A DNA stretch of 63,544 bases, filler included, from Klebsormidium nitens (taxonomy: Eukaryota > Plantae > Klebsormidiophyceae): the NCBI GenBank assembly GCA_000708835.1. It is 7 parts of 7 records of this genome, joined end to end, with 100 filler letters (N's around TTAATTAATTAA, not from the genome) between each part and the next. Parts side by side here need not be neighbours in the genome. Positions count along the whole stretch, not along the records: positions 18,720 to 28,096 come from DF238215.1; 6 more parts are not named here. One strand, 5' to 3'. Each line of letters opens with the position of its first letter. The stretch's first letter is position 1. A program made the position numbers and the translations under genes. The notes below the pieces were generated by a model. That model saw only the letters and a program-made list of their open reading frames with translations. It was not told the origin of the DNA and did no database searches. Positions 1 to 63,544 of the stretch are shown here, in pieces.

Positions 1-410
1 GCGACGAGCAGGAGCCGTCCGCATCTCTGATCGCCGATCCAGGCCTTCTCAGTCGATGCTGCCTGCATGCTGACGATGTCGTTGGTCCGGTCCGTCTCGA
101 AGACCACCGTCATCGTGGACAGGTCCGGAAGCGTCGCCGGCGGTCCTTTCAGCCCGCTCCTCCTTAAGTAGTCGGTCATCGATCTGACTGCAGCCCTAGC
201 CTCGGACTTCCAGCCGTCTAGGAATTCCTTGGCGGCGCCGGAGCGCACGTCTAGCACGCCACCCGCCATCTCTCCGAGTCTGGCCTCTCGAGGGTCCTTC
301 ACTTCCTTAAGCCAGTTTTCGTCGAAAGTGTCGCGCGAAACCGCCCGGTTGACCCCATTTCCATACGATTGTCGGTCAAGTAGTATATGAGGATTGTTCG
401 CGGATACCGC
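1..410 (-). CDS. Unknown coding fragment running off the left edge
   Basis: Manual translation gives a stop-free minus frame from ~410 to 1 (…TFDENWLKEVKDPREARLGEMAGGVLDVRSGAAKEFLDGWKSEARAAVRSMTDYLRRSG…). GC-rich; no family recognised. Confidence 0.35.
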
Positions 411-540
411 GCTTCATAACCCGGCGGTTCGCGGGTAGCCGGTACCAGTCCGTACTTGTATGGACCCAATCCGGTATTATTATTCGTTTCCTGTCCGAAG
501 AAGCGCCCGGTACGGGCGACAGTTTGGGCGAAAATGGTAA
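313..540. mobile_element. Small element with imperfect inverted termini, copy 1
   Basis: 22-bp motif at 313-334 is identical to 5406-5427. 30-bp motif at 514-543 is identical to 5852-5881. The two motifs are 17/22 reverse-complementary. TAAGC flanks both sides (308-312, 541-545). Confidence 0.45.
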
Positions 541-1428
541 TAAGCCGCGCGAGGCACGAGAGCGTCATAGTATTCGGCCAGTTCGAGCACGGCTTTCGGG
601 AGCTCGGAGGGGCCCGGTTCGCCGAAGTCGCGTGGCGCGTACGTTCGCAGCCTGTCGCCTCGCTTCACCACCATGGCCGTCTTCGTAGCACCTCTAGCTC
701 CAGCTCGCCTCCGATCGCGCGTGCCCGGATGGCAGCCGCGTGTTCATGTACGCTCTACACTCCCAAAAACGTACGTGGAGCTCTACCACAGGCTGAAGCA
801 ACAGACTATGGTATTATCTTGATAGGAATGGCAAAGCGGAGCTCGTGCAGTTTATAATACTCGAGGGCATGCCTGCGGTTGCAATTCTCATACAATTCTT
901 CGTGCTGCAGAGGGCGCTCAGCAGATTGTATACTTTGCACTCAGCAGATTGGTTTGCAGCATGGGCGCGTACAGGCAGGTATGTGGCACCGCCTAGCTGG
1001 TCAGCAATACTGCGTGCTGTTCCAGCAGCATCGTATGAGTGTGCGCATGCAAAGGCCAAGCGTTGAGCACTGACAGTAGGGTAGCTGTATTCTCCTTCAT
1101 AGATCATAGATTGAAACGAAAGATGCAAAGAACTGAGACCGTGCTGGACTGGACGTCGTGGTTCTACTGTCCCTTGCGACACCCAGGCTTGCTACTGTTG
1201 ATAACCCTCGTTCTTTTTTCAGTTTTCAGCAAGTATCCAAGCATACTTTATTTTGAAGAAGCTGTCCCCGAAAGAGGAATGACGGCGCTTATGCAATGAT
1301 CTCGAGCGGATCTGAAGCACCAAGATCTTAAGACTGTCTAGGCACTGTTGTCAGAAGCAATATTCTGATACATTGAACATCGGCTGGATGAATATGGATA
1401 CAACTATTGGGGTTTCCCCACGTTATTG

Positions 1429-1900
1429 TCATGCGGAAAGACCGCACAAAAGTCTCACGATGAACGTATTGTTCCTCTCTATCGCAGCTTCAAAACGAGT
1501 TCGTTCTGAGATGTTTTTGAGACGCTTGACCGCGTCAGCGCAGAGAATGTCGTGGCACTTTGCGACATCTACCACGAAACCGAAGCCGAAATTGCGATCC
1601 CAATTGTTATCGGTATCAGCTACCGTTTTCAACTTGCTCAAAAACACGAGCAGGCTTTTCTCCTCCTCGGACCTTTCCTCGTCAGGAACCTGCCGAAAGA
1701 GTTCGAACGCAGTCCCGATCATTCTCGAGACCCCCTCCTTCTGTCCGTGCGTCAGCTCGATCACCATTTCATCATCGCTGTCCGACGGGGTTTTTCGCTG
1801 CTTCTTCGGCGGCGGCGCTGCACTGGCGTCCTCGGCTTCGGGGAGAGGCTTCTGCGGGATGCGAGAGAATATAGTAACTCGCGATGCCATCCAAAAATCT
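1429..1900 (-). CDS. Orphan gene, putative 3' exon
   Basis: Protein-like ORF (…PPPKKQRK…EEKSLLVFLSKLKTVAD…) with an NLS-like PPKKQRK. Its 5' part (1855-1915) is paralogous to 2287-2350. Confidence 0.45.
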
Positions 1901-1971
1901 CTCTTAGAAGATCGTGGACATAAAAGAGGAATGACTGTGACTAGGCATTTTATGACCACAACGTCCGACGG

Positions 1972-2350
1972 TTACATCTTCGTCGGACCTGTGATGAGCA
2001 ATCTGAATGCACCTGTTACGAAGCTCGTCGAAAAGGCCGCATGTGGCGGGCCGAAATTCTTACTCACCGTTGTCGATTTGTGTTCCCGCTTCCTCGATCC
2101 CTTTCCCTGCCGCCTCTCTGTCTTCCTCTTGTCCTTTTCCAAGGGTTGCACCGAGTCCGGTCTCTTTCTCTCCTGCTGATCCCTGGGAAGGCTTGAGCCC
2201 GGCGCCTGCCTCTCATGCCCCCGCCCCTCCTTAGGGAGCTGCCTCTCTTGCCCCTCCCCTTCCTCGATTTTGGGGAGATGTTTCTGCGGGATGCGAGAGA
2301 AAATAGTCACTCACGATGCCATCCAGAAACCAATCTCAGAAGATCGATCA
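1972..2350 (-). CDS. Orphan gene segment, paralogous to 3268-3480
   Basis: 2062-2270 is a diverged copy of 3268-3480 (peptides …PGSSLPRDQQERKRPDSVQP… vs …PGSSLPGDQQERERPDSVQP…). Confidence 0.4.
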
Positions 2351-3267
2351 AGGACATAAAACAGGATTGACCGCGACTCTCGAACACGCATATAATAACC
2401 AAACAAATCAATGAGAAGTCCATCGCGACATGTGCGACATTCGACGGCTACATCGTTGTCAGACTTGTGGTGAGCGATNNNNNNNNNNNNNNNNNNNNNN
2501 NNNNNNNNNNNNNNNNNNNNNNNNNNNNNNNNNNNNNNNNNNNNNNNNNNNNNNNNNNNNNNNNNNNNNNNNNNNNNNNNNNNNNNNNNNNNNNNNNNNN
2601 NNNNNNNNNNNNNNNNNNNNNNNNNNNNNNNNNNNNNNNNNNNNNNNNNNNNNNNNNNNNNNNNNNNNNNNNNNNNNNNNNNNNNNNNNNNNNNNNNNNN
2701 NNNNNNNNNNNNNNNNNNNNNNNNNNNNNNNNNNNNNNNNNNNNNNNNNNNNNNNNNNNNNNNNNNNNNNNNNNNNNNNNNNNNNNNNNNNNNNNNNNNN
2801 NNNNNNNNNNNNNNNNNNNNNNNNNNNNNNNNNNNNNNNNNNNNNNNNNNNNNNNNNNNNNNNNNNNNNNNNNNNNNNNNNNNNNNNNNNNNNNNNNNNN
2901 NNNNNNNNNNNNNNNNNNNNNNNNNNNNNNNNNNNNNNNNNNNNNNNNNNNNNNNNNNNNNNNNNNNNNNNNNNNNNNNNNNNNNNNNNNNNNNNNNNNN
3001 NNNNNNNNNNNNNNNNNNNNNNNNNNNNNNNNNNNNNNNNNNNNNNNNNNNNNNNNNNNNNNNNNNNNNNNNNNNNNNNNNNNNNNNNNNNNNNNNNNNN
3101 NNNNNNNNNNNNNNNNNNNNNNNNNNNNNNNNNNNNNNNNNNNNNNNNNNNNNNNNNNNNNNNNNNNNNNNNNNNNNNNNNNNNNNNNNNNNNNNNNNNN
3201 NNNNNNNNNNNNNNNNNNNNNNNNNNNNNNNNNNNNNNNNNNNNNNNNNNNNNNNNNNNNNNNNNNN

Positions 3268-4127
3268 TTCTTACTCACCATTGTCGGATTGTGTTCCCGC
3301 TTCCTCGAGCCCTTTCGCTGCCGCCTCTCTGCCTTTCTCCTATCCTTCTCCGAGGGCTGCACCGAGTCCGGTCTCTCTCTCTCCTGCTGATCCCCGGGAA
3401 GGCTCGACCCTGGCGCCAGCCTCCCCTGCCCCTCCCCCTCTTTGAGGAGCTGCCTCTCCTGCCCCTCCCCCTCCTTGAGGAGCTGCTCCCCCTCCTCAGG
3501 GGGCTGCCTCTCATGCCCCTGCCCTGCTTCAGGGAGCATAGACCCTGGCGCCAGCCTCCCCCGTCCCTGTTCCTCCTCAGGGAACACCAATGGCGGCGCC
3601 TGTCTCTCCAGCTGTACAGGCGTCTGCTCCTCCTGCCCCTGCCCTGCCTCAGGGATCATCGACCTTGACACAAGCTTCTCCTGCCCCTGCCCCGCCTCAG
3701 GGAGCATCGACCTGGGTGCCAGCTTCTTTTCAGGGAACACCGATGGCGGCGCCTGTCTCTCCAGCGGTTCAAGCGCTTGCCCCTCCTTATTCTCCCCAAA
3801 AAGCAACGCCTGCCTTTCCTTCAACCCAGAAAACTCTTCCTTATTCATTTCAGCAATCCTTCTTTCTAGTTCATCTATGTGCCGCTCCTGTGAATGCATG
3901 GCTTCAAAAAGAACTTGCACCAACCCTTGATTCAAAATAGGCATATATCTTGTGTGAATCTGTCTAGACCGTTGTGGCATGGTTTTGGGAAGATACTCCA
4001 ATACCTTTTGAGATAGTTTTCCATAATCTTCCCAGATATCATCCTCAACCTGTCTCCTGCTACAGAAACGTTGCAGACTCTTTATTTCTGCAAGATGCTG
4101 CATGTTGTGAACTTCATCTTTCAAACC
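3268..4127 (-). CDS. Large exon of an orphan gene with coiled-coil and Glu/Gln/Gly peptide repeats
   Basis: Open frame of >280 codons beginning after a TTGCAG acceptor near 4128, with repeated PEAGQGQE / LERQAPP / EGEGQ units. Further exon-like pieces lie upstream to ~5280. Confidence 0.55.
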
Positions 4128-5405
4128 TGCAACACAACATCACAAACATGATCATGACAAGGATGACATTATTCTAGCAAGTGCTGCATGCTTTGAACTT
4201 CATCCTTCAAACTTGAGACACAATATCACTGGCCACTGGCAAGGGTTCAATCTTAACGCTTGATATTTCAAGACCCAACATCAAGTATGGACATAAAAGC
4301 CATGATCGGGGTTGCAGAAAATACCAAATAAGAAACTGACCTTCAATGGCTGCTTTTACTCTAGTAGCGAAACCATCGCTTCTGGGTTTCTTGACTGCAG
4401 AAATGCCCGCCATCATAAAACCTGAGCAAGGTCTAGACTATTGACAGTGAGCTAAAACACTACATAGATTGCAGTATGTGCTTGTATACGTGCAGATCTC
4501 CATGGGAATATATTTTGAGCGGGAGATACATATCAGAGAGTCATCCAGAACTGGTTGCAGAAGAAGTGCTCAAAATTTGTGGGGAATGGCTGGCCCTAAA
4601 AGATGAAGCATAGATTGAAAGCTCTTGTGCTACAGTATCCATTGCTTCCGGTAAAATGCATGTCACCTGAGCGGGTATCCCCTGGCAAAATAGAGCAAGT
4701 CAAGAGCTGCAGGTGAGAAGCACCAATCTGAAAACCAACCAAGTGGCGTGAATGTTACTTCAGTCCCTACGTTTGGCGATTCTTCAAACATTGTGTTCTT
4801 GCGCTCAGTGTTCCGGTGCTCCGCAGTCTGATGCAATTTTGCACCGAACAACGAACGAAATAGGTACAAACCATTAGGGTTAAGATCTCAAACGGTTGAG
4901 ATTTGCTCGAGTTTTGACCAATCAAGATGCGCCCACTGGACATATCTAGACAATTCTGAACCGTCGATTTATACGGGTGCAACATGTTTACGTCACATGA
5001 CATCAACTAAAACACGACTGGTCCTACGTGCCGTGAGGGTGTGCAGCACAGTAAGCATCATATTTGCAACTCTTCACCGTAGACTACCTCTACTTAAGGC
5101 CGTATTCGTTTGGCAAGCAGCTCATTCCCAAAGTACGGAGTCTCAGCCGCCCCTTCCCTTTCAGCATACCCTTTCACCTCGGATATTCTACCAACCCGGA
5201 CCACAGAATCCCTCCGGATTCCAAGCTCTAAGCCACAGGTGGCTACCCCCGGACAGAGTGCTCCTTTACAAGACAAAGCGCCTCAATGGCAAACTACAGA
5301 GAAGCTGTCTCGGAGGGCATGTTGCGAGGACTTCGGAAGGCGGTCCCCAAGCAAGGGCAAGTCACTCTTCGATATAGGTACGCTTCTGCACCTTTGTTTT
5401 TGTTA

Positions 5406-5878
5406 CAGTTTTCGTCGAAAGTGTCGCCTGAGATATGTAACGCTTGAAGATCTGAATGTGCGTTTAAAACCCCTTGAAAATTCTCAGAATGTACTGTATG
5501 TTCTAATTATGAGCATCACTTGTTACCGACTGGAAGAGTGGCTAGTACTGTCCTAAGCGTGCCCCGTCAACATACGGTATGAGACCTCCATCAAAAGGCC
5601 CATCTTCGAGCTTCCCTGAAGCGCGATTGCACTTTGTGCAATGTACCAGCATCGCTTGGATTTGGGCTGGAGGTCTATGGCATGGCATAGGAGCATCGGT
5701 ATTTGTCCACAAAAAGGATCAGTATTCTGCAGTACCCAGTTCCTCTGGTTAGGTTCTGCCTACCAAGGACGCTGGGCGGCTGAGGGATAGCTAGTTGACT
5801 CTGGTATTATTGCTATTCATCGCCTTTTCTTGTGACCCCCATTTCACAACGGGGCGACAGTTTGGGCGAAAATGGTAA
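5406..5878. mobile_element. Small element with imperfect inverted termini, copy 2
   Basis: Same two terminal motifs as 313-543 around an unrelated ~424-bp interior; no matching TSD. Confidence 0.4.
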
Positions 5879-6769
5879 TAAAGGTGCCATAGGGGCACAG
5901 CACTAATCAAATAGATGTGTTTATTGCTACGTCTTTTCAGCTTTCTGAGGTGCAACAGGGGCAATCGGTCTTCAAACTAGCGTTGTTTATGCTCTGCCTT
6001 TCAATCTTTCTGATCTGGTTTGCAGAAATTGAGTATACATGGTTGCAATGTCTTTGTGGTTGATGAAGAGATTATACTTGGCAGAGTCGTCAGCAAGATC
6101 AAGCCCGTGCTGGAGGTGAAATATTGTGAGCGCTCAATTCATTGTATCAACTCTCCTGCAGATTCCCCNNNNNNNNNNNNNNNNNNNNNNNNNNNNNNNN
6201 NNNNNNNNNNNNTTAATTAATTAANNNNNNNNNNNNNNNNNNNNNNNNNNNNNNNNNNNNNNNNNNNNCTTCTCCACAGATATGCCCCCTGCTCCAAGAG
6301 CGTCAAATATCCCACTTCCAATAGCCCCCCAAGACCCTTGGCATAGGCGTGAAAATCGTCTTGAAGTCTAGCCAAGACCCGATCCGCCCTTGCCTCACCG
6401 GCCGCAGGCGTGTCAATGGCCACCCCCCGGGCCTTCTCCAAGTTCAGAGGATTCTCTTGCTCCTCCAAGCGAGGTTGACGACTTGATGGTACGGCTCGTC
6501 CTCCCACGGTAGCAGCAAGAGACGGCCGTTGCCACCAATGCGCTCCCCGCAAAGCTCTCCATTGCAGCCGGCGCCACAAAAGCATGACGATTTCGGAGGC
6601 GCTGCACCTGGCCGATGCCACTAGGTGTTGCCGTGCACTTTTGATGATGGAGGTCGCGTTGGCTATTTCGGGTGTCTTCCTCGTTTTTGTTGAGACACGG
6701 GCATTCAGGGTCCAAATCTCTGGATGGTTTTAGAGTTTCAGGATCACGAGGTGGGCGGTAGGTCGACGA

Positions 6770-7700
6770 TTATTTGTAATTACGGTTACACGATTAAATG
6801 CCTGGGGATTACAACGTTACATTCGAATGACTTGGCGATGACCGTCGTTATTGTGTAGATTGGATAATAGCTGTTGATGTACGGTATAGAGTAAAACATT
6901 CGGATTTATCGGGTGACGATCCACTGAGCTCACTAGGCTAGAGTGTAGACCAAGGGATAGGTTGTGGACTCGGAACACTCCTATACATTGTGTGAAGTTG
7001 ATTGTTTAAATATCACTTTCAACAACGCTGTATTTCAACTGGTTATGGGCCTACGGCGCTAGGGAGGAAGGATCAACCAAGGGTGCTCTCCGTGTCGTGA
7101 CGACTTTTGTAAAAAGCGGTCTCTTTCACTTATTTGCATTGACTAGGCAACACGCGAAATCCCCAAGGAAGGATACCACGTTCCGTCCTAAGGAGAAGCG
7201 GCAGAACGCGGTGCAAAGTACCCTCTGGTTCTTTTTTATCAATAAAGGCATCGGCGGAGGCGGTTGGTTTTATCACGGGTGCCCTTTGAGCCAAGTGACA
7301 TTTGAGATCCCTTATAACGGGATCAGGTGGCAGGGAAAGCCTGAAAGGAAGTTTTCCACCTTTGATTTTGAGAAAGAGAAAAAGCGTGAGGAAATTTTAA
7401 AATGGCTGACGGGTTCAAAGGCCACAAAGACAAGCTTGGTGTAGACAACTATATGAGGTGAAGTCGCGAGATCAAGTTTTGGTTGACGTTCAAGGATCTA
7501 TGGGACGGAGTGACGGATCGAGAGGGGCACGCATTTCAATCAACGAAAGCGTTGTCCATCATTGGGTTGGTGTTGAGGACTATTATTCGGGGACGATTGA
7601 GGCGTGCAGACCGCCAAGAAGGCTTGAAATATCCTTGAGACGATTTACAAGAGAAAATCCAATGCAAGGAAGATACAGCTTAGGCAAGAGCTGCAAGGCG
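6770..7700 (+). mobile_element. Degenerate Ty1/copia 5' end (LTR remnant, PBS, gag)
   Basis: …TTTCAACT then GGTTATGGGCC at 7041-7051 (copia-type PBS). Broken gag peptide 'VEDYYSGTIE…TAKKA*NILETIYKRKSNARKIQLRQEL' at ~7570-7690. LTR start approximate. Confidence 0.6.
7041..7051 (+). promoter_or_regulatory. Primer-binding site GGTTATGGGCC (copia/Osser half-tRNA type)
   Basis: Matches the GGTTATGGGCCC PBS of Drosophila copia-like elements; follows an LTR-end-like TTCAAC. Confidence 0.55.
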
Positions 7701-9641
7701 GGCGCCCAGGCCCGGCTCCTGCTCGAAGTCAGCGGCGGAACTGTGGAAGCATCCCACTTGAGAGGAGGAAGCATTCGAAGCTGCTAAGGTAGGTATTATA
7801 GAACCCAGAAGGAGAAACGAACGAAGTCCATGGATGAAAAATACGGTTTTTGTTGGGGAAGAGGACGTGGGAGCTTGTTAGCAAGCGAAGAGGGCGAAGC
7901 TGGTTCCTATAAAGTGGGTTTACAGGATCCATTGGGATGCGCTTGAGAACATTGAGTGGTGCAAGTCGCGACCGTGGCAAAAGGATACGTGCACAAGCTA
8001 CCTATGGTGCTCCTTGTTATAATGCTAACATATAGATTTCGTGGCGAAATCCTCAGTTGGTACGGGATGATCTGGACCAAGAGTGCCAATTGTGCCATAA
8101 CACAGGGGTGACCAACACGATAAGATGATTTTATGTAATAAGTGTGTCGAGGGCTAGCGTATGAAGTGTTTAACACCATGCAGCTGTAAAACAGATACCT
8201 GAAAAGAGTGGTTCTGTTCTAGATGTTGCACCGCCACTAGAAAGGGATTGCCTACATAGATTGTCTAAAGTTTCACAATACTCGACCAAGAAAGGATGTA
8301 GATAATTAAGCTTGTGTTTGGATGCAGGTTTCTATTAAAAGAGAAAACTTAAAACTCTATTGGAATTGACCACTGTGTTGTTCTTATTCGCTTAGAAAAC
8401 TTAAGTGTCCCATGGTTAAATCCCCTTTCTCTTTCGTCCCCGCTCCGTGTGCTTGGAAACGGAGTCGATCATGGAGAGCTGCTGTCATGTGCAAGCATTA
8501 TGACATTAGAGTTGGCTTCTATGAATTGCATTCAAGACGGACTCAACTTGGCTTGCGTCCGTCAGAAACCGTTTGCGCCCGATCTAGATGGAATGACGCA
8601 TGGAATGGCTTTACATGAATGCCGATATTATAATTAAACTTTCATTTCTTTTGCATAACTTGCTATATGTGTGACGGCNNNNNNNNNNNNNNNNNNNNNN
8701 NNNNNNNNNNNNNNNNNNNNNNNNNNNNNNNNNNNNNNNNNNNNNNNNNNNNNNNNNNNNNNNNNNNNNNNNNNNNNNNNNNNNNNNNNNNNNNNNNNNN
8801 NNNNNNNNNNNNNNNNNNNNNNNNNNNNNNNNNNNNNNNNNNNNNNNNNNNNNNNNNNNNNNNNNNNNNNNNNNNNNNNNNNNNNNNNNNNNNNNNNNNN
8901 NNNNNNNNNNNNNNNNNNNNNNNNNNNNNNNNNNNNNNNNNNNNNNNNNNNNNNNNNNNNNNNNNNNNNNNNNNNNNNNNNNNNNNNNNNNNNNNNNNNN
9001 NNNNNNNNNNNNNNNNNNNNNNNNNNNNNNNNNNNNNNNNNNNNNNNNNNNNNNNNNNNNNNNNNNNNNNNNNNNNNNNNNNNNNNNNNNNNNNNNNNNN
9101 NNNNNNNNNNNNNNNNNNNNNNNNNNNNNNNNNNNNNNNNNNNNNNNNNNNNNNNNNNNNNNNNNNNNNNNNNNNNNNNNNNNNNNNNNNNNNNNNNNNN
9201 NNNNNNNNNNNNNNNNNNNNNNNNNNNNNNNNNNNNNNNNNNNNNNNNNNNNNNNNNNNNNNNNNNNNNNNNNNNNNNNNNNNNNNNNNNNNNNNNNNNN
9301 NNNNNNNNNNNNNNNNNNNNNNNNNNNNNNNNNNNNNNNNNNNNNNNNNNNNNNNNNNNNNNNNNNNNNNNNNNNNNNNNNNNNNNNNNNNNNNNNNNNN
9401 NNNNNNNNNNNNNNNNNNNNNNNNNNNNNNNNNNNNNNNNNNNNNNNNNNNNNNNNNNNNNNNNNNNGGGCAGTGCAATAGACACACCAACATGTGCAGC
9501 CGCCGCGGTTATCAAAAATGGTGAGATTCGGTGATTGTGGTCAACCGAATTACTTTGATTAGGGTTTTGAATCAGTGAGCGCCGGCGTGCGTGCACGGCA
9601 GTGAGGTGGTTATATCTTGGAGGTTAGGCAATTGAGAGGAC

Positions 9642-9846
9642 TGTCAATGTGCGCCGCAAATGAGGACATCGAATGCTGAGACTATTACTAGTAGTGTGAG
9701 TGTGAACTAGCATAGTGAGCCTACTCGCGTGTGTGACTTACAGCTTCTTCCAAGCAACCAGCTAGTTCTACTGAAATGTAAAAGTGTAACTTGGTCTGTC
9801 TGTTGTCAGTGAGATTAGTCTCATTGAGATAGCACAAGAACTAGCA
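9642..9846 (+). repeat. Putative copia LTR
   Basis: TGTCAA…AGCA termini, preceded by purine-rich TTGAGAGGAC and followed by GGTT and copia internal domains; no second LTR available to confirm. Confidence 0.4.
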
Positions 9847-11030
9847 GGTTGGTCGGGAGAAGCTGTAGGCTAGTGAGCCTAGCAGGCTAGTGAGCCTAGT
9901 GAAGAAGAAATCTTTGAGACAATAGTGTTTCTCGTGTTATATATCATTCAAAGAGAAGTGTGTAGAGGGAAGGCAGCCGCTCGTGAGGCACTTCGTGTTT
10001 CCTCTTCGAATGCGATTACCATCGATGAGTGATGAGCAAGAGTGCGGGGCACTACGATAAGACCCGACGACGAATACCACAATACAAATCTAGAGGTCAC
10101 TCCAAGAAAGATCATTGCCCAAAGACGGGGGAAATTGCGGGCCGGCAAGGGGTTTGCCTTTGTAGCTGGAAGGGAGCAGATGCCGGATTAGGATTTCTTG
10201 ATTCCAAAGCAAGGCCTATACAATGACGGCGATCAAGAGCTTGTTCACAACGTTGGAGATGCTTAAGCAAGGAACAAGGGCAATGAAGTTCGGGAACAAA
10301 GGGTTGCTTGAGGTATGGCGGAGTTGCGATGCAAGACGCCCTCTGGTGAGCGGAGTAACTTTTTCGCGTTGTGGCGTCTGCCAAGATACTCTTTTCGGTG
10401 ATGAAAGCAACCGCAATAGGGGCCAAGGTTGTGTTCCGCGGGGAGGTGTGCGAATTGTCCATGGAGATCATGCTTTGGGCGGAGGAGAATGCGGAGCGCA
10501 CGTCGATGATTTGCCGACCAAAGGCAACATGGGGGGACATGCTTGCTTGTGCCGGGAGCCGAGAGCCCGGTGATTTGGCATTGAAGGTTGAAGCATGCTT
10601 GCTATGAGAGAGCTTGGCCAAGATGGTCGAGGGTTCGGGGTGTTTTGAGAAGCGAACACCTTGATGTGCGATCATTGCATTATGAGGAAGCGAAGCCGAG
10701 ATCCATGTCCCAAGGAGTCGACTCCAAGCAGATTGAAAACCCCCTCGGACTCGTGCACATGGATGTGTGCGGGCCTGCGCTGTTGACGTCAAAGGGCCAA
10801 GTAAATACTTGAACACTTCCTCGACTACGAGAATAGGAAGGTTTTGGTGGTGCAACCAATAAAGCAAAAGAGCAACGTCATGGCGTTCACGAAGAGCGTG
10901 TCTGCCCGCTTGCAGTTGCAATCCGGGAAGGAGATCAAGGCGGTGCACACGGATCGAGGCGGGGAGTACGTCAACGAGGTAATGACAACTCTCCTTGAAA
11001 AGATCCTAGTCGCCCTAGTCGTGTAAGCCC
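9847..11030 (+). mobile_element. Degenerate Ty1/copia internal region A (gag/protease/integrase remnants)
   Basis: 'PLGLVHMDVCGP' (~10740) and 'KEIKAVHTDRGGEYVNEV' (~10930-10980) integrase motifs; many stops and frameshifts. Confidence 0.8.
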
Positions 11031-11254
11031 TTGTCGAAAGAGCCCTAGTTGTATGAGCCTTTCGACTTGGATGGACGTAGGTCTTATCCCCACGAGGCAT
11101 GCCGACACTCAGCCCGGTGTAGGGGCTACTTCTACGGGGGAGGCAATAATTAGGAGCGAGGATTAAGTTGAGGGGGACGGCGGTCCAAAGAAGACGGCGA
11201 GAAAATACCCGGCACCCGGTATCTTTTCTCTGATGAAGTCGAGTAAACCCGTGA

Positions 11255-13070
11255 CTATGTACGTGGCTCGGGCAAAGGATTCTTTGGAAACTTGACAGCT
11301 ATCACTTTCGAGCGGAAGCCGAATGAGTTGGCTTGGAGCTTGCGGGATTGCCGAGCTCGTTTACTACCCTGAGAACAATTATAATGGCTTTGGAGGGCGG
11401 CTTGAACTCGGTGGATGGGGTTCCGCCGAAGCTCTTGGTGCATGAGCAAGGATTTTAGCGGCGCAAGGAAGCGGGTGGTGGTGGGTCGGACTCCGCTGTG
11501 GCTTATGTAGCTCAGCAGAAAGGAAGCAAGGAGAAGAGCCACGGCAAGGATGAGAGCCGGGGCCGAAGGGCTACGATTGCGGTGACCTTGGTCACATTGC
11601 CCGAAAGTGCAGGAAGTCGGACGGGATGGAGCACAAGCTGGAGCAAAACATGGAAGGAAACCCTTCCAAGGGATTGGCCTTTAGCGTGATTGAGGGGGTA
11701 GCTGCCAACGACTGGCTCGTAGATGCGGGTAGCTTACAGTACCTAACCGTGGACAAGAGCCTATCTGAGACCGTTGAAATGTTCGGGGGGAGTGGCCGAG
11801 AGTTCTTGTTCGGAGACAAGGGAACCTTGTGGGCAGAGGGGAGCGGCTCGGTTAAGCTGCTGTGTGCAACATCGACGGAAGACTGTCTCGTCACTTTGCA
11901 AAACGTGGTGTACGTTTCTGGGGTTGCGGCAGACCTTATTCCGGTGAGCAAAGCAACCGCGGTCGCTTTAGTGTTGTTTAAGGAGACCGCCAACTGTGAG
12001 CTTGAGGTTGACGGGGAGAAAATCCTTGTAGCTCGGAAAATGAAGAGGCTACGTGGTCAATCAGGCGGAGAACGCACCATCTCCAAAAGTGGCTTACAAA
12101 GGGCCGCTTTCGGGAAATGGAGCAGGAGGGCGCGCACCGGAAAAAGACGCATGCTTCCTTGTGAGCAAGCCGGAGCGGCCGAGCTGTGACATCGACGGAC
12201 AAGGCACGCCGGGTATGAGAACCTGGCGAAGATGGTGCAAGACAATCTCATTGAGGAGGTTGGCAAGCAACCAGGGGCATTCAGGTCGCTCAAAACCTCG
12301 GTTTGAACGCCGTGCATCACGGGGAACCAAACGCGGCTTCCTTTCCAAGTGTCGGAGTTGGTGAGAATAGAGCCTCTCGAGTTGGTCCACATGGATGTTT
12401 GCGGCCGATGCCGATTCCCTCGGTCGGGGGATCAAAGCCGGTACTTCGCCACGTTTCTGAACGACCACCGCAAACTCTCGGTTGTAGTCCCCATGAAGCA
12501 GAAGAGCGAGGTGGCCAAGTTGACTGAGCACCTAATTAAGCGGTTGGAGTTGCAAACGGGGAAGAAGTTGAGGTCGGTGCGGACGGATTGAGGGAAGGAG
12601 TACATTAACAAGGCCCTCACGGATGTTTTTGGGGACAAGGGGACGGTGCGCGAGAAGACCGCCCGCTACACGGCCGAGCGGAGCGGGTTGGCAGAGCGAA
12701 TCAATTAGCGATTGGATAAGAAGGTCCGGGCAATGGTCGAGGACTCGGGGCTGCCCAAAGAGATTTGGGTGAAAGCCGTTGTGACGGCCAACTACACACG
12801 AAACCGAACCCCGATAAGCATGGCACGAGAGGACCCCGTGGGAGGCGTTCAACGGCAAGAAGCCCGACGTTGGGCACATGCGGACGTTTGGAGCGCGAGC
12901 CTACAGGCACGTCCCCAAGCAAGGATGACGGAAGTTGGATTCGGTAAGCGAGCGGTGTGTGTTCGTGGGGTATGAGCCGGACTTCAAGGCCTACCGGGTG
13001 CTCGGGGAGAGCGACGGGAGGATCATGATCTCCTGGACGTCATCTTTGACGAGGGCGGGGGGACAACGGG
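11255..13070 (+). mobile_element. Degenerate Ty1/copia internal region B (gag zinc knuckle, protease, pre-integrase, integrase)
   Basis: YDCGDLGHIARKC knuckle remnant (~11570-11610); 'WLVDAGSLQYLT' protease; 'LWHRR..HAGYENL' pre-integrase; 'PLELVHMDVCG'; 'KKLRSVRTD*GKEY'; 'FVGYEPDFKAYRV'. Stops and frameshifts throughout. Confidence 0.88.
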
Positions 13071-13264
13071 GTTGTTGAGCTGAGCTCCGACCCCACGGAG
13101 GGTTCCTCAAAGGCGGGCGGCGAGCGCAACACCGCGCACGCGACCGACCGCGGCCACATCGCACGCACGATTTCCAAAACGAATCCAAGTGGGCAAGTTC
13201 CGGAAACGGTGCGTGAGAGCAGAGCAGAGCCGAACGAGATTGCGGAGGACACAGGGATGCCAAC

Positions 13265-13445
13265 TGTAACGGCGCTAGCTTTCCGAGCCCTTCGCGGGGA
13301 TCCCCCCGTAGCTATACGCGCGCGGGTCGCGCGGACTTGTGTCATTAACGCGCAGTGCGGCCGCGAGTTAAACCCCGAGCCAGATTCGCCGTCGGATGGC
13401 CGGATCCGGTTGGATTCAAAACCGACATACTGTCTGAGTCTATGC
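13265..13445 (+). repeat. LTR-like repeat (TGTAAC start), copy 1
   Basis: 181 bp; a diverged reverse complement of 16557-16737; truncated by a gap. Confidence 0.65.
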
Positions 13446-13544
13446 NNNNNNNNNNNNNNNNNNNNNNNNNNNNNNNNNNNNNNNNNNNNTTAATTAATTA
13501 ANNNNNNNNNNNNNNNNNNNNNNNNNNNNNNNNNNNNNNNNNNN

Positions 13545-13830
13545 NATCCTTGGGACGAAGCTTCACTCCCTTAAACGCTGACTTCTGAACAGGAGCAGGC
13601 ATCCCAGCCTGTGCATTGGCAACCAATACAGCTAACTGGGCCTGCAAGGTCTTAATGGTAGCATCCTGTGACTCAAATCTGCTCCTTAAGATTGGGTTAA
13701 CTAGTCACTCCACCCCCGGCAGCCCCTGCAGCAGATCCACTGAGATGGGACTCGGTGGCATCCTTGCTGGTGTCCTTGCTGCCATCCCCACTGCTTCCAC
13801 TGCCTTTGGAGGGGTCATCAGTGTCGGATA
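13545..13830 (-). pseudogene. Possible gag N-terminal remnant
   Basis: '…LVNPILRSRFESQDATIKTLQAQLAVLVANAQAG…KGVKLRPK' coiled-coil-like, one in-frame stop, in a retroelement context. Confidence 0.35.
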
Positions 13831-14088
13831 GCACAACCTCGCTACGATAGAACATCGCACGAGCATAGATGATAATACTTCTATTGCGGTCAATCAATTG
13901 CGGCCAATCAAAAGTTTAAATTTACCGTCACTTTGACACAAGTAAACTTCATGCATGTCACGGCTTCATGGTGCAGCGCATATATCATGATGTGCATGAT
14001 ACCAAAGAGCAGGACGCGGATTGTCAGCAGCGTCCCGGCATTACAAGTGGAAGCATAGCATTTATAGCATTTACGGCCAATCTCATAT

Positions 14089-14613
14089 CACGAGGTGGCA
14101 ACTTAAGTTTAAAACACCCCGTGTTTTATTCATCTTATTTTTTAAAAAGCGCACAAAAACAAAACCGCTGAGGTTTTATTCATAACCAACGGATAGAGCT
14201 CGTCAAGAGGCGCCTAAAACACCCCTTATTTTTAAAATTGGACCCCCCTATGAATTTTAAAACAACTTTAAAACAGAATAAAACAACTAAAACAGCCGCA
14301 AGACATGTGCGTCCAAGATGAGGCTCAGAATATTCCTGTTTTAAAAACAACAAAACAACTAAAACGTTTTAAATTGCCTTCTGATTAACATATTCGGGTT
14401 TTATTTGCGATAAGCTGATTGCTTTCAGTCTGGATGGATGTAATATGTGCACGAAAACCAAGATTAGCCTTTAAAACGTAAATAAAACGTCTTTGGGGCG
14501 CTTTTCAACCATTTAAAAACGTTTTAAAACGGTTTTAAAACGGTCGAAGCAAGCCAAACGGGGTGTTTTACTCCGCACATGACATGTTTTAAAACGGGAG
14601 TTGCCACCCCGGG
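14089..14613. mobile_element. hAT-type MITE (525 bp)
   Basis: 14-bp TIRs CACGAGGTGGCAAC / GTTGCCACCCCGGG (12/14 match); perfect 8-bp TSD TCTCATAT (14081-14088, 14614-14621); AT-rich interior with many TTTTAAAAC motifs. Confidence 0.85.
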
Positions 14614-16556
14614 TCTCATATACAACATTCAATACACATGTGCAACACCCCAGGCACCATGCGGAACTTCTGTTATGGCACTAGCAAACTAGATGAGATG
14701 AGAGGATGGAACGAATCGAGAGAGGCAAAACAAGCTTGGGTAATAGGCGAATCGGTGCGCCTCAAACAAGTTTACTTGGCAAACCAAGCAATTCACAACA
14801 CAAGTAATACCCTTTACTGATACTCTATGTTGCTACCGTCGTTGTCGATTCTGCCAGCGTCTCCTCGTGCGTTCGCGCTCACACTAGTTTATCAACCTCG
14901 CCCTTCGTCCTTGGCGGTTCTCAGAAACTTGAAATCACTGCCCTTCGTCCTTGGCACAAGTTCTGGTTGTGCTCTAGCTCGTACTACTAGTAGGAAGAAA
15001 GTCTAGGTCCTAGCAACATACAGAAAGTTGGGTCACCCGCCAACTTTCGCCGTTGCAAATTCGGAGTTCGTTGTGGGCTAATTTGGTTCATTTCGGCGCG
15101 CCAAATCCCGGCCGTCGATAAATTATATCGAAGGTTAAAATCGTACTCCTTGACTTTAACTGTAATCTAGCCATCGAAACTCCCATCGACGGTCTAAATT
15201 CGATAACTCCAAATTCCGCCGCAATTCCGCCGGAAATCCGCCGCAATTCCGCTGCGATTCCGCAGCCACAACAATTCGAAAACTCAACGCCTTTTGAGCT
15301 TAACTCCGCCTCGCTTTGGGCGCAACACAACCGTTCGCTAGTTAGCAACTAACAACACTTCTCCTTGCTAATTGCTACTACTACTATTACCCGTGTGTTC
15401 GGGCTACAAGCCTTACAACATATAGCCTTAATCACATTGCGCAACCGGCACCTTGGTCGCTATTTTCCACTTCAACATTATAACTCCTTCAACTTCACAA
15501 GTCAATTCCAATAAAGTTACATTTGCGATTCCTCACAACAACGATGCCATATGGCCTGACATCAGGGTCAGGGTCTTCTCCACCCTCATGTGCCCCATTA
15601 ACCTGTGGGGAGGGGGAACGACTTCCCCTAGGAGAATCCTCCTGACCTCCTTCTTCTTGTTCCTCTTCTTGATCATTGGGGGCCTGATCTTCAAGTCCTT
15701 GAGCTCTTCCCTGGACACTTCGAGGTCCCCAGATTCATCAGACATGCTTGCGAGTAGCGAGAGCTAGAGGTGGTGGTCCTTAACAGAGCTGATGAATTGT
15801 CCTCTGATACCATTGAAACGTTCTTACTCCTGGTGAGCATNNNNNNNNNNNNNNNNNNNNNNNNNNNNNNNNNNNNNNNNNNNNNNNNNNNNNNNNNNNN
15901 NNNNNNNNNNNNNNNNNNNNNNNNNNNNNNNNNNNNNNNNNNNNNNNNNNNNNNNNNNNNNNNNNNNNNNNNNNNNNNNNNNNNNNNNNNNNNNNNNNNN
16001 NNNNNNNNNNNNNNNNNNNNNNNNNNNNNNNNNNNNNNNNNNNNNNNNNNNNNNNNNNNNNNNNNNNNNNNNNNNNNNNNNNNNNNNNNNNNNNNNNNNN
16101 NNNNNNNNNNNNNNNNNNNNNNNNNNNNNNNNNNNNNNNNNNNNNNNNNNNNNNNNNNNNNNNNNNNNNNNNNNNNNNNNNNNNNNNNNNNNNNNNNNNN
16201 NNNNNNNNNNNNNNNNNNNNNNNNNNNNNNNNNNNNNNNNNNNNNNNNNNNNNNNNNNNNNNNNNNNNNNNNNNNNNNNNNNNNNNNNNNNNNNNNNNNN
16301 NNNNNNNNNNNNNNNNNNNNNNNNNNNNNNNNNNNNNNNNNNNNNNNNNNNNNNNNNNNNNNNNNNNNNNNNNNNNNNNNNNNNNNNNNNNNNNNNNNNN
16401 NNNNNNNNNNNNNNNNNNNNNNNNNNNNNNNNNNNNNNNNNNNNNNNNNNNNNNNNNNNNNNNNNNNNNNNNNNNNNNNNNNNNNNNNNNNNNNNNNNNN
16501 NNNNNNNNNNNNNNNNNNATGATATTATCAGTCGCAGACTTGCAGTACGTGCACAT

Positions 16557-16737
16557 GCATAGACTCAGACAGTATGTCCGTTTTGAAATCAACCGGATCC
16601 GGCCATCCGACGGCGGAGCTGGCTCGGGGTTTAACTCGCGGCCGCACTGCGCGTTATTGACACAAGTCCGCGTAACCCGCGCGCGTATAGCTACCGGGGG
16701 ATTCTCGCGAAGGGCTCGGAAAACTAGCGCCGTTACA
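16557..16737 (-). repeat. LTR-like repeat (TGTAAC start), copy 2
   Basis: Reverse complement of 13265-13445. Confidence 0.65.
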
Positions 16738-16784
16738 CTAGATGTGCCGTACGTCCACTACGGGTTAGCGTTGGAACACGTTGA

Positions 16785-17312
16785 ATGAGTTGGCTGAGTA
16801 TGCCACTCTTATGTGGCCAATTGTTGAGGCCCCTCTCCAGGGCTAAGCGCAATACTTCTCAGCCTGCCAAGTCGGTGGCTGGAAAGCGCAAGGCTACTGG
16901 TGGAGGTGGTTCTGGACGTTCGTCCAAAGCCAAGTTATCGGCTGCCCTGACTGATGAGCAGTATGCTCATAATATGGAGAACCGCATGTGCCACATCTGT
17001 CACAAGCCAGGCCATATTGCACGTGACTGCAAGGAGGGACCTCCTCCCAATGGAAGCAGAACAAGGGCCAAGGCCAGAAGACGGGCAAGAAGTCAGAAAA
17101 GGGTTTCAAAAAGACTACCCAACATAGGACACTTGCCTACTAGTAGCCAGGAAAACTCTGTATTGGATCTTACAGAACAAGACTTCCTAAACATTTCAAA
17201 TGTTACTGGTCGTATCTTTAAAAAGGAAGTACAACGTTCAGAAGATCCCATGTCTACAAGTGTATGTCCTAACTCACTTTTTTGTCATGTCGTCTATGGC
17301 AGGCAAGATTGA
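16785..17312 (+). mobile_element. LTR-retrotransposon gag C-terminus with CCHC zinc knuckle (gypsy-like)
   Basis: CHICHKPGHIARDC (CX2CX4HX4C) in ORF 16785-17312. Confidence 0.75.
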
Positions 17313-18191
17313 AACAGAGTTGTAATATTGATACTTCTCAGGGTTCAACAACAACTGTCGCTAAAGTTTCAATGTTGATCGGCGCCAACGGTCTGTGGAG
17401 GCGGAAACGGGAATGGACGAACATGGGCAATACAAGGCAATGCCACGCCTGACGGCGTTTGATGGCATTGCCAAAAATACAGGCCCTTGTACCCCGACGC
17501 CCACTTTGAATATCAAACATTCCACTACAACGTACAGTTATATGCACGCGTATCCGAACGGGATCCGAACCTTGTATGACCGGTATCCAAAAGATTGGCA
17601 AAATGCTATCGAAGTTTCGAACCGAATACACCGGTGTCATCACCAGCTACGGAGACAGAGGTTATTAGAACAAAACATTTGCATAATAAGTATGCTATGT
17701 ACAATAATGCCTAGGTGTTGGATCAGTGTAATCTTGGAGCGTTTGCATAACTTGTCAGCACTTGTCATAGGTAGCATTGTTGAATTCTTCGAACTTGAAC
17801 GCTGTTCCGTTTGTTTCATGCGCTATGCATCTGGGTGTGCACGCGTTCATTAATACGAAGTGACCATCAGTAGTTAGCAAGCGAGTTTTTGAATAAATCG
17901 ATAAATTGATTACATTGAGAGAGGCTGATCTCACAAGCTCACGCTGAGAGGCTGACCCAAGCAAGCACTGTCATAGCTTATATTTTTTTTAATACGTATC
18001 TTTAAGGTGGTAAGGTCTTATTTGTTAAGGTGGTAAGATCATAAGACGGTATTCGACAGTAGGAGCACATCAAAAATTCATAACTTCATGTAGACATCAT
18101 GGATTCACAATCCGTCTTTTCTAGGTGGTTGAGGGCATCGAGGGGCACTGATGTTAGAAGGCCCCTCGAGCTGTGGAAGAGCATGCCAAAG

Positions 18192-18535
18192 CAAAACGTG
18201 TAGCACAAGAGAAGTTGCTAATATGCGTAGTTTCTGCTATAGAACCCCCCCGCCCAAACAGCACCGTAGGAAAAAAATGAAAATATAGAATCTCCTCGAA
18301 AGGTAGGGAGCGCAGAAAGATGGTTTTCCGCAAAAGCGTGGTGGTATTTGGTACACCCTCTGTGAAGTTGGGCTAACAAAAAATGTTTTGACATTCCAGC
18401 TTGCCCCCATGTTGAATGCCTCCCTTTTGAGGAAATTCTATCTTTTCGTTTTTTTTCCTATGGCGCCGTTTGGGCGGGGGGGGTCTGCAGCGGAAACTGC
18501 GCATATTGGCAACTTCTTGTGTGCTTCGTTTTGTA
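18192..18535. mobile_element. Foldback/MITE-like element with ~115-bp imperfect inverted arms
   Basis: 18192-18309 is reverse-complementary to 18421-18535 (e.g. GAAGTTGCTAATATGCGTAGTTTC vs GAAACTGCGCATATTGGCAACTTC; CCCCCCCGCCCAAAC vs GTTTGGGCGGGGGGG); spacer ~110 bp. Confidence 0.75.
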
Positions 18536-18720
18536 ACGGCACGACTGCGCACCGACTTCTGGCTGCGCGCCAAACTCGCGGCCGCGCATCGTCCGTTATT
18601 ATACGCTATCGACTTATTTNNNNNNNNNNNNNNNNNNNNNNNNNNNNNNNNNNNNNNNNNNNNTTAATTAATTAANNNNNNNNNNNNNNNNNNNNNNNNN
18701 NNNNNNNNNNNNNNNNNNNC

Positions 18721-21372
18721 AGCAGCGGGCAGTGGGACGCCAGAGCGGGTGGCTCGCAACCTGCGCCACACGGATGCAGGCAACTCGCCGCAGCGCGCGT
18801 GCAGGAGGCGCACAAGTCTGACTCAGAAGGTGGGCAGTTTCAAAACCCGCAGGACAATGTTGCTAGCATCAGCCAACAGGATGTCCCCACGATTCTGAGC
18901 CAGGGAATGGACGTATCACCGCAGGCGCCCATGTTGGTTGCAATGCCTGTGGCTGAGCAGAATGACATCATCGATGTGTCAGAGCCGGAGCTTGTTAACA
19001 CAAGTGCGCAGAACAATACCGCGGTAGGGACAAGTGAAGAAGAGTCCCCATCAGGAACTGGCTCTGACTCAGAGGATTTCTCAGGGGAGCTCACTGCAAC
19101 GGATGACATTAGCGAGCCCACTGAGTCCGGGGAGCTTTATTCCCCGTCAGAAGATCAGAGTAGCAAGGAGGATTCCTCGGAGCTGGAGCCCAGTGAGTCA
19201 ATGACCCCCACGGAGTCAGAAACCACAGGGACAGACAGCTCAACCTCTTCCTACCGCTCTGCAGAAACCGACGACGAGCTCACCTCCGAGCACGTCGGCC
19301 GCACCTCTTCCAAGCTGGCCGCCTTCCGGGAGAAGACGGAAAAGCTGCGGAAGTACGATCCCACAGATCGGAAGGTGGGAACCACCCTGGACTGCCTCCA
19401 CCCCTGGAGCAAGACCCACTACATCCACGACCCCGAGCACCTCCCCAACTTCTGGAAGAAGACCGCCAGGTGGAAGAAGAGGAAGCTCGGCGCCACCCTC
19501 TGCATCGGCAACCGCCGCATCCCCAGCGAGGGCAAGGGCAAGAAGAAGTCGCGGGCGGACAGTGTGGGCAAGGTGGACAAGGTCATGATCGCCCTGGACT
19601 GCCTTCACAAGCCGATGCAGGACGAAAAGCAGGTGGACCGGGTTCTCGCCTGGATCGACAGGGCGGACGCCGCCCAGCGCGACTACGTGGAGCGGCGCAA
19701 GGCGGAGCCCCCCAAGGTCACCAAGGTCAAGAAGCCGACGGCGCAGGACGTGGCGGACGCCCTCAACAAGAACACTGAGGCGTTCAAGACGTTCGCCGCC
19801 GCTCTAGCCCTCCCCGAAGGCGCCAGCCTGCAGAAGATCATCCAGGACGGCTTGGCGGCCCAAGGAAACTCCCTGCCCGTCAACGGGGACCAGCCCACCG
19901 AAGCCCAGGACCAGGGGGCAGAGGAGGGCGCGGGTCCCCTCGACGATGACGACAACGAGCTGGACGAGCGGGATGCGGAGCACGAGGCCGCAGCCGGAAG
20001 CGCCCACGAGGACGAAGACGCGGAGGACGACGCAGCCGACTCCCCCCAGGAGGCGGCCGCAAAGTCGGACCCCGCCGCGGACAAACCCTCAGCGCAGCCG
20101 GCGGTTCAGACCTCCGCAGCCCACAGCTCCCCCCAGCGGTCCTCAACCCCCGTCCAGTCAGCACCTGCGCAGACCTCTGCACCTCTTGAGGCCCCTGCGC
20201 AGGCCGCATCTACCCCAGCTGTGCAGTCCCCGGCCCCAGCGGCCTCTGCGCAGCTCCAGAACAACCAGGCAGCGGCAGCCTCACCGCCGCCTCCGGCCCG
20301 CGCAACCTCTGCGCAGCCTGCCGCCCAGGTGCCTCTCCAGCAGCCGCCGCCACGCGCGACTGACGTGGAGGACCTGCGGTCCAGCAGCCCCGCGCGCCCC
20401 CAGGGACCTGACCATCCGGGGCAGCGCCAGCCGGACGACACCGCGACTTCCACGCCGCCCAGGCCGCGCGCCCAGGGACTTGACACCCGGGGCCTGCGCC
20501 AGCCTTCGCCTGCGGCCGCAGAGCCGCACCACGACACCACCCCTGACCCGCCGCCCACGCGCAAGAAGAACAAGCGGGACAGGAACCGGCCCCCATACGC
20601 ACCAGAGCCAACGCCCGCCGCTGAAGGAGCGGCCCAGGCGCTCCAGGCTCTGTCCGGGGACCCGTACGAGCTGGAGGAGACGCGCCCCCGCCGGCGCAAC
20701 CGCGACAGCCAGCGCCCCGACACCACGGGCGCCGAGGGATCCCTCCCCCTCAAGAAGAAGAAGAAGAAGGCGGAACCTGCCCTGGAGAAGGGTGGGACGG
20801 ATGTCCGCCAGGGCCTGAAGGAGCTGAAGGAGCTGAAGGAGTTGAAAAAGTCGAAGGTGGAGAAGAAAACCAAGCTGGCCATCATCGACCCCGAAGAGCC
20901 CACCAGCGACCGCAAGCCCAAGGCCGGGAAGAAGCGGAAGGAGGCGGCCTCGTCCACCACCGACACGGACGACCTCGCCATCTGCGCCAGCCGCAGCAAG
21001 CTCCCTCCCCGCCAGGACAACCAAAAAGTAAGTCCTGGACAAATTCGAACACTCAGAAACACAAGTGTCCTAAAAATGCCCACAGCCCACCACACAAGGA
21101 CTTTGCGTGAACAGGCCTGTGCGGCACAAACCAACCTAGAAGATCCTGTTACACCAGAACCCACTTCTTCGCTTGGACTAACCAGCACACAACAATCTGC
21201 TGTGGCCCAAATCTTAGAATTAACGGAAGGCGTGGAGTTACAATTTCATTGGACCTCCGCGCACAACCTTCCCTGCAAGTTTCTGGACATGCTAGGACAT
21301 GGGTTGAACATTCTGGTTCAGTCTCGCTGGCTGCTTGTGACGGCGGGGCTTGTTAGCACGCCGTTGGATTGA
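18721..21372 (+). CDS. Long ORF1 (gag-position, low-complexity S/E, A/P/Q and K-rich)
   Basis: Stop-free frame of ~880 codons from the gap edge; no canonical gag motif recognised; directly upstream of the protease contig. Confidence 0.65.
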   Translation, partial: SSGQWDARAGGSQPAPHGCRQLAAARVQEAHKSDSEGGQFQNPQDNVASISQQDVPTILSQGMDVSPQAPMLVAMPVAEQNDIIDVSEPELVNTSAQNNTAVGTSEEESPSGTGSDSEDFSGELTATDDISEPTESGELYSPSEDQSSKEDSSELEPSESMTPTESETTGTDSSTSSYRSAETDDELTSEHVGRTSSKLAAFREKTEKLRKYDPTDRKVGTTLDCLHPWSKTHYIHDPEHLPNFWKKTARWKKRKLGATLCIGNRRIPSEGKGKKKSRADSVGKVDKVMIALDCLHKPMQDEKQVDRVLAWIDRADAAQRDYVERRKAEPPKVTKVKKPTAQDVADALNKNTEAFKTFAAALALPEGASLQKIIQDGLAAQGNSLPVNGDQPTEAQDQGAEEGAGPLDDDDNELDERDAEHEAAAGSAHEDEDAEDDAADSPQEAAAKSDPAADKPSAQPAVQTSAAHSSPQRSSTPVQSAPAQTSAPLEAPAQAASTPAVQSPAPAASAQLQNNQAAAASPPPPARATSAQPAAQVPLQQPPPRATDVEDLRSSSPARPQGPDHPGQRQPDDTATSTPPRPRAQGLDTRGLRQPSPAAAEPHHDTTPDPPPTRKKNKRDRNRPPYAPEPTPAAEGAAQALQALSGDPYELEETRPRRRNRDSQRPDTTGAEGSLPLKKKKKKAEPALEKGGTDVRQGLKELKELKELKKSKVEKKTKLAIIDPEEPTSDRKPKAGKKRKEAASSTTDTDDLAICASRSKLPPRQDNQKVSPGQIRTLRNTSVLKMPTAHHTRTLREQACAAQTNLEDPVTPEPTSSLGLTSTQQSAVAQILELTEGVELQFHWTSAHNLPCKFLDMLGHGLNILVQSRWLLVTAGLVSTPLD

Positions 21373-21465
21373 ATACATTTACGGCTGTCAGTCTGCTTAC
21401 ACATGTGCGGAAACCATGGGCAAGCTTTACAGCCAACAGACAAGGNNNNNNNNNNNNNNNNNNNN

Positions 21466-22229
21466 CAGCGGCAGCCTCACCGCCGCCTCCGGCCCGCGCA
21501 ACCTCTGCGCAGCCTGCCGCTCAGGTGCCTCTCCAGCAGCCGCCGCCACGCGCGACTGACGTGGAGGACCTGCGGTCCAGCAGCCCCGCGCGCCCCCAGG
21601 GACCTGACCACCCGGGGCAGCGCCAGCCGGACGACACCGCGGCTTCCACGCCGCCGAGGCCGCGCACCCAGGGACTTGACACCCGGGGCCTGCGCCAGCC
21701 TTCGCCTGCGGCCGCAGAGCCGCACCACGACACCACCCCTGACCCGCCGCCCACACGCAAGAAGAACAAGCGGGACAGGAACCGGCCCCCATACGCACCA
21801 GAGCCAACGCCCGCCGCTGAAGGAGCGGCCCAGGCGCTCCAGGCTCTGTCCGGGGACCCGTACGAGCTGGAGGAGACGCGCCCCCGCCGACGCAACCGCG
21901 ACAGCCAGCGCCCCGACACCACGGGCGCCGAGGGATCCCTCCCCCTCAAGAAGAAGAAGAAGAAGGCGGAACCTGCCCTGGAGAAGGGTGGGACGGATGT
22001 CCGCCAGGGCCTGAAGGAGTTGAAGGAGCTGAAGGAGCTGAAGAAGTCGAAGGTGGAGAAGAAAACCAAGCTGGCCATCATCGACCCCGAAGAGCCCACC
22101 AGCGACCGCAAGCCCAAAGCCGGGAAGAAGTGGAAGGAGGCGGCCTCGTCCACCACCGACACGGACGACCTCGCCATCTGCGCCAGCCGCAGCAAGCTCT
22201 CTCCCCGCCAGGACAACCAAAAAGTAAGT
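21466..22229 (+). repeat. Second near-identical copy of the ORF1 GC-rich segment
   Basis: Matches ~20270-21033 with scattered substitutions; isolated contig between 20-N gaps. Confidence 0.85.
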
Positions 22230-22249
22230 NNNNNNNNNNNNNNNNNNNN

Positions 22250-22603
22250 CCTAGAATTGATTACTCAGGACCTAACCCCGCTTTCTTAATTAACGGTGTG
22301 GCCCTGGATTGGTTAACAATTGACACTGGCTGTGAGAGTGTAATTATCTCTAACTGGACAGCCAAACGGTTAGGAATAAATTCAGAGATGCGGCAGCAAA
22401 AAGCCATGAGTCTTATCACAGCAGATGCAATCACCACAGCACCTGTTGACAGGACTTGGGACACAGTTGAAATCTCGATTAACCCAGGGACTTCTGCGGC
22501 AACAACGGTCCAGGTTAAACTAACCATTGTTCCGTCACAGACCCGCGAAACTCTAATTGGGATGAGTGTAATTGGGCGGATTGGGCTTACACCCAATCCG
22601 TAG
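22250..22603 (+). CDS. Retropepsin-type aspartic protease domain
   Basis: 'WLTIDTGCESVIIS' (DTG at 22322-22330) and C-terminal 'TLIGMSVI' motif. In-frame TAG at 22601-22603; the frame continues into the DNMT ORF. Confidence 0.85.
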   Translation, partial: PRIDYSGPNPAFLINGVALDWLTIDTGCESVIISNWTAKRLGINSEMRQQKAMSLITADAITTAPVDRTWDTVEISINPGTSAATTVQVKLTIVPSQTRETLIGMSVIGRIGLTPNP

Positions 22604-22660
22604 ACCCAAACACTCACATATTACCCCAGGTGGTGGGAAGAAAACTCCACCACCACAGAG

Positions 22661-24034
22661 TTGCCCTCTATTTTCAACGTTGACCTACTCAACGCAGGCC
22701 TCAGCGCCGCCACTAGCTCTCGCTTAACTAATGTCACACTTTCCTACGCAGGACGAGTGACGGCCCCACGGGCCCCCAGACCGCCTCCAGCCTTTGTACA
22801 GCTATGTACAGGACCAGTCCCAGCGCCCCAGACAACGCGGGAGGAGCGAGCCGTAAGGCTCCAGCTAGAGTTTAGGGATCAGTTAGACACGCAGAGTGTT
22901 ATTACTAGCTTCCAGCGTAGCATTCGTAGTTTGACCGAGCCACCAGAGCCGGCCATCCTCTTAGCTCTTAGATACGGATCTCCATTGGATCCAAATTTTG
23001 TGGACATACATGAACAAACAGCTATTAACAGCATAGGCATAGTCATAATTGAACTGTGTTCTGGACTATGCGCGGCGACAGAAGCGCTCGTTCGCGCAGG
23101 TGTAAAAGTCCGCAAACTTTATGCCTGTGAGACAGATCCAATGTGCCGTTGTGTGGCCCAACAACGATTAGTTACACTCACCCAATTGTTTCCGCATCCA
23201 ATTAATGCCGACGCTATTATACACAGCCATGAGCAGCTGCCGCATGACATCGCTGAGATCATGGAGCAGCATATATCTGAGCTTGAACCGCCGGACATCG
23301 TAATTGCCGGATTTCCGTGTCAAGGATTTTCATCCGCAGCAACAAAGCCGCTTGGCCTTCGTGACACACGGACAAGCTTATTCCACACATGCGTAGAAAT
23401 AGTACGATGGATCTATCATCAACATGGGCCATGTATATGGCTGTTTGAAAATGTTGACGCTACCGACCATCGCAACACACAAGTCGCACATGAATACAAT
23501 CACATAGTGAAAGGCATATTAGGCCATGGAGTGGCCTTTGTTGCCGTTGCGGTCGGCTCATACGCTCACCGCCACAGACGCTTCTGGACCAACGGCATGC
23601 CAGCCGCATTATTAGGTCACATGGTCACACATACCTTTGAGAATTGTGTGCCCACTCAACAATCAGTCTGTGACGTAATCGAGCCTCATCACGAAGCTCA
23701 ATTGGCTGCACATGATTCAGTGCCAGGCAACTATGTGGTCAATGAAATTGGGAAACCACTACGCGCGTTCTCCACTTTCGTTACAGTTCGAGGCTCACAT
23801 GCATATCGCAATAATGGGCATAGTCTCTTAATTAACACAGAGACAGGACAACTCGAAGAACCAAACGCTAATGAACGCGAAGCTGCAATGGGTTTTATGG
23901 TTGGCACCACCAATTGTGCCACCGTCTCAGAAGCAGATCGCATGCGCATGCTAGGGGGGACCATGGACATGTGCCAAATTAAGTTCATTATGAGCTCCAT
24001 CATGGTTTTCCAACACGCCTTCTTCTTAAATTGA
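22661..24034 (+). CDS. C5 cytosine DNA methyltransferase domain (DNMT3-like), retrotransposon-encoded
   Basis: Motif I 'IELCSGL'; II 'ACETD'; IV 'IAGFPCQGFS' (PCQ 23315-23323); VI 'LFENV' (23447); VIII 'HRHRRFWTN'; IX-X 'EREAAMGF…RMRMLGGT', paralleling DNMT3 'EMERVFGF…RQRLLGRS'. Confidence 0.93.
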   Translation: MPSIFNVDLLNAGLSAATSSRLTNVTLSYAGRVTAPRAPRPPPAFVQLCTGPVPAPQTTREERAVRLQLEFRDQLDTQSVITSFQRSIRSLTEPPEPAILLALRYGSPLDPNFVDIHEQTAINSIGIVIIELCSGLCAATEALVRAGVKVRKLYACETDPMCRCVAQQRLVTLTQLFPHPINADAIIHSHEQLPHDIAEIMEQHISELEPPDIVIAGFPCQGFSSAATKPLGLRDTRTSLFHTCVEIVRWIYHQHGPCIWLFENVDATDHRNTQVAHEYNHIVKGILGHGVAFVAVAVGSYAHRHRRFWTNGMPAALLGHMVTHTFENCVPTQQSVCDVIEPHHEAQLAAHDSVPGNYVVNEIGKPLRAFSTFVTVRGSHAYRNNGHSLLINTETGQLEEPNANEREAAMGFMVGTTNCATVSEADRMRMLGGTMDMCQIKFIMSSIMVFQHAFFLN

Positions 24035-24460
24035 CGGCGTGCAGAGTCACAGTTAGTTAAATTACGCAACACTAATGTGACTCACCTAGCTAAACTCAGT
24101 CGGATTCCTACATCGCGACCAATCGCACCATTCGAATTGTACCAGCTTGCAGTTCTGAACCACCGGTCTATAATGTCTCACCCCGATTTTCGCACAAGAG
24201 TGCATAGCAAACGACCTGGATGGTATGTTCCCTATGCAAGGGGGGGGGAAGAGCCAATTCACTTTGCCAACGACCGTATGCAAATCACTTTGCCACCTGA
24301 CAACACAAATTCAGGCAAGAACAACGATTTGGATCAAACAGATTCAAGCCTAGAGAACCCTAACCACCCTCTCAGTAGACAAGAAGCCAGGCTTCAATAA
24401 AGACGTGCAGGCAAGGGCAGTGATCACCCCCCTGAAAAACGTAGAGAGCAGGCAACTCAT

Positions 24461-24901
24461 TTGAAAGTTACTCTCAAACATGCTGGGAAGGAAGGGCCTC
24501 AAACCGGTCTACTTAACCAAACTGTTAACCACACAGACTTACCAAAGCAGACTGCAGCAGCCTTAGGCTCAGAGCCTGTTAAGGCCAAAGGTTTAACTGT
24601 TGAACCTGCAAAAACAGCAGAGGAAGAATGGAGTTGGCCCCTAGGAGCAGCATTAACAGAAAACCAACGAATTCAGTTGATAGAGCTACTGGACAACTTC
24701 AAAGACATCTTTGCCTTCAACATGAAGGAAATGACCACCATACCTGGAGTTGAGTTTGAAATACCAGTCAGCGACGAAACACCCGTGTTCAAGCATCAGT
24801 ACCGCTTGGCGCACTCAGAGAAGGAAGATCTGGCGCAGCAAGTGGCAGAACGACTCAAGAATGGCCTTATCAGGTCATCCACATCGCAATGGGCCTTCCC
24901 C
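24461..24901 (+). CDS. Reverse transcriptase N-terminal region (gypsy type)
   Basis: 'LIELLDNFKDIFA…PGVEFEIPVSDETPVFKHQYRL…LKNGLIRSSTSQWAFP' is the typical pre-RT/RT start; cut by a gap. Confidence 0.9.
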
Positions 24902-24921
24902 NNNNNNNNNNNNNNNNNNNN

Positions 24922-25534
24922 ACCAAATTAAGTTCATTATGAGCTCAATCATGGTTTTCCAACACGCCTTCTTCTTAAATTGACGGCGTGCAGAGTCACA
25001 GTTAGTTAAAATACGCACCACTAATGTGACTCACCTAGCTAAACTCAGTCGGATTCCTACATTTCGGCTAATTGCACCATTCGAATTGTACCAGCTTGCA
25101 GTTCTGAACCACCGGTCTATAATGTCTCACCCCGATTTTCGCACAAGAGTGCATAGCGAACGACCTGGATGGTATGTTCCCTATGCAAGGGGGGGGGAAG
25201 AGCCAATTCACTTTGCCAACGACCGTATGCAAATCACTTTGTCACCTGACAACACAATTTCAGGCAAGAACAACGATTTGGATCAAACAGATTCAAGCCT
25301 AGAGAACCCTAACCACCCTCTCAGTAGGCAAGAAGCCAGACTTCAATTAAGACGTGCAGGCAAGGGCAGTGATCACCCACCTGAAAAACTTAGAGAGCAG
25401 GCAACTCATGAGAAAGTTACTCTCAAACATGCTGGGAAGGAAGGGCCTAAAACCGGTCTACTTAACCAAACTGTTAACCACACTGACTTACCAAAGCAGA
25501 CTGCAGCAGCCTCAGGCTCAGAGCCTGTTAATAG
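24922..25534 (+). repeat. Second copy of the DNMT end / DNMT-RT linker
   Basis: Matches ~23975-24590 with substitutions; lacks the TAA at 24398-24400 (TTA here) but keeps the TGA after FFLN. Confidence 0.9.
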
Positions 25535-25865
25535 NNNNNNNNNNNNNNNNNNNNNNNNNNNNNNNNNNNNNNNNNNNNNNNNNNNNNNNNNNNNNNNNNN
25601 NNNNNNNNNNNNNNNNNNNNNNNNNNNNNNNNNNNNNNNNNNNNNNNNNNNNNNNNNNNNNNNNNNNNNNNNNNNNNNNNNNNNNNNNNNNNNNNNNNNN
25701 NNNNNNNNNNNNNNNNNNNNNNNNNNNNNNNNNNNNNNNNNNNNNNNNNNNNNNNNNNNNNNNNNNNNNNNNNNNNNNNNNNNNNNNNNNNNNNNNNNNN
25801 NNNNNNNNNNNNNNNNNNNNNNNNNNNNNNNNNNNNNNNNNNNNNNNNNNNNNNNNNNNNNNNNA

Positions 25866-26588
25866 ATGATAGAGCACTTCTCAAAGTGGATAGAACTAGT
25901 TCCACTCATAGACAATACCTCAGAAGAGACGGCCAAGGCCTTCCTTCAAGTGTGCACCCACTTCGGGGCACCAGCAGAAGTACTCACGGACCAGGGGCAG
26001 GAATTTCAAGGCGAATTTGACACACTGTGCAAGGAACTCCTTATCGATCACCGCGAAACTTCGAGGGATCACCCACAAGCTGACGGCCTTGCAGAACGTA
26101 CTGTTCAAACTACAAAGCAAGCCGTGCGCAAATACGTGCTCACGCACGCAGTAGACACCTGGGATACATGGGTACCCTGGATTGCTATGGGCTACCGCAT
26201 GTCCAAGCAATTTGCATTAGGAAACTACTCACCCTACTTCCTAATGTTTGGACGACACCCAGTGGTAGGAGCTAACCTCCGAGACCTAATCAACACACCT
26301 GTTGACTTAGATGACCCTAAATTGTGGGCAGAAGTCATCGCCCACCGCGCCGAGGAGTTCCGTAAGGCCATACCCATTGCCTTCAGCAACCTCCAAGCCG
26401 CGCAACACCGAGACACCTTGTGGTACGCCAAAACCCGCACCGGGAAGTGGAGCCCAAAGGTAAAGCGCTTTGAAGTAGGCGATTTAGTCTACCTGCGCCG
26501 CAGAAAAGTTGACACCCTCGACGTTGATGTAGGCCGAATCATATTGCGAATCACTGAGGTCTTGCCCAGTGGAGCTCTTAGGCTATAG
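25866..26588 (+). CDS. Integrase core plus SH3-like C-terminus
   Basis: 'EHFSKWIELVPL…FGAPAEVLTDQGQEF…HPQADGLAERTVQTTK…SPYFLMFGRHP…FEVGDLVYLR'. TAG at 26586-26588 is in frame with the PHD ORF. Confidence 0.92.
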   Translation: MIEHFSKWIELVPLIDNTSEETAKAFLQVCTHFGAPAEVLTDQGQEFQGEFDTLCKELLIDHRETSRDHPQADGLAERTVQTTKQAVRKYVLTHAVDTWDTWVPWIAMGYRMSKQFALGNYSPYFLMFGRHPVVGANLRDLINTPVDLDDPKLWAEVIAHRAEEFRKAIPIAFSNLQAAQHRDTLWYAKTRTGKWSPKVKRFEVGDLVYLRRRKVDTLDVDVGRIILRITEVLPSGALRL

Positions 26589-26663
26589 GGAAGAGATGGC
26601 AGAACCATCAAGGATCACGTTGAGAATTGTGCCCCGTGCCATAATCCAACCATTGACCTAACA

Positions 26664-26846
26664 ATGGACACGACACTTTCGGGATATGACGAAGATTGGG
26701 CCTGTCAGATCTGCAAGAAAATAAACAGACCAGCTAAAATGCTCATCTGCAACTACTGCAGTGAGGGCTATCACATGGATTGCTTAGAACCACCAATTCT
26801 GAGGATTCCAAAAGGAGATTGGTTTTGTCCGCGTTGTGCATTGTAA
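26664..26846 (+). CDS. PHD finger at the Pol C-terminus
   Basis: C4HC3: CQIC…MLICNYCSEGYHMDCLEPP…IPKGDWFCPRC; in frame with integrase across one TAG. Confidence 0.93.
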   Translation: MDTTLSGYDEDWACQICKKINRPAKMLICNYCSEGYHMDCLEPPILRIPKGDWFCPRCAL

Positions 26847-26901
26847 ATCCTAGTAAGGGGGGCACTATTAACAAAGTTATACTTGTACCTATGCAGGAAG
26901 C

Positions 26902-27489
26902 ATGGCGTCCAGCTCTGCACCTCCAGACAGAACAGACCCACAACCGGCTCAGTCAGCCTCCGGGTGGGGACCACCTCCCGCACCCATTTCATTTCACGAA
27001 CTTATACCCATTGATAACCCACCAATACCGCCAGTATACCCCGAAAATGTATATTACGACAATACCAGGACCATGACTCTTTTTGAGTGGGAGCAGGGAT
27101 TCTGGCCCAATAAAAAGGCTCAACTCGCCTGGCGCGTTCAGCAGTGGGATGACCAAGTAAAAACCTTGGTGCGCACCAATTATCAATGGTTCGCCTTAAT
27201 CAATAGAATGTACAGGGAAATCGAAACAATCGAAAGACATAACGAGATGTTCCGTACCCCTATAACTATACGCCAATTTTTACTATTTCAGTGTCCACGG
27301 GCCGACTTGCTTCAGACTCTCCGCGATTGCGCAGAGCATTACCCAAAGAACGTAGTTATTACCAGACGCACAGGCACACCGCCGAGGAATGCCATGCTTG
27401 AGTTCATTGAGAAGCAAGTCAGTGCAGGCGAAAACGATTGTACCGCACCGTGTTCCAAGCAACATGTAGACAAATACGGCAATATTTAG
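26902..27489 (+). CDS. Orphan 195-aa ORF 3' of pol
   Basis: Uninterrupted ORF; ATG in AGCATGG context, 5 nt after a TATGCAG acceptor; Pro-rich N-terminus; no TM or signal peptide seen. Confidence 0.6.
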   Translation: MASSSAPPDRTDPQPAQSASGWGPPPAPISFHELIPIDNPPIPPVYPENVYYDNTRTMTLFEWEQGFWPNKKAQLAWRVQQWDDQVKTLVRTNYQWFALINRMYREIETIERHNEMFRTPITIRQFLLFQCPRADLLQTLRDCAEHYPKNVVITRRTGTPPRNAMLEFIEKQVSAGENDCTAPCSKQHVDKYGNI

Positions 27490-28238
27490 CAATAGTTTGG
27501 TAACAGTGGTGCTAAAACTACTCCAACGCCCCCGCTCCGCGACCCCGGATCAGAGCTGATGCCATACATGTATGGTGGCTGAGGAATAGCCCAAGCACTC
27601 ACTGCCACACACAGATAATAATAACAAACATTGCCGTTACCTCTTGCTTAACATAGGTTTCAATCATTGATAGAATTACGCAAGTTACCAGCATTGTTCC
27701 CATCAGTATGACACAAGCCCAAACCTCGTCGGGACGACTCGGTGGCTTAGGGGGGAAATAATGCATGACTATGAATTCCATACATAACCATACAACGTAC
27801 TCATGTAGTTTCATCGCTTGTCAATCAACACGAGCGCTCCGAAGTACCGAGCCTAATCAGATGCCGAGCCTATATCGCATGACAACTGTCCTGCAATAAT
27901 CCATCGGTGCCATATCGGCTCGGGTAATCGCTAAGCGAGCGACGCGTGTCACAATCGTGTAGTTTTAGGTTACGTAAATAACGATGTAGGTTAGCGCACC
28001 TAACTTAACCGTAAAACACATCGGATAGGATCATAAACCAACGGACCGTATTGGATAACCAGCGACCAACCATGGCCACTAGAATTCCATTATTGGNNNN
28101 NNNNNNNNNNNNNNNNNNNNNNNNNNNNNNNNNNNNNNNNTTAATTAATTAANNNNNNNNNNNNNNNNNNNNNNNNNNNNNNNNNNNNNNNNNNNNATTC
28201 TCAACACATCCCCCAACCTTCATCAACCTAGCACGTTC

Positions 28239-29075
28239 CTATGTGGTTAGAGGAGGGTTGCGCCTTTTTAGAGCGTCAATCTCCATTGGGACAAGTCCTG
28301 CAACAGGTGGGTTAGTAGGTCTGGTGAGGAAAGGGATGTTAGGTCGGGTGACAGAGAATCTCGCTGAGAATCTGTTTAACCCAATTATGCCAGGGGTAAA
28401 CAGGGAGTCGTAACGGTCAGCGAGCTTGACCGCGTCGTCGAAGGTCTGGGGCTTGCGCATGGTGACTTCCATGCGGGTCCTTGTCTTCAGACCTCGGAGG
28501 AAGCGATCCATGAGCTCCTCATCCTGCATGGAAGGGATTTGCAGAGCTAAGTCCTGCATCTTCTGCGCATAGATCCGTACGCTCCCTTCCTGTCTGAGGT
28601 CAGCAAGCTGATCACGAGCATGATGAGTAGCATTTACTACTCTGAACCCATCCAGAAGCTGAGGATGGAATGTGTCCCAATCATACAGAACATCAATCCG
28701 AGCTCCCGCCTTCTGACAGAGAAACCTCCACCAGGTCTTGGCCACGCCCTCGAAAGATGCAGCTGCAAAGAACACTTGCTTGTCAGCAGGTGTTTGCTTA
28801 GCCACAAAGTATTGCTCACAGTCAAAGAGGAAATTCTCAACTGCACCAGAAGCCTGAGAGCCATCATAAGCCTTAGGAGTAGGAATTTTCAGCTTAGAGT
28901 CTCCATCAGACGACATAGCAAGAGAAGCATGGGGTACAGGAGTGGAAGCAACTTGAACAGCAGGCTCAGCAGGGGTCTGGCTTGACAAACGCTGGATTTC
29001 CCCCTGCATGCTGGTCACCACTTCCACAATTTGCTGAATGGTGGTTTGCATGGTTGCAGGGTCTTCCAGGTTCAC
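28239..29075 (-). mobile_element. Ty3/gypsy gag (Retrotrans_gag type)
   Basis: 'KIPTPKAYDGS…VENFLFDCEQYF…FEGVAKTWW…ARDQLADLRQEGSVRIYAQKM…FLRGLK' canonical gypsy capsid pattern. Confidence 0.9.
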
Positions 29076-29198
29076 TTAGAACTGCAGCAGGGTCCCCCAT
29101 GTTGTTCAGCTGCCAGCAGCTCAGGTCAGCTCAGGTGAGCTCAGAGAAGGAAGAAGGAGGGCTGAGAAAGGTAGAAGGATCAGTTCCCCTGCTACCAA

Positions 29199-29577
29199 TG
29201 TAATCGGAAGCTATTTTCACTAGGAAAAGCTGAAAGGATTTTCACTAGGAAAAGATTTTTACAAGGCATAGGTTGGCTGATAAGTGTCTAGAGATTGAAG
29301 AAAGCAGGGCTCTGGTCAACTTTCAAGAATTCCAGGAATCCAAGAATGAGCCCTGCAGGTGAAGACATTCTCCATTTATTGGTTGAGGATCTGAAGATCC
29401 GAGCTCAGATCCGAGCTCACGGCAGCCGTGTGCAGACTGGTCAACATAAGCAAGGATGTGCAGCAAGAGTCTCAACGTTCTTAATGGATAACTAGCCGTT
29501 ATGGCTTAAGGATAAGCAAGATTATGATCGACGGCTTATAATCATCAAAAAAGGATACCAAGCTGCCACGTGTTACA
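29199..29577 (-). repeat. 5' LTR of the minus-strand gypsy element, followed by PBS
   Basis: On minus: TGTAACA start (29577) … TTACA end (29199), then T-TGGTAGCAG PBS (29189-29197) and gag. Confidence 0.7.
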
Positions 29578-29648
29578 AATTGAAGTTCCGCGCGCCGGAG
29601 ATTTCGGAGTTTTGACTTACCAGTGAGTCACTGGCGCAAAACTATCAA

Positions 29649-30188
29649 AGTAGACTCCTCTTGTTAGTGTCTCCGCCACTCTGATTGGTGTGAATCACTC
29701 TCAACCCACCTGAAAGCACCTGAAGTGTGACAATTATTGCAGTCTGTTAGTGGTTACGGGAGTGGTTACAACGTTGACAATGAGACTGACTTCGAGATTG
29801 ACATCGACGTTGACATTGACATTGACCCGGGGCACTTACTTTGACATTAGGGTTACGTTGCAAACCTGTGACGGTTCACGTCAATCGACCAGCGCTTTGT
29901 TAGGGTCACGCTATTTCCCAGTGACATTAGGGTTACTCACTGACAGTGACAACCGGGCAGAGTTCTTTTAGTTTTAGTGTTGTAGGCCATTTATCCTGAC
30001 CCGGTTCCATCCGTACTAGAATCCGTACCGCTAAGCGTACGGTAAAACCTGAAATTCTGACGCCTTTTTCTTAAAAGGATCTGAGCTGACAGTACGGTCC
30101 ACGCGGATACCCTGTGAACCTTTGATCCCGCGTGTAAGATGTTTTCACACTTTGTTGGAGCCTGAGACACTAACAAAAGGAGTCTACT
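29649..30188. repeat. Inverted-repeat-bounded segment with TGACA micro-repeats
   Basis: AGTAGACTCCTCTTGTTAGTGTCTC (29649-29673) is 24/25 reverse-complementary to 30164-30188; interior has TTGACA/TGACA runs. Confidence 0.55.
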
Positions 30189-31399
30189 TCGTCGTACTTG
30201 CGTCACTGGCCACTAGCTAGGATAGGCTAGGCAATAGGCTCGAGCCTGCCTAGCCTAGTGGCAGTGGTCAGTAGCATTGACTCGGCGGGGTCGAATTTCG
30301 ATCGAAAATTTGGCAGGGGAATGCTTGCTTCCCCCACGATAAGATCTGCGACGGTCGGGATGAGCCCAGGTCCTACAGTGTTTTAGGACCGGGAATGCTC
30401 TCGGTGTAGCATAAGCTGTGCTAGCCGCCGTCCTCAACCGACCGGGGGAAAACTAAGCGCGCGCGTGCGCAACCCGTCGGCCGAGCGGCCGCCGGCTGTT
30501 AAACCTCTAAAACCCTGGCGCTGAGGCGTCAGCTAGTTTAGAAGACGTTACATAATTTCTTGGCGTTAGACCCTCAATTCATTGGTCGTGTTTGTTCAAA
30601 AGCAAGAGGAGGCGCCTGGCGAGGCGCCCTCTAGGGACATTTGTAGGTTTGGGGGTATTCACACTAAAGGGGCCTCCCCCGTACAAGGGCAGTGAGAAGC
30701 GGCCCAGAGACACATAGAGATGGCGCAGGGCATGGAGCCTCAGTTGGCTACCCTCATACACTCAGCAAGGGCTGATCGGAGAGTACTTGCTGCATGAATT
30801 GCCCGGCTCGGGGAGAAAGCTCTGGGCTAGAGTAGTAGATGTGGATCCCGCCTCAGGAAAGTTCTGGCTAGAAGACGCAAGGGGTGAGCTTTTGCACAGA
30901 CTAGTTGATAAGACGGAGCTCAGTATTGGCATGGGTACTAGGTACCCCCAAGACACGCTGCTCACCAGGNNNNNNNNNNNNNNNNNNNNNNNNNNNNNNN
31001 NNNNNNNNNNNNNTTAATTAATTAANNNNNNNNNNNNNNNNNNNNNNNNNNNNNNNNNNNNNNNNNNNNCTTAACTAATCAGTCTTTGGGAAGAAGGCAA
31101 GAAGACGCAATTTTTCTGAGAGGCGCTCTTGCACGAGGTGATCCCAAGGCGTGCTGAGAAGCTTCGCATGGTTTCCGCACATGTGAAGTAGACAGGCAGC
31201 GTGTGACCCTGTCCAACCGTCACATGTGGGAACCATGAAATTGCTGGTTGTGATACCGGTCTTCGTCATATCTGGCTTGTGTGTCGTGCTGCCGCCGCTT
31301 TGCTCAAAGTGGACCATCATCCGGCGTGCCCTCGTGTCCCTGGCAATCCGCGCGTGGCATCTTCTGATCTTAGCGAGCATTGCACCCTTTTCTTTCCCT

Positions 31400-33590
31400 T
31401 CCGTAGGCAAGCTCGATCTACATCCTCTCGACACGTTGTTCATGCCACCCCCGACACCAGGGACTCTCCTGTCACCAGAGCAAGAGGCCCGTGGCATCTA
31501 CTATATGTACGTGTGCGAGCTGGACGCGTATCATATGTTCTTTGGCAACCCTGAGGGCTTCTGTGCTTTCGTCCTCAACGGTCAGTCGCAATTGAGCACT
31601 CACCTCTTGGATGCCGATCTTGGGAATCATAAAGCCCGGCAAGCATGCCGGAGACTAATCAGGTCCCTTTGGCTCGCATCCCTCAACTGTCTGGGTCTGC
31701 TTGGAGGTGCTTTTGAACAAAAATAGTCTTTGAAACGCGACGGTATCTTGCTCCGTCCAGACTTTGCACACAAAGGCTACTGAGATACCAAGATAGAATA
31801 CCAAGATAGAACTCGAAATGTTCCTGCAATGTTGACTTCGGAAAGCATATTTCCTCCTCTTTAACATCCAAATTTACACGGGCTTTATTAATTTCTGCAC
31901 TAGATAACTAGCCTTGTGTGAGAAAGACTGAGAACTCTTCTGAATGCAGTTAAAAATTGGAGCAAGTTAGAAGCCAATTTACAGAGTCCGAAAAGCTTTA
32001 TCGCCGCTTTCTGGGAGTGTGCTCCTTAAGTTAAGCCTCATGCACTAAGGACTAACTTTTCTCGACGTCTTCGGGGGATACTGAAACTTTCAACCTTCTA
32101 CCTTGCAGAGCACACTGTCATAGCTTGTCTCGAAAGTCTTGTCCTGTACAATCTGGAAGTGATTACCGAATGGATCAAAGGAGGGAGACCCCATGTGAAA
32201 GTTGCTTCACAAAAAGGCCTTCCACACCATTGGATGGGCCACCATATCCGTCGGCATCGTTCTGGCGTCCCTGCACCTCTTGTCTCTACTGTCTTCGCAC
32301 GTCATGTGAGGCGTCAAAGCGGCGGATCCCCTATCAAGTCCTTCATGTTCCTTTCTTTGACTGCTGTACGTAAAAGCCAACTGGTAACGCCTTCTGAGCT
32401 AAGCTTGTAAATGGTCGCCCAACCAGACTACGTAATGCTCGAATATCTCGTTCTAGAGGTGCAAAATAAGTGCATTTAAAAAGATTGCGCATCCTTTTCT
32501 TGGGTTCCGCGGTCCATTTTGGAATCCTTTCCGCTTCTAGTTTGTGTTTCTTACGTTTGCGGGCTCACGAAAGCGATGCAGTGCCGATGAGTCCGGAATG
32601 ATAGCGCATGGGAGGTGAGATGCGGGCAAAAATTACCACAGAAGGTGTTCCATTCGATATGCATAACCCAGATCGACCTGAAGTAGGACAATAGGACGTG
32701 CGCGTGCGTACAGAAGGCACGCCTGTACGCATTTACTTGATGTTGCTCAATACGTTGATCCGTCTGCTCAATGCTAAGTGTCACCTCTCTAGCCGAATTC
32801 TCCTCTTAAGCTTCAAATTCTCAGCTCGTCCGAGCGCGTCTTCATATCCTCACCAACTCAACTGTCGCGGTTTAAGCTGACTGGAATCTTCTGGTCTGAG
32901 GAGCCTGCTCGGAAAGCTTACGATGCGACCGACGGATCGCCTGGGCGCCCGCGCTCGAGATCCGGAAGAGCTTGTGAAGGCCATCAAGGACCACAAGGTA
33001 CCGAACACCAGTCAGGCGAGATTGGACTGGTTCAAGCAGGACGCGTTGAGGCTGGCCCGGGCGTGCAGGCAGTTTGTGGATGCGGCGGGGGGTAGCACAA
33101 TCTACAAAGTTGCGCGCAACGTCCATGGTGAGCACTCAAATGGGCTGCTGATGCAGGCGTTTTACATACAACGGATGAGAGATCCTAAAAAGTTGCTTAA
33201 ATTCAAACACCAACGGGGTACTTGCTTGGTTAGGAAACCATTTGCCTTGCTTGTGCTCCCTGCCCCGTCTCCACAATGATGTGATCCCTCACAGTTTTCA
33301 GCTTCGCAACAGTGTTTTCGATATGAGTTTCTGCTTTGAACTGCCGGGCAATTTCAGACTCCTGATCTTCTCTAACTCCTGCAGTCAGCGGATACGTGCG
33401 CGCCTGGCGGATCGGTTATCCGCTGTTCAAGTACATAGGCGTCATGGTCCTGGGATTCAGACTGGAGCAGCACGACTTCAAGAAAGCGCTTATCATCTTG
33501 AAGGTCTACACGGCGGGCGACCTGGCTCTATACATGTTCGGCCTCCATGCGATGCGCCGTATGCTCACGCTGTCAAAGTTGGTAAGCGTG
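31400..33590 (+). CDS. Unidentified intron-containing gene
   Basis: GC-rich exon-like blocks with splice signals: 'KLDLHPLDTLFMPP…YVCELDAYHMFFGNPEGF', 'DPEELVKAIKDHKVP…LARACRQFVDAAGG', 'GFRLEQHDFKKALIILKVYTAGDLALYMFG'. Boundaries approximate. Confidence 0.5.
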
Positions 33591-33959
33591 GTCCGCATTG
33601 AAATTTGTGCATGTGTCCCAAGTCGAGCCTTAAAGCCCCGCCGGAACAGAGCCGTCTGCTTGCGACTGCGGCTGGCCTGGCCAGAGAAGTTTGTGTTAGT
33701 CCATTGACAAATTCATTTCAAAGTGCTAGCTTGCATTTGCACAGAAATCATTTAGCTGAACGTTCCCGACGTCTCACCTCTACTAAATACCTGTGCAGAA
33801 ACGGCTGTATCAAGTGGCACAACTTGTGAACTCCATGGACCAATAAGAGCTCGAATCATCGCAAACTTAAGAACACGCTAGCATATAAGCGGCCGCAAAA
33901 TACTCGTACTAAGGTGATGGAATCAGGTAGTTCCAGGCATTGTCATCTCAGCAAAACGG

Positions 33960-36460
33960 TCGAATTTATCAAACCATAGGACTTTGAATCGCAAGACGTC
34001 TCATCGGGGTTGCTTCCCGACAGATCGTTACGTGATTGCCAATCATTGAAAAGCCACTCAGCCGATTAACAGCAGATTCGTCGTCAAAGACCGTCGCTCT
34101 ATAACACGTTGTTAGCATTAGAATTGACGCCGGTAGGCTGCCTCGTGGCCCCTGTACCTCCGACATTTGAGCGTAGATTTGAACGCGCTGCATGAGCAGG
34201 TTGCATTCAATGATTGACTGATCTTCTTCAGCGATATTGTGAACAACGAGCTATACTGGCATTGTGGAAATCAATATTTTCAGGCTCAGCGCCAAATGGG
34301 TGCCACTGCAGCTCGATCGATCATTTGGGTAAAAAGCACTCGCGTGCACATGTGCGGCATGTATAATTTGTAAGAGTCAAGCAGTCACGGGCAAAGTTGG
34401 AGGAAGGATCTTGACTCACACTTGCGAGGTTGACTGTTCGCCCCAGCAATACATATGTGACACCAATATAGATTGTGCGCAAAATCAGGAAGAGGTCTGC
34501 GGACTTATATTGACCAGGGTTAATCAGATGTAGTTCTCGTTGATGTGTTCTCCACCATCTCCGGAATAGGACTGAAGTAGTTGCCACGTCAGCAGCACCG
34601 TCCACCATCTAGCTCACTTACCCCTCCCCCTAATGACGGCCCTTCTCCCGAAGCAGCTGCTCGCGGCCCCTCCACATCCACTCTATCTCCCAGCCTTCGA
34701 ATGACCTGCACTGCTGCGGCCGTCGCCTGTCTCACTTGCCGGTGTGTTTTCTTGCCTCCTTTTAAACTCCTACTTTCCGGTCAGGTTTGCAACGCCCCTT
34801 GCTTGTCTCGCCTGAAAACGACTTTTTAATCACGCCAACCTAGCGCGTGGCAGTTAGCAGCGGTAACTCATCCGGACGCTCATTCGGAAGCCTCTATTGC
34901 AGGTTCTCCATGGTTTGAGCCAGCCCCCTGTGCAGCCGCGCCCTCCCCCGCCCCGTCTTTCCCGCCCTTACGTTCCAGAAGGCCGTAAGGCCCTTGCATT
35001 GACGACTTTGAGAGTTTGCTTCTCGTGTCGTCGCCAAACCCTTTTGCGCTCCCTGACTCCGCCAAGTCCTTATTACCGTCCGCGACGTCACTTCCTACCT
35101 GTGGGGTTGGCAGCGGGTGCCGCTTGCTCCCCATCAGTCGCTGACTAGCTGACGTCATTCTGTCATATCAACGATCCTCTCGCTCACGTTTTGCCTTCCC
35201 GCCTTGGTCCGCCGTCCAGGGCCTGCTCACAAAGGAAGAGGAGTGCCTTGAGTTTTGCTTCGGGTTGCAGACTGTCGCTTGCAGCAGGGTATTTTCTTAG
35301 AAGCTGCAACCTATGAACGGCGGACGAGATATGAATGCCATTGCCGCAAAGGTAGGCGAGAACGAACTGGGGGCACAATATCTCGTGCACGTGCACCTAG
35401 TCGACCCGGCTGCAGAGGACGAAGAAGTTCACGTAATCATGATATGACGAAACTTTTCCAAAGCTTGCAGGACGAAGATCGAAGTGCCCATCGACTAATT
35501 TCACTAGCTCGTTGTATTGGAAAAGCCGTCCCTGTCCAATCAATCGACTTCGTGAAAACGATCGTCAAGCAACAACTGGAGTTGGCAGCGCCGCCGACTT
35601 ATTTGTACAATATTTCGCGCCTAGTTAACCGCAGACTTGATCCGAATCAAAGCCAAAAGCACGCGGCCTCGTAAGTCCCCTCTTCCAGCGCACAGAAGGG
35701 ATCATCCGTGTTATTTGCCAGAACGCCCTTTTTGACAAACTCGGCCTTCCAATGGGATAGAAGTCAGGGTTTGGCGGATAGCCCTCAGAACAACCAGCCT
35801 TGCCGCTCAGATGAGGGAAGCTTGTAAGTTCAGCAACTCTTAGCAGGAAGCAGATAAGAGAAGCGGCGAAATTACATACCCCAGAAACATGACTTCCCAA
35901 GGGGCCTGCTTGGCCAACAACTCCTTTGACAGCGCCTCCGTCCAAACCAAGTGCACCTCGACCTAACAGAATCCGCCCGTTGACACCCCAGCGCCGCCAG
36001 AATCTCGTCCAGTGCGAACGCGCTCAAGTAGCTGCTCCAGGGCCTGGCTGAAGCTCCGGAGGAAGGAATGTGAGCTTGGGAGATCCAGGGCGGTCTTTCC
36101 AACCGGGGAAACTAGAGGTGGGAGATTTTAGAACGGGCCCGGCGACCCTGCGCGCCAGCTTGGACCCCTTGCGCGGCTAGCAAGGCAGCGGGAGGCCGCA
36201 CCGTAGGTGGTGACGTCAGCGGCGGCGTCAGCAGGGGTGGTGTTTAAAACGGGGACATCAGCGGGGGTGGTGACAGCGGCAGTGACGTCAGCAGGAGGGG
36301 TGAACCCTGATTGACGTCAGCAGGGGAAGACTTCGGGGGGGCTGGCTTTTGGTCGGGAGGAAGAGAATGCGGCAGAGCGAGGAGGCCGCCTTTGCGCATT
36401 GCTGGGGTGAAGAAGCGCTTGTCGGGGGGAGATCTTGGGTGGTGCTTCATCGTTGATGTC
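33960..36460 (-). CDS. Unidentified intron-containing gene(s)
   Basis: Several protein-like minus blocks (e.g. 34880-35158, 35625-36102, 36200-36450 with PADV repeats). Exon structure not resolved. Confidence 0.35.
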
Positions 36461-38253
36461 TGCAGTCAGAAACGAAACTTCTCATTTTAACCATTGCAGT
36501 ACTGGATGGACTGATAGCAGACTCGGTCCATGACCACTGTCAACAGAGTGTTTGATAAATGAGCGACAGCTTGCTGTTATGAGTTGATGCGTAATCTAGG
36601 CACCGTTCTGAAGATGGTTAATGGTTGCAAGATCTTGATTCGTTGTTGTGGAACTCTGAATTTGGTTACACAGGGTCTTTACAGGTCTGGCTTTTCTCGT
36701 CGTTCAGCTGCCGCCCAACTGTATCCTGACAGAAGGTTGAACTGTGGGCCCCTTACCCTGTTTTTGGATAAGCCTTAACAAGGCCGTGTGGTTTGAGGTG
36801 TGAAACTTAGAAAACCGGATACAATTAAATTAAGCAAATGACTAGAGAACCCTTTTAAGACGACTAGAGAACCCTTTTAGAATGGCAAATTTCTGAAGGA
36901 GGGCCTGAGAACGTTTACACTGAAGATCTGCTGTTTCTCAGATGCGGCACCTAGTTCCCATAGTAATCATACTGCCTGTGGGCTGGCAAGACCATGCCGT
37001 GCGCTACTTGGCTATTGCCGGTCCTCATCGGGTCCGGCAGAACGCATAGAACTCTGAGCCCGGAGACGCTAGTCACGCTGATCCCCGGTGCTCGCTCCGG
37101 TCATTCCTTCTCGCATCTAGCCATGCAGAAAAACTAAGGCGTAACCCGGCTAGACCCGCGATTACCCACGCACTAAATGCCACGTTATGGCTCNNNNNNN
37201 NNNNNNNNNNNNNNNNNNNNNNNNNNNNNNNNNNNNNTTAATTAATTAANNNNNNNNNNNNNNNNNNNNNNNNNNNNNNNNNNNNNNNNNNNNAAATACA
37301 GGCGAGTGTTCAGTGCGATTACTGCAGGCCGGTCGATACGGCACGGGACACCTTACGCCGGGAGGCCCTTAGGCTTGCATCAGTGACTGCAATAGTAGCC
37401 GGTCGTATAGGCCGGTTAGTACATTACTTCCCGGTGAACTGGTTTGATTGTGGGCCGCCTCTCGACACCACGTTTGGGCTAAGGGCAGGTGGCGTGTTCT
37501 GATTGGATCTTATCCTGCGATCGAATCTTGAGTCCAATTACCCGATGACTTCTCCATCAAGCAACCGGGCACTTTTAGGGGCGGGTCTGCAAGGTTCTTC
37601 ATGAACGCTATGATAGCAGGCCATGCATGATTTGTAATCGATGGTATTCAATTGTCCGACCGGCCCCTATATAGACCGTCGGACACCAATGACTGTACGC
37701 GATCTGCGTTCAGAATTCTGTACATAATATGCAAGTCGTGACAATCATGCAATGTCTGCCGCGCATGCATGTGCATTGAGCTAGGCCCACTTTCCTTCGC
37801 GACAAAACTGGCGCGGCGGGTGTACACGATTTACGCCAAACTGGCCCGCAACGAACTCGCGTAATCATCCAACATTGTGCCATGCTCGCAATCAGTCTTA
37901 TTTCAGTTTTTGAAATTTGTTAAACTTGAAACCGTCGTGTCTGGTGCGCCGCACGCAACCAGTGTGGCTCAGGCAATTGCAAGAGGAATTTTCCGGTATT
38001 AATGATGTAGGACAACGGCTACAGCCTCACAGTAAGTCAGGTCAAGAAAAAATGTCTTGATGAATTGTTAGCTTACTAATCTCCCGGGGTCCAGATCCGT
38101 GCATGTGGCTGCACGGAACGGCCGTAGACCTTTGTCGAATGCACGCCAGACGAATGCACGCCAGAGTAGTCTCTCTTCCACGCTGCTACAATACGCTATC
38201 TAACACTACTTGACCTCTTTCACCTGCATCCTTCCGGCAAATCGCAATCACCC

Positions 38254-41200
38254 TCAATGACGCGACTCAACAATAGACGCGAGCGTGTTAAAAGTTCCTA
38301 CGACACCGAAGGTGGTGCCAAAAGCAATCAACAAATAATCAAATACTCGTGCGAACCAAGTTAGCTCCCCCTCAAAGGTTTTCAAATGAAACAAGCCCGG
38401 AAGGACGAACGCTAGCATAGCGCACACTGTGCTCCCGACCAAAGAAATGAAAATACCGAACCCCGGAACCGAGATGGCGATATATGCGGCGAGGAGCACG
38501 ATAAGCGCTCGGGCGGTGCGGAAGAGGGCAGTCCGGAGCCTGCGAGCGCGAGCTACGTGTTACGTAATGAAAAACAACAGCTGTTCCACTGTTCTATCAA
38601 CAGAGGAACTTGACGGACAAGAAAGAGGATTACATACCAAAGTATTTTGGGTAGCGGAGGTTCGACTTGCCACAACCGCCATTCACGACGACTTCACAGA
38701 ACGCTTCGACCTTTGAGCGAGCAGTCCAGATCCTCAATCGAAGTACGTTCTATCGTACTTCAGACCAGGCCAACAAAACACAGAGGCGCAGAGAAGCTTC
38801 GATGTAGGATACCAGATTGACTGAGGCTTGGAAATTAGGAAGTAAGTAGAATAATCGACCCCTCAGTCACTGCAGAGGCGTCAAACAAGGACCCTTGTCA
38901 ACCCTGAGTAGCAAGATGCTTCTCAAACAGCTCGTGCTTAACCCTCCAACTTCTCGCACACACTGTTTCGAGAAGCACCGAGCTCTTGTTGTGCACAGTA
39001 GGGAACACGTGTGAGGCCCCGAAACATGCTCACCTGGGTGAAGGCTCGACGTACTGACGGAACCACGAGAAGCTCATAAGCCGCCGGTCAGCGATCTCGT
39101 ATACGGGCACCATCATAACCGGGAAAGTGAAGAAAAGGCCGACCGAGAGCCCCAGCTTGACCGCTATGGTGGTCCAGTCGTGGGGCAAGTTTAACGTGAT
39201 AATGTCCTGCGGAAATGAAGACTATTTAGGATGAGCTAATTGACTTCGTATCCTAAGCAAGTCTGAGAGTAAGCGGCCGAGGCGGGTTTGGCCGCCTTCA
39301 GAGGTGGAAAGTACTACAAATATTTATTCTGCCTCTACACAGGTGGAAAGTACTACGAATGTTCATTTTGCCTCTACACTAATGACGAGCTTCGTGTCTG
39401 CGAACTCGAGAAGTGGCATCGTATGATGCTGTCAACCAGCAATAGGACGCCAGGGAAGAAAGCGAGAATGTCAGGGCAGGGCTTGACAATCTGTGAATGT
39501 TGGTTGCATTCGTGAGCCGCGTGTTTGCTACAATGGTATCGGTGGGATTGCAGCATTCAGCAGGTCGGTGTTTGATTGCCCCATCTGTGGGCCGCAAAAA
39601 GTTAGCAAACAATCTGTTATGAACTAGAATGTACGATTCATAGTTAACCAACTTCCACGAATCCCTTACCCGCGTCGCCTCGCCATAGGCCAGGTACCCG
39701 ATCATCCCGAACGACAGGTACACGAACGTGATTAACCCGATCGCTAACCCGAGCACCCATCCAAAGCTTTTCCGCTCCTTCATCGACTGCTCGATTGGCT
39801 GAGTCATGGCAAACCCCTCGAAGCAGTAAACCGCGACGCCGATTACGAACGGCGCTTTCGAAAGTGAGGTGAAGGCGTGCACGTGGCTGAAGCTGGACGG
39901 TCCAATGACTGCCACGTCGTCCTTGATGACGACAGCCATGGCGATCGCCATGAAGACGTCGGCGACGATCGAGAAAGGCGCGAGGCCTGTCAAGGATCGT
40001 ATCTGCGCAGAGTGTTGAATAACAACATCAGCAGACGTAAGGGAGCAGACGTAAGGGATCAGATATTTTTGGCCGAAGGAAATCTGACGTCACTTAAGAG
40101 AGCTAACCCGACGGCGGTACTAAGGCTGGAAGACTTTTGTAGCCGCAGAGGATTTTTCCTCACTAGATAGATAATGTGCGGAACTTCAAGACATGCTGGA
40201 CGGGGGACCGTATGAACCCTTTGTGAAGAGAGCTTTGAACACTGCAACGCCAATCCTGCGGTTCATGACATTGTCGCGCTCAATTGGGTTCGGACTGGAC
40301 TGTTATCGGTTGGTGATTAGACACTGCTCGCCGGCAGATGCATGAACACTATTTTGTCGAGAGGACGTGAGCAGATTGTGTAGATCAGCAGGGGACAAGG
40401 TTATGAAGTTCGGGCCTTCCGAACGGCCCGGGAATCACCTTGTTGACATCGGTTGTATTAGCGCACAATCAAGCACGCAATCCTAGAATCCTCAAACAGA
40501 AGCTACGTGCAGACTCTGGCTCACAGGAACCTCGAGAGAGCAAGTTCGGATATAATGCATCATCGTTCGTAATCAGACTAGCTGTCTCGAACGGGCTTTC
40601 GAATTGGCTAGCCGACTTCCGTTGCCTTTCTTCATCTCGCGGGAACAAAGCCAACCATCAAACACTTTATTGGGTCGAGGAAACCCGATGGACTTTTCTC
40701 CAACAGGAACTTCGAGCCAATATTGTTTGACCCTGTCCCGCCACTCACCCACGACAGCAAGATTTGCAGCGGCACAATGCTCGCAACAACCGCGACCCCC
40801 GACAAGTGCAGCGCAGACCCGACGTTCCCCGCAATCGTAACCAGGTAAGCGACGCAAAACCCGCTCTGGCTCAAAAGCACGCACCAATCCACCGCCTGCG
40901 CGCAAAACCCAAAACTCAGAACCCGGGGTTAAGGCGGGTTAACTCACCCAGGAAAGGAGGGTTTGGAAGGGGATCAGGAGGAGGATGACCGGGGTCTTGG
41001 GCAAGGGAACTAGCGTGCACAGGTTTTCGGCTATGAAAACTAGGTACGCGACGCAGCACCCCCCCTGGGAGATGACGACCGTTACGTCGGTCAACTGGCA
41101 GAACAGGGTTCAAGAGGGGTTAGCAAACAAACTGCAGGTTTCAGATATGTTGGTTTTGACTTACGATACTATTTTCGGCTATGGAAACTAGGTACGCGAT

Positions 41201-43178
41201 CCTGCACCGCCCTGCGAGATGACGACCGTTACGTCGGGTCAACCGCCAGACGAGGGTTAGAGAGGGTTACCGGACTAATTCTGGGCGGATTCTTTTCAGG
41301 TATTGAGTTTAGGCGATCAACCTCAGCTATTAGGACCTGGTACGCGATGCAGCTCCCCCCAAGGGGAGGACGGCCGTTACGTCGGTCAACTGGCCGAACA
41401 CGATTATAGCAGGTTTGCGGGAATAACTGCAGGCTTGAATGGTTTTTAGCATGCTTGTGGAATCTGGTCGAGGCTATGGAGACTAGTACGCTGCACGACA
41501 GCCCACTCGGTCAACAGGGTAAGAGAGGGTTAGCGAACCGAGGGTGAGTCACTGCAGGCCTGCTGTTGTATTGTCCTGACGTGACGAAGTTTGTTCCGAC
41601 TTCGAAGACTAAGCACGCGACGAAACAACTTCCCAGGAGATGACGACCATTATGACGGTCAACCGGCAGACCAGGTTTAGGATGGTTGGTTTGCGAAATG
41701 ACTGCAAACCTATTTGTCGTTTAGTCCTGCCGTGAAGAGGTTGGTTTCTGCTTTGAAATCTAGGTCGCGATGCAACCAGCCCCCCCGGCAAAAGACGACC
41801 GCTACATCAGTAAACGGGCAACAGGAAACTTTCGAGAATGTTGGCAATCTGACACAGCCCGTTAGTGCAGTTTGTGACCTATGAACCATGATTTGCAAAC
41901 AAACGGAACGAGCACCAGATTCAGGATAGAAAGGGTGCAAGTCGAACAACCATGTTCGGATCTTCGAAAAGACCTAATGAGAGGGGAAGGCCGACTACGT
42001 CAACCCCTCAAACAGGTAGGCTAGTGTCAGAGCACGAAAATGCAGAGTGCTCTATAGGGTACAGGGTCTATAGGGTCAACTCTGACCGTTGTCAACCTTT
42101 GAGAGGACGCACTGATGCTGAGCGTTTCAGGGCGTAGGAAAATGGAGCTGGCGTCGCCCAGAAGGACAATGTGTTTTGGATGTACCGCAGAAAGGAACAC
42201 CGCCACTCAAAGTTCAAGAGGTACCGTAGTCCAAGGTAATGATTCCAAATAAATTGATATTTATTTGCATTCGGAAAGTGGAATTTCGGAAAGGTTAAAT
42301 AATTCTGGAATGGTCCTCAGAAGCCCCAAAACGGCCAAAATCAGCCTTCAAATCCCCCTCTTAATGAGAACATAGGGCAGTCGGATTGTTGTCGGAATCA
42401 GCATAGATGAATCCACTTTTCTGTCGGAATGTTGAAAAAGAATTCAATGTAAAATCGTTCGGAATCATCACGATGGACTACGGTATTTCCAAAACTTTTG
42501 AGATTGGGCCTGGTTAAGCAAACCCACCTGCCGCCCAAAGTTCCCCAGCGAATGGAAGCCCAGGTCTCCGTAGGTGTGCACCTCGTGGTTCTGCTCTTTC
42601 AGCTTGGCCGCGCATTTGATCTGCAAAACAGAGAATCTGTACTGCTCAAAACGGGTCATCATCGAAAACTGGGAGAAAAGACGTTCAATCGCAGGTTCTT
42701 TTGGCATACGTCCGCCCGCATTGTTACCCTGACAAGGGTCAGAATCTCGCGGGAGACCATCCTTCATAAGGCAAAGGCACTTGCGCAGGGCGAAGGCCAT
42801 GCACGACAAAGTGGTCACACAGTGCCACGATCAAGACGCTGCGGTTTTACACCTGCAGGTGCTTGAGCGAGCTTGAAGGAGAAGAGTGTGGACAGTTAGC
42901 TGCCGGAAGGGACGACCTATCCACGAACCTTGGAATGTCAGCGATTCACGGATACAGGCCTTACCGTAAGTACTGGTAATCGATCGGTAGAAATAAACAT
43001 CCATCGTCCGAAGGAAAGCAAGGAGAAAATGGATACAGGCCTTACCAGTAGCATCATGCAGTACCAGGCCAGCGCCCCTGCAGCCACGATGCATATTGAG
43101 CCGAGCAGGTAACCGCTCTCCTTGAAAGCATACGGCAGGCCCAGCACTCCCGCGCCGACAATTGAGATTACAATGTTC
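38254..43178 (-). CDS. Amino-acid transporter, AAAP/Aa_trans family (AVT3/ANT-like)
   Basis: Phase-compatible GT-AG exons 43046-43178, 42528-42620, 40749-40895, 39670-40002, 39034-39206, 38254-38539. Motifs 'NIVISIVGAGVLGLPYAF', 'TYGDLG', 'GVAVYCFEG', 'ISLVGSTVCAMLAFVLP'. Start exon (~43330-43500) unresolved. Confidence 0.93.
41020..41850. repeat. Intronic array of six degenerate ~148-bp units
   Basis: CTAGGTACGCG-like anchors at 41040, 41188, 41336, 41483, 41609, 41760, most followed by GATGACGACCGTTACGTCGGTCAAC-like cores. Confidence 0.8.
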
Positions 43179-44421
43179 CTGCAAAGAGCAAAGCTTCTGT
43201 GTTGGTGGAGTGCTTCAATGAGTAGCTCGGCGTAAAGGGTGTCAGTTTTCTGGAGTGGTGGGGGGAAGTCATTGTAGAGGTTTTTCAGGCAGAATCGATC
43301 AGTACAGAAGGACATTACTCATGAGACCTGACCAAAGGCTCTTGCTTTCTCTGTAAGCTGGACCTTGAAGTAAGGAGCCATCAATGCCTTGACTTGCAAG
43401 TTGCTGAAGTGTCCCAACAACTGCTAGTAGATTGGGGACTCCACCTTGAAAACTTACGTGCCGAGGTGATCTGACTCTGCAATGATCGGCATGCGATGAC
43501 TTCAGCAGATATTTGAAAACAACGAGATTCCCAATCCACAAGTGAGCGCAAGCGAGTGGTCTGCGGTTGACAGAACTCAGAGGAGCACCGTCGTAGCGCC
43601 CTCTGATTGGACCCCATGCTTTCTTCTCTTTGTTTGACAGAGAAAGAATGGGTGGTGCTTGCAAAAATTTCGCATTCATCTCATCATTTCTTGCACCCTA
43701 AAACTCACCCAAAAGTTTTCTTCTTGCTCGATAGTTTCTTCGGTCGTTGGTGGCTAGAAAGAGTTGGAAGGAGCGGGGTCGCCTCAACGGGGATCTCTGC
43801 CGGGTATCCATGCTGATCTGCCATTCCCACCACCACCCTTTCTAGTTGCTCCAAGAGCCACTATCGCCAAGGTTTAGGTCTGCTGGCAGGAATTGCAAAC
43901 CTTTTGCCCGACTCTCTATTTACCTAAAATGTTTGCCGTTCAAACTTGACACAAGTTAGTGAAATTCCAGGTTATCTCGCAGCGGCTTACACTCTTAGGG
44001 TGTAGTAATTTACAGGCGCCTGATCACGGCGGTGTTTATGCCGTGTTTGGGGGGGTGTGCTGATGTTCTCAATTGTCTAGAATGGGACATTCTGTATACG
44101 AGGGAAAAGGCTACCTAGAGGAGAATAGGTGGAGGTTCCCAAAAAACCAACGGTGGTGTAAATGTTGGGTGTGTGCATTGAACAGTAACTACAACAAAAG
44201 ACGACGAAGATATTTGTTTGGGAATAAACAGTTCGGAGACGAGAAAGAGGCGCCAGTCTCGGACGCTACCTAGACGCTATGTGCACCGCACAGCTGCGGG
44301 AAAGGGACTTTCTCTGTCCTAACCTATCAAAAGAAATGAAACCTGTCCCTTCTGCAGTAACTTGTAAGAGCTCAAATGGCGCCCCTCCAAATTTGAAGCA
44401 ATGCTCCCTTGCGTTCAAGAT

Positions 44422-44492
44422 GATTGAATGCATGAATGAATGCCAGATTATTGAGAAAAAAAAAAAAAAAAAAAGATTGAATGCATGAATGT
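44422..44492 (+). mobile_element. Tiny polyA-tailed insertion flanked by a 17-bp direct repeat
   Basis: GATTGAATGCATGAATG (44422-44438) + 17 nt + A20 (44456-44475) + identical repeat (44476-44492). Confidence 0.7.
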
Positions 44493-45924
44493 GCGACAGT
44501 TCAGAGGTGCGGTTGCGCGCGAGCGGTCGCGTGGTCTACGTGACCGAAGCCAAGGTGCTATATAGATAAACGTGGTGAGATAACATAACCTATGCTTGTT
44601 AGTAGATAGCTCTGAATTAGCTTTAAATGGCTCTCAATAGCCTATATATCAGATTGACCATGTTAGATCTTTTTAGTATCTACGAAATATCCTTCGGGCC
44701 CCGGGGGCCTCTGGGTAGCCGGCCACGGCGGCCAGTCAACCGAAAACTTACCCGGGCCCCGGGGACTTCAAGTGCACGTACCGGTACCGTACTGTCTTCC
44801 GAGTTTCTAAACCATCTTTCTTTCGCGGGCTGGATCGTCCCGAAGGGGCCCGGGCAGAGCTCGATCGCTGAGCGCAGGCAAAGACACCGGGCAAAACCTG
44901 TTACAGTATACCTCCCTGTATTAACCGATACATATACCGTAAAGATACCGTACCGCCAAGGGAATTCGCCACCTTTGGTGCGAAAAGTTAATTTCGTTCG
45001 TTTTGAGGTTTCACCCAACGGGTTGAGAATTTATTTTACATTTCGCACAAAGGATTTTTTTGCTTTTTCTGCCTTGCAAAACAGAACTTTTCGCCATTTT
45101 GAGGTGATTCTTTAGTTTCGCCTTTTCGCAGCTAGGGTCCCATTTACTTTCTAACTTTTCGCACCGACCCCAAAATAATTATTTTCAGGCGATTTCCCTT
45201 GGCAGTACGGTATAAGCGATCGAACTTCGAACTCTCAAAGTTCAGCCACAATTACTTTATATATCCACCCAGCCAAAAAGCATTCAATAAAACAACCTGT
45301 ACCACGTGGATTTCTGACACCCGAATCTATCCGGACCCCGAATTAGCATTGCGCAACCGAATCTCGATTTCTGGAAGTTCGGGTTCAAGGTCCGATCCAC
45401 TTGCGTTTTCATTAGAAAATGGACACGTACAAGTCGAGCTTCAACCATCGAGGAACACCCAAACAGCAGTAACGCTCAACTTACGTAGACAGTCTGTCGC
45501 CACAAGTTGCACTGGGCGGCGAGAACCGTCAACTTCAGATGCTGCGGCGAATCGACGCCGTTTGTGCGCCTTGAGCTGGCCTCACATTCGCCACTGAATA
45601 GAGCCAGCCAATCAGAAGCTTCAGATCAAGACAGCTGTCGCCACCTGGGTGCCAATTTCGAGGCTTCCAAAGCAAAAGGCCTTGCAATTGGCTCATCCGC
45701 ACTCGAATCCCGGGCGTTTCCTTCGTTCCCCCCACATTGCTGCAGGAAAGAAGGGCCTCGCAACGTTGCATTGCTCAAGCTGCTTTCCCAAAACGCATTT
45801 TTGCCCGGCCAGCTCACGCAGATTCTGGTGGAGCTTCACAAGGGAGGCGGGCCCGTGGCTCCTCCTAGATCGAACGTTTCTTAGGCTACAGATTCTTCAC
45901 TGCAGGGAGCTTCGCAGCTATTGG

Positions 45925-48900
45925 ATGGCTGCAGCAGGCATGACCAGCATTGGTGCCGTGTCCCGAGGATCCTACATCAGCAGCCGCTCCTTTTCCGCAG
46001 CCCGTAACAATGGTGGCGGTGCACCAGCTGTCGGCACCTCGGCGACAGCTGTCAAGGGCGGTGTCACAGCTTTTCGACGGCCCAAGAACTGCGGCCCATG
46101 CGGGCCTGCATCAACGAGCGGGCATGGGTTCACGAGCACATTTGTCCAGCCGCAGGGGCAGCTGTATGTCGAGAGGGGTCCGAAGGCGCGCGCAGTCATG
46201 CAGCAGATGACACCTGGTGGGTGGGATGTCGACAAGGATGGGTTCATGCGGACAGCTGGCGGGCTGCGGGGGGTTCCTGTTGCAGAGCCGCAGACCGCGA
46301 CCAAATTGCATGCGTCGGGGAATGAGACAGGGGAAGTGTCGCAAGAAACACCGGAGTTTAACCTGGAGCCGGCATTTGGGGGAGCAAATAATACGAACGT
46401 GGGAATGGCTGTCACTAGTTACCGACCAAAGTGGTTCTGGTGGACAAAGAGCCCTGAAGAGGAGAGCAAGGTCGGGAACTGTGCTGTGAACGCATTCTTG
46501 GTTCTGTTTGCGGCTTCGGCGGCGGCGCACAAGATTCTGACGGTGGATCAGGATGTCTGGACGGTGAGGATTCTTGCTTTGCGGATTCCCTTCACCCAGC
46601 TGTTTTCTGATCCAGGCGTACACGCAACTTTTCTTCTGGATTCCTTGAAGTGGATTTGAGCACCTTCAAGCTTCATGTCAATGAGACTCTTGAGCTTTTG
46701 AATTCGTGTGTGCTTCTGTTTACGCATGTTGTGCAGCAGCTCAGTTCTGCTTGGTTCGGCGGCGACAGAAGAGGATGAACACAAGAAAGAAAGCAGAAGG
46801 AGGTTGCAGTTTCTGTGTTGACATGTAGCTTGGATTGGGTTACAGCCTGACAACTTGTCTTACAGCAGTCTCATTGCTAACTGCCAGCAATCTGTTTGCC
46901 ATGGATTTGAGTTTCTCATTGGTAGAAAATTGCTGTGACCTGGCTGATTGACGCCACAGTACATTCTTTTATAGATCCTGCTCAGTGCCTGCCATTTGAC
47001 ATGGTTGATTGCAGTTGTTCTGGTGCATGCACAGTAGGTGCTCTCTGTCTTTAGTATCTTCAGGATCTCCTTTGTTGTCTTTCGGAAATGGTTTTTCAGA
47101 GTGTTGTTGAGCTTCGTTCGGGACCAGAGTAGGTTCTGATTTTTGAAATCCTTGTTCCATCTCATCCATCTGAATCTGATTGCCTTCTTGCCTGCGCAGG
47201 GGTGGAGCTACTTTGAAATTCTGAGGCGGGTGCCAGTGGACAACTGGCATGGTTACCAGCAGATGCTTCAAACAAACCCCGTCTTTGCCAAGATGTGCAT
47301 CAGTGGTGTTGTATATACACTCGGCGATTGGTCTGCTCAGGTGAGATCAGACAACTTCCAACCGGCCTTTCTCAATACCGTATTGCTTGGGAAGTTATTG
47401 CGTATATTGGCAGAGTTCATGCAAATCTGGCTTGGATCAACGCCTAAAGGTGCATGCTGCCTAGCTCGCATGCAATAGGATTGGCATTGGTCCCTCAGGA
47501 GTGGAGACATTTAGTGCCTGTTGTCCTGGATGACCTCAGGCATAAACCCAAGGTAAAGAAATCTGCCTGGGTGCGATTCATCAAGAAACGGCAGTATAGA
47601 TCTGCACGTCTCAGCGCCCATTCCAAGGGGACTTCTGCAGGACGGGGCAACCTCAGTTGCACTCCATGCTATTAAAACCTAGCTCCAGATCCCCGGACAC
47701 GTTGCACTTTCTCTTTATTCTTGCATTAACCATATCTGTTTTGCCCATGTGCAGACTTGTGAGGGCAAGCCGTTCTTGGAGTTTGACCGCCCCCGCATGA
47801 TCCGTTCTGGGCTCGTTGGCTTTTGTTTGCACGGATCGCTCAGCCACTTCTACTACCAGGCATTCGAGGCGGTCTTCCCTTTCACTGCCTGGTAAGCGGA
47901 CCATTTTTGCGGCTCTGTAAGTTTCGAAGACTGACCCTTTTGTAGATTGCTGGATTCGAAAAGTCATTGGTCATACCTTTGCTAGTAACAACCTGATGTA
48001 GAAGTTGCTGATCCACTTGCAATCACGGATTTTGAGATGCAATATCAGAAGGAAATCATATCATTTATTGAAAGTTGAGTGGGGTCAGATCGCCACCTGT
48101 GCCTCACCTGTGCCTGTTTAGTTGTTTTTTCCCTGTGAGCACCAAGCTTCATTTTCTCATCTTGCTGAGTGTTGAAACATGGAAGCAGTAGCAGCAATTT
48201 TTGAGCATTGACAATGTGACTCATCCCGTTCTTTCTCATTACAGGTGGGCTGTCATCATCAAGGTCGGTATCGACCAGACAATCTGGTCTGGCATCTGGA
48301 ACTCGATCTACTATGCAACCCTTGGCGCTCTTCGCGCCGAATCTCCGACGACGATCTGGCGCGAGCTGCGCGGCACGTTCGTCCCGATGCTTACGGCCGG
48401 CTGGAAGCTCTGGCCGTTTGCGCACCTCATAACTTATGGGGTGGTTCCTGTGGAGCACCGGCTCCTATGGGTGGATATGGTGGAGCTCGTATGGGTTACC
48501 ATGCTCTCCATGTGAGTATGCCAAACTGGCATCAACGGGCAAACCTCGCCTGCTGACCAGTCCCTAGTTGTATCTGTTGTATCTGTTGTGTTGCTTCTTT
48601 TTGAGTGCATTGTGGGCACCTCTTTGAGAGTTCTTTCGCATTGAAGGATCCATTTCGTAGTGGCTTCTGTTGTGTTGGAATTTCAGTGTCCACACAAAAG
48701 TTCCACAAAGGCTAGTACCGATCATGAGACCACTTACATTGTTGTTTCCAAGCAAGGCCATTATGTGTGCTTAAAGCAAAGGGTTTCGTAGAGCAGATTC
48801 TTATGTGGAGCAAACAATGGTTCGTGACAAGCAGAACCTGATGTGGAACAAACAAAGTCTCTTCGGATGATTACTGAGCTTTGTCTTTCGCCCCACAGGA

Positions 48901-49139
48901 TCTCGAATGAGAAGCAAGAGAAGCGTGCAGAAGAAACTACTGCCATCGTTCAAGCGATCGTTGAGCAAGGCGGCACTGAGGAGCAGGCCCAGGCCGTGAT
49001 TGCAATGGTCACGGAGAGGCAGGAGATAGAGCAACTAGAGACGCTACAGTTTGAGCTGGACAATTTGCAGCACTTGGAAGACCGAACGGAATTGGAGGAG
49101 AAAGTTCACCAGCTAGAGGAGAAGATTGGCGCTAAGTGA
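45925..49139 (+). CDS. Mpv17/PMP22 family membrane protein with long N-terminal (transit-like) extension
   Basis: Phase-compatible exons 45925-46563, 47200-47340, 47755-47891, 48245-48511, 48899-49139. Motifs 'NPVFAKMCISGVVYTLGDWSAQ', 'DRPRMIRSGLVGF..HG', 'KVGIDQTIWS', 'AGWKLWPFAHLITYGVVP'. Confidence 0.9.
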
Positions 49140-50804
49140 GGGGGCTTTCGCGAAAATTACTGAGAAGAGAATGTTATTGTCGAGAGCTGAGGAGAGTTGT
49201 TACTTCTTCGTCGAACAGAGGAGTCTGGAGCTTGTTATCAGGAGTTACCGGGCAGAGAATGTGACGAGAGCATAGAGTTGGAGATATGGGCGGAACTGGG
49301 GTTGGTCTGAAAAACGGAAGGGTTGAAGGTACCTCCCAAGATCAGGGGGTTGGGGGAGGATGAGTGGAAGGTGGAAGGAAGGGAAGCTTTAACTGCTCTC
49401 TCGAAGGTGGTGGAGGGTGAGGATTTGAAATGGAGGGGCGGTGCGCCTGTCTCCCCTTGAATCTGAACAGACACGACTTGGAGCCTTATATATAGAATCC
49501 TAGTCGGGGCTCTCAGTACATACATAAGCTTAGACTTACGCGCGCTTTTAGGACATTTGCAGGCACGTGCTCCCTTTGCACATTGCAGAAGGTAGCTTTA
49601 CAGAAAGGTATAAAGTGGATCGAGTCAGATAAGTGACTGTGTGACGGTTTTGGGGACAGTCACTGAAAAGCTTAAACCCAGACTTTTGTGAGAAGTTTGA
49701 TCATTAGGACTTGCCTTACTTTTCCAAATCATCACTAGGCTTAGTTCTATGTAGGAAGCTTCCTCCCTGCGTTTGTAGTTGAAATCAAGAGCTATTTGGC
49801 TCTTTCTGCACTTGCATATTTGTTTTTCTGCTTTTGTTGTGTGATTATTGCACGCCATTCATAAATATAGGCTCTACATGTATGAAAATCGGTTCTCTCA
49901 ATTTCCAAGCACCGTCGGATGCCATCTAGGACCTGAATAGATGTACATTATGACCGTTGGGTTCCGATCAGTGATGAATTGAGATTGAATATGAAAGATG
50001 TGTCACACAGTGTCTTTCAGAATCACATCTCAATGGAAGCTACTTATTTTACCAGCTTTCACCTACACTCAAGTGCGATGCCAGCCGCGCCAGAAGGCTG
50101 CAAACTAAACTCCACTTCGGGAGATACGATACAAAGACGAAAAACTTCGATTACGTCGCGGCCGCGCCATACATACATGGAATTAACGACGGTATCACTG
50201 GAATGCATCAATACCTACCCGGCTAGCTAGCTGGATCTATAATATCATTGAAACTTATGATAAAACTGCATAATTAAAGGTCCGATATATGCTCATATTA
50301 AGTTGGCGGCAGCTATGAAACGCGGCAATGATTATATAAACTCAGTTTGAACGTTGATTAAGGACCAAATTTGGTACTTGGGACTTGAATTGGCAAAACT
50401 TATACGTACCGGCGCCGGCTATGCTTATACTCTGGCATGCCTCATGTAGTGAACGTACTGGCCGGCAGGGCACTCATACCAGCCACGTACGCTGAGTAAC
50501 GCATGCATGCAACCGTCTCCGATGCGTTTGAATATATGCTCAATGGCCGCTTCTGGTGGCGCCTTACGATCTGTGCATTTATGTGTACAATTGCGATGAC
50601 ACGATATGATCGAAAACGTACAATCAAAGAAACATGCAGTGCGATTACAAGAACACGCACGTCGAGACATTGTGACACTAGCTAGCTTTATGCCCATCAG
50701 TGTAGGAAGAACGTTGAGACGTACTAGTTACAGTACAGCCCATCATAATGGGTACCCCGAGCGCTGCCGCAATTACTTGGTTTGCTAATCTCGAGCATAC
50801 AGCG

Positions 50805-52600
50805 CTACAAGATACGGACACCCGCAAAGTGCGCTTCTTCCGCCGGCTCTTCCGCGCGCGCCACCTGTTTGAGCGACTCCTTCCTCTTGCTGTCCGGTGA
50901 CGGAAACTGCCGGACCGTCACGCCGTATTCGCCCATGTATTCTGAGTCGCACTGCCGGGTTGCCTGCCGGTCCTCCACAAACGTAAGCGCGCTGTCGAGC
51001 CTGGAGGGGCGATGGAAAGGGCCGGAACGAATCCTGCAGAGAAGTTGGTTTCTTCGAAGGGGTTTCGCCGATTTACGAATTGAGGCAGACCGTAGACGTG
51101 CCCATGCAGATGGCAATTCGGATGCTCACTCTTCAGGCGTCGAGACGAAATATGCCAGTCCGGAACTCGCTCCACTTCCCCACTCTTGATAACGATTGCA
51201 GCGCTGGAACAAGTCCAGCCGGCAAAAGCTTATTGATGAGAAGCGTGCCATAAGCGAGAGACAAATACCAACCTGTCCAGTCATTCGGGCTGCCTTTTAA
51301 ATCGGTCATGCGTCTGATATTCATCCGGCAACGCAAACGCGAGTGGTTAAAAATCTTGTGTGGCCAGATACGACCTTGTTCTGGTCAACGGAGTACTTCT
51401 CAGGCTATGCGGATCTCCAAGTCTCGCAGCGTCAACCAGAACGTAAGCTTTCCAGAAACAGACCACAGCAGATCAGAAAGACGCTGAAGGTGGTCAACGA
51501 CGTGAGAAGGTCGCGTGCGCTCTTGTTCGATATGGTCCTCTGAACAGAGACATCCGTTTCAGATGACTGTCTTTAGAAGTCAGAAATACTTGTCCCCTCG
51601 AAGCAAAGGAAACATCAAAATCCAGACAGAAGTGGGTGTGGACACGATTTCCTGCTTCTCTTTTGAGAGAGACCCGTTCAACAAAGAGAGAATATAACGA
51701 CGTTGGCCGTTGAATAGTAAGGTTGAGTTAGGCAACAAAACTTCGGAGAGGCAACGGGCAGATGCACTCGCACCGGCGACAACTTCCCAACAGTTTGACT
51801 TTGACGGTCGCCCCAGAGAACGTCTTGACATTGAGATCGCGGCGACCGAGGAGCTGGCCTGGTGTGCAAAAGTGTCGCCAACAAACGTGGGCGGCCACGC
51901 CCTCTTTTAAAGCGGCATCGCCTTCCATCTTCGAGAATAGGATTTTTGAGCAGTTACGAACAAGACGTGGAACGGAGGGCGAGCATACATAGGGTACAAC
52001 GGAAAGCAAAAGACGGAGGAAGCTGAAGGAAAACTGCTCAGGTAGAAGCGCGCGCGCAGCCTCTTTTGTGAAGAGCTCTGGATCTGAATCAACATTCGAA
52101 GCCCAAACTCAACAGGAACCTCCTCGAAGCGCCCTTCTTTCGTACCTTTTCGAATAGAGCGCGCATTTCCGCCCACATCCGAATGCAAACCGCAAGCTCA
52201 GAAGGAGAGCGGACGAACGGAACGGGAATCCAACCGGAAGAGGAAAGGCTCTCATGCAAAACGTAACCTCAGAAAGGAAGACGGAAGAGCGGAACCAAAA
52301 CAAGAAGCGGGGAGGAAGCGGAACCAGACTCACTTCTCCGCACCCTCTGGGAGGTCGCTCTCGGCCGGCGTGTCCGCGGCTCCGGCTGCGGCCAGCTCCG
52401 CGCTCCTCTGCTCGCGCGCGTCCCTGCCACCTGGCATGTTTCCAGTGGAGCACGCGGGAGCGGCCGCGCGCTTCTCCCCGGGCTCGAGGCAGCCGCAGCC
52501 CCGAAGAAGAGAGCCGAAGCGGCCCATGAGAGCGCGCCACGTGGCGGTTCGTGTTTGGCGCGGATGCGCTACGATGTACTTATCGAAGAGCTGCAAATGG
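50805..52600 (-). CDS. Orphan gene family, copy 1
   Basis: Exon A 'LFDKY…ATWRAL…SDLPEGAE' between a TTTGCAG acceptor and a GTGAGT donor (~52335-52590); terminal exon '…EYMGEYGVTVRQFPSPD…EEPAEEAHFAGVRIL*' after a CTGCAG acceptor. Confidence 0.55.
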
Positions 52601-54951
52601 GAATCGCCATCAGCTTCTGTCAACCCTCAAAAGAAGATGGCTCGTAGAAGAGAGGTGATTTAAGAGGGATCCGGAAAGAGAGAGGGTTGCTGAACCAATC
52701 GTTCTCTACCCCTTGAACTGCGAAAGGAAAAAGAAAGAAAGCGAGAAACAGAATAGTGGGTTGCCCGAACGGCGTATCTGGAGGTCCAAAGCCCCAGTGC
52801 CACAAGTCAGTTGGTGCAACTGAAAATCGGATGGGTTCCAATAAGGTGTCCTGTCCCCGTCGAATTCGGGCCTGTTGACCTGTACGCTTCGGCGCTGTTT
52901 AACTAAACGCAGAGAGGGGCGAACTTGCGGACAGGGGAGAGCTCTATCCATTCTCCTTTCAAAATTTCAGCCTTTGGATAAAACAACGCTATGAAAAGTA
53001 TAGACGGAGATGGCTGCGTGAAAGAGCCCATCTGACCTGCCCAGTCGAGACGTCGAGCTTTTTCAAAGTGGTTCTAAAGAGACGCTTTCGAACCGGACGG
53101 CAGCTAAATTTGAAACTACTGTACTGCCCTCGAGGAATACGTGATGCAATTTTCAGCTACTTGGGGACTTCGTTCAACATATTCAGGACCTCTTGCTGAG
53201 AGATTGGGTTCACTTTTGTGCTGCAAACCTTCCAAGCTACCAAGCTGCTTGAAAGTGCAAAGTCTTGCTACACCTGCTTCGTCCTTGCCCTCACAAGAAC
53301 CTGCTGAGCTCGAGTCTCAGCCGGCAGCCTCCCATTGAATCAATTTAACGTGCCCAAGAAAGGATCGAATCGTTTTGCCATGAAAGCTGCTTCAATCTGC
53401 CTTGTTTTCTCCTGTCCCAACGAGCCGTCCATCTCAAGAGCTTGCAAGACCTGTCGGCGTGATCGACTGCACGTCTTTTTAGATCACTTCGTATCTCAGA
53501 TACAACCGCACCAGAAAAACAGAGTGGGACTTTGTCTGCACGCAAACCCGGCCTCACCTCCTAAATAGGAGCTCTGACGTCGCATGCACGTGCAGCTTTG
53601 CGCGCTTTTACACACGCAAAACTTCAGAAGCCTGGTCTTGCTGCCCGTTTTGGGTTACTTCGTACACCGGCGGGTCCCGCCAGTTTCTGACCTCTCTGCG
53701 CTTCTTTCAGAAGCGAATTTCAATACATCCGAGGGTCTGTCATTTTGCCATTGAAGGGCGCCCGTGCGTCGTTCTTCGAAGACAGCAGAATGCTCGGTCT
53801 CATTCCTGGAGTGCAACCATCGAGTCAGCAGCACGAGTCGACCGCATGATAATCAGAAGAGAGGGAAGATCAGCACACGCAATTGAGGATTGATACCCGC
53901 ACAAGGTGTGGTCGCGTTGAAGCGAGGACGCGTGCGAGCGCCGCTGACGATCGGCGCTTCGTCAAATCCGGTCCGATGTGTCGAGTCTTGGCCACACGCA
54001 TAGTATTATCAGGTGGAGTCCGCGCACTACTGACCTACTGCATGAAAGGTAACGCAGCCTTCGAGCTTCGACGATCAGGCGGACTCCGATGGCCGGAACG
54101 CCGTACGTCAGCCGTCCTATCTTCAGCGAAGGAAGCCAGTCGAAGAGTGCAACTTGGGCGTAGCTGTTGGCACTGCTTAGGACCTGCCACGTGATCAGAG
54201 GACCTTTGGACCTTTATAGATCAACTGGGCAATCTAAAGTGTCAAATCCGTTGACGTCAACAAGATGGAACCCAGAGACGTTAGCAAATAGCCTTGCTTC
54301 CCAGCATTTCTTACGTCATTGCAGTCTGCCTGTAATCGCTGTTGGTCAAAAGTATCAACCGTCCTTTCGTAACGCAGAGGTCAGGGCAGAGGTGGGGAAA
54401 TTAACGACTCTCTCGAGAGCATAAAGAATGACCCAGGGCCCTCTCCTCATCTGAACAGAGCTCTCGCACCAGGGGTTTCTCGATTCGAATCCGGACCGGT
54501 CTTGTGGGTCTCGATCTTTGGCGTCAGCTTCTGCAACTGGAGTGACGGTACTGCCACTCAAGGAAGCTGTTGTTATCGGGTGCTTGTTTCCTGAACATGG
54601 TTTGATCCCAACCACACACATTTAAGATTCGAAGTTGATTTTCTGGGCGTGCTGCAGTTATTTTTGAAACAGAGCGCGGATTCGTTTTGCAAAATGCGAA
54701 TTTGTTTCGTGGCTCCATTCCTATGCTAGCCTTAAACCCACAAACCGCAGATTATTGACATCAGTTTGCCGTATCCATGTGAGATCGCATTTGTTCGAGT
54801 ATGAAGAAGAGGTAGACGACATGAAAATCAGTATTTAATGTAAGAAGAGGGATGGCACATTGTCAAGGGGCTCAGATTCTTGGCGATCGTGGAGCACGTA
54901 TGAACCTGAGTGGGAATTTTGGGAAACACGAATTCTCAAGTAGAAGGCGAG

Positions 54952-55850
54952 CTATTGAGCTATACGAGCACCGACGAAGCGCGCCTCTTCTGACGGCTCC
55001 TCCACCCTCGCCCCATGCTTGGCTATTTTTTTCTCGTCGAGGTCCGGCGCCGGAAATAATGTGACGGAATCACCGTACTCGCCCAGGTACTCTTTTTCGC
55101 TCATGTGCGTCGCCTGTGCATCTTGGACTGGAGCAATTGAACTGCACAAGAGGAACTCCTGTACATCCTCCTATCACGCAGGTGTTTCGATTACTATGCT
55201 AGACGTATAATACTCGTAAAAAGACATTTTAACACCAGGCAAGTTGCAAATGTGCCAACTGCCGCTCTTCGCGGCGTTCGATGTGCAAAGTGGATTGGAA
55301 AGACGTGAGACCAATAGAAAGGGATACGAAGATTCGAAAAGGCGAACGGAACCTGGTACAATTGGGCGATCGCACGGATCGTGCGTTCTGAGGTCTTTGT
55401 AGCATGACCATCAGCAGAGAAGCGTTCGAAATCTGAAGAAAAATACGTCAAAGGATCCGCCCTCGTTTGCTGCTTTAAGCTTGAACGCCGAAGTGCATAT
55501 TTGGAAACGGCTTCTTAATCTTCTGCCCCTTTTGGGAGGTCGCTTCCGGCCGCGCTCTCATGCAAAAAGCAACCTCGAAGGGAGACGAAGAGCGGGAGCG
55601 GGACCGGAACCCGACCTCACCATTCCGCTCCTTTGGGGAGGTCGCTTCCGGCCGTTCCGTCCGCAGCCCCGGCCGCGGTCAGCTCCGCGCGCTTCTCCTC
55701 GCGCGCATCTCTGCCAGCTGGCAGGGAGTTTCCGTTGGTCGCCGCGAACGCGGCCGCGCGCTTCGAGGAGGCTGGCTCGAAGCAGCGGCAGTGGAACTTT
55801 GAAGCGAAGACGCCCACGCTGCCACGTGGCGCCGCAAGAATGGCTTAAAG
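54952..55850 (-). CDS. Orphan gene family, copy 2
   Basis: Exon A homolog '…AGRDAREEKRAELTAAGAADG…SDLPKGAE' with a GTGAGG donor; terminal exon '…EYLGEYG…FPAPD…EEPSEEARFVGARIAQ*'. Confidence 0.55.
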
Positions 55851-58260
55851 ACACTGTTCAGCACGACACCAGCTTTGGAGGGGAGGGGGTGAAGATACGC
55901 AAGATTTTGAAGTGGCGAGCTTGGCTATGCACATGTAAAGCTCTCTCTGGTTTGAAAGGCCGTAGATTTCTTGGGTTTACGAAACTACCGCAAAAAGACT
56001 CAGCATGTGCGACGGTCGCCATGGTATACAAAGGGAGACTTCCGACGAAACGGGCATCTGCTCGCTTTGGGACCTCGTTTCAGAAAATGGCTAATCTAGA
56101 CATCAACTTGAAAAAGGAAGATCGGCGAGCGACACAAGCGCCAGCACGACAACACTGAGGACCTTAGTGCTTTATGCGGAATCCCACTTGGTGACGTAAA
56201 CTTCCAAAGGCGTGACGCCACGACCGAGATGGCAGCGGGAGAAACTATCGAATGTATCCATATCTTAGCGCGGCTTAGACGTGTCTTTCAGCAGGATTCA
56301 GAAAAACACGCCTCGGTTCGGGATGCAGAATCCTTATGTAAATAATAGCCAAATAATCAAGGCCGGAAGAGCCTGAATTCCGAAGTCTGAGAAGAAACTT
56401 CATGAAGCCAGTTCGTGATATCTGACGGAGTGGATGGGTCCGAATCCATTCTTACGAGAATCTGATGTCCGGTGATTAGCTGGAATCCAGTCCCTTCACG
56501 TCCAAATCGAATGAATGATTCAGAAGTAAGGGGACGTTGCCACTGGCGCGTGCGTACACTTGCCAGTCGACTTGTCCAAGACATACTATTTTAACGTCTT
56601 CCCTAGCACGCTATATATAAGAGGTGAAACAAGCTAGCGCTGAGTTTCCAGGAAAGGAAGACAACACGTTTTGTTCTGCAACAGCTCTCTCAACAAAAAT
56701 GTTTGAACAAAAACGTCCGAAGCATAGCGCATGGGCTGAAGGACAGACATTAATGGCCAGTCAGATCCGTTTCCACAAAGTCTGCTGCCAGCACTTTTAC
56801 ACATCCTTTTCGACAGAGTTTGCTTCTCATGAAGAAACACAACTCGCCGTTCAGGCAACCCTGGAAAGGAAACCACGCCTTACCTTTGTAAGGCGTCGCC
56901 TACTCGTGCAGGAAGTTATCCATTTGTGGGTGCACACCAGGATGCGCCACGTTTAATGTCCACTTAGCTTATCAGAATTTTAATTTCCTTAGACAGCTTG
57001 GAAAGTCTGCGGCCCTTCCTCACACGGAAAAGGTGCGAGGCGTTCTGCAGCTCTGAAGAAACCCTCGACACGCGGCCCGGTTCAATATACTGCAGTCATG
57101 TCCCGGTGTGCCAGTGTTATATTTGTATGCTGATCCTTTCCTGCAGCTCGGGCTTTTCTGAATATTTTCTACTCCCTTAAAGTACCGAACGCTAGCGAGG
57201 GCCCGACGGAAGGAACGGAACTTGTCAGCCGGTCGGTGACGTTACCAGAGACGATTGATAAATCTTGTGAGCAGCCAAGTCTGCTGTCGGTGTAGCAATA
57301 GAGTACTCGCCGATTGCCTGCGCCAGTGCTGGCTGATCGCGCCCTTCGGGGCACTTGCATGGGATCTCCCGTGCGGAGCAAAACCACGTCGGTTCGACGC
57401 TTGTCGAAACCGACCACCGACCTGCCCTTTTGGGCTCCCCCTTTTTCGAGCGTTATCACTGAGTGCATCGCGGGTTGGAAGACTGGGCGCCCTGGCACTC
57501 CTAGGTGTTCAAGTTTATCGGGGCACTCAGAATGCATAAATTTGGAAGACAACTGCATAAGACAAGTGCATAAGACAGTGTATGCAGCAATGGTCTCAAT
57601 GAAAGAGTGGTTGTAGAGAATCTTCTCTTTCGAGCCGGAGTCATGCCGATTAGTGCCATTGACACGGCTGCATTACGACAGTTTCGTGAGAAGACTCGTA
57701 TGACTGCGAAGCACCTTGAAGGCTTGAATTAAAAGTTCTGCAAACCTCAGCAGCCGTAGGATGACATCTGCTGGACCAACTTGAACTAGCCAATGTTTCC
57801 GACTTGACGCTATATACAAGAACTGTACGACGTGAAGGACTACTCTCCTATGGCCGGTACTGAGGCTTTACCAGAATAACTTTCGCAAATATTACCGGAC
57901 GAAATCTCTTGAGCAGGCCTCCGTTTACGAGTTTCCTGCTCAGCCCTGCCCATTTTGTACCTCGGCCTACAAATCTCCGGTGCCATGCCTTGACCAGACA
58001 CCACGAAATCGCCTTTTTATCTTCCATGCCTTTTTATTTTCCATACCGTATCACCAACGAGTAAGCTATCGCAGCACCGGCCGGTTGCTGCTATTTTAGA
58101 GCAGCGCCACAGTGCTTGTGAGCCCGCCTCCGGCCCAGCTGTCATCATAAGGGGTCGCGACGTTGGCCTCTTATCGGCGTCCTCCTTTTGGTGCTTCCGG
58201 GCGGCCTTGACGAGCGCCAGGTCCGCGCGCAGCTCCTTTTCGACCGTCCGCTGGAGGAGA

Positions 58261-58740
58261 AAGGGCGTCCGAAACGGGTTAACACGCGTCACAGGGGGTT
58301 AAAAGACCGTCTGAATTGTTTAAGGGCGTCCGTAGAAGTTGAAGGGGTCCCGCCAGTGAAGGGCATCCGAACCGGCTTACACGCGCGTCCGGAAACGATT
58401 GGCTTAAGAGGCGTCTGAAGGACATCCCAAGGCGTCGAAACGGCTCCGAGAGCGTCCGAACGAGTCGATAGATTTCTGGACGCGTGCAGCGGCGTCCGAA
58501 CAAATCAAAGGGGCGTCCGCACTGGCTAAGAGCGTCCGAATGGATTGCGATGCGGCCACGCAAACGCGATGTGTTTCACCAGATTAACAACCGGTTAGAG
58601 GTCGTAACGGGTCAGTGGAGAGTCAACGCAGGACTCGCTTTGCTAAGTCTGAAACTGACGGGACGGAAGAACCCGTTTCCTGTGCGTTTGACGGCTTTAA
58701 AATCCGTCAGAGCAAGGTTGCCGGCGTCTGGAAGGACGCC
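58261..58740. repeat. Dispersed GCGTCCG motif array
   Basis: Seven exact GCGTCCG plus ~3 variants in 58261-58540; inverted GGACGCC at ~58734-58740. Confidence 0.6.
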
Positions 58741-59999
58741 ATATTTTTTCTGCAAAAGAACTTGCGAACAAACGAACGACTCCGGTGTGACTTGGAAGGC
58801 AAAGGCGTGAGACTTACTTGCATCCCTGCGACAGCTTAGCAAATTATGAACTGGATTGGAAAGCCTCTAGCATGGCTCCCAAAAAAGTTTGCATTGCGGA
58901 ATAGTCACGTCAGAACCATAATACACGATGCAGGGAGAGTTTAAGCGAGCGGACTTGGGCTCGTTCGATTCACCTGTACGCTCACCTGATCCCTCTGGCA
59001 TCCTCTCTACTAGCACGACGTTGTTCTCTGATCATACGTTCCAAATCACAACCGAAACGCACTTTGGCGCAAATCACCTTGGGTTTCCTGACGGAAGATG
59101 TGGACGGCTCCGAAGGTCTCACCATAAGCGACATCCAGTTTTTGAGTCCAGGGATCGCTTCCACCGTTTCGACTCAGCTGAGCTTCCACTGGGCGACGTA
59201 CGACTGCGGCAAAGAGACCGGAAAATCGAACAGCTGGTCAGTATTGTCGAATCCCAGGATCATGATGATGCAAGCTGTGAAATTTCGACTTCGGAACTCA
59301 AGATTTGTGCTCGTCTCTGTAACAGAACCCGCAACCAGATGAAAAATCACATGCAGAATTTGTCTCTTCCAAATGGAGCGCAAAGGCGCAGAATCAGCAA
59401 AAGGCGAATCAGCATGCATCAGCTCTGGGCATGGAAGCAACAGAAGACAAGCTTGGCCGCCAATCACGCTCATAGCTGTTGGGACCGCTTGAAAAGCTCA
59501 GAGACAGCCCGCACGTGATGCAGATCAAGACGATAGTCAGGTGATTCGAATTCTCAGCATGTGACTAGCTCGCATCAGATGAATAGAAAGTTGGACGCTC
59601 CTTGCAAATCAATGTCCATCCACCTCACTTACGGAGTCCTTTCAGGATTTTCATTAGTGTCACAATCAGATTGTTCAGATTGTGAAGAGTAGGCTTTCCT
59701 GCGATGGCTGCACGCGACCTTATGACCGGTCTTTCAAGTGGCTGTGGTGTCGACTGTTCTTACGGTCACTGATGTGTGGCGACAAATAAAGCTTGCAACC
59801 CCCGGGCCGCTGCTTTCTCGCCGAGCAATTCGCATCAGCGCTGTTCCGCGTCGCGCTCGCCCGCAAATCTGTTCAATCGCGTTTCGCAAGACGCCTTTTT
59901 CAGACGGGAAAACTGAGCACTTGTCGAAAAGGCAGATGAAGCTTGAACGAACTCACGATATGCGTGGCCCACTTGTCGACGCCGTCGAGAAATTGCGTC

Positions 60000-60420
60000 G
60001 CATAAATGATGCTCGCCCCCCTTCCCGACATTTGGATACCAGGAAAGTGCGGCAGGTCCGCCCTCGCGAGGACGTCCAAATCCACCGCGATCTCGTCGAA
60101 TAGTTCAACACCCGCAGCGTTGACCTTTCGTGTTCAGGAACACGTTGTGGTTGAACTTGAGTCGACTCATGTGAGGAGGTACGTCTGACTCCACCGTAAA
60201 TCCATCCGGTAGCAACACTCGCGCGCTTCTATCTTCTTTCAACCTGCAGACGTTCGTGGAGAATCGGCAGCCGTCCCGGCAGTGTGACACAGGATGCGCC
60301 GGCGGATACGGCGTGACGGCCCGGCAGTTCTCGTCACCTGACAGCACGAGGACGGAGTCGTTGTAACCGGTGGCGCGCGCAGAGCCGTCACAGTGCGGGT
60401 GTCCAGTAACATGGCGTCAG
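60000..60420 (+). pseudogene. Orphan gene family, copy 3 downstream exons (plus strand, disrupted)
   Basis: 'TFVENRQPSRQCDTGCAGGYGVTARQFSSPDSTRTESL*' is homologous to the copy-1 terminal exon but on the opposite strand, with a premature stop. Confidence 0.55.
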
Positions 60421-61289
60421 ACATTGCACGAAAGGTTAAAAGGACGGCGCGGCTGTCATGTGCGCTCAATATTTCTCTGAAAATTGGAAGCGCCGGGGGA
60501 TCAGATGCGGTTGTCGAGCTTAGTCAGAGTGGCTGATTCGCAATCAAACTGGACAAACGGAACGGGCATGCATGAGTAACGCCTCTGATCGAGTCACAGG
60601 CGGAGATCTGGCAATCGTCGACAGGCCCCTGAGGCACGAAAGCGCAGATGTTCCGCTGGTCCTTTCCCACCGGAACGAGCACGTCCGCCAACTTCCATTA
60701 GAAGGATTGGCTTCTCAGCGGCCAATCGAGGCGATTCATACTGGCTGGAATAACGAAATGTGAGTTCACCGACTAAATTCCATTTAGTTTAACCCGACTC
60801 CGGAGGTGAGCGACCACGTGGTCGTGCTGGCGCTCCACGAAACTATTTATTGCAAATTTTTGGTCGCCGCGAAGACGATCTGGTAACGCAGTGTGTTTCT
60901 TGGCCTTTCAGCACTGATCTATAATTTCATCCCAGATTATTTTTTCGTGGAACAGAGGGCGAGCAGACACAAGTAACGGAGACTCGTACACTTAGCTGGA
61001 AGGTCCACTGAATGTCTGAAACGGGGGCTTGCCCAAGCAAAAGTGTAGCTCTCTTCTGCTTCCAATATGCAAGTCACCATTCAAAGATAAAAGGCAGCAG
61101 ATACGCCTCTGGAGCGCAATTCTTTCGTGTTTCCTGGCCGGAACGCGCCGTTTGTGGAGCTTTGAGTGTGGAACGAGCGAGCAGAGAAGCGGAAAAGCGG
61201 AGAAGCGGAAGAGCGGAGAAGCGAAAGACTGGAAGCGGAAGAGCAGAGAAGCGGAAGAACGGAAGCGGATTCGAACCGGGCCCACGTTT

Positions 61290-61550
61290 CCGGGCCCTTT
61301 GGGAGGTCGTTCTGGACAGGCCGGCGTACTCGCGGCCCCGGCCGAGGGCAGCTCCGCGCTCCCTCGCTCGCGCGCATCACTGCCAGCTGGCATTTTTCCA
61401 ATTGGCCGGGCGCTTCGTGCCAAATTCGAGGCAGCCGCAGCGTCTGGAACGAGCCGAAGCGGCCCATATATAAGAGCGCGCCACGTGGCGGCGCGGGTGT
61501 GGTGGGAATGCGGTGCGGTGCAGTACTTGCTGAAAAGCTGCGAAAGGGAA
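61290..61550 (-). CDS. Orphan gene family, copy 3 exon A
   Basis: 'LFSKY…RAATWRAL…AGSDARERGSAEL..AGAASTP' after a TTTCGCAG acceptor; homologous to 52335-52590. Confidence 0.5.
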
Positions 61551-61593
61551 ATGTCATCAATTCTTGTCACATCTGAAGGCGGGCTCTTGGCCC

Positions 61594-61669
61594 GAAGCTA
61601 AGAAATAGCTTCTCTGGCCAAGAGAAGCTATTTCTTAGCTTCTCTTGGCCAGAGAAGCTAAGAAATAGC
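61594..61669. repeat. Perfect palindrome with direct/inverted triplication
   Basis: 22-bp perfect arms 61594-61615 and 61621-61642 with a 5-nt loop, followed by a third copy of GCTAAGAAATAGC. Confidence 0.9.
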
Positions 61670-62999
61670 AGTCCATCTGAAGAACGGCGTTGAGAAGGAA
61701 AAGTTCAGAGGAGCGCCCGAAGAGCTTGTCTGAAGGAGGGAGCCCAGAAGAGCGGATCCAATCGATGCAGATGGGATTGAGCGAGAGCTTTCGAAAGTTG
61801 GGCTGCCACTTTCAGGACTGTTATATGGAAGAGGCAAACAGATTGCGAAGCAGGAATTGTACGTCGTTTTTCCAATCCGAGCCTTCAATTTCTTCAATTC
61901 CCAAACGCTGCCTTTGGCTATCAAACGCTGGGTCTTGAAGGGTCGACACAGAGAAGATTGCGTACAAAAGCCCAATCATGCAGATCCCACCTTAAATTAC
62001 ACAGCGGCTCTGAAAGGACTTGGTCGATTCAAACAACAGATGGCGAAACAAAGCTCCCCCAAAAGATACCCGCAGAGCTTTCTGCCAAGCTCTGCTAGTC
62101 GAAAGTACGTTAACGTTTTGACGGACGCTTGGCAAAAATGGGCGACTCCTTTTCGCCAAAGCACCCTATCTATCAGCAGCTTTCTTTTGCTGGGATTGAT
62201 TCCTCCATGCCTTCACGGAAAGGTCTGCTGAGCAAGCGTTGGAGCCAGCAGCCTTTCTACTGACATTGACTGTTTATTCGAAGCTGGTTCAAGCAATCTC
62301 ATAGCCCTCCAAAAGATGTACCTCCTTCGTTCCTAAAGCTGCTGTGACTACCTTCGCTTCATCTGAATCCAATCTCGTCCCAGTGGAATGCAAGACCCGT
62401 CTGCAGCTTGTTTTTTGTTTTCCCTTTTTCTTTCTTCTTTTTTCTCCGTATCAAGAGGAGCCGATGAAATGAGGAATTTTAAACGTGAATCACAACCCGG
62501 CCTCATCGTTTTGGAGCTCTGCCGCATGCCCGTGACTAGTGTGACTTTTGCGGTTCTTGTTTTTCCTCCCATTTTCATAGCCGCCAGGTCTATCCGAAAG
62601 GCTGACAGCCCAATTCCAACAGATTCGACGGATTCCTGCGTTCCCTCTGCGCAGAGCCTAGGCGCTTTGCGCGTCTTTTGGGCACCCTCAGTTAAGCACC
62701 CATTATTGCCTTCTGCCAGCTCAATACTATTGACATGAAAGCGTCCCCCAATCAAATCCAGACCTACCAGTCGAACCGTCAACGCACTTCGTGAACACGC
62801 TTTAGTCACGATCTTTGCCAACAAGGTCCAAAGTGCAGAAACGTGTTTCAATAGCTGCCCAGCGGGAAGGGAGCGCCTTGGCAGTGATCAGGCGATCATC
62901 TTCTTCAGGCATGCACGATCGAAACACTTTGTACGTCGCCACAACGGATGTGGATTGGATGTCAATTCACCATGCCTCAATCTGCCGTTCCTTAAGAGA

Positions 63000-63544
63000 T
63001 AATGCTAGGGGCCCGCTAATCCGGTCCACAAGGGAGATTTCAAGTTCCGGGTTAGAAATGCGGTTTCCGGTTTCCGGTCAAAACCCTATGGGGTCAGCGC
63101 GGCCACAGGGCCGGAGTACTAAAGCTGACCGGACTGACTGCCTGACTGCCTGACTGGTCGGTTGAGACATCCTAACCATCTGACTGACTGACTGACCTCC
63201 TAACCGAAAGTTGCATGAGCCTACTCCTCAATGACCCCTGGCCTGACTGACTGACCGCCTAACCGGTAGCGGCACTCCTGGCACCGGTTAAATAGCGGTA
63301 CGTCAGAAAGGTACTAACGGTGGAGAGGGGGGGTAGGCGGGTGGGGGCCGAAGGCCGGGGTGGTCATGCTTGGGACACACCCCATGGACGAGCTAAAGGT
63401 GAATATCATAATACCAACAAGGTCATTCCCGGGGGACGGGTGGGGTGCGGCTTGGTGGTTAGGGTGGGTTTGGGTGCGGAGCGACTCTCTATCCCGGTTA
63501 GGCTTTTTAGTTTGGCCGTTCCACCGTGTACTATTATGGTAAAT
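63000..63544. repeat. Micro-repeat-rich non-coding segment (CTGA runs, CCTAACCG/CCGGTTA motifs)
   Basis: Repeated CTGACTGACTGAC…CCTAACCG units and inverted CCGGTTA copies; runs off the window end. Confidence 0.45.

Follow-up and report, generated by a model that had tools for sequence, protein, structure and literature searches.

Gypsy-Dnmt3 elements of Klebsormidium nitens were published in 2018 (de Mendoza et al., PMC5890265), and 'Gypsy-DNMT3' is the name given to such elements of streptophytes in a 2026 preprint (bioRxiv 10.64898/2026.05.21.726589). KnitGypsy-Dnmt3 is of LTR/Gypsy type, and its coding region is described as containing a Dnmt3-type domain, intronless and unrearranged, that is inserted 'into the Pol polyprotein ORF'; readthrough, frameshift and protease are absent from the text of that paper, in which the layout may be drawn in figures or supplements (PMC5890265). 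SymbioDIRS-Dnmt3 and SymbioLINE-Dnmt of Symbiodinium are likewise retrotransposons with a captured C5 methyltransferase, the former also of the Dnmt3 type and shown to perform de novo CG methylation in yeast, but they belong to other orders (tyrosine recombinase, LINE) in another host lineage and are independent captures according to the authors (PMC5890265). The EpiLTRs of Euglena and Cymbomonas are Gypsy-type elements in which a chromatin reader accompanies the DNA methyltransferase; their DNMT groups next to DNMT4 and is combined with a chromodomain and a DAM adenine methylase (bioRxiv 10.64898/2026.05.21.726589), whereas the element described here is without DAM.

The window, i.e. the whole stretch of 63,544 nucleotides from K. 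nitens, filler included, that was analysed, contains several scaffolds joined by N44-TTAATTAATTAA-N44 spacers, and the element lies on the one at 18720-28096, with all features on the plus strand. It belongs to the already described kind Gypsy-DNMT3, so that the sequence-only reading was right to presume that the class was not new. We consider it likely that the locus is one copy, dead and broken up in the assembly, of a multi-copy Ty3/gypsy-type element whose ORF1, encoding a gag-like region, a protease and a DNMT3-type methyltransferase, terminates in a conserved UGA-CGG, with predicted occasional readthrough into an in-frame RT-RNase H-integrase-PHD. The predicted readthrough junction, the position of the DNMT at Gag level and the PHD-bearing integrase add detail to the known kind, and no description of them was found in the literature searched, as far as those sources go.

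Sequence comparison establishes kinship with K. nitens element proteins. Relatives number 38 at E<=1e-3, plus 10 longer ones, the nearest to the window protein being 72-84% identical. The K. nitens protein KFL_013780020 (P0068), with CCHC, protease and DNMT within one ORF, is 49% identical to the window DNMT, in a match that covers 80% of the query at E 3.7e-107; GAQ91782.1 is 35% identical. The CCHC/protease/DNMT order and the ORF end are shared, and seven long relatives run from CCHC and/or protease through DNMT to the protein end. The window element differs from KnitGypsy-Dnmt3 in falling into another clade of the family, and its DNMT ends the gag-protease ORF, whereas the published text speaks of Pol (PMC5890265). 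The K. nitens gene models P0036 and P0073 pass from the DNMT directly into RNase H/RT, apparently through an intron predicted over the stop.

The gag-like N-terminal part of ORF1 (18721..21369) is open from the first scaffold base, Pro/Ala/Ser-rich and of 64% G+C. Its residues 774-872 align with residues 520-618 of a 1344-aa relative (P0041; 44% identity, E 3e-20), a region upstream of that relative's protease. No CCHC knuckle is present in 18721..21369, nor in the nearest relatives P0041 and P0065, so the label 'Gag' is given by position; in relatives further removed, one or two knuckles are present. The sequence-only reading had assigned a C5 methyltransferase of its own to a Ty3/gypsy-type element, after a DTG protease and before the start of an RT in the same frame, with an integrase following after gaps, and sequence matches on the gap-free contig 22250-24901 and downstream bear out each of these assignments. 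On this contig the protease, the methyltransferase and the N-terminal part of RT share a single frame. The retropepsin-like aspartic protease (22250..22600; PF13975 E 2.5e-9, PF13650 E 9e-7) has Pfam matches spanning 22130-22603 and its DTG triad within 'LTIDTGCES', and upstream of 22253 contigs of public sequencing runs prolong its frame. The final part of the contig (24401-24901) has no Pfam match of its own and aligns at 55% identity (E 4e-35) with the sequence upstream of RVT_1 in related metagenome contigs; beyond 24901, public-run contigs read on ...ITMPPKKDEN, as do those related contigs. The contiguity of DNMT and RT, proposed earlier as a check, is likewise found on the single metagenome contigs L001 and L003.

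Between protease and stop lies a linker with a long helix followed by the methyltransferase (22604..24031, core about 23006-24031), which is DNMT3-like by sequence, profile and modelled fold. PF00145, the profile by which the assignment was to be checked, matches at E 5.3e-12 with 46.2 bits, where the cut-off is 22. The motif set that had been read as complete is complete, with I (ELCSGLCA), IV (GFPCQGFS), VI (LFENVDA) and VIII (SYAHRHRRFWTN) in canonical order, PCQ and ENV intact, and the IX/X region (RAFSTFVT ... EREAAMGF ... LGGTMD) in place. The DNMT3 likeness, first suspected from motif spacing, agrees with searches that put DNMT3A/B/C first: DNMT3A was the best phmmer match in the PDB (1.6e-6), and a family profile search gave DNMT3A/3C/3B at 6e-14 to 3e-10, M.HhaI at 1.7e-7 and DRM at 0.1-0.3, with no DNMT1 or CMT among the matches listed at E<=10. 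Foldseek with the AF2 model (pLDDT 74.6, pTM 0.79) returned only DNMT3A/B/C among the matches listed (E about 2e-13, target TM 0.70-0.78).

The integrase catalytic core (C-terminal part) with its downstream region (25866..26585; rve E 3e-8) matches 22427 library proteins at E<=1e-3, the best at 58% identity. It is followed by a C-terminal PHD finger and the pol stop (26589..26846; finger about 26703-26837, TAA 26844-26846). The finger (PF00628 E 2.4e-13, 50.3 bits) occurs at the same place in 37 of the 38 integrase relatives scanned, and the nearest solved PHD fingers are those of CHD4, KMT2D, PHF21A, ATXR5 and KDM5A/B, which we take to be mostly readers of unmodified H3K4. By analogy with chromodomains, which steer integration in chromoviruses, the finger might direct integration by reading histone H3 tails, a role we regard as plausible, if short of probable. 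A histone-tail reader fused to the integrase C-terminus is also found in chromoviruses and in PHD-bearing retrotransposons such as REM1 of Chlamydomonas (PMC6673714); the reader of chromoviruses is a chromodomain, whereas that of the window integrase is a PHD finger.

Occasional readthrough of the UGA would supply the DNMT in coat-protein amounts and RT and integrase in small amounts. The protease could free the DNMT within the particle, where it may methylate new cDNA ahead of integration. Such cDNA methylation, also envisaged by the sequence-only reading, is the hypothesis of de Mendoza et al. 2018 (PMC5890265), and we put it forward tentatively. It is somewhat unlikely that an active enzyme is instead directed at host chromatin near the insertion, other DNA or RNA. 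A DNMT made with Gag-protease would be abundant and might leave the particle, and the authors list such roles as open, raising RNA methylation for the LINE-borne DNMT (PMC5890265); the DNMT3-type fold and the DNA-enzyme motifs VIII (AHRxRxFWxN) and IX-X, however, fit DNA rather than RNA.

The amounts envisaged depend on the junction, TGA-CGG at 24032..24037, a conserved native stop. Its column (TGA 24032) is the exact end of 30 of the 44 proteins matching the last 120 residues, spread over four supported clades, several of the 30 sharing 90% clusters and so counting as fewer independent cases. Only five junctions, from three clades, can be read as DNA (both window copies, L001, L002 and L003), and all five have T-TGA-CGG; no variant at the site is among those listed for the run contigs spanning it. 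ORF2 begins with a poorly conserved linker and the N-terminal RT region (24035..24901) in the frame of ORF1, open past the stop for 183 codons in the second window copy (contig 24922-25534), 225 in L001 and 221 in L003. Since the TGA is conserved as ORF1 end and RT follows in the same frame, the element can be written as gag-like-PR-DNMT / UGA / RT-RH-IN-PHD. No protease is present in the clade's pol ORFs, and one called protein (P0092) starts within the RT N-terminal block.

In alpha-, tobra-, furo- and coltiviruses, type II readthrough is signalled by UGA-CGG together with a stem that begins behind a spacer of 7-12 nt (PMC3159437). A hairpin of 8+5 bp is predicted at 24044..24083, 9 nt past the stop (z -2.0 for 100 nt), with counterparts 7, 7 and 9 nt past the stop in L001, L002 and L003, resembling the UGA-CGG and stem 7-9 nt downstream at alphavirus nsP3/nsP4, tobravirus and furovirus replicases and coltivirus VP9 (PMC3159437). 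As in these viruses and in gag-UAG-pol of murine leukaemia virus, an in-frame stop separates an abundant upstream product from the polymerase; the type II viruses differ in having extended stems, whereas predicted local hairpins are found in this green-lineage retrotransposon. Among same-locus 50-nt windows the hairpins rank at 0.124 (window), 0.005, 0.005 and 0.065 (L001, L002, L003) in stability, single z-scores range from -0.8 to -2.0 across junctions, the hairpin sequences differ, and RNAalifold gave no shared structure or covariation across them (3 pairs, -0.57 kcal/mol). We infer that readthrough at this predicted site is rather probable. Use of the UGA as a plain terminator, with ORF2 expressed from a subgenomic or spliced RNA, an internal promoter or non-AUG re-initiation, appears unlikely. 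It has a precedent in Tca2 of Candida, whose gag-UGA-pol junction with a pseudoknot gave no readthrough in a yeast reporter and for which such alternatives were proposed (PMC2194720), and it would agree with the weak hairpin statistics, the lack of covariation and the in-frame Met codons within the linker of the window and L001. Against it, the ORF2 frame is identical at every junction and open from the first codon past the stop, CGG is invariant despite saturated synonymous divergence between the junction clades (pS 0.79-0.88) and a share of only 10-20% of Arg codons, and L003 has no Met ahead of the conserved RT block.

A domain devoid of catalysis, retained as a DNA-binding or structural module, is quite improbable. 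The K. nitens domain produced no methylation in yeast, a result its authors call inconclusive (PMC5890265), and Glu replaces the motif IV Pro in most members of a sister architecture. In the window's own family, however, PCQ with the catalytic Cys, whose presence the sequence-only reading had named as a check, and the E and N of ENV are kept in 39/39 aligned members and motif VIII in 34-37/39, in a sample gathered by shared words that favours conserved motifs, and dN/dS is 0.11 over 476 codons (L001 vs L002).

The scaffold has four gaps and two redundant contigs. That at 21466..22229 is a second copy of 20270 onward (98% identity over 300 nt compared), and behind 22229 run contigs continue like the first copy; that at 24922..25534 is a second copy of 23974 onward, comprising the DNMT end, TGA-CGG and linker (97% identity), and one run contig joins 24239 to 25190. 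The scaffold thus mixes at least two copies. A 330-N gap takes the place of the RT core, RNase H and integrase N-terminus, which are absent from this copy's assembly, and no LTR pair is present within 18720-28096. With these parts missing, LTRs unpaired and copies mixed, it is scaffolding and comparison with relatives that place ORF1 and IN-PHD contiguously within a single physical copy. That a host DNMT3 gene was scaffolded or mis-assembled beside retrotransposon pieces, as copy mixing and gaps might suggest, is practically refuted, since the single gap-free contig 22250-24901 carries the protease, the DNMT, the stop and the start of RT, this order recurs in dozens of proteins from elsewhere, K. 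nitens included, as well as on metagenome contigs of independent origin, and there are no introns and no host-DNMT3 PWWP or ADD domains.

The one-frame collinearity claimed by the sequence-only reading holds for 22250-24901, but four in-frame stops had been missed (TAG 22601, TGA 24032, TAA 24398, TAG 26586), and the domains do not form one uninterrupted polyprotein because the DNMT ends ORF1 at the conserved stop. The other three stops are private to this copy. At TAG 22601..22603 relatives have Tyr, and among the four runs of one sample three yield contigs with a Tyr codon and one has the window's TAG; TAA 24398-24400 breaks the ORF2 start where the second copy has Leu; and TAG 26586..26588 is a Gln codon in contigs of all four runs, the alignment with P0074 passing over it unbroken. 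The window copy, as read from its sequence, is dead, and as each of the three private stops corresponds to a sense codon in other copies, intact copies probably exist elsewhere in the same genome. Contigs of public sequencing runs indicate a multi-copy, polymorphic element, in which 17 of the 34 between-copy differences listed are synonymous, including 15 of 24 in PR+DNMT, with 149 further differences outside the count. CpG o/e of the element is 0.71-0.87, a depletion no stronger than in an unrelated neighbouring Ty3 fragment (0.65).

Downstream of the pol stop, an ORF3 of 195 aa (26902..27486) has a read depth equal to the element interior and gave no Pfam match, no usable Atlas lead and no match to the ORF1 of relatives. 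A polypurine-like tract (AGGGGGGAAATAA) and, tentatively, the probable start of a 3' LTR occupy 27748..28096, where the element is cut by the scaffold end; read depth increases roughly five-fold from bin 27682 on, and the breaks of several contigs fall within 27721-27887.

The copy on the scaffold at 18720-28096 is very probably a Gypsy-DNMT3-type retrotransposon, in which a first open reading frame (ORF1: gag-like region, protease and DNA methyltransferase, DNMT) ends at a UGA and is followed by a pol frame (ORF2) for reverse transcriptase (RT), RNase H, integrase and a PHD finger. The sequence-only reading had proposed, at 22250..26846, a Ty3/gypsy element encoding its own C5 methyltransferase between protease and RT, and the domains it named were all recovered. 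Protease, DNMT and RT start lie in a single frame on one contig (22250-24901): the aspartic protease possesses its DTG (PF13975, E 2.5e-9), the C5 methyltransferase matches PF00145 (E 5.3e-12, 46 bits where the cut-off is 22) and has the catalytic motif set listed in that reading, and the RT start shares 55% identity (E 4e-35) with the segment immediately ahead of RVT_1 in related contigs. The integrase was indeed found behind gaps (core at 25866-26585, rve E 3e-8), and the order protease, RT start, integrase, with integrase last, fits that of Ty3/gypsy (Metaviridae-type) elements. The Dnmt3-type domain is located within the element's own coding region and is intronless, as it shares a contig and a frame with protease and RT start. 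The collinear frame thus stood, yet it is interrupted by TAG 22601, TGA 24032 and TAA 24398, and the integrase frame by TAG 26586, four stops that the reading did not mention. Past TAG 26586 the integrase frame continues into a PHD finger (PF00628, E 2.4e-13) up to the pol stop at 26844, the end that the reading had given to the element. The RT core and RNase H of this copy fall in a scaffold gap; the nearest integrase relatives, P0090 and P0092, contain RVT_1, RT_RNaseH, Integrase_H2C2, rve and PHD in one ORF.

The gag-like front of ORF1 occupies 18721-21369, and its end matches the protein P0041 just upstream of the protease of the latter (E 3e-20). No Pfam gag or CCHC nucleocapsid domain was detected in 18721-21369; the scaffold starts inside ORF1, the 5' end of which is missing. 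CCHC is also absent from the nearest relatives P0041 and P0065 and present in P0050, P0059, P0068, P0071 and P0072. The gag-like region further contains a 9-nt tandem repeat coding for (K/E)ELKELKEL (20801-20878 and 21988-22074), in a stretch of 64-66% G+C that is rich in Pro, Ala and Ser and open in several frames on both strands. Within 18720-28096 no repeat pair corresponding to two LTRs was found. Near 27750 lies a polypurine-like tract, and run-contig depth jumps five-fold at 27682; this depth, which does not measure copy number, served solely to locate the jump. Both point to a probable 3' LTR from about 27760. Between pol and this point, and inside the element by read depth, an ORF3 of 195 aa (26902-27486, plus strand) had no Pfam match and no relatives, and its Atlas scores of 0.80-0.83 came with low recognition and are not usable. 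CpG depletion, considered as a trace of self-methylation, gave a signal that was not specific.

The scaffold consists of five contigs (18720-21445, 21466-22229, 22250-24901, 24922-25534 and 25865-28096) separated by gaps of 20, 20, 20 and 330 N. Two of these, 21466-22229 and 24922-25534, are near-identical second copies set in line by the scaffolder, in accord with a contig that joins 24239 to 25190 in one of four public sequencing runs of a single sample, possibly the source of the window. Run contigs extend the frame on both sides, past 22253 upstream and past 24901 downstream, as in relatives, so these contig ends are assembly breaks, and the many further between-copy differences in the runs indicate that the retrotransposon family is multi-copy.

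Concerning the four in-frame stops, TGA 24032 differs from the other three. Matches to the final 120 residues of the window DNMT were seen in 44 retrieved proteins, of which 30 end exactly at the TGA 24032 column (44-86% identity), including K. nitens KFL_013780020; several of the 30 share 90% clusters, and together they cover four supported clades in a 39-row tree that leaves out proteins with fewer than 280 aligned residues. For the remaining 14, the gene models are truncated, degenerate or spliced. Long relatives display CCHC knuckle(s), protease and DNMT and then end, and a DNMT-RT fusion was found in one of ten 'longer' matches, namely P0074, which has another layout. By this comparison of protein ends, TGA 24032 is the native stop of ORF1.

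At TAG 22601 relatives have Tyr at the same position, and contigs of three of the four runs carry a Tyr codon with TAG in one; TAA 24398 is Leu in the window's own second partial copy (24922-25534); and TAG 26586 is Gln in contigs of all four runs. These three stops are private defects of a dead copy. A different premature stop occurs at 25992 on one run contig. An alternative genetic code was rejected, as the frame is broken by stop codons of three kinds, two of which are replaced by sense codons in sister copies. Selenocysteine at UGA 24032 was set aside since there is no reason for expecting it there.

The sequence around the native stop suggests how pol is expressed. All five junctions for which DNA was available, i.e. 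the two window copies and the related metagenome loci L001, L002 and L003 (three clades), read T-TGA-CGG, and in every junction extending far enough the RT frame equals the ORF1 frame and is open from the first post-stop codon (183 open codons in window copy 2, 225 in L001 and 221 in L003). Since synonymous sites between clades are saturated (pS 0.79-0.88) and CGG makes up only 10-20% of Arg codons, the identical TGA-CGG is not inherited noise. In L003 the stretch from the stop to the conserved RT N-terminal block is free of Met. A stable hairpin is predicted 9, 7, 7 and 9 nt past the stop in the window, L001, L002 and L003, with stability ranks among 50-nt windows of the own locus of 0.124, 0.005, 0.005 and 0.065, respectively. 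Type II readthrough sites have UGA followed by CGG or CUA with the ORF continuing in frame, and Firth et al. 2011 (PMC3159437) describe the signal as UGA-CGG followed, 7-12 nt further on, by a stem; UGA-CGG and the in-frame continuation are common to these sites and the five junctions. This layout predicts programmed readthrough, to which the UGA at the end of ORF1 is, on balance, probably subject. Counting against this reading, such a junction in Tca2 was reported to be insufficient for readthrough in a yeast reporter (PMC2194720), RNAalifold on four junctions returned no common structure and no covariation, the z-scores of the hairpins are modest, and the junctions are few.

The sequence-only reading had also called the enzyme DNMT3-like, and sequence, profile and fold comparisons, all among solved structures only, agree with this. 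Used as a single sequence, the METHYLTRANSFERASE matched DNMT3A best (1.6e-6), then 3C and 3B, then M.HhaI (2e-4). The family profile widened the gap between DNMT3A (6e-14) and M.HhaI (1.7e-7), followed by M.HaeIII (1e-3), DNMT2 (0.03) and DRM (0.12-0.33), and DNMT1 and CMT were absent from its matches to solved structures at E<=10. With the AlphaFold model of the DNMT (pLDDT 74.6, pTM 0.79), Foldseek returned solely DNMT3A/B/C among the matches listed (E about 2e-13, target TM 0.70-0.78). Among solved structures the window DNMT is therefore closer, as judged by these comparisons, to DNMT3 than to DNMT1, CMT, DRM, DNMT2 or bacterial enzymes; its placement in the Dnmt3 clade rests on what PMC5890265 reports for K. 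nitens kin. Motifs I, IV (PC), VI (ENV), VIII, IX and X are in unrearranged order, motif VIII (SYAHRHRRFWTN) aligning with AHRARYFWGN of DNMT3A, and 39 of 39 aligned members retain PCQ together with E and N of ENV; these members were found by a word-based search, which favours conserved motifs. Whereas animal DNMT3A/B have N-terminal PWWP and ADD readers, neither was found in 22604-24031, where PF00145 is the sole Pfam match, and the PHD finger on the integrase is the sole reader module of the element. Ahead of the methyltransferase core, at 22790-22940 (residues 62-111 in the piece of 476 aa), lies a long helix that is common to the family and confidently modelled (pLDDT about 85). As to selection, Ka/Ks below 0.2 is given for the DNMT of K. 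nitens elements in PMC5890265; we found dN/dS of 0.11 over 476 codons between L001 and L002, of a clade other than the window's, and a partial list of between-copy differences in the window's own clade holds 15 synonymous and 9 nonsynonymous changes over protease and DNMT.

Searching with the integrase piece revealed 22427 proteins at E<=1e-3 among 1.84 billion representatives. A PHD finger lies about 200 residues past the rve core in 37 of 38 scanned long relatives from the best 150 of these. The nearest relatives P0090 and P0092, each about 1000 residues long, have the compact make-up RT-RNase H-IN-PHD and lack a protease, P0092 begins within the RT N-terminal block, and the window protease matched none of the best 150, which fits a protease housed in ORF1. 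In 52 of the same 150 (e.g. P0074, P0096, P0116-P0117, P0128, P0133-P0135, P0141 and P0189), a domain recognised by the window-family DNMT profile (E down to 1e-70) stands after RNase H and before integrase, as part of a single pol ORF that ends in a PHD finger, and so the same DNMT type occupies two places in one Gypsy clade. In this sister layout GWECQDLS mostly replaces GFPCQGFS, i.e. Glu for the motif IV Pro, and most members have LENT/IENT for ENV. The two layouts may derive from one capture that moved or may represent two separate captures. Together with the PHD-integrase, the sister layout shows that the clade is large and diverse and not peculiar to a single alga. Outside the protein library, a metagenome scan (80 loci kept) yielded L001-L003 as the only relatives, the other loci matching methylases of phages, giant viruses or bacteria only in part, at 25-40%; no relative came from viral contigs (80 loci) or prokaryote genomes (8 loci, the best with 35% over some 80 residues).

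Hosts defend themselves against transposons chiefly by cytosine methylation, so a transposon that itself bears the writer is an unusual case of swapped roles. We consider it an even call that Gypsy-DNMT3 is a two-gene machine, with a particle-loaded DNMT on the Gag side in the bulk gag-protease-DNMT3 product, a conserved viral-type UGA-CGG readthrough doling out RT-RNase H-integrase and a PHD reader on the integrase, thus a 5mC writer and a chromatin reader in one element, and with a large sister group in which the same DNMT has shifted to a place between RNase H and integrase and mostly has Glu instead of the catalytic-loop Pro. The genomic RNA would be translated mostly into gag-like-protease-DNMT, occasional readthrough would give a fusion adding RT-RNase H-IN-PHD, and the protease would cut the parts of fusion and ORF1 product apart in the particle. 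If the DNMT is indeed made in bulk with Gag and protease, and RT and integrase by readthrough only, the enzyme would likely be packed in particles at high copy number, a load that would fit methylation of the cDNA before integration; that DNMT at coat-protein level acts on the cDNA is a tentative and somewhat doubtful proposal. The PHD finger might guide the integrase to chromatin of a given H3 tail state, which we rate slightly higher, if still short of even.

The sequence-only reading had expected the class not to be new, rightly so: KnitGypsy-Dnmt3 was described in K. nitens by de Mendoza et al. 2018 (PMC5890265), and homology with the window element extends beyond the methyltransferase core, 22250-24025 matching aa 585-1158 of the K. 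nitens protein P0068 (KFL_013780020) from protease through DNMT (blastx, 42% identity, E 9e-131). The same paper reports a DIRS-like repeat layout for K. nitens elements. Later work names 'Gypsy-DNMT3' of streptophytes (bioRxiv 10.64898/2026.05.21.726589), treats retrotransposon DNMT3s in streptophytes (PMC12344493) and shows retrotransposons with PHD fingers to be already known (PMC6673714). The window copy adds no class; the comparison adds testable anatomy. In the literature searched, with subscription journals outside its scope, we found no description for DNMT-bearing Gypsy elements of readthrough, a PHD-integrase, the conserved stop or the Gag-side DNMT position, parts of which the 2018 figures may show. 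Two K. nitens gene models, P0036 (GAQ91782.1) and P0073 (KFL_014710010), run from the DNMT motif X region straight into the RT end and RNase H and lack the C-terminus of the DNMT, the stop and most of RT. Gene prediction has probably placed an intron over the stop, with the effect that the DNMT would seem to belong to Pol.

The window comprises several scaffolds rather than a single locus, joined by six spacers N44-TTAATTAATTAA-N44 (at 6169, 13446, 18620, 28097, 30970 and 37194) with stops in all six frames, so that neighbourhood across the spacers is meaningless. On other scaffolds host genes with introns occur: an Aa_trans amino-acid transporter (38263-43216, minus strand, five or more exons by tblastn), one exon of which shares about 55% of its residues with proteins from Spirogloea, Mesotaenium, Closterium and Riccia, a liverwort, and so marks the host as streptophyte-like and nothing narrower, and an Mpv17/PMP22 gene with an exon at 48192-48512 (plus strand). 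The scaffold that follows 18720-28096 in the window, with a CpG o/e of 0.65, carries the Gag of another Ty3-type element, unrelated to the DNMT element (28242-29075, minus strand; Retrotrans_gag E 2e-14, Ty3_capsid E 5e-14), and a Pol_BBD domain at 11554-12186 (plus strand, E 6e-8) is a fragment of a further retroelement.

What the first reader, a model, noticed from the sequence alone, without database searches (positions are those of the whole stretch)
24032..24083. Candidate programmed stop-codon readthrough (UGA-CGG + stem-loop) exactly between DNMT and RT
Seen: the DNMT ORF ends at TGA 24032-24034 and the downstream linker/RT is in the same frame. The stop is followed by CGG and, after a 9-nt spacer, a hairpin GAGTCACA-G-TTAGT (24044-24057) / ACTAA-TGTGACTC (24071-24083). 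The second assembled copy (TGA 24981-24983) keeps the stop, CGG and every stem base, with substitutions only in the loop, although it lacks another stop (24398) found in copy 1. Known: UGA-CGG/CUA with a 3' stem-loop about 8-11 nt downstream is the type II readthrough signal of tobraviruses and some alphaviruses. Inference: the element would make abundant Gag-PR-DNMT and scarce full Pol, placing the regulatory stop after the methyltransferase rather than after Gag and loading particles with DNMT. I have not seen this described.
Basis: partly seen in the sequence, partly recalled or inferred. Interest (0 to 1): 0.85.

Follow-up and report, generated by a model that had tools for sequence, protein, structure and literature searches.

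The report
Conserved leaky stop between methyltransferase and RT
A family of green-alga (Klebsormidium-type) jumping genes that carry their own DNA methyltransferase always has a UGA stop codon, in a known leaky context with an RNA hairpin just after it, between the methyltransferase and the reverse transcriptase. Most ribosomes would therefore make Gag-protease-methyltransferase and only a few would read on to make the replication enzymes.

Summary
In detail: TGA 24032-34, CGG, a 9-nt spacer and a 13-bp bulged hairpin (24044-83) lie exactly between the DNMT and the linker/RT, all in one frame.

"Copy 2" is a gap-flanking assembly duplicate, about 96% identical, and the hairpin alone is not unusual.

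Relatives fetched here carry the case:
- 17 of 18 junction sequences, from lineages whose DNMT is only 35-84% identical (including Klebsormidium nitens), have TGA at the same codon.
- The next base is always C: CGG in 13, CAA-YUA or CAG in 4, CCG in 1.
- RT follows in the same frame.
- A helix of at least 6 bp starts 6-10 nt after the stop in 10 of 10 junctions, against a 14% background.
- Stems show compensatory changes and conserved synonymous sites.
- The peptide just after the stop is under purifying selection.
- CGA codons elsewhere in the ORFs are intact, so CpG decay is excluded.

The only copy with a sense codon at the site (CGA) is a decayed one.

The upstream product is Gag(zf-CCHC)-PR-DNMT (K. 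nitens GAQ93235.1 ends at this stop).

The window copy itself is dead, with three private stops.

Best reading: programmed UGA readthrough. This is a new variant of a known kind, in the published KnitGypsy-Dnmt3 family, whose DNMT was described as lying inside the Pol ORF. No experiment supports it yet.

The parts
18751..21372 (+). Gag-like, Pro/Ala/Glu-rich, GC-rich region of the same element. Its frame relative to PR cannot be established because of the N gaps at 21446-65 and 22230-49. Bases 21466-22229 are a gap-flanking duplicate of about 20270-21040.
   Evidence: tblastn of the ORFs upstream of PR-DNMT in the closest relative L001 gives 37-42% aa identity over 18751-19674 and 20314-21366. 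Pfam finds no domain. Duplicated tandem repeat at 20815 and 22011.
22250..22600 (+). Aspartyl protease (contains the D-T-G-C-E motif), in the same frame as the DNMT.
   Evidence: Translation aligns with the PR part of P0001 and P0002. Pfam gag-asp_proteas/Asp_protease_2 is found on P0002 and P0039.
22601..22603 (+). Private in-frame TAG. It breaks the PR-DNMT ORF in this copy only.
   Evidence: Relatives P0001 and P0002 have a sense codon at this position.
22604..24031 (+). Dnmt3-type C5 cytosine methyltransferase. The motifs GFPCQGFS and ENVDATDH are present. It ends with ..FQHAFFLN.
   Evidence: Pfam PF00145, E=5.7e-12. It has 38 close homologues and 1132 at E<=1e-3.
24032..24034 (+). Family-wide conserved in-frame UGA, the candidate readthrough codon.
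   Evidence: TGA is at the homologous codon in 17 of 18 junction sequences. Of 42 family proteins that contain the last DNMT motif, 34 end exactly here.
24035..24043 (+). 3' context CGG plus a 9-nt spacer.
   Evidence: +4 is C in 18 of 18 junctions; CGG occurs in 13. UGA-CGG is the type II readthrough context (PMC3159437).
24044..24083 (+). Hairpin with an 8+5 bp stem, a 1-nt bulge in the 5' arm and a 13-nt loop.
   Evidence: Fold results. Compared with L086: one U-A to C-G compensatory change, one change to a U.G wobble, one lost tip pair, and the 8-bp core invariant. Paired sites are more conserved than flanking sites (Fisher p=0.02; synonymous-capable sites p=0.008). A helix starts 6-10 nt after the stop in 10 of 10 junctions.
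24035..24901 (+). Linker and RT N-terminus in the zero frame, interrupted by a private TAA at 24398-24400. The RT motif region ..FAFNMKEMTTIPG..SSTSQWAFP lies at about 24608-24901.
   Evidence: Translation. tblastn of L089 ORF2 gives 46% identity over 24608-24901. dN/dS is 0.16 for the first 53 codons after the stop against L086.
24922..25534 (+). Gap-flanking duplicate ('copy 2'), with TGA at 24981-83 and the same hairpin at 24993-25032. It has no stop at the position of the copy-1 TAA.
   Evidence: Alignment A1, about 96% identity; fold.
25866..26843 (+). Integrase core (25866-26585), a private in-frame TAG at 26586-88, then a PHD finger (26589-26843) and the terminal TAA at 26844-46. The RT core and RNase H are lost in the 330-N gap at 25535-25864.
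   Evidence: Pfam rve and PHD. 61% aa identity to L089 ORF2, which carries IN and PHD in one ORF.

Best explanation
The window holds a decayed copy of a Ty3/gypsy-type LTR retrotransposon of the streptophyte 'Gypsy-DNMT3' (KnitGypsy-Dnmt3) family. Its layout is Gag(zf-CCHC)-PR-DNMT, one in-frame UGA, then linker-RT-RNaseH-IN-PHD.

In active elements of this family the UGA is a programmed readthrough site. Most ribosomes terminate and release Gag-PR-DNMT. A minority decode UGA with a near-cognate tRNA, helped by the 3' C (UGA-CGG, or UGA-CAR-YYA in one clade) and by a stem-loop that starts 6-10 nt downstream, at the ribosome's mRNA entrance. Those ribosomes continue in the zero frame to make the full polyprotein with RT, RNase H, integrase and PHD.

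Shown here: conservation of the stop, its identity, its context, the frame, the positioned helix, and coding constraint after the stop.

Inferred: that readthrough occurs, its efficiency, and that the arrangement makes DNMT as abundant as Gag in particles.
For: 1. Stop position. Homologues at 41-84% identity end at the same residue. All 7 representatives of 50%-identity clusters with >=45% identity that reach the C-terminus end there. Of 42 family proteins, 34 end exactly 15 residues after the last DNMT motif.

2. Stop identity and context. TGA occurs in 17 of 18 junction DNAs. The next base is C in 18 of 18 although the encoded residue varies (R, Q, P). CGG occurs in 13, CAA-CUA or CAA-UUA in 3, CAG-UUC in 1 and CCG in 1. 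ORF2-terminal stops vary (TAA, TAG, TAA).

3. Frame. RT lies in the same frame in every copy that can be read: L003 (914 open codons), L089, L094, L005, L007, L093, L087, L004a and window copy 2.

4. Not decay. Between 2 and 13 CGA codons per copy remain intact in the flanking ORFs, for example 11 in the 1334 open codons of L003.

5. Structure. A helix of >=6 bp starts 6-10 nt after the stop in 10 of 10 junctions, against 14% of 2420 control in-frame positions (binomial 3e-9; about 8e-6 if only 6 lineages are counted). The 75 nt after the stop rank in the best 1-6% of local windows in 7 of 10 junctions. Covariation: clade a; clade c, 87.5% of cells paired versus 32-57% for slid controls, with 2 of 500 shuffles as good. 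Stem sites, including synonymous-capable sites, are conserved between the window and L086.

6. The linker just after the stop evolves as protein in that frame, with dN/dS 0.16-0.66. The first in-frame AUG lies anywhere from codon 3 to codon 150, so there is no conserved restart site.

7. The contexts and the 7-9 nt spacers match experimentally studied signals (PMC3159437).
Against: There is no expression data of any kind: no reporter assay, no junction peptide, no ribosome profiling.

The window's own hairpin is not exceptional in energy.

Shuffle z-scores per locus are modest, from -0.4 to -2.3, with one at +0.2.

The covariation samples are small (3 and 6 sequences), and some lineages share ancestry.

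The base 5' of the stop is always a pyrimidine, not the A favoured in many viral sites (PMC3159437).

Precedent for caution: in Tca2, a gag-UGA-pol junction with a predicted pseudoknot did not drive readthrough in a yeast reporter (PMC2194720).

One decayed copy (L090) has CGA, and one K. nitens gene model (P0040) skips the stop.
Confidence: 0.78

Rival explanations
1. True termination, with RT-IN expressed independently through an internal promoter or subgenomic RNA, an IRES-like entry, or termination-reinitiation. The hairpin would then serve another role, such as pausing or packaging.
For: Tca2 precedent: its UGA junction did not support readthrough in a reporter, and it contained a minor promoter (PMC2194720). 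Nothing here measures translation.
Against: The zero frame is kept in every readable lineage, which independent initiation would not require. There is no conserved AUG after the stop; the first in-frame AUG lies at codon 3 to 150. Codons directly after the stop are under purifying selection. UGA and the +4 C are selectively kept although any stop would terminate. From general knowledge, reinitiation after an ORF of more than 1000 codons is not expected in eukaryotes.
Confidence: 0.1
2. The TGA is a shared or recurrent CpG-decay (CGA to TGA) or other inactivating mutation in dead copies. Active elements would then have one continuous Gag-PR-DNMT-RT ORF, as the published description ('DNMT in the Pol polyprotein ORF') implies.
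For: One copy (L090) has CGA CGG at the site. These elements are methylated in K. nitens (PMC5890265). The window copy is clearly decayed. Distant DNMT-bearing elements have no stop after the DNMT.
Against: 17 of 18 junctions have TGA across lineages with saturated synonymous divergence (pS 0.66 even for the closest pair). Copies with long intact ORFs, such as L003 with 420 + 914 open codons and 11 intact CGA codons, still carry it. The adjacent CpG in CGG is retained. L090 itself is frameshifted in RT. The positioned helix and the +4 C would be left unexplained.
Confidence: 0.03
3. The UGA is decoded by a dedicated mechanism, either selenocysteine insertion or a host code in which UGA is a sense codon, rather than by leaky near-cognate decoding.
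For: A hairpin just 3' of UGA resembles bacterial SECIS or eukaryotic Sec-redefinition elements. Some green algae have selenoproteins (general knowledge).
Against: No SECIS or other Rfam family was found in the piece at E<=1. There are no other in-frame TGA codons in the intact ORFs, so UGA is not a general sense codon. The stems differ in sequence between clades, with no shared loop motif. The contexts match readthrough hexamers instead (PMC3159437).
Confidence: 0.04
4. The stop is removed from a fraction of transcripts by splicing, as in Ogre elements, where an intron separates GAG-PROT from RT-RH-INT.
For: The Ogre precedent sits at the same domain boundary (PMC6317226). K. nitens gene model P0040 joins the DNMT end to the linker and skips the stop.
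Against: Protein-level conservation runs right up to the stop (..FQxAFFxx) and resumes at the next codon, leaving no room for an intron. The frame is kept without splicing. P0040 looks like a predictor's way round an in-frame stop, or a deletion.
Confidence: 0.03

Closest known systems
Type II readthrough signals with an extended 3' stem-loop: alphavirus nsP3/nsP4, tobra-, peclu-, furo- and pomovirus replicases, coltivirus VP9 (Beier & Grimm classes; Firth et al. 2011, PMC3159437)
   Same: UGA followed by CGG. The stem has at least 10 bp, often with a 1-nt bulge in the 5' arm, and starts 7-9 nt after the stop. It is supported by compensatory changes and synonymous-site conservation. The downstream polymerase is in the zero frame.
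   Different: The carrier is a nuclear LTR retrotransposon of streptophyte algae, not an RNA virus. The hairpins are compact (13-35-nt loops) rather than 100-nt-loop extended stems. The 5' base is a pyrimidine, not A. One clade of the same family uses the TMV-type CAR-YYA hexamer after UGA instead of CGG. No activity has been measured.
In-frame-stop Gag-Pol expression in retroviruses and Ty3/gypsy elements: MuLV UAG plus pseudoknot; fission-yeast Tj1/Tosmo/Tcry GAA-TGA-CTR (PMC10085805); Tca2 (PMC2194720); Dictyostelium Skipper (from memory: Leng et al. 1998)
   Same: A single conserved in-frame stop, usually UGA, sets the ratio of structural to replicative proteins. The local sequence context and a 3' structure are conserved.
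   Different: Here the stop lies after PR and after an accessory DNMT, not at the Gag/PR boundary. PR and DNMT are therefore made at the level of Gag.
KnitGypsy-Dnmt3 / streptophyte Gypsy-DNMT3 retrotransposons (de Mendoza et al. 2018, PMC5890265)
   Same: This is the same family. K. nitens proteins P0039 (GAQ93235.1), P0040 and P0036 are 35-49% identical to the window DNMT and share the domain order and the C-terminal tail. The K. nitens locus L085 has TGA at the same codon.
   Different: [quoted passage not shown] Here the DNMT is the C-terminal domain of the Gag-PR ORF, separated from RT by a conserved UGA. The window belongs to a divergent clade (84% and 75% to two uncultured-sample contigs, <=49% to K. 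nitens).
Plant LTR retrotransposons with GAG-PROT | RT-RH-INT split ORFs, and the Ogre intron (Neumann et al. 2019, PMC6317226)
   Same: The regulatory break sits between PR and RT, so PR is made together with Gag.
   Different: Ogre uses partial splicing of an intron of about 270 bp. Here there is a single stop codon with no spacer and the frame is preserved. No DNMT is involved in those elements.
Distant DNMT-bearing Gypsy-like polyproteins found here (P0053, P0065, P0046; 25-35% DNMT identity)
   Same: A Dnmt3-like domain inside a Ty3/gypsy polyprotein with a C-terminal PHD finger.
   Different: The order is RT-RNaseH-DNMT-IN-PHD(-Tudor). The DNMT is internal to Pol and is followed by no stop.

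Membership tests
Type II programmed stop-codon readthrough signal (UGA-CGG/CUA + 3' stem-loop) | UGA stop with the downstream ORF in the same frame | tested here: met
   Window. Relatives: 17/18 TGA, with RT in the zero frame in all readable copies.
Type II programmed stop-codon readthrough signal (UGA-CGG/CUA + 3' stem-loop) | 3'-adjacent CGG or CUA (C at +4) | tested here: met
   CGG in the window and in 13/18 junctions; C at +4 in 18/18. Clade b instead has CAA-CUA, CAA-UUA or CAG-UUC, which is type I-like.
Type II programmed stop-codon readthrough signal (UGA-CGG/CUA + 3' stem-loop) | Stable stem starting about 7-9 nt after the stop | tested here: met
   Window: 13 bp after a 9-nt spacer. 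A helix of >=6 bp at offset 6-10 occurs in 10/10 junctions versus a 14% background.
Type II programmed stop-codon readthrough signal (UGA-CGG/CUA + 3' stem-loop) | Phylogenetic support: compensatory substitutions and reduced synonymous variation in the stem | tested here: met
   The samples are small (3 and 6 sequences), so the support is moderate.
Type II programmed stop-codon readthrough signal (UGA-CGG/CUA + 3' stem-loop) | Measured readthrough that depends on the context and the stem | not testable with these tools
   Needs a reporter assay, mass spectrometry or ribosome profiling.
KnitGypsy-Dnmt3 (streptophyte Gypsy-DNMT3 LTR retrotransposons) | Intronless Dnmt3-type C5-MTase with conserved catalytic motifs, embedded in a retrotransposon coding region | tested here: met
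   Pfam PF00145. PCQ and ENV motifs are present. Flanked by PR and RT/IN.
KnitGypsy-Dnmt3 (streptophyte Gypsy-DNMT3 LTR retrotransposons) | Ty3/gypsy domain composition (PR, RT, RNase H, IN in that order) | tested here: inconclusive
   PR, the RT N-terminus, IN and PHD are present in order. The RT core and RNase H fall in the 330-N gap. Full order is seen in relatives L003 and L089.
KnitGypsy-Dnmt3 (streptophyte Gypsy-DNMT3 LTR retrotransposons) | Sequence homology to the K. nitens elements | tested here: met
   P0039 (GAQ93235.1) 49%, P0040 (GAQ80425.1) 49%, P0036 35% identity. They share the C-terminal tail and the stop.
KnitGypsy-Dnmt3 (streptophyte Gypsy-DNMT3 LTR retrotransposons) | Terminal repeat structure (reported as DIRS-like repeats) | not tested
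   The piece is fragmentary, so the element ends were not sought.
Gag-Pol stop-readthrough retroelements (MuLV, Tj1/Tosmo type) | A single in-frame stop separates the abundant upstream product from RT-IN | tested here: met
Gag-Pol stop-readthrough retroelements (MuLV, Tj1/Tosmo type) | The stop lies at the Gag/Pol boundary, upstream of PR | tested here: not met
   The stop lies after PR and DNMT. P0039 has zf-CCHC at 297-313, PR at 598-691 and DNMT at 833-1158, and ends at residue 1160.
Gag-Pol stop-readthrough retroelements (MuLV, Tj1/Tosmo type) | Compact pseudoknot 8 nt downstream (gammaretrovirus type) | tested here: inconclusive
   Only nested structures were predicted. Pseudoknots were not searched for.
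Selenocysteine recoding | SECIS element in the transcript | tested here: not met
   No SECIS hit at E<=1 in 18720-28096. The full 3' end of the element may not be in the piece.

The most novel reading that the evidence does not exclude
This retrotransposon family has placed its recoding site after an acquired epigenetic enzyme. The DNMT would then be produced at the same level as Gag (fused to Gag-PR, hence probably packaged), and far above RT and IN. The site has been kept for a long time using two different leaky contexts (UGA-CGG and UGA-CAR-YYA), each with its own hairpin. That would make DNMT dosage, not just DNMT presence, a selected trait of the element. It would also give a direct handle (tight-stop or sense-codon mutants) on what a transposon-encoded DNMT is for.
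Probability: 0.45. Interest if true: 0.7.

Novelty: new variant of a known kind. Interest (0 to 1): 0.55.

Why it matters
It corrects the published gene map of the streptophyte Gypsy-DNMT3 elements. The DNMT is the C-terminal domain of the Gag-PR product, not an internal Pol domain, and it would be made in large excess over RT and IN.

This bears on the open question of why retrotransposons carry DNA methyltransferases, for example methylating their own cDNA or acting on host chromatin. It suggests a clean experiment: change the stop or the stem and follow the DNMT:RT ratio, cDNA methylation and transposition.

It also adds a cellular, non-viral, plant-lineage example of the UGA-C plus 3' stem-loop readthrough module, with type I-like and type II-like contexts interchanging within one family.

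In practice, gene predictors mis-model these loci. One K. nitens model skips the stop; others end at it.

Tried and rejected
1. The 'second copy' as independent evidence: rejected. It is a gap-flanking duplicate at about 96% identity, and the 2 changes in 52 nt equal the background rate.

2. A -1 frameshift between Gag and PR, suggested by ORF maps of L093, L087 and L001: rejected for L093 and L087. The frame change falls inside sequence that is continuous in relatives (P0024), so these are private indels. P0039 shows Gag-PR-DNMT in one ORF. L001 remains undecided.

3. The metagenome scan with the DNMT alignment returned mostly bacterial and phage DNMTs. Only L005-L007 belong to the family.

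4. L001, the closest relative at 84%, ends 6 nt after the stop, so its hairpin cannot be read.

5. Rfam gave only a chance-level sRNA71 hit at 22562-22662.

6. The repeat finder missed the hairpin because of its bulge.

7. Gao et al. 2003 (PMC1370496) is not held. Statements about Skipper rest on memory and on citations in PMC10085805.

Full report
**What is in the window**

The piece 18720-28096 is a fragmentary scaffold with N runs at 21446-65, 22230-49, 24902-21 and 25535-864. It carries one decayed LTR-retrotransposon copy with these parts:
- A GC-rich, low-complexity Gag-like region (18751-21372). It is homologous to the ORFs upstream of PR-DNMT in the closest relative.
- An aspartyl protease (22250-22600).
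- A Dnmt3-type C5 methyltransferase (22604-24031; Pfam PF00145).
- TGA at 24032-34.
- A linker and the N-terminus of RT (to 24901).
- After two gaps, the integrase core and a PHD finger (25866-26843).

The copy has private in-frame stops at 22601, 24398 and 26586, where relatives have sense codons. This copy is therefore dead.

**Checking the observation**

The 64 nt from the stop fold into the stated hairpin at -17.8 kcal/mol, with z = -2.7. Copy 2 folds the same way.

- 'Copy 2' is a gap-flanking duplicate about 96% identical to copy 1. Two loop changes in 52 nt is simply the background rate.
- 27% of 75-nt windows elsewhere in the element fold as well as the 75 nt after the stop, and short inverted repeats are common nearby.

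Taken alone, the hairpin would not be convincing.

**Relatives**

A protein search with the DNMT ORF found homologues at 41-84% identity, and they end at the same residue. Reading the DNA of 15 family loci fetched here plus the window gave 18 distinct junction sequences. They come from soil and other metagenomes, from Logan assemblies and from the Klebsormidium nitens genome.

- Seventeen junctions have TGA at the homologous codon.
- The exception (L090) has CGA, in a copy whose RT is frameshifted.
- The next base is C in all 18, although the codon encodes Arg, Gln or Pro.
- The triplet after the stop is CGG in 13 junctions. It is CAA-CUA or CAA-UUA in 3, CAG-UUC in 1 and CCG in 1.
- UGA-CGG is the type II readthrough context, and CAR-YYA is the TMV-type type I hexamer (PMC3159437).
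- The stops that end ORF2 vary (TAA, TAG, TAA).

An exhaustive profile-free search of 1.84 billion cluster representatives agreed. All seven representatives with >=45% identity that reach the C-terminus end at the site. Among all 42 family proteins held that contain the last DNMT motif, 34 end exactly there and only two continue: the CGA copy and a K. nitens gene model that skips the stop.

**Not decay**

It fails. The same copies keep 2-13 intact CGA codons in the flanking ORFs. L003 has 420 + 914 open codons, 11 intact CGA codons and no other stop, yet still has the TGA. Synonymous sites are near saturation even between the two closest readable copies (pS 0.66). A neutral stop would therefore have drifted among TGA, TAA and TAG.

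**Frame and coding after the stop**

RT lies in the zero frame in every readable lineage. The first 53-180 codons after the stop evolve under purifying selection in that frame. dN/dS is 0.16 for the window against L086, and 0.24-0.66 for other pairs.

The first in-frame AUG lies anywhere between codon 3 and codon 150. There is thus no conserved restart codon, and in several lineages conserved linker motifs lie upstream of the first AUG.

**RNA structure**

The sequences after the stop are not alignable between clades, yet each has a helix of >=6 bp starting 6-10 nt after the UGA. This holds for 10 of 10 junctions, against 14% of 2420 in-frame control positions in the same loci (binomial 3e-9; about 8e-6 if only six lineages are counted as independent).

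The 75 nt after the stop are locally GC-rich and rank within the best 1-6% of local windows in 7 of 10 loci. Per-locus shuffle z-scores are modest.

Within clade a (window against L086):
- The 8-bp core is invariant.
- One U-A pair became C-G.
- One pair became a U.G wobble.
- The bulged base changed.
- The loop-closing pair was lost.
- Paired sites are more conserved than the surrounding 159 nt (Fisher p = 0.02; p = 0.008 for synonymous-capable sites).

Within clade c, 87.5% of cells pair, against 32-57% for slid controls. Three pairs have double changes, and 2 of 500 shuffles score as well.

The geometry is a 7-9-nt spacer and a stem of more than 10 bp with a 1-nt bulge in the 5' arm. This is what Firth et al. 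described for alphaviruses and several plant virus genera (PMC3159437).

**The upstream product**

K. nitens GAQ93235.1 (P0039, 1160 aa) has a zinc knuckle, an aspartyl protease and the DNMT, and it ends at the conserved stop. The apparent frame changes between Gag and PR in L093 and L087 are private indels.

**Mechanism**

The best-supported reading is programmed UGA readthrough (confidence 0.78). Termination would give abundant Gag-PR-DNMT. Occasional near-cognate decoding, favoured by the +4 C or hexamer context and by the helix at the mRNA entrance, would give Gag-PR-DNMT-RT-RH-IN-PHD.

Shown here: the conserved anatomy. Inferred: that readthrough occurs, how efficient it is, and what follows for DNMT packaging.

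Rivals:
- Independent initiation of RT-IN (0.10). The Tca2 precedent, PMC2194720, supports this caution.
- Selenocysteine or another dedicated decoding (0.04). No SECIS was found.
- Splicing (0.03).
- Decay (0.03).

**Comparison with what is known**

The element belongs to the published streptophyte Gypsy-DNMT3 family, KnitGypsy-Dnmt3 (PMC5890265). That paper places the DNMT 'into the Pol polyprotein ORF' and mentions no stop or recoding. A 2026 preprint on methyltransferase-bearing retrotransposons does not mention one either, and 'KnitGypsy' occurs in no other held paper.

In-frame-stop expression is known for Ty3/gypsy elements at the Gag/Pol boundary (Tj1, Tosmo and Tcry with GAA-TGA-CTR; PMC10085805). 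A GAG-PROT | RT-RH-INT split is known in plant elements, with an intron in Ogre (PMC6317226).

What is new is modest but concrete. It is a conserved type II / type I-like readthrough module placed after PR and after an acquired DNMT. Hence the rating: new variant of a known kind, interest 0.55.

**Limits**

The source organism of the window is unknown: the closest contigs are an uncultured Logan assembly (84%) and a soil metagenome (75%), and K. nitens is <=49%.

Noticed in passing
P0053, P0065, P0046 (proteins): More than 100 distant relatives of the DNMT (25-35% identity) are long single polyproteins with a different order, RT-RNaseH-DNMT-IN-PHD (one also with a Tudor domain), and no stop after the DNMT. 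The same kind of DNMT therefore sits at two different positions in PHD-bearing Gypsy-like elements.
   Followed up: partly
P0040 = K. nitens GAQ80425.1: This annotated K. nitens protein jumps from the last DNMT motif straight into the post-stop linker and skips the conserved stop. It is probably a gene-model intron invented to avoid the in-frame stop, or a deletion copy.
   Followed up: no
window 21466-22229 vs about 20270-21040; 24922-25534 vs 23973-24580: Each 20-N gap is followed by sequence that repeats what precedes it, at about 65-96% identity. The scaffold joins overlapping copies or haplotypes of a repeat, so frames across the gaps are meaningless.
   Followed up: partly
window 22601-22603, 24398-24400, 26586-26588: Three private in-frame stops lie where relatives have sense codons: in the PR-DNMT spacer, in the linker, and between IN and PHD. 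The window copy is non-functional.
   Followed up: yes
L087:11126, L094:1394, L093:4742, L003:1428: One clade, which includes K. nitens-like copies, has UGA-CAA-CUA, UGA-CAA-UUA or UGA-CAG-UUC. This is the TMV-type CAR-YYA hexamer, but after UGA and together with a hairpin. Two classical leaky contexts therefore alternate within one family.
   Followed up: partly
all 18 junctions: The base immediately 5' of the UGA is always a pyrimidine (T in 15, C in 3), although the last amino acid varies (N, D, S, L, V, F). Its significance is unknown.
   Followed up: no
L004:599-680: A further lineage (tail ..KAFQTEILTV, then TGA CGG) has a very strong G/C hairpin starting 7 nt after the stop (-41 kcal/mol for 75 nt).
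   Followed up: partly
window 24241-24249 and 25190-25198: A run of nine G lies in the linker (coding ..ARGGEEP..) in both assembled copies. It may be slippage-prone, and it was not examined.
   Followed up: no
L002:483-4460: A TIR/TPR (plant disease-resistance-like) gene lies next to one family copy on a 50-kb metagenome contig. This fits a streptophyte host for these 'metagenome' contigs.
   Followed up: no
window 26589-26843: The element ends in a PHD finger, where chromoviruses carry a chromodomain. Relatives L089 and P0053 do the same.
   Followed up: no
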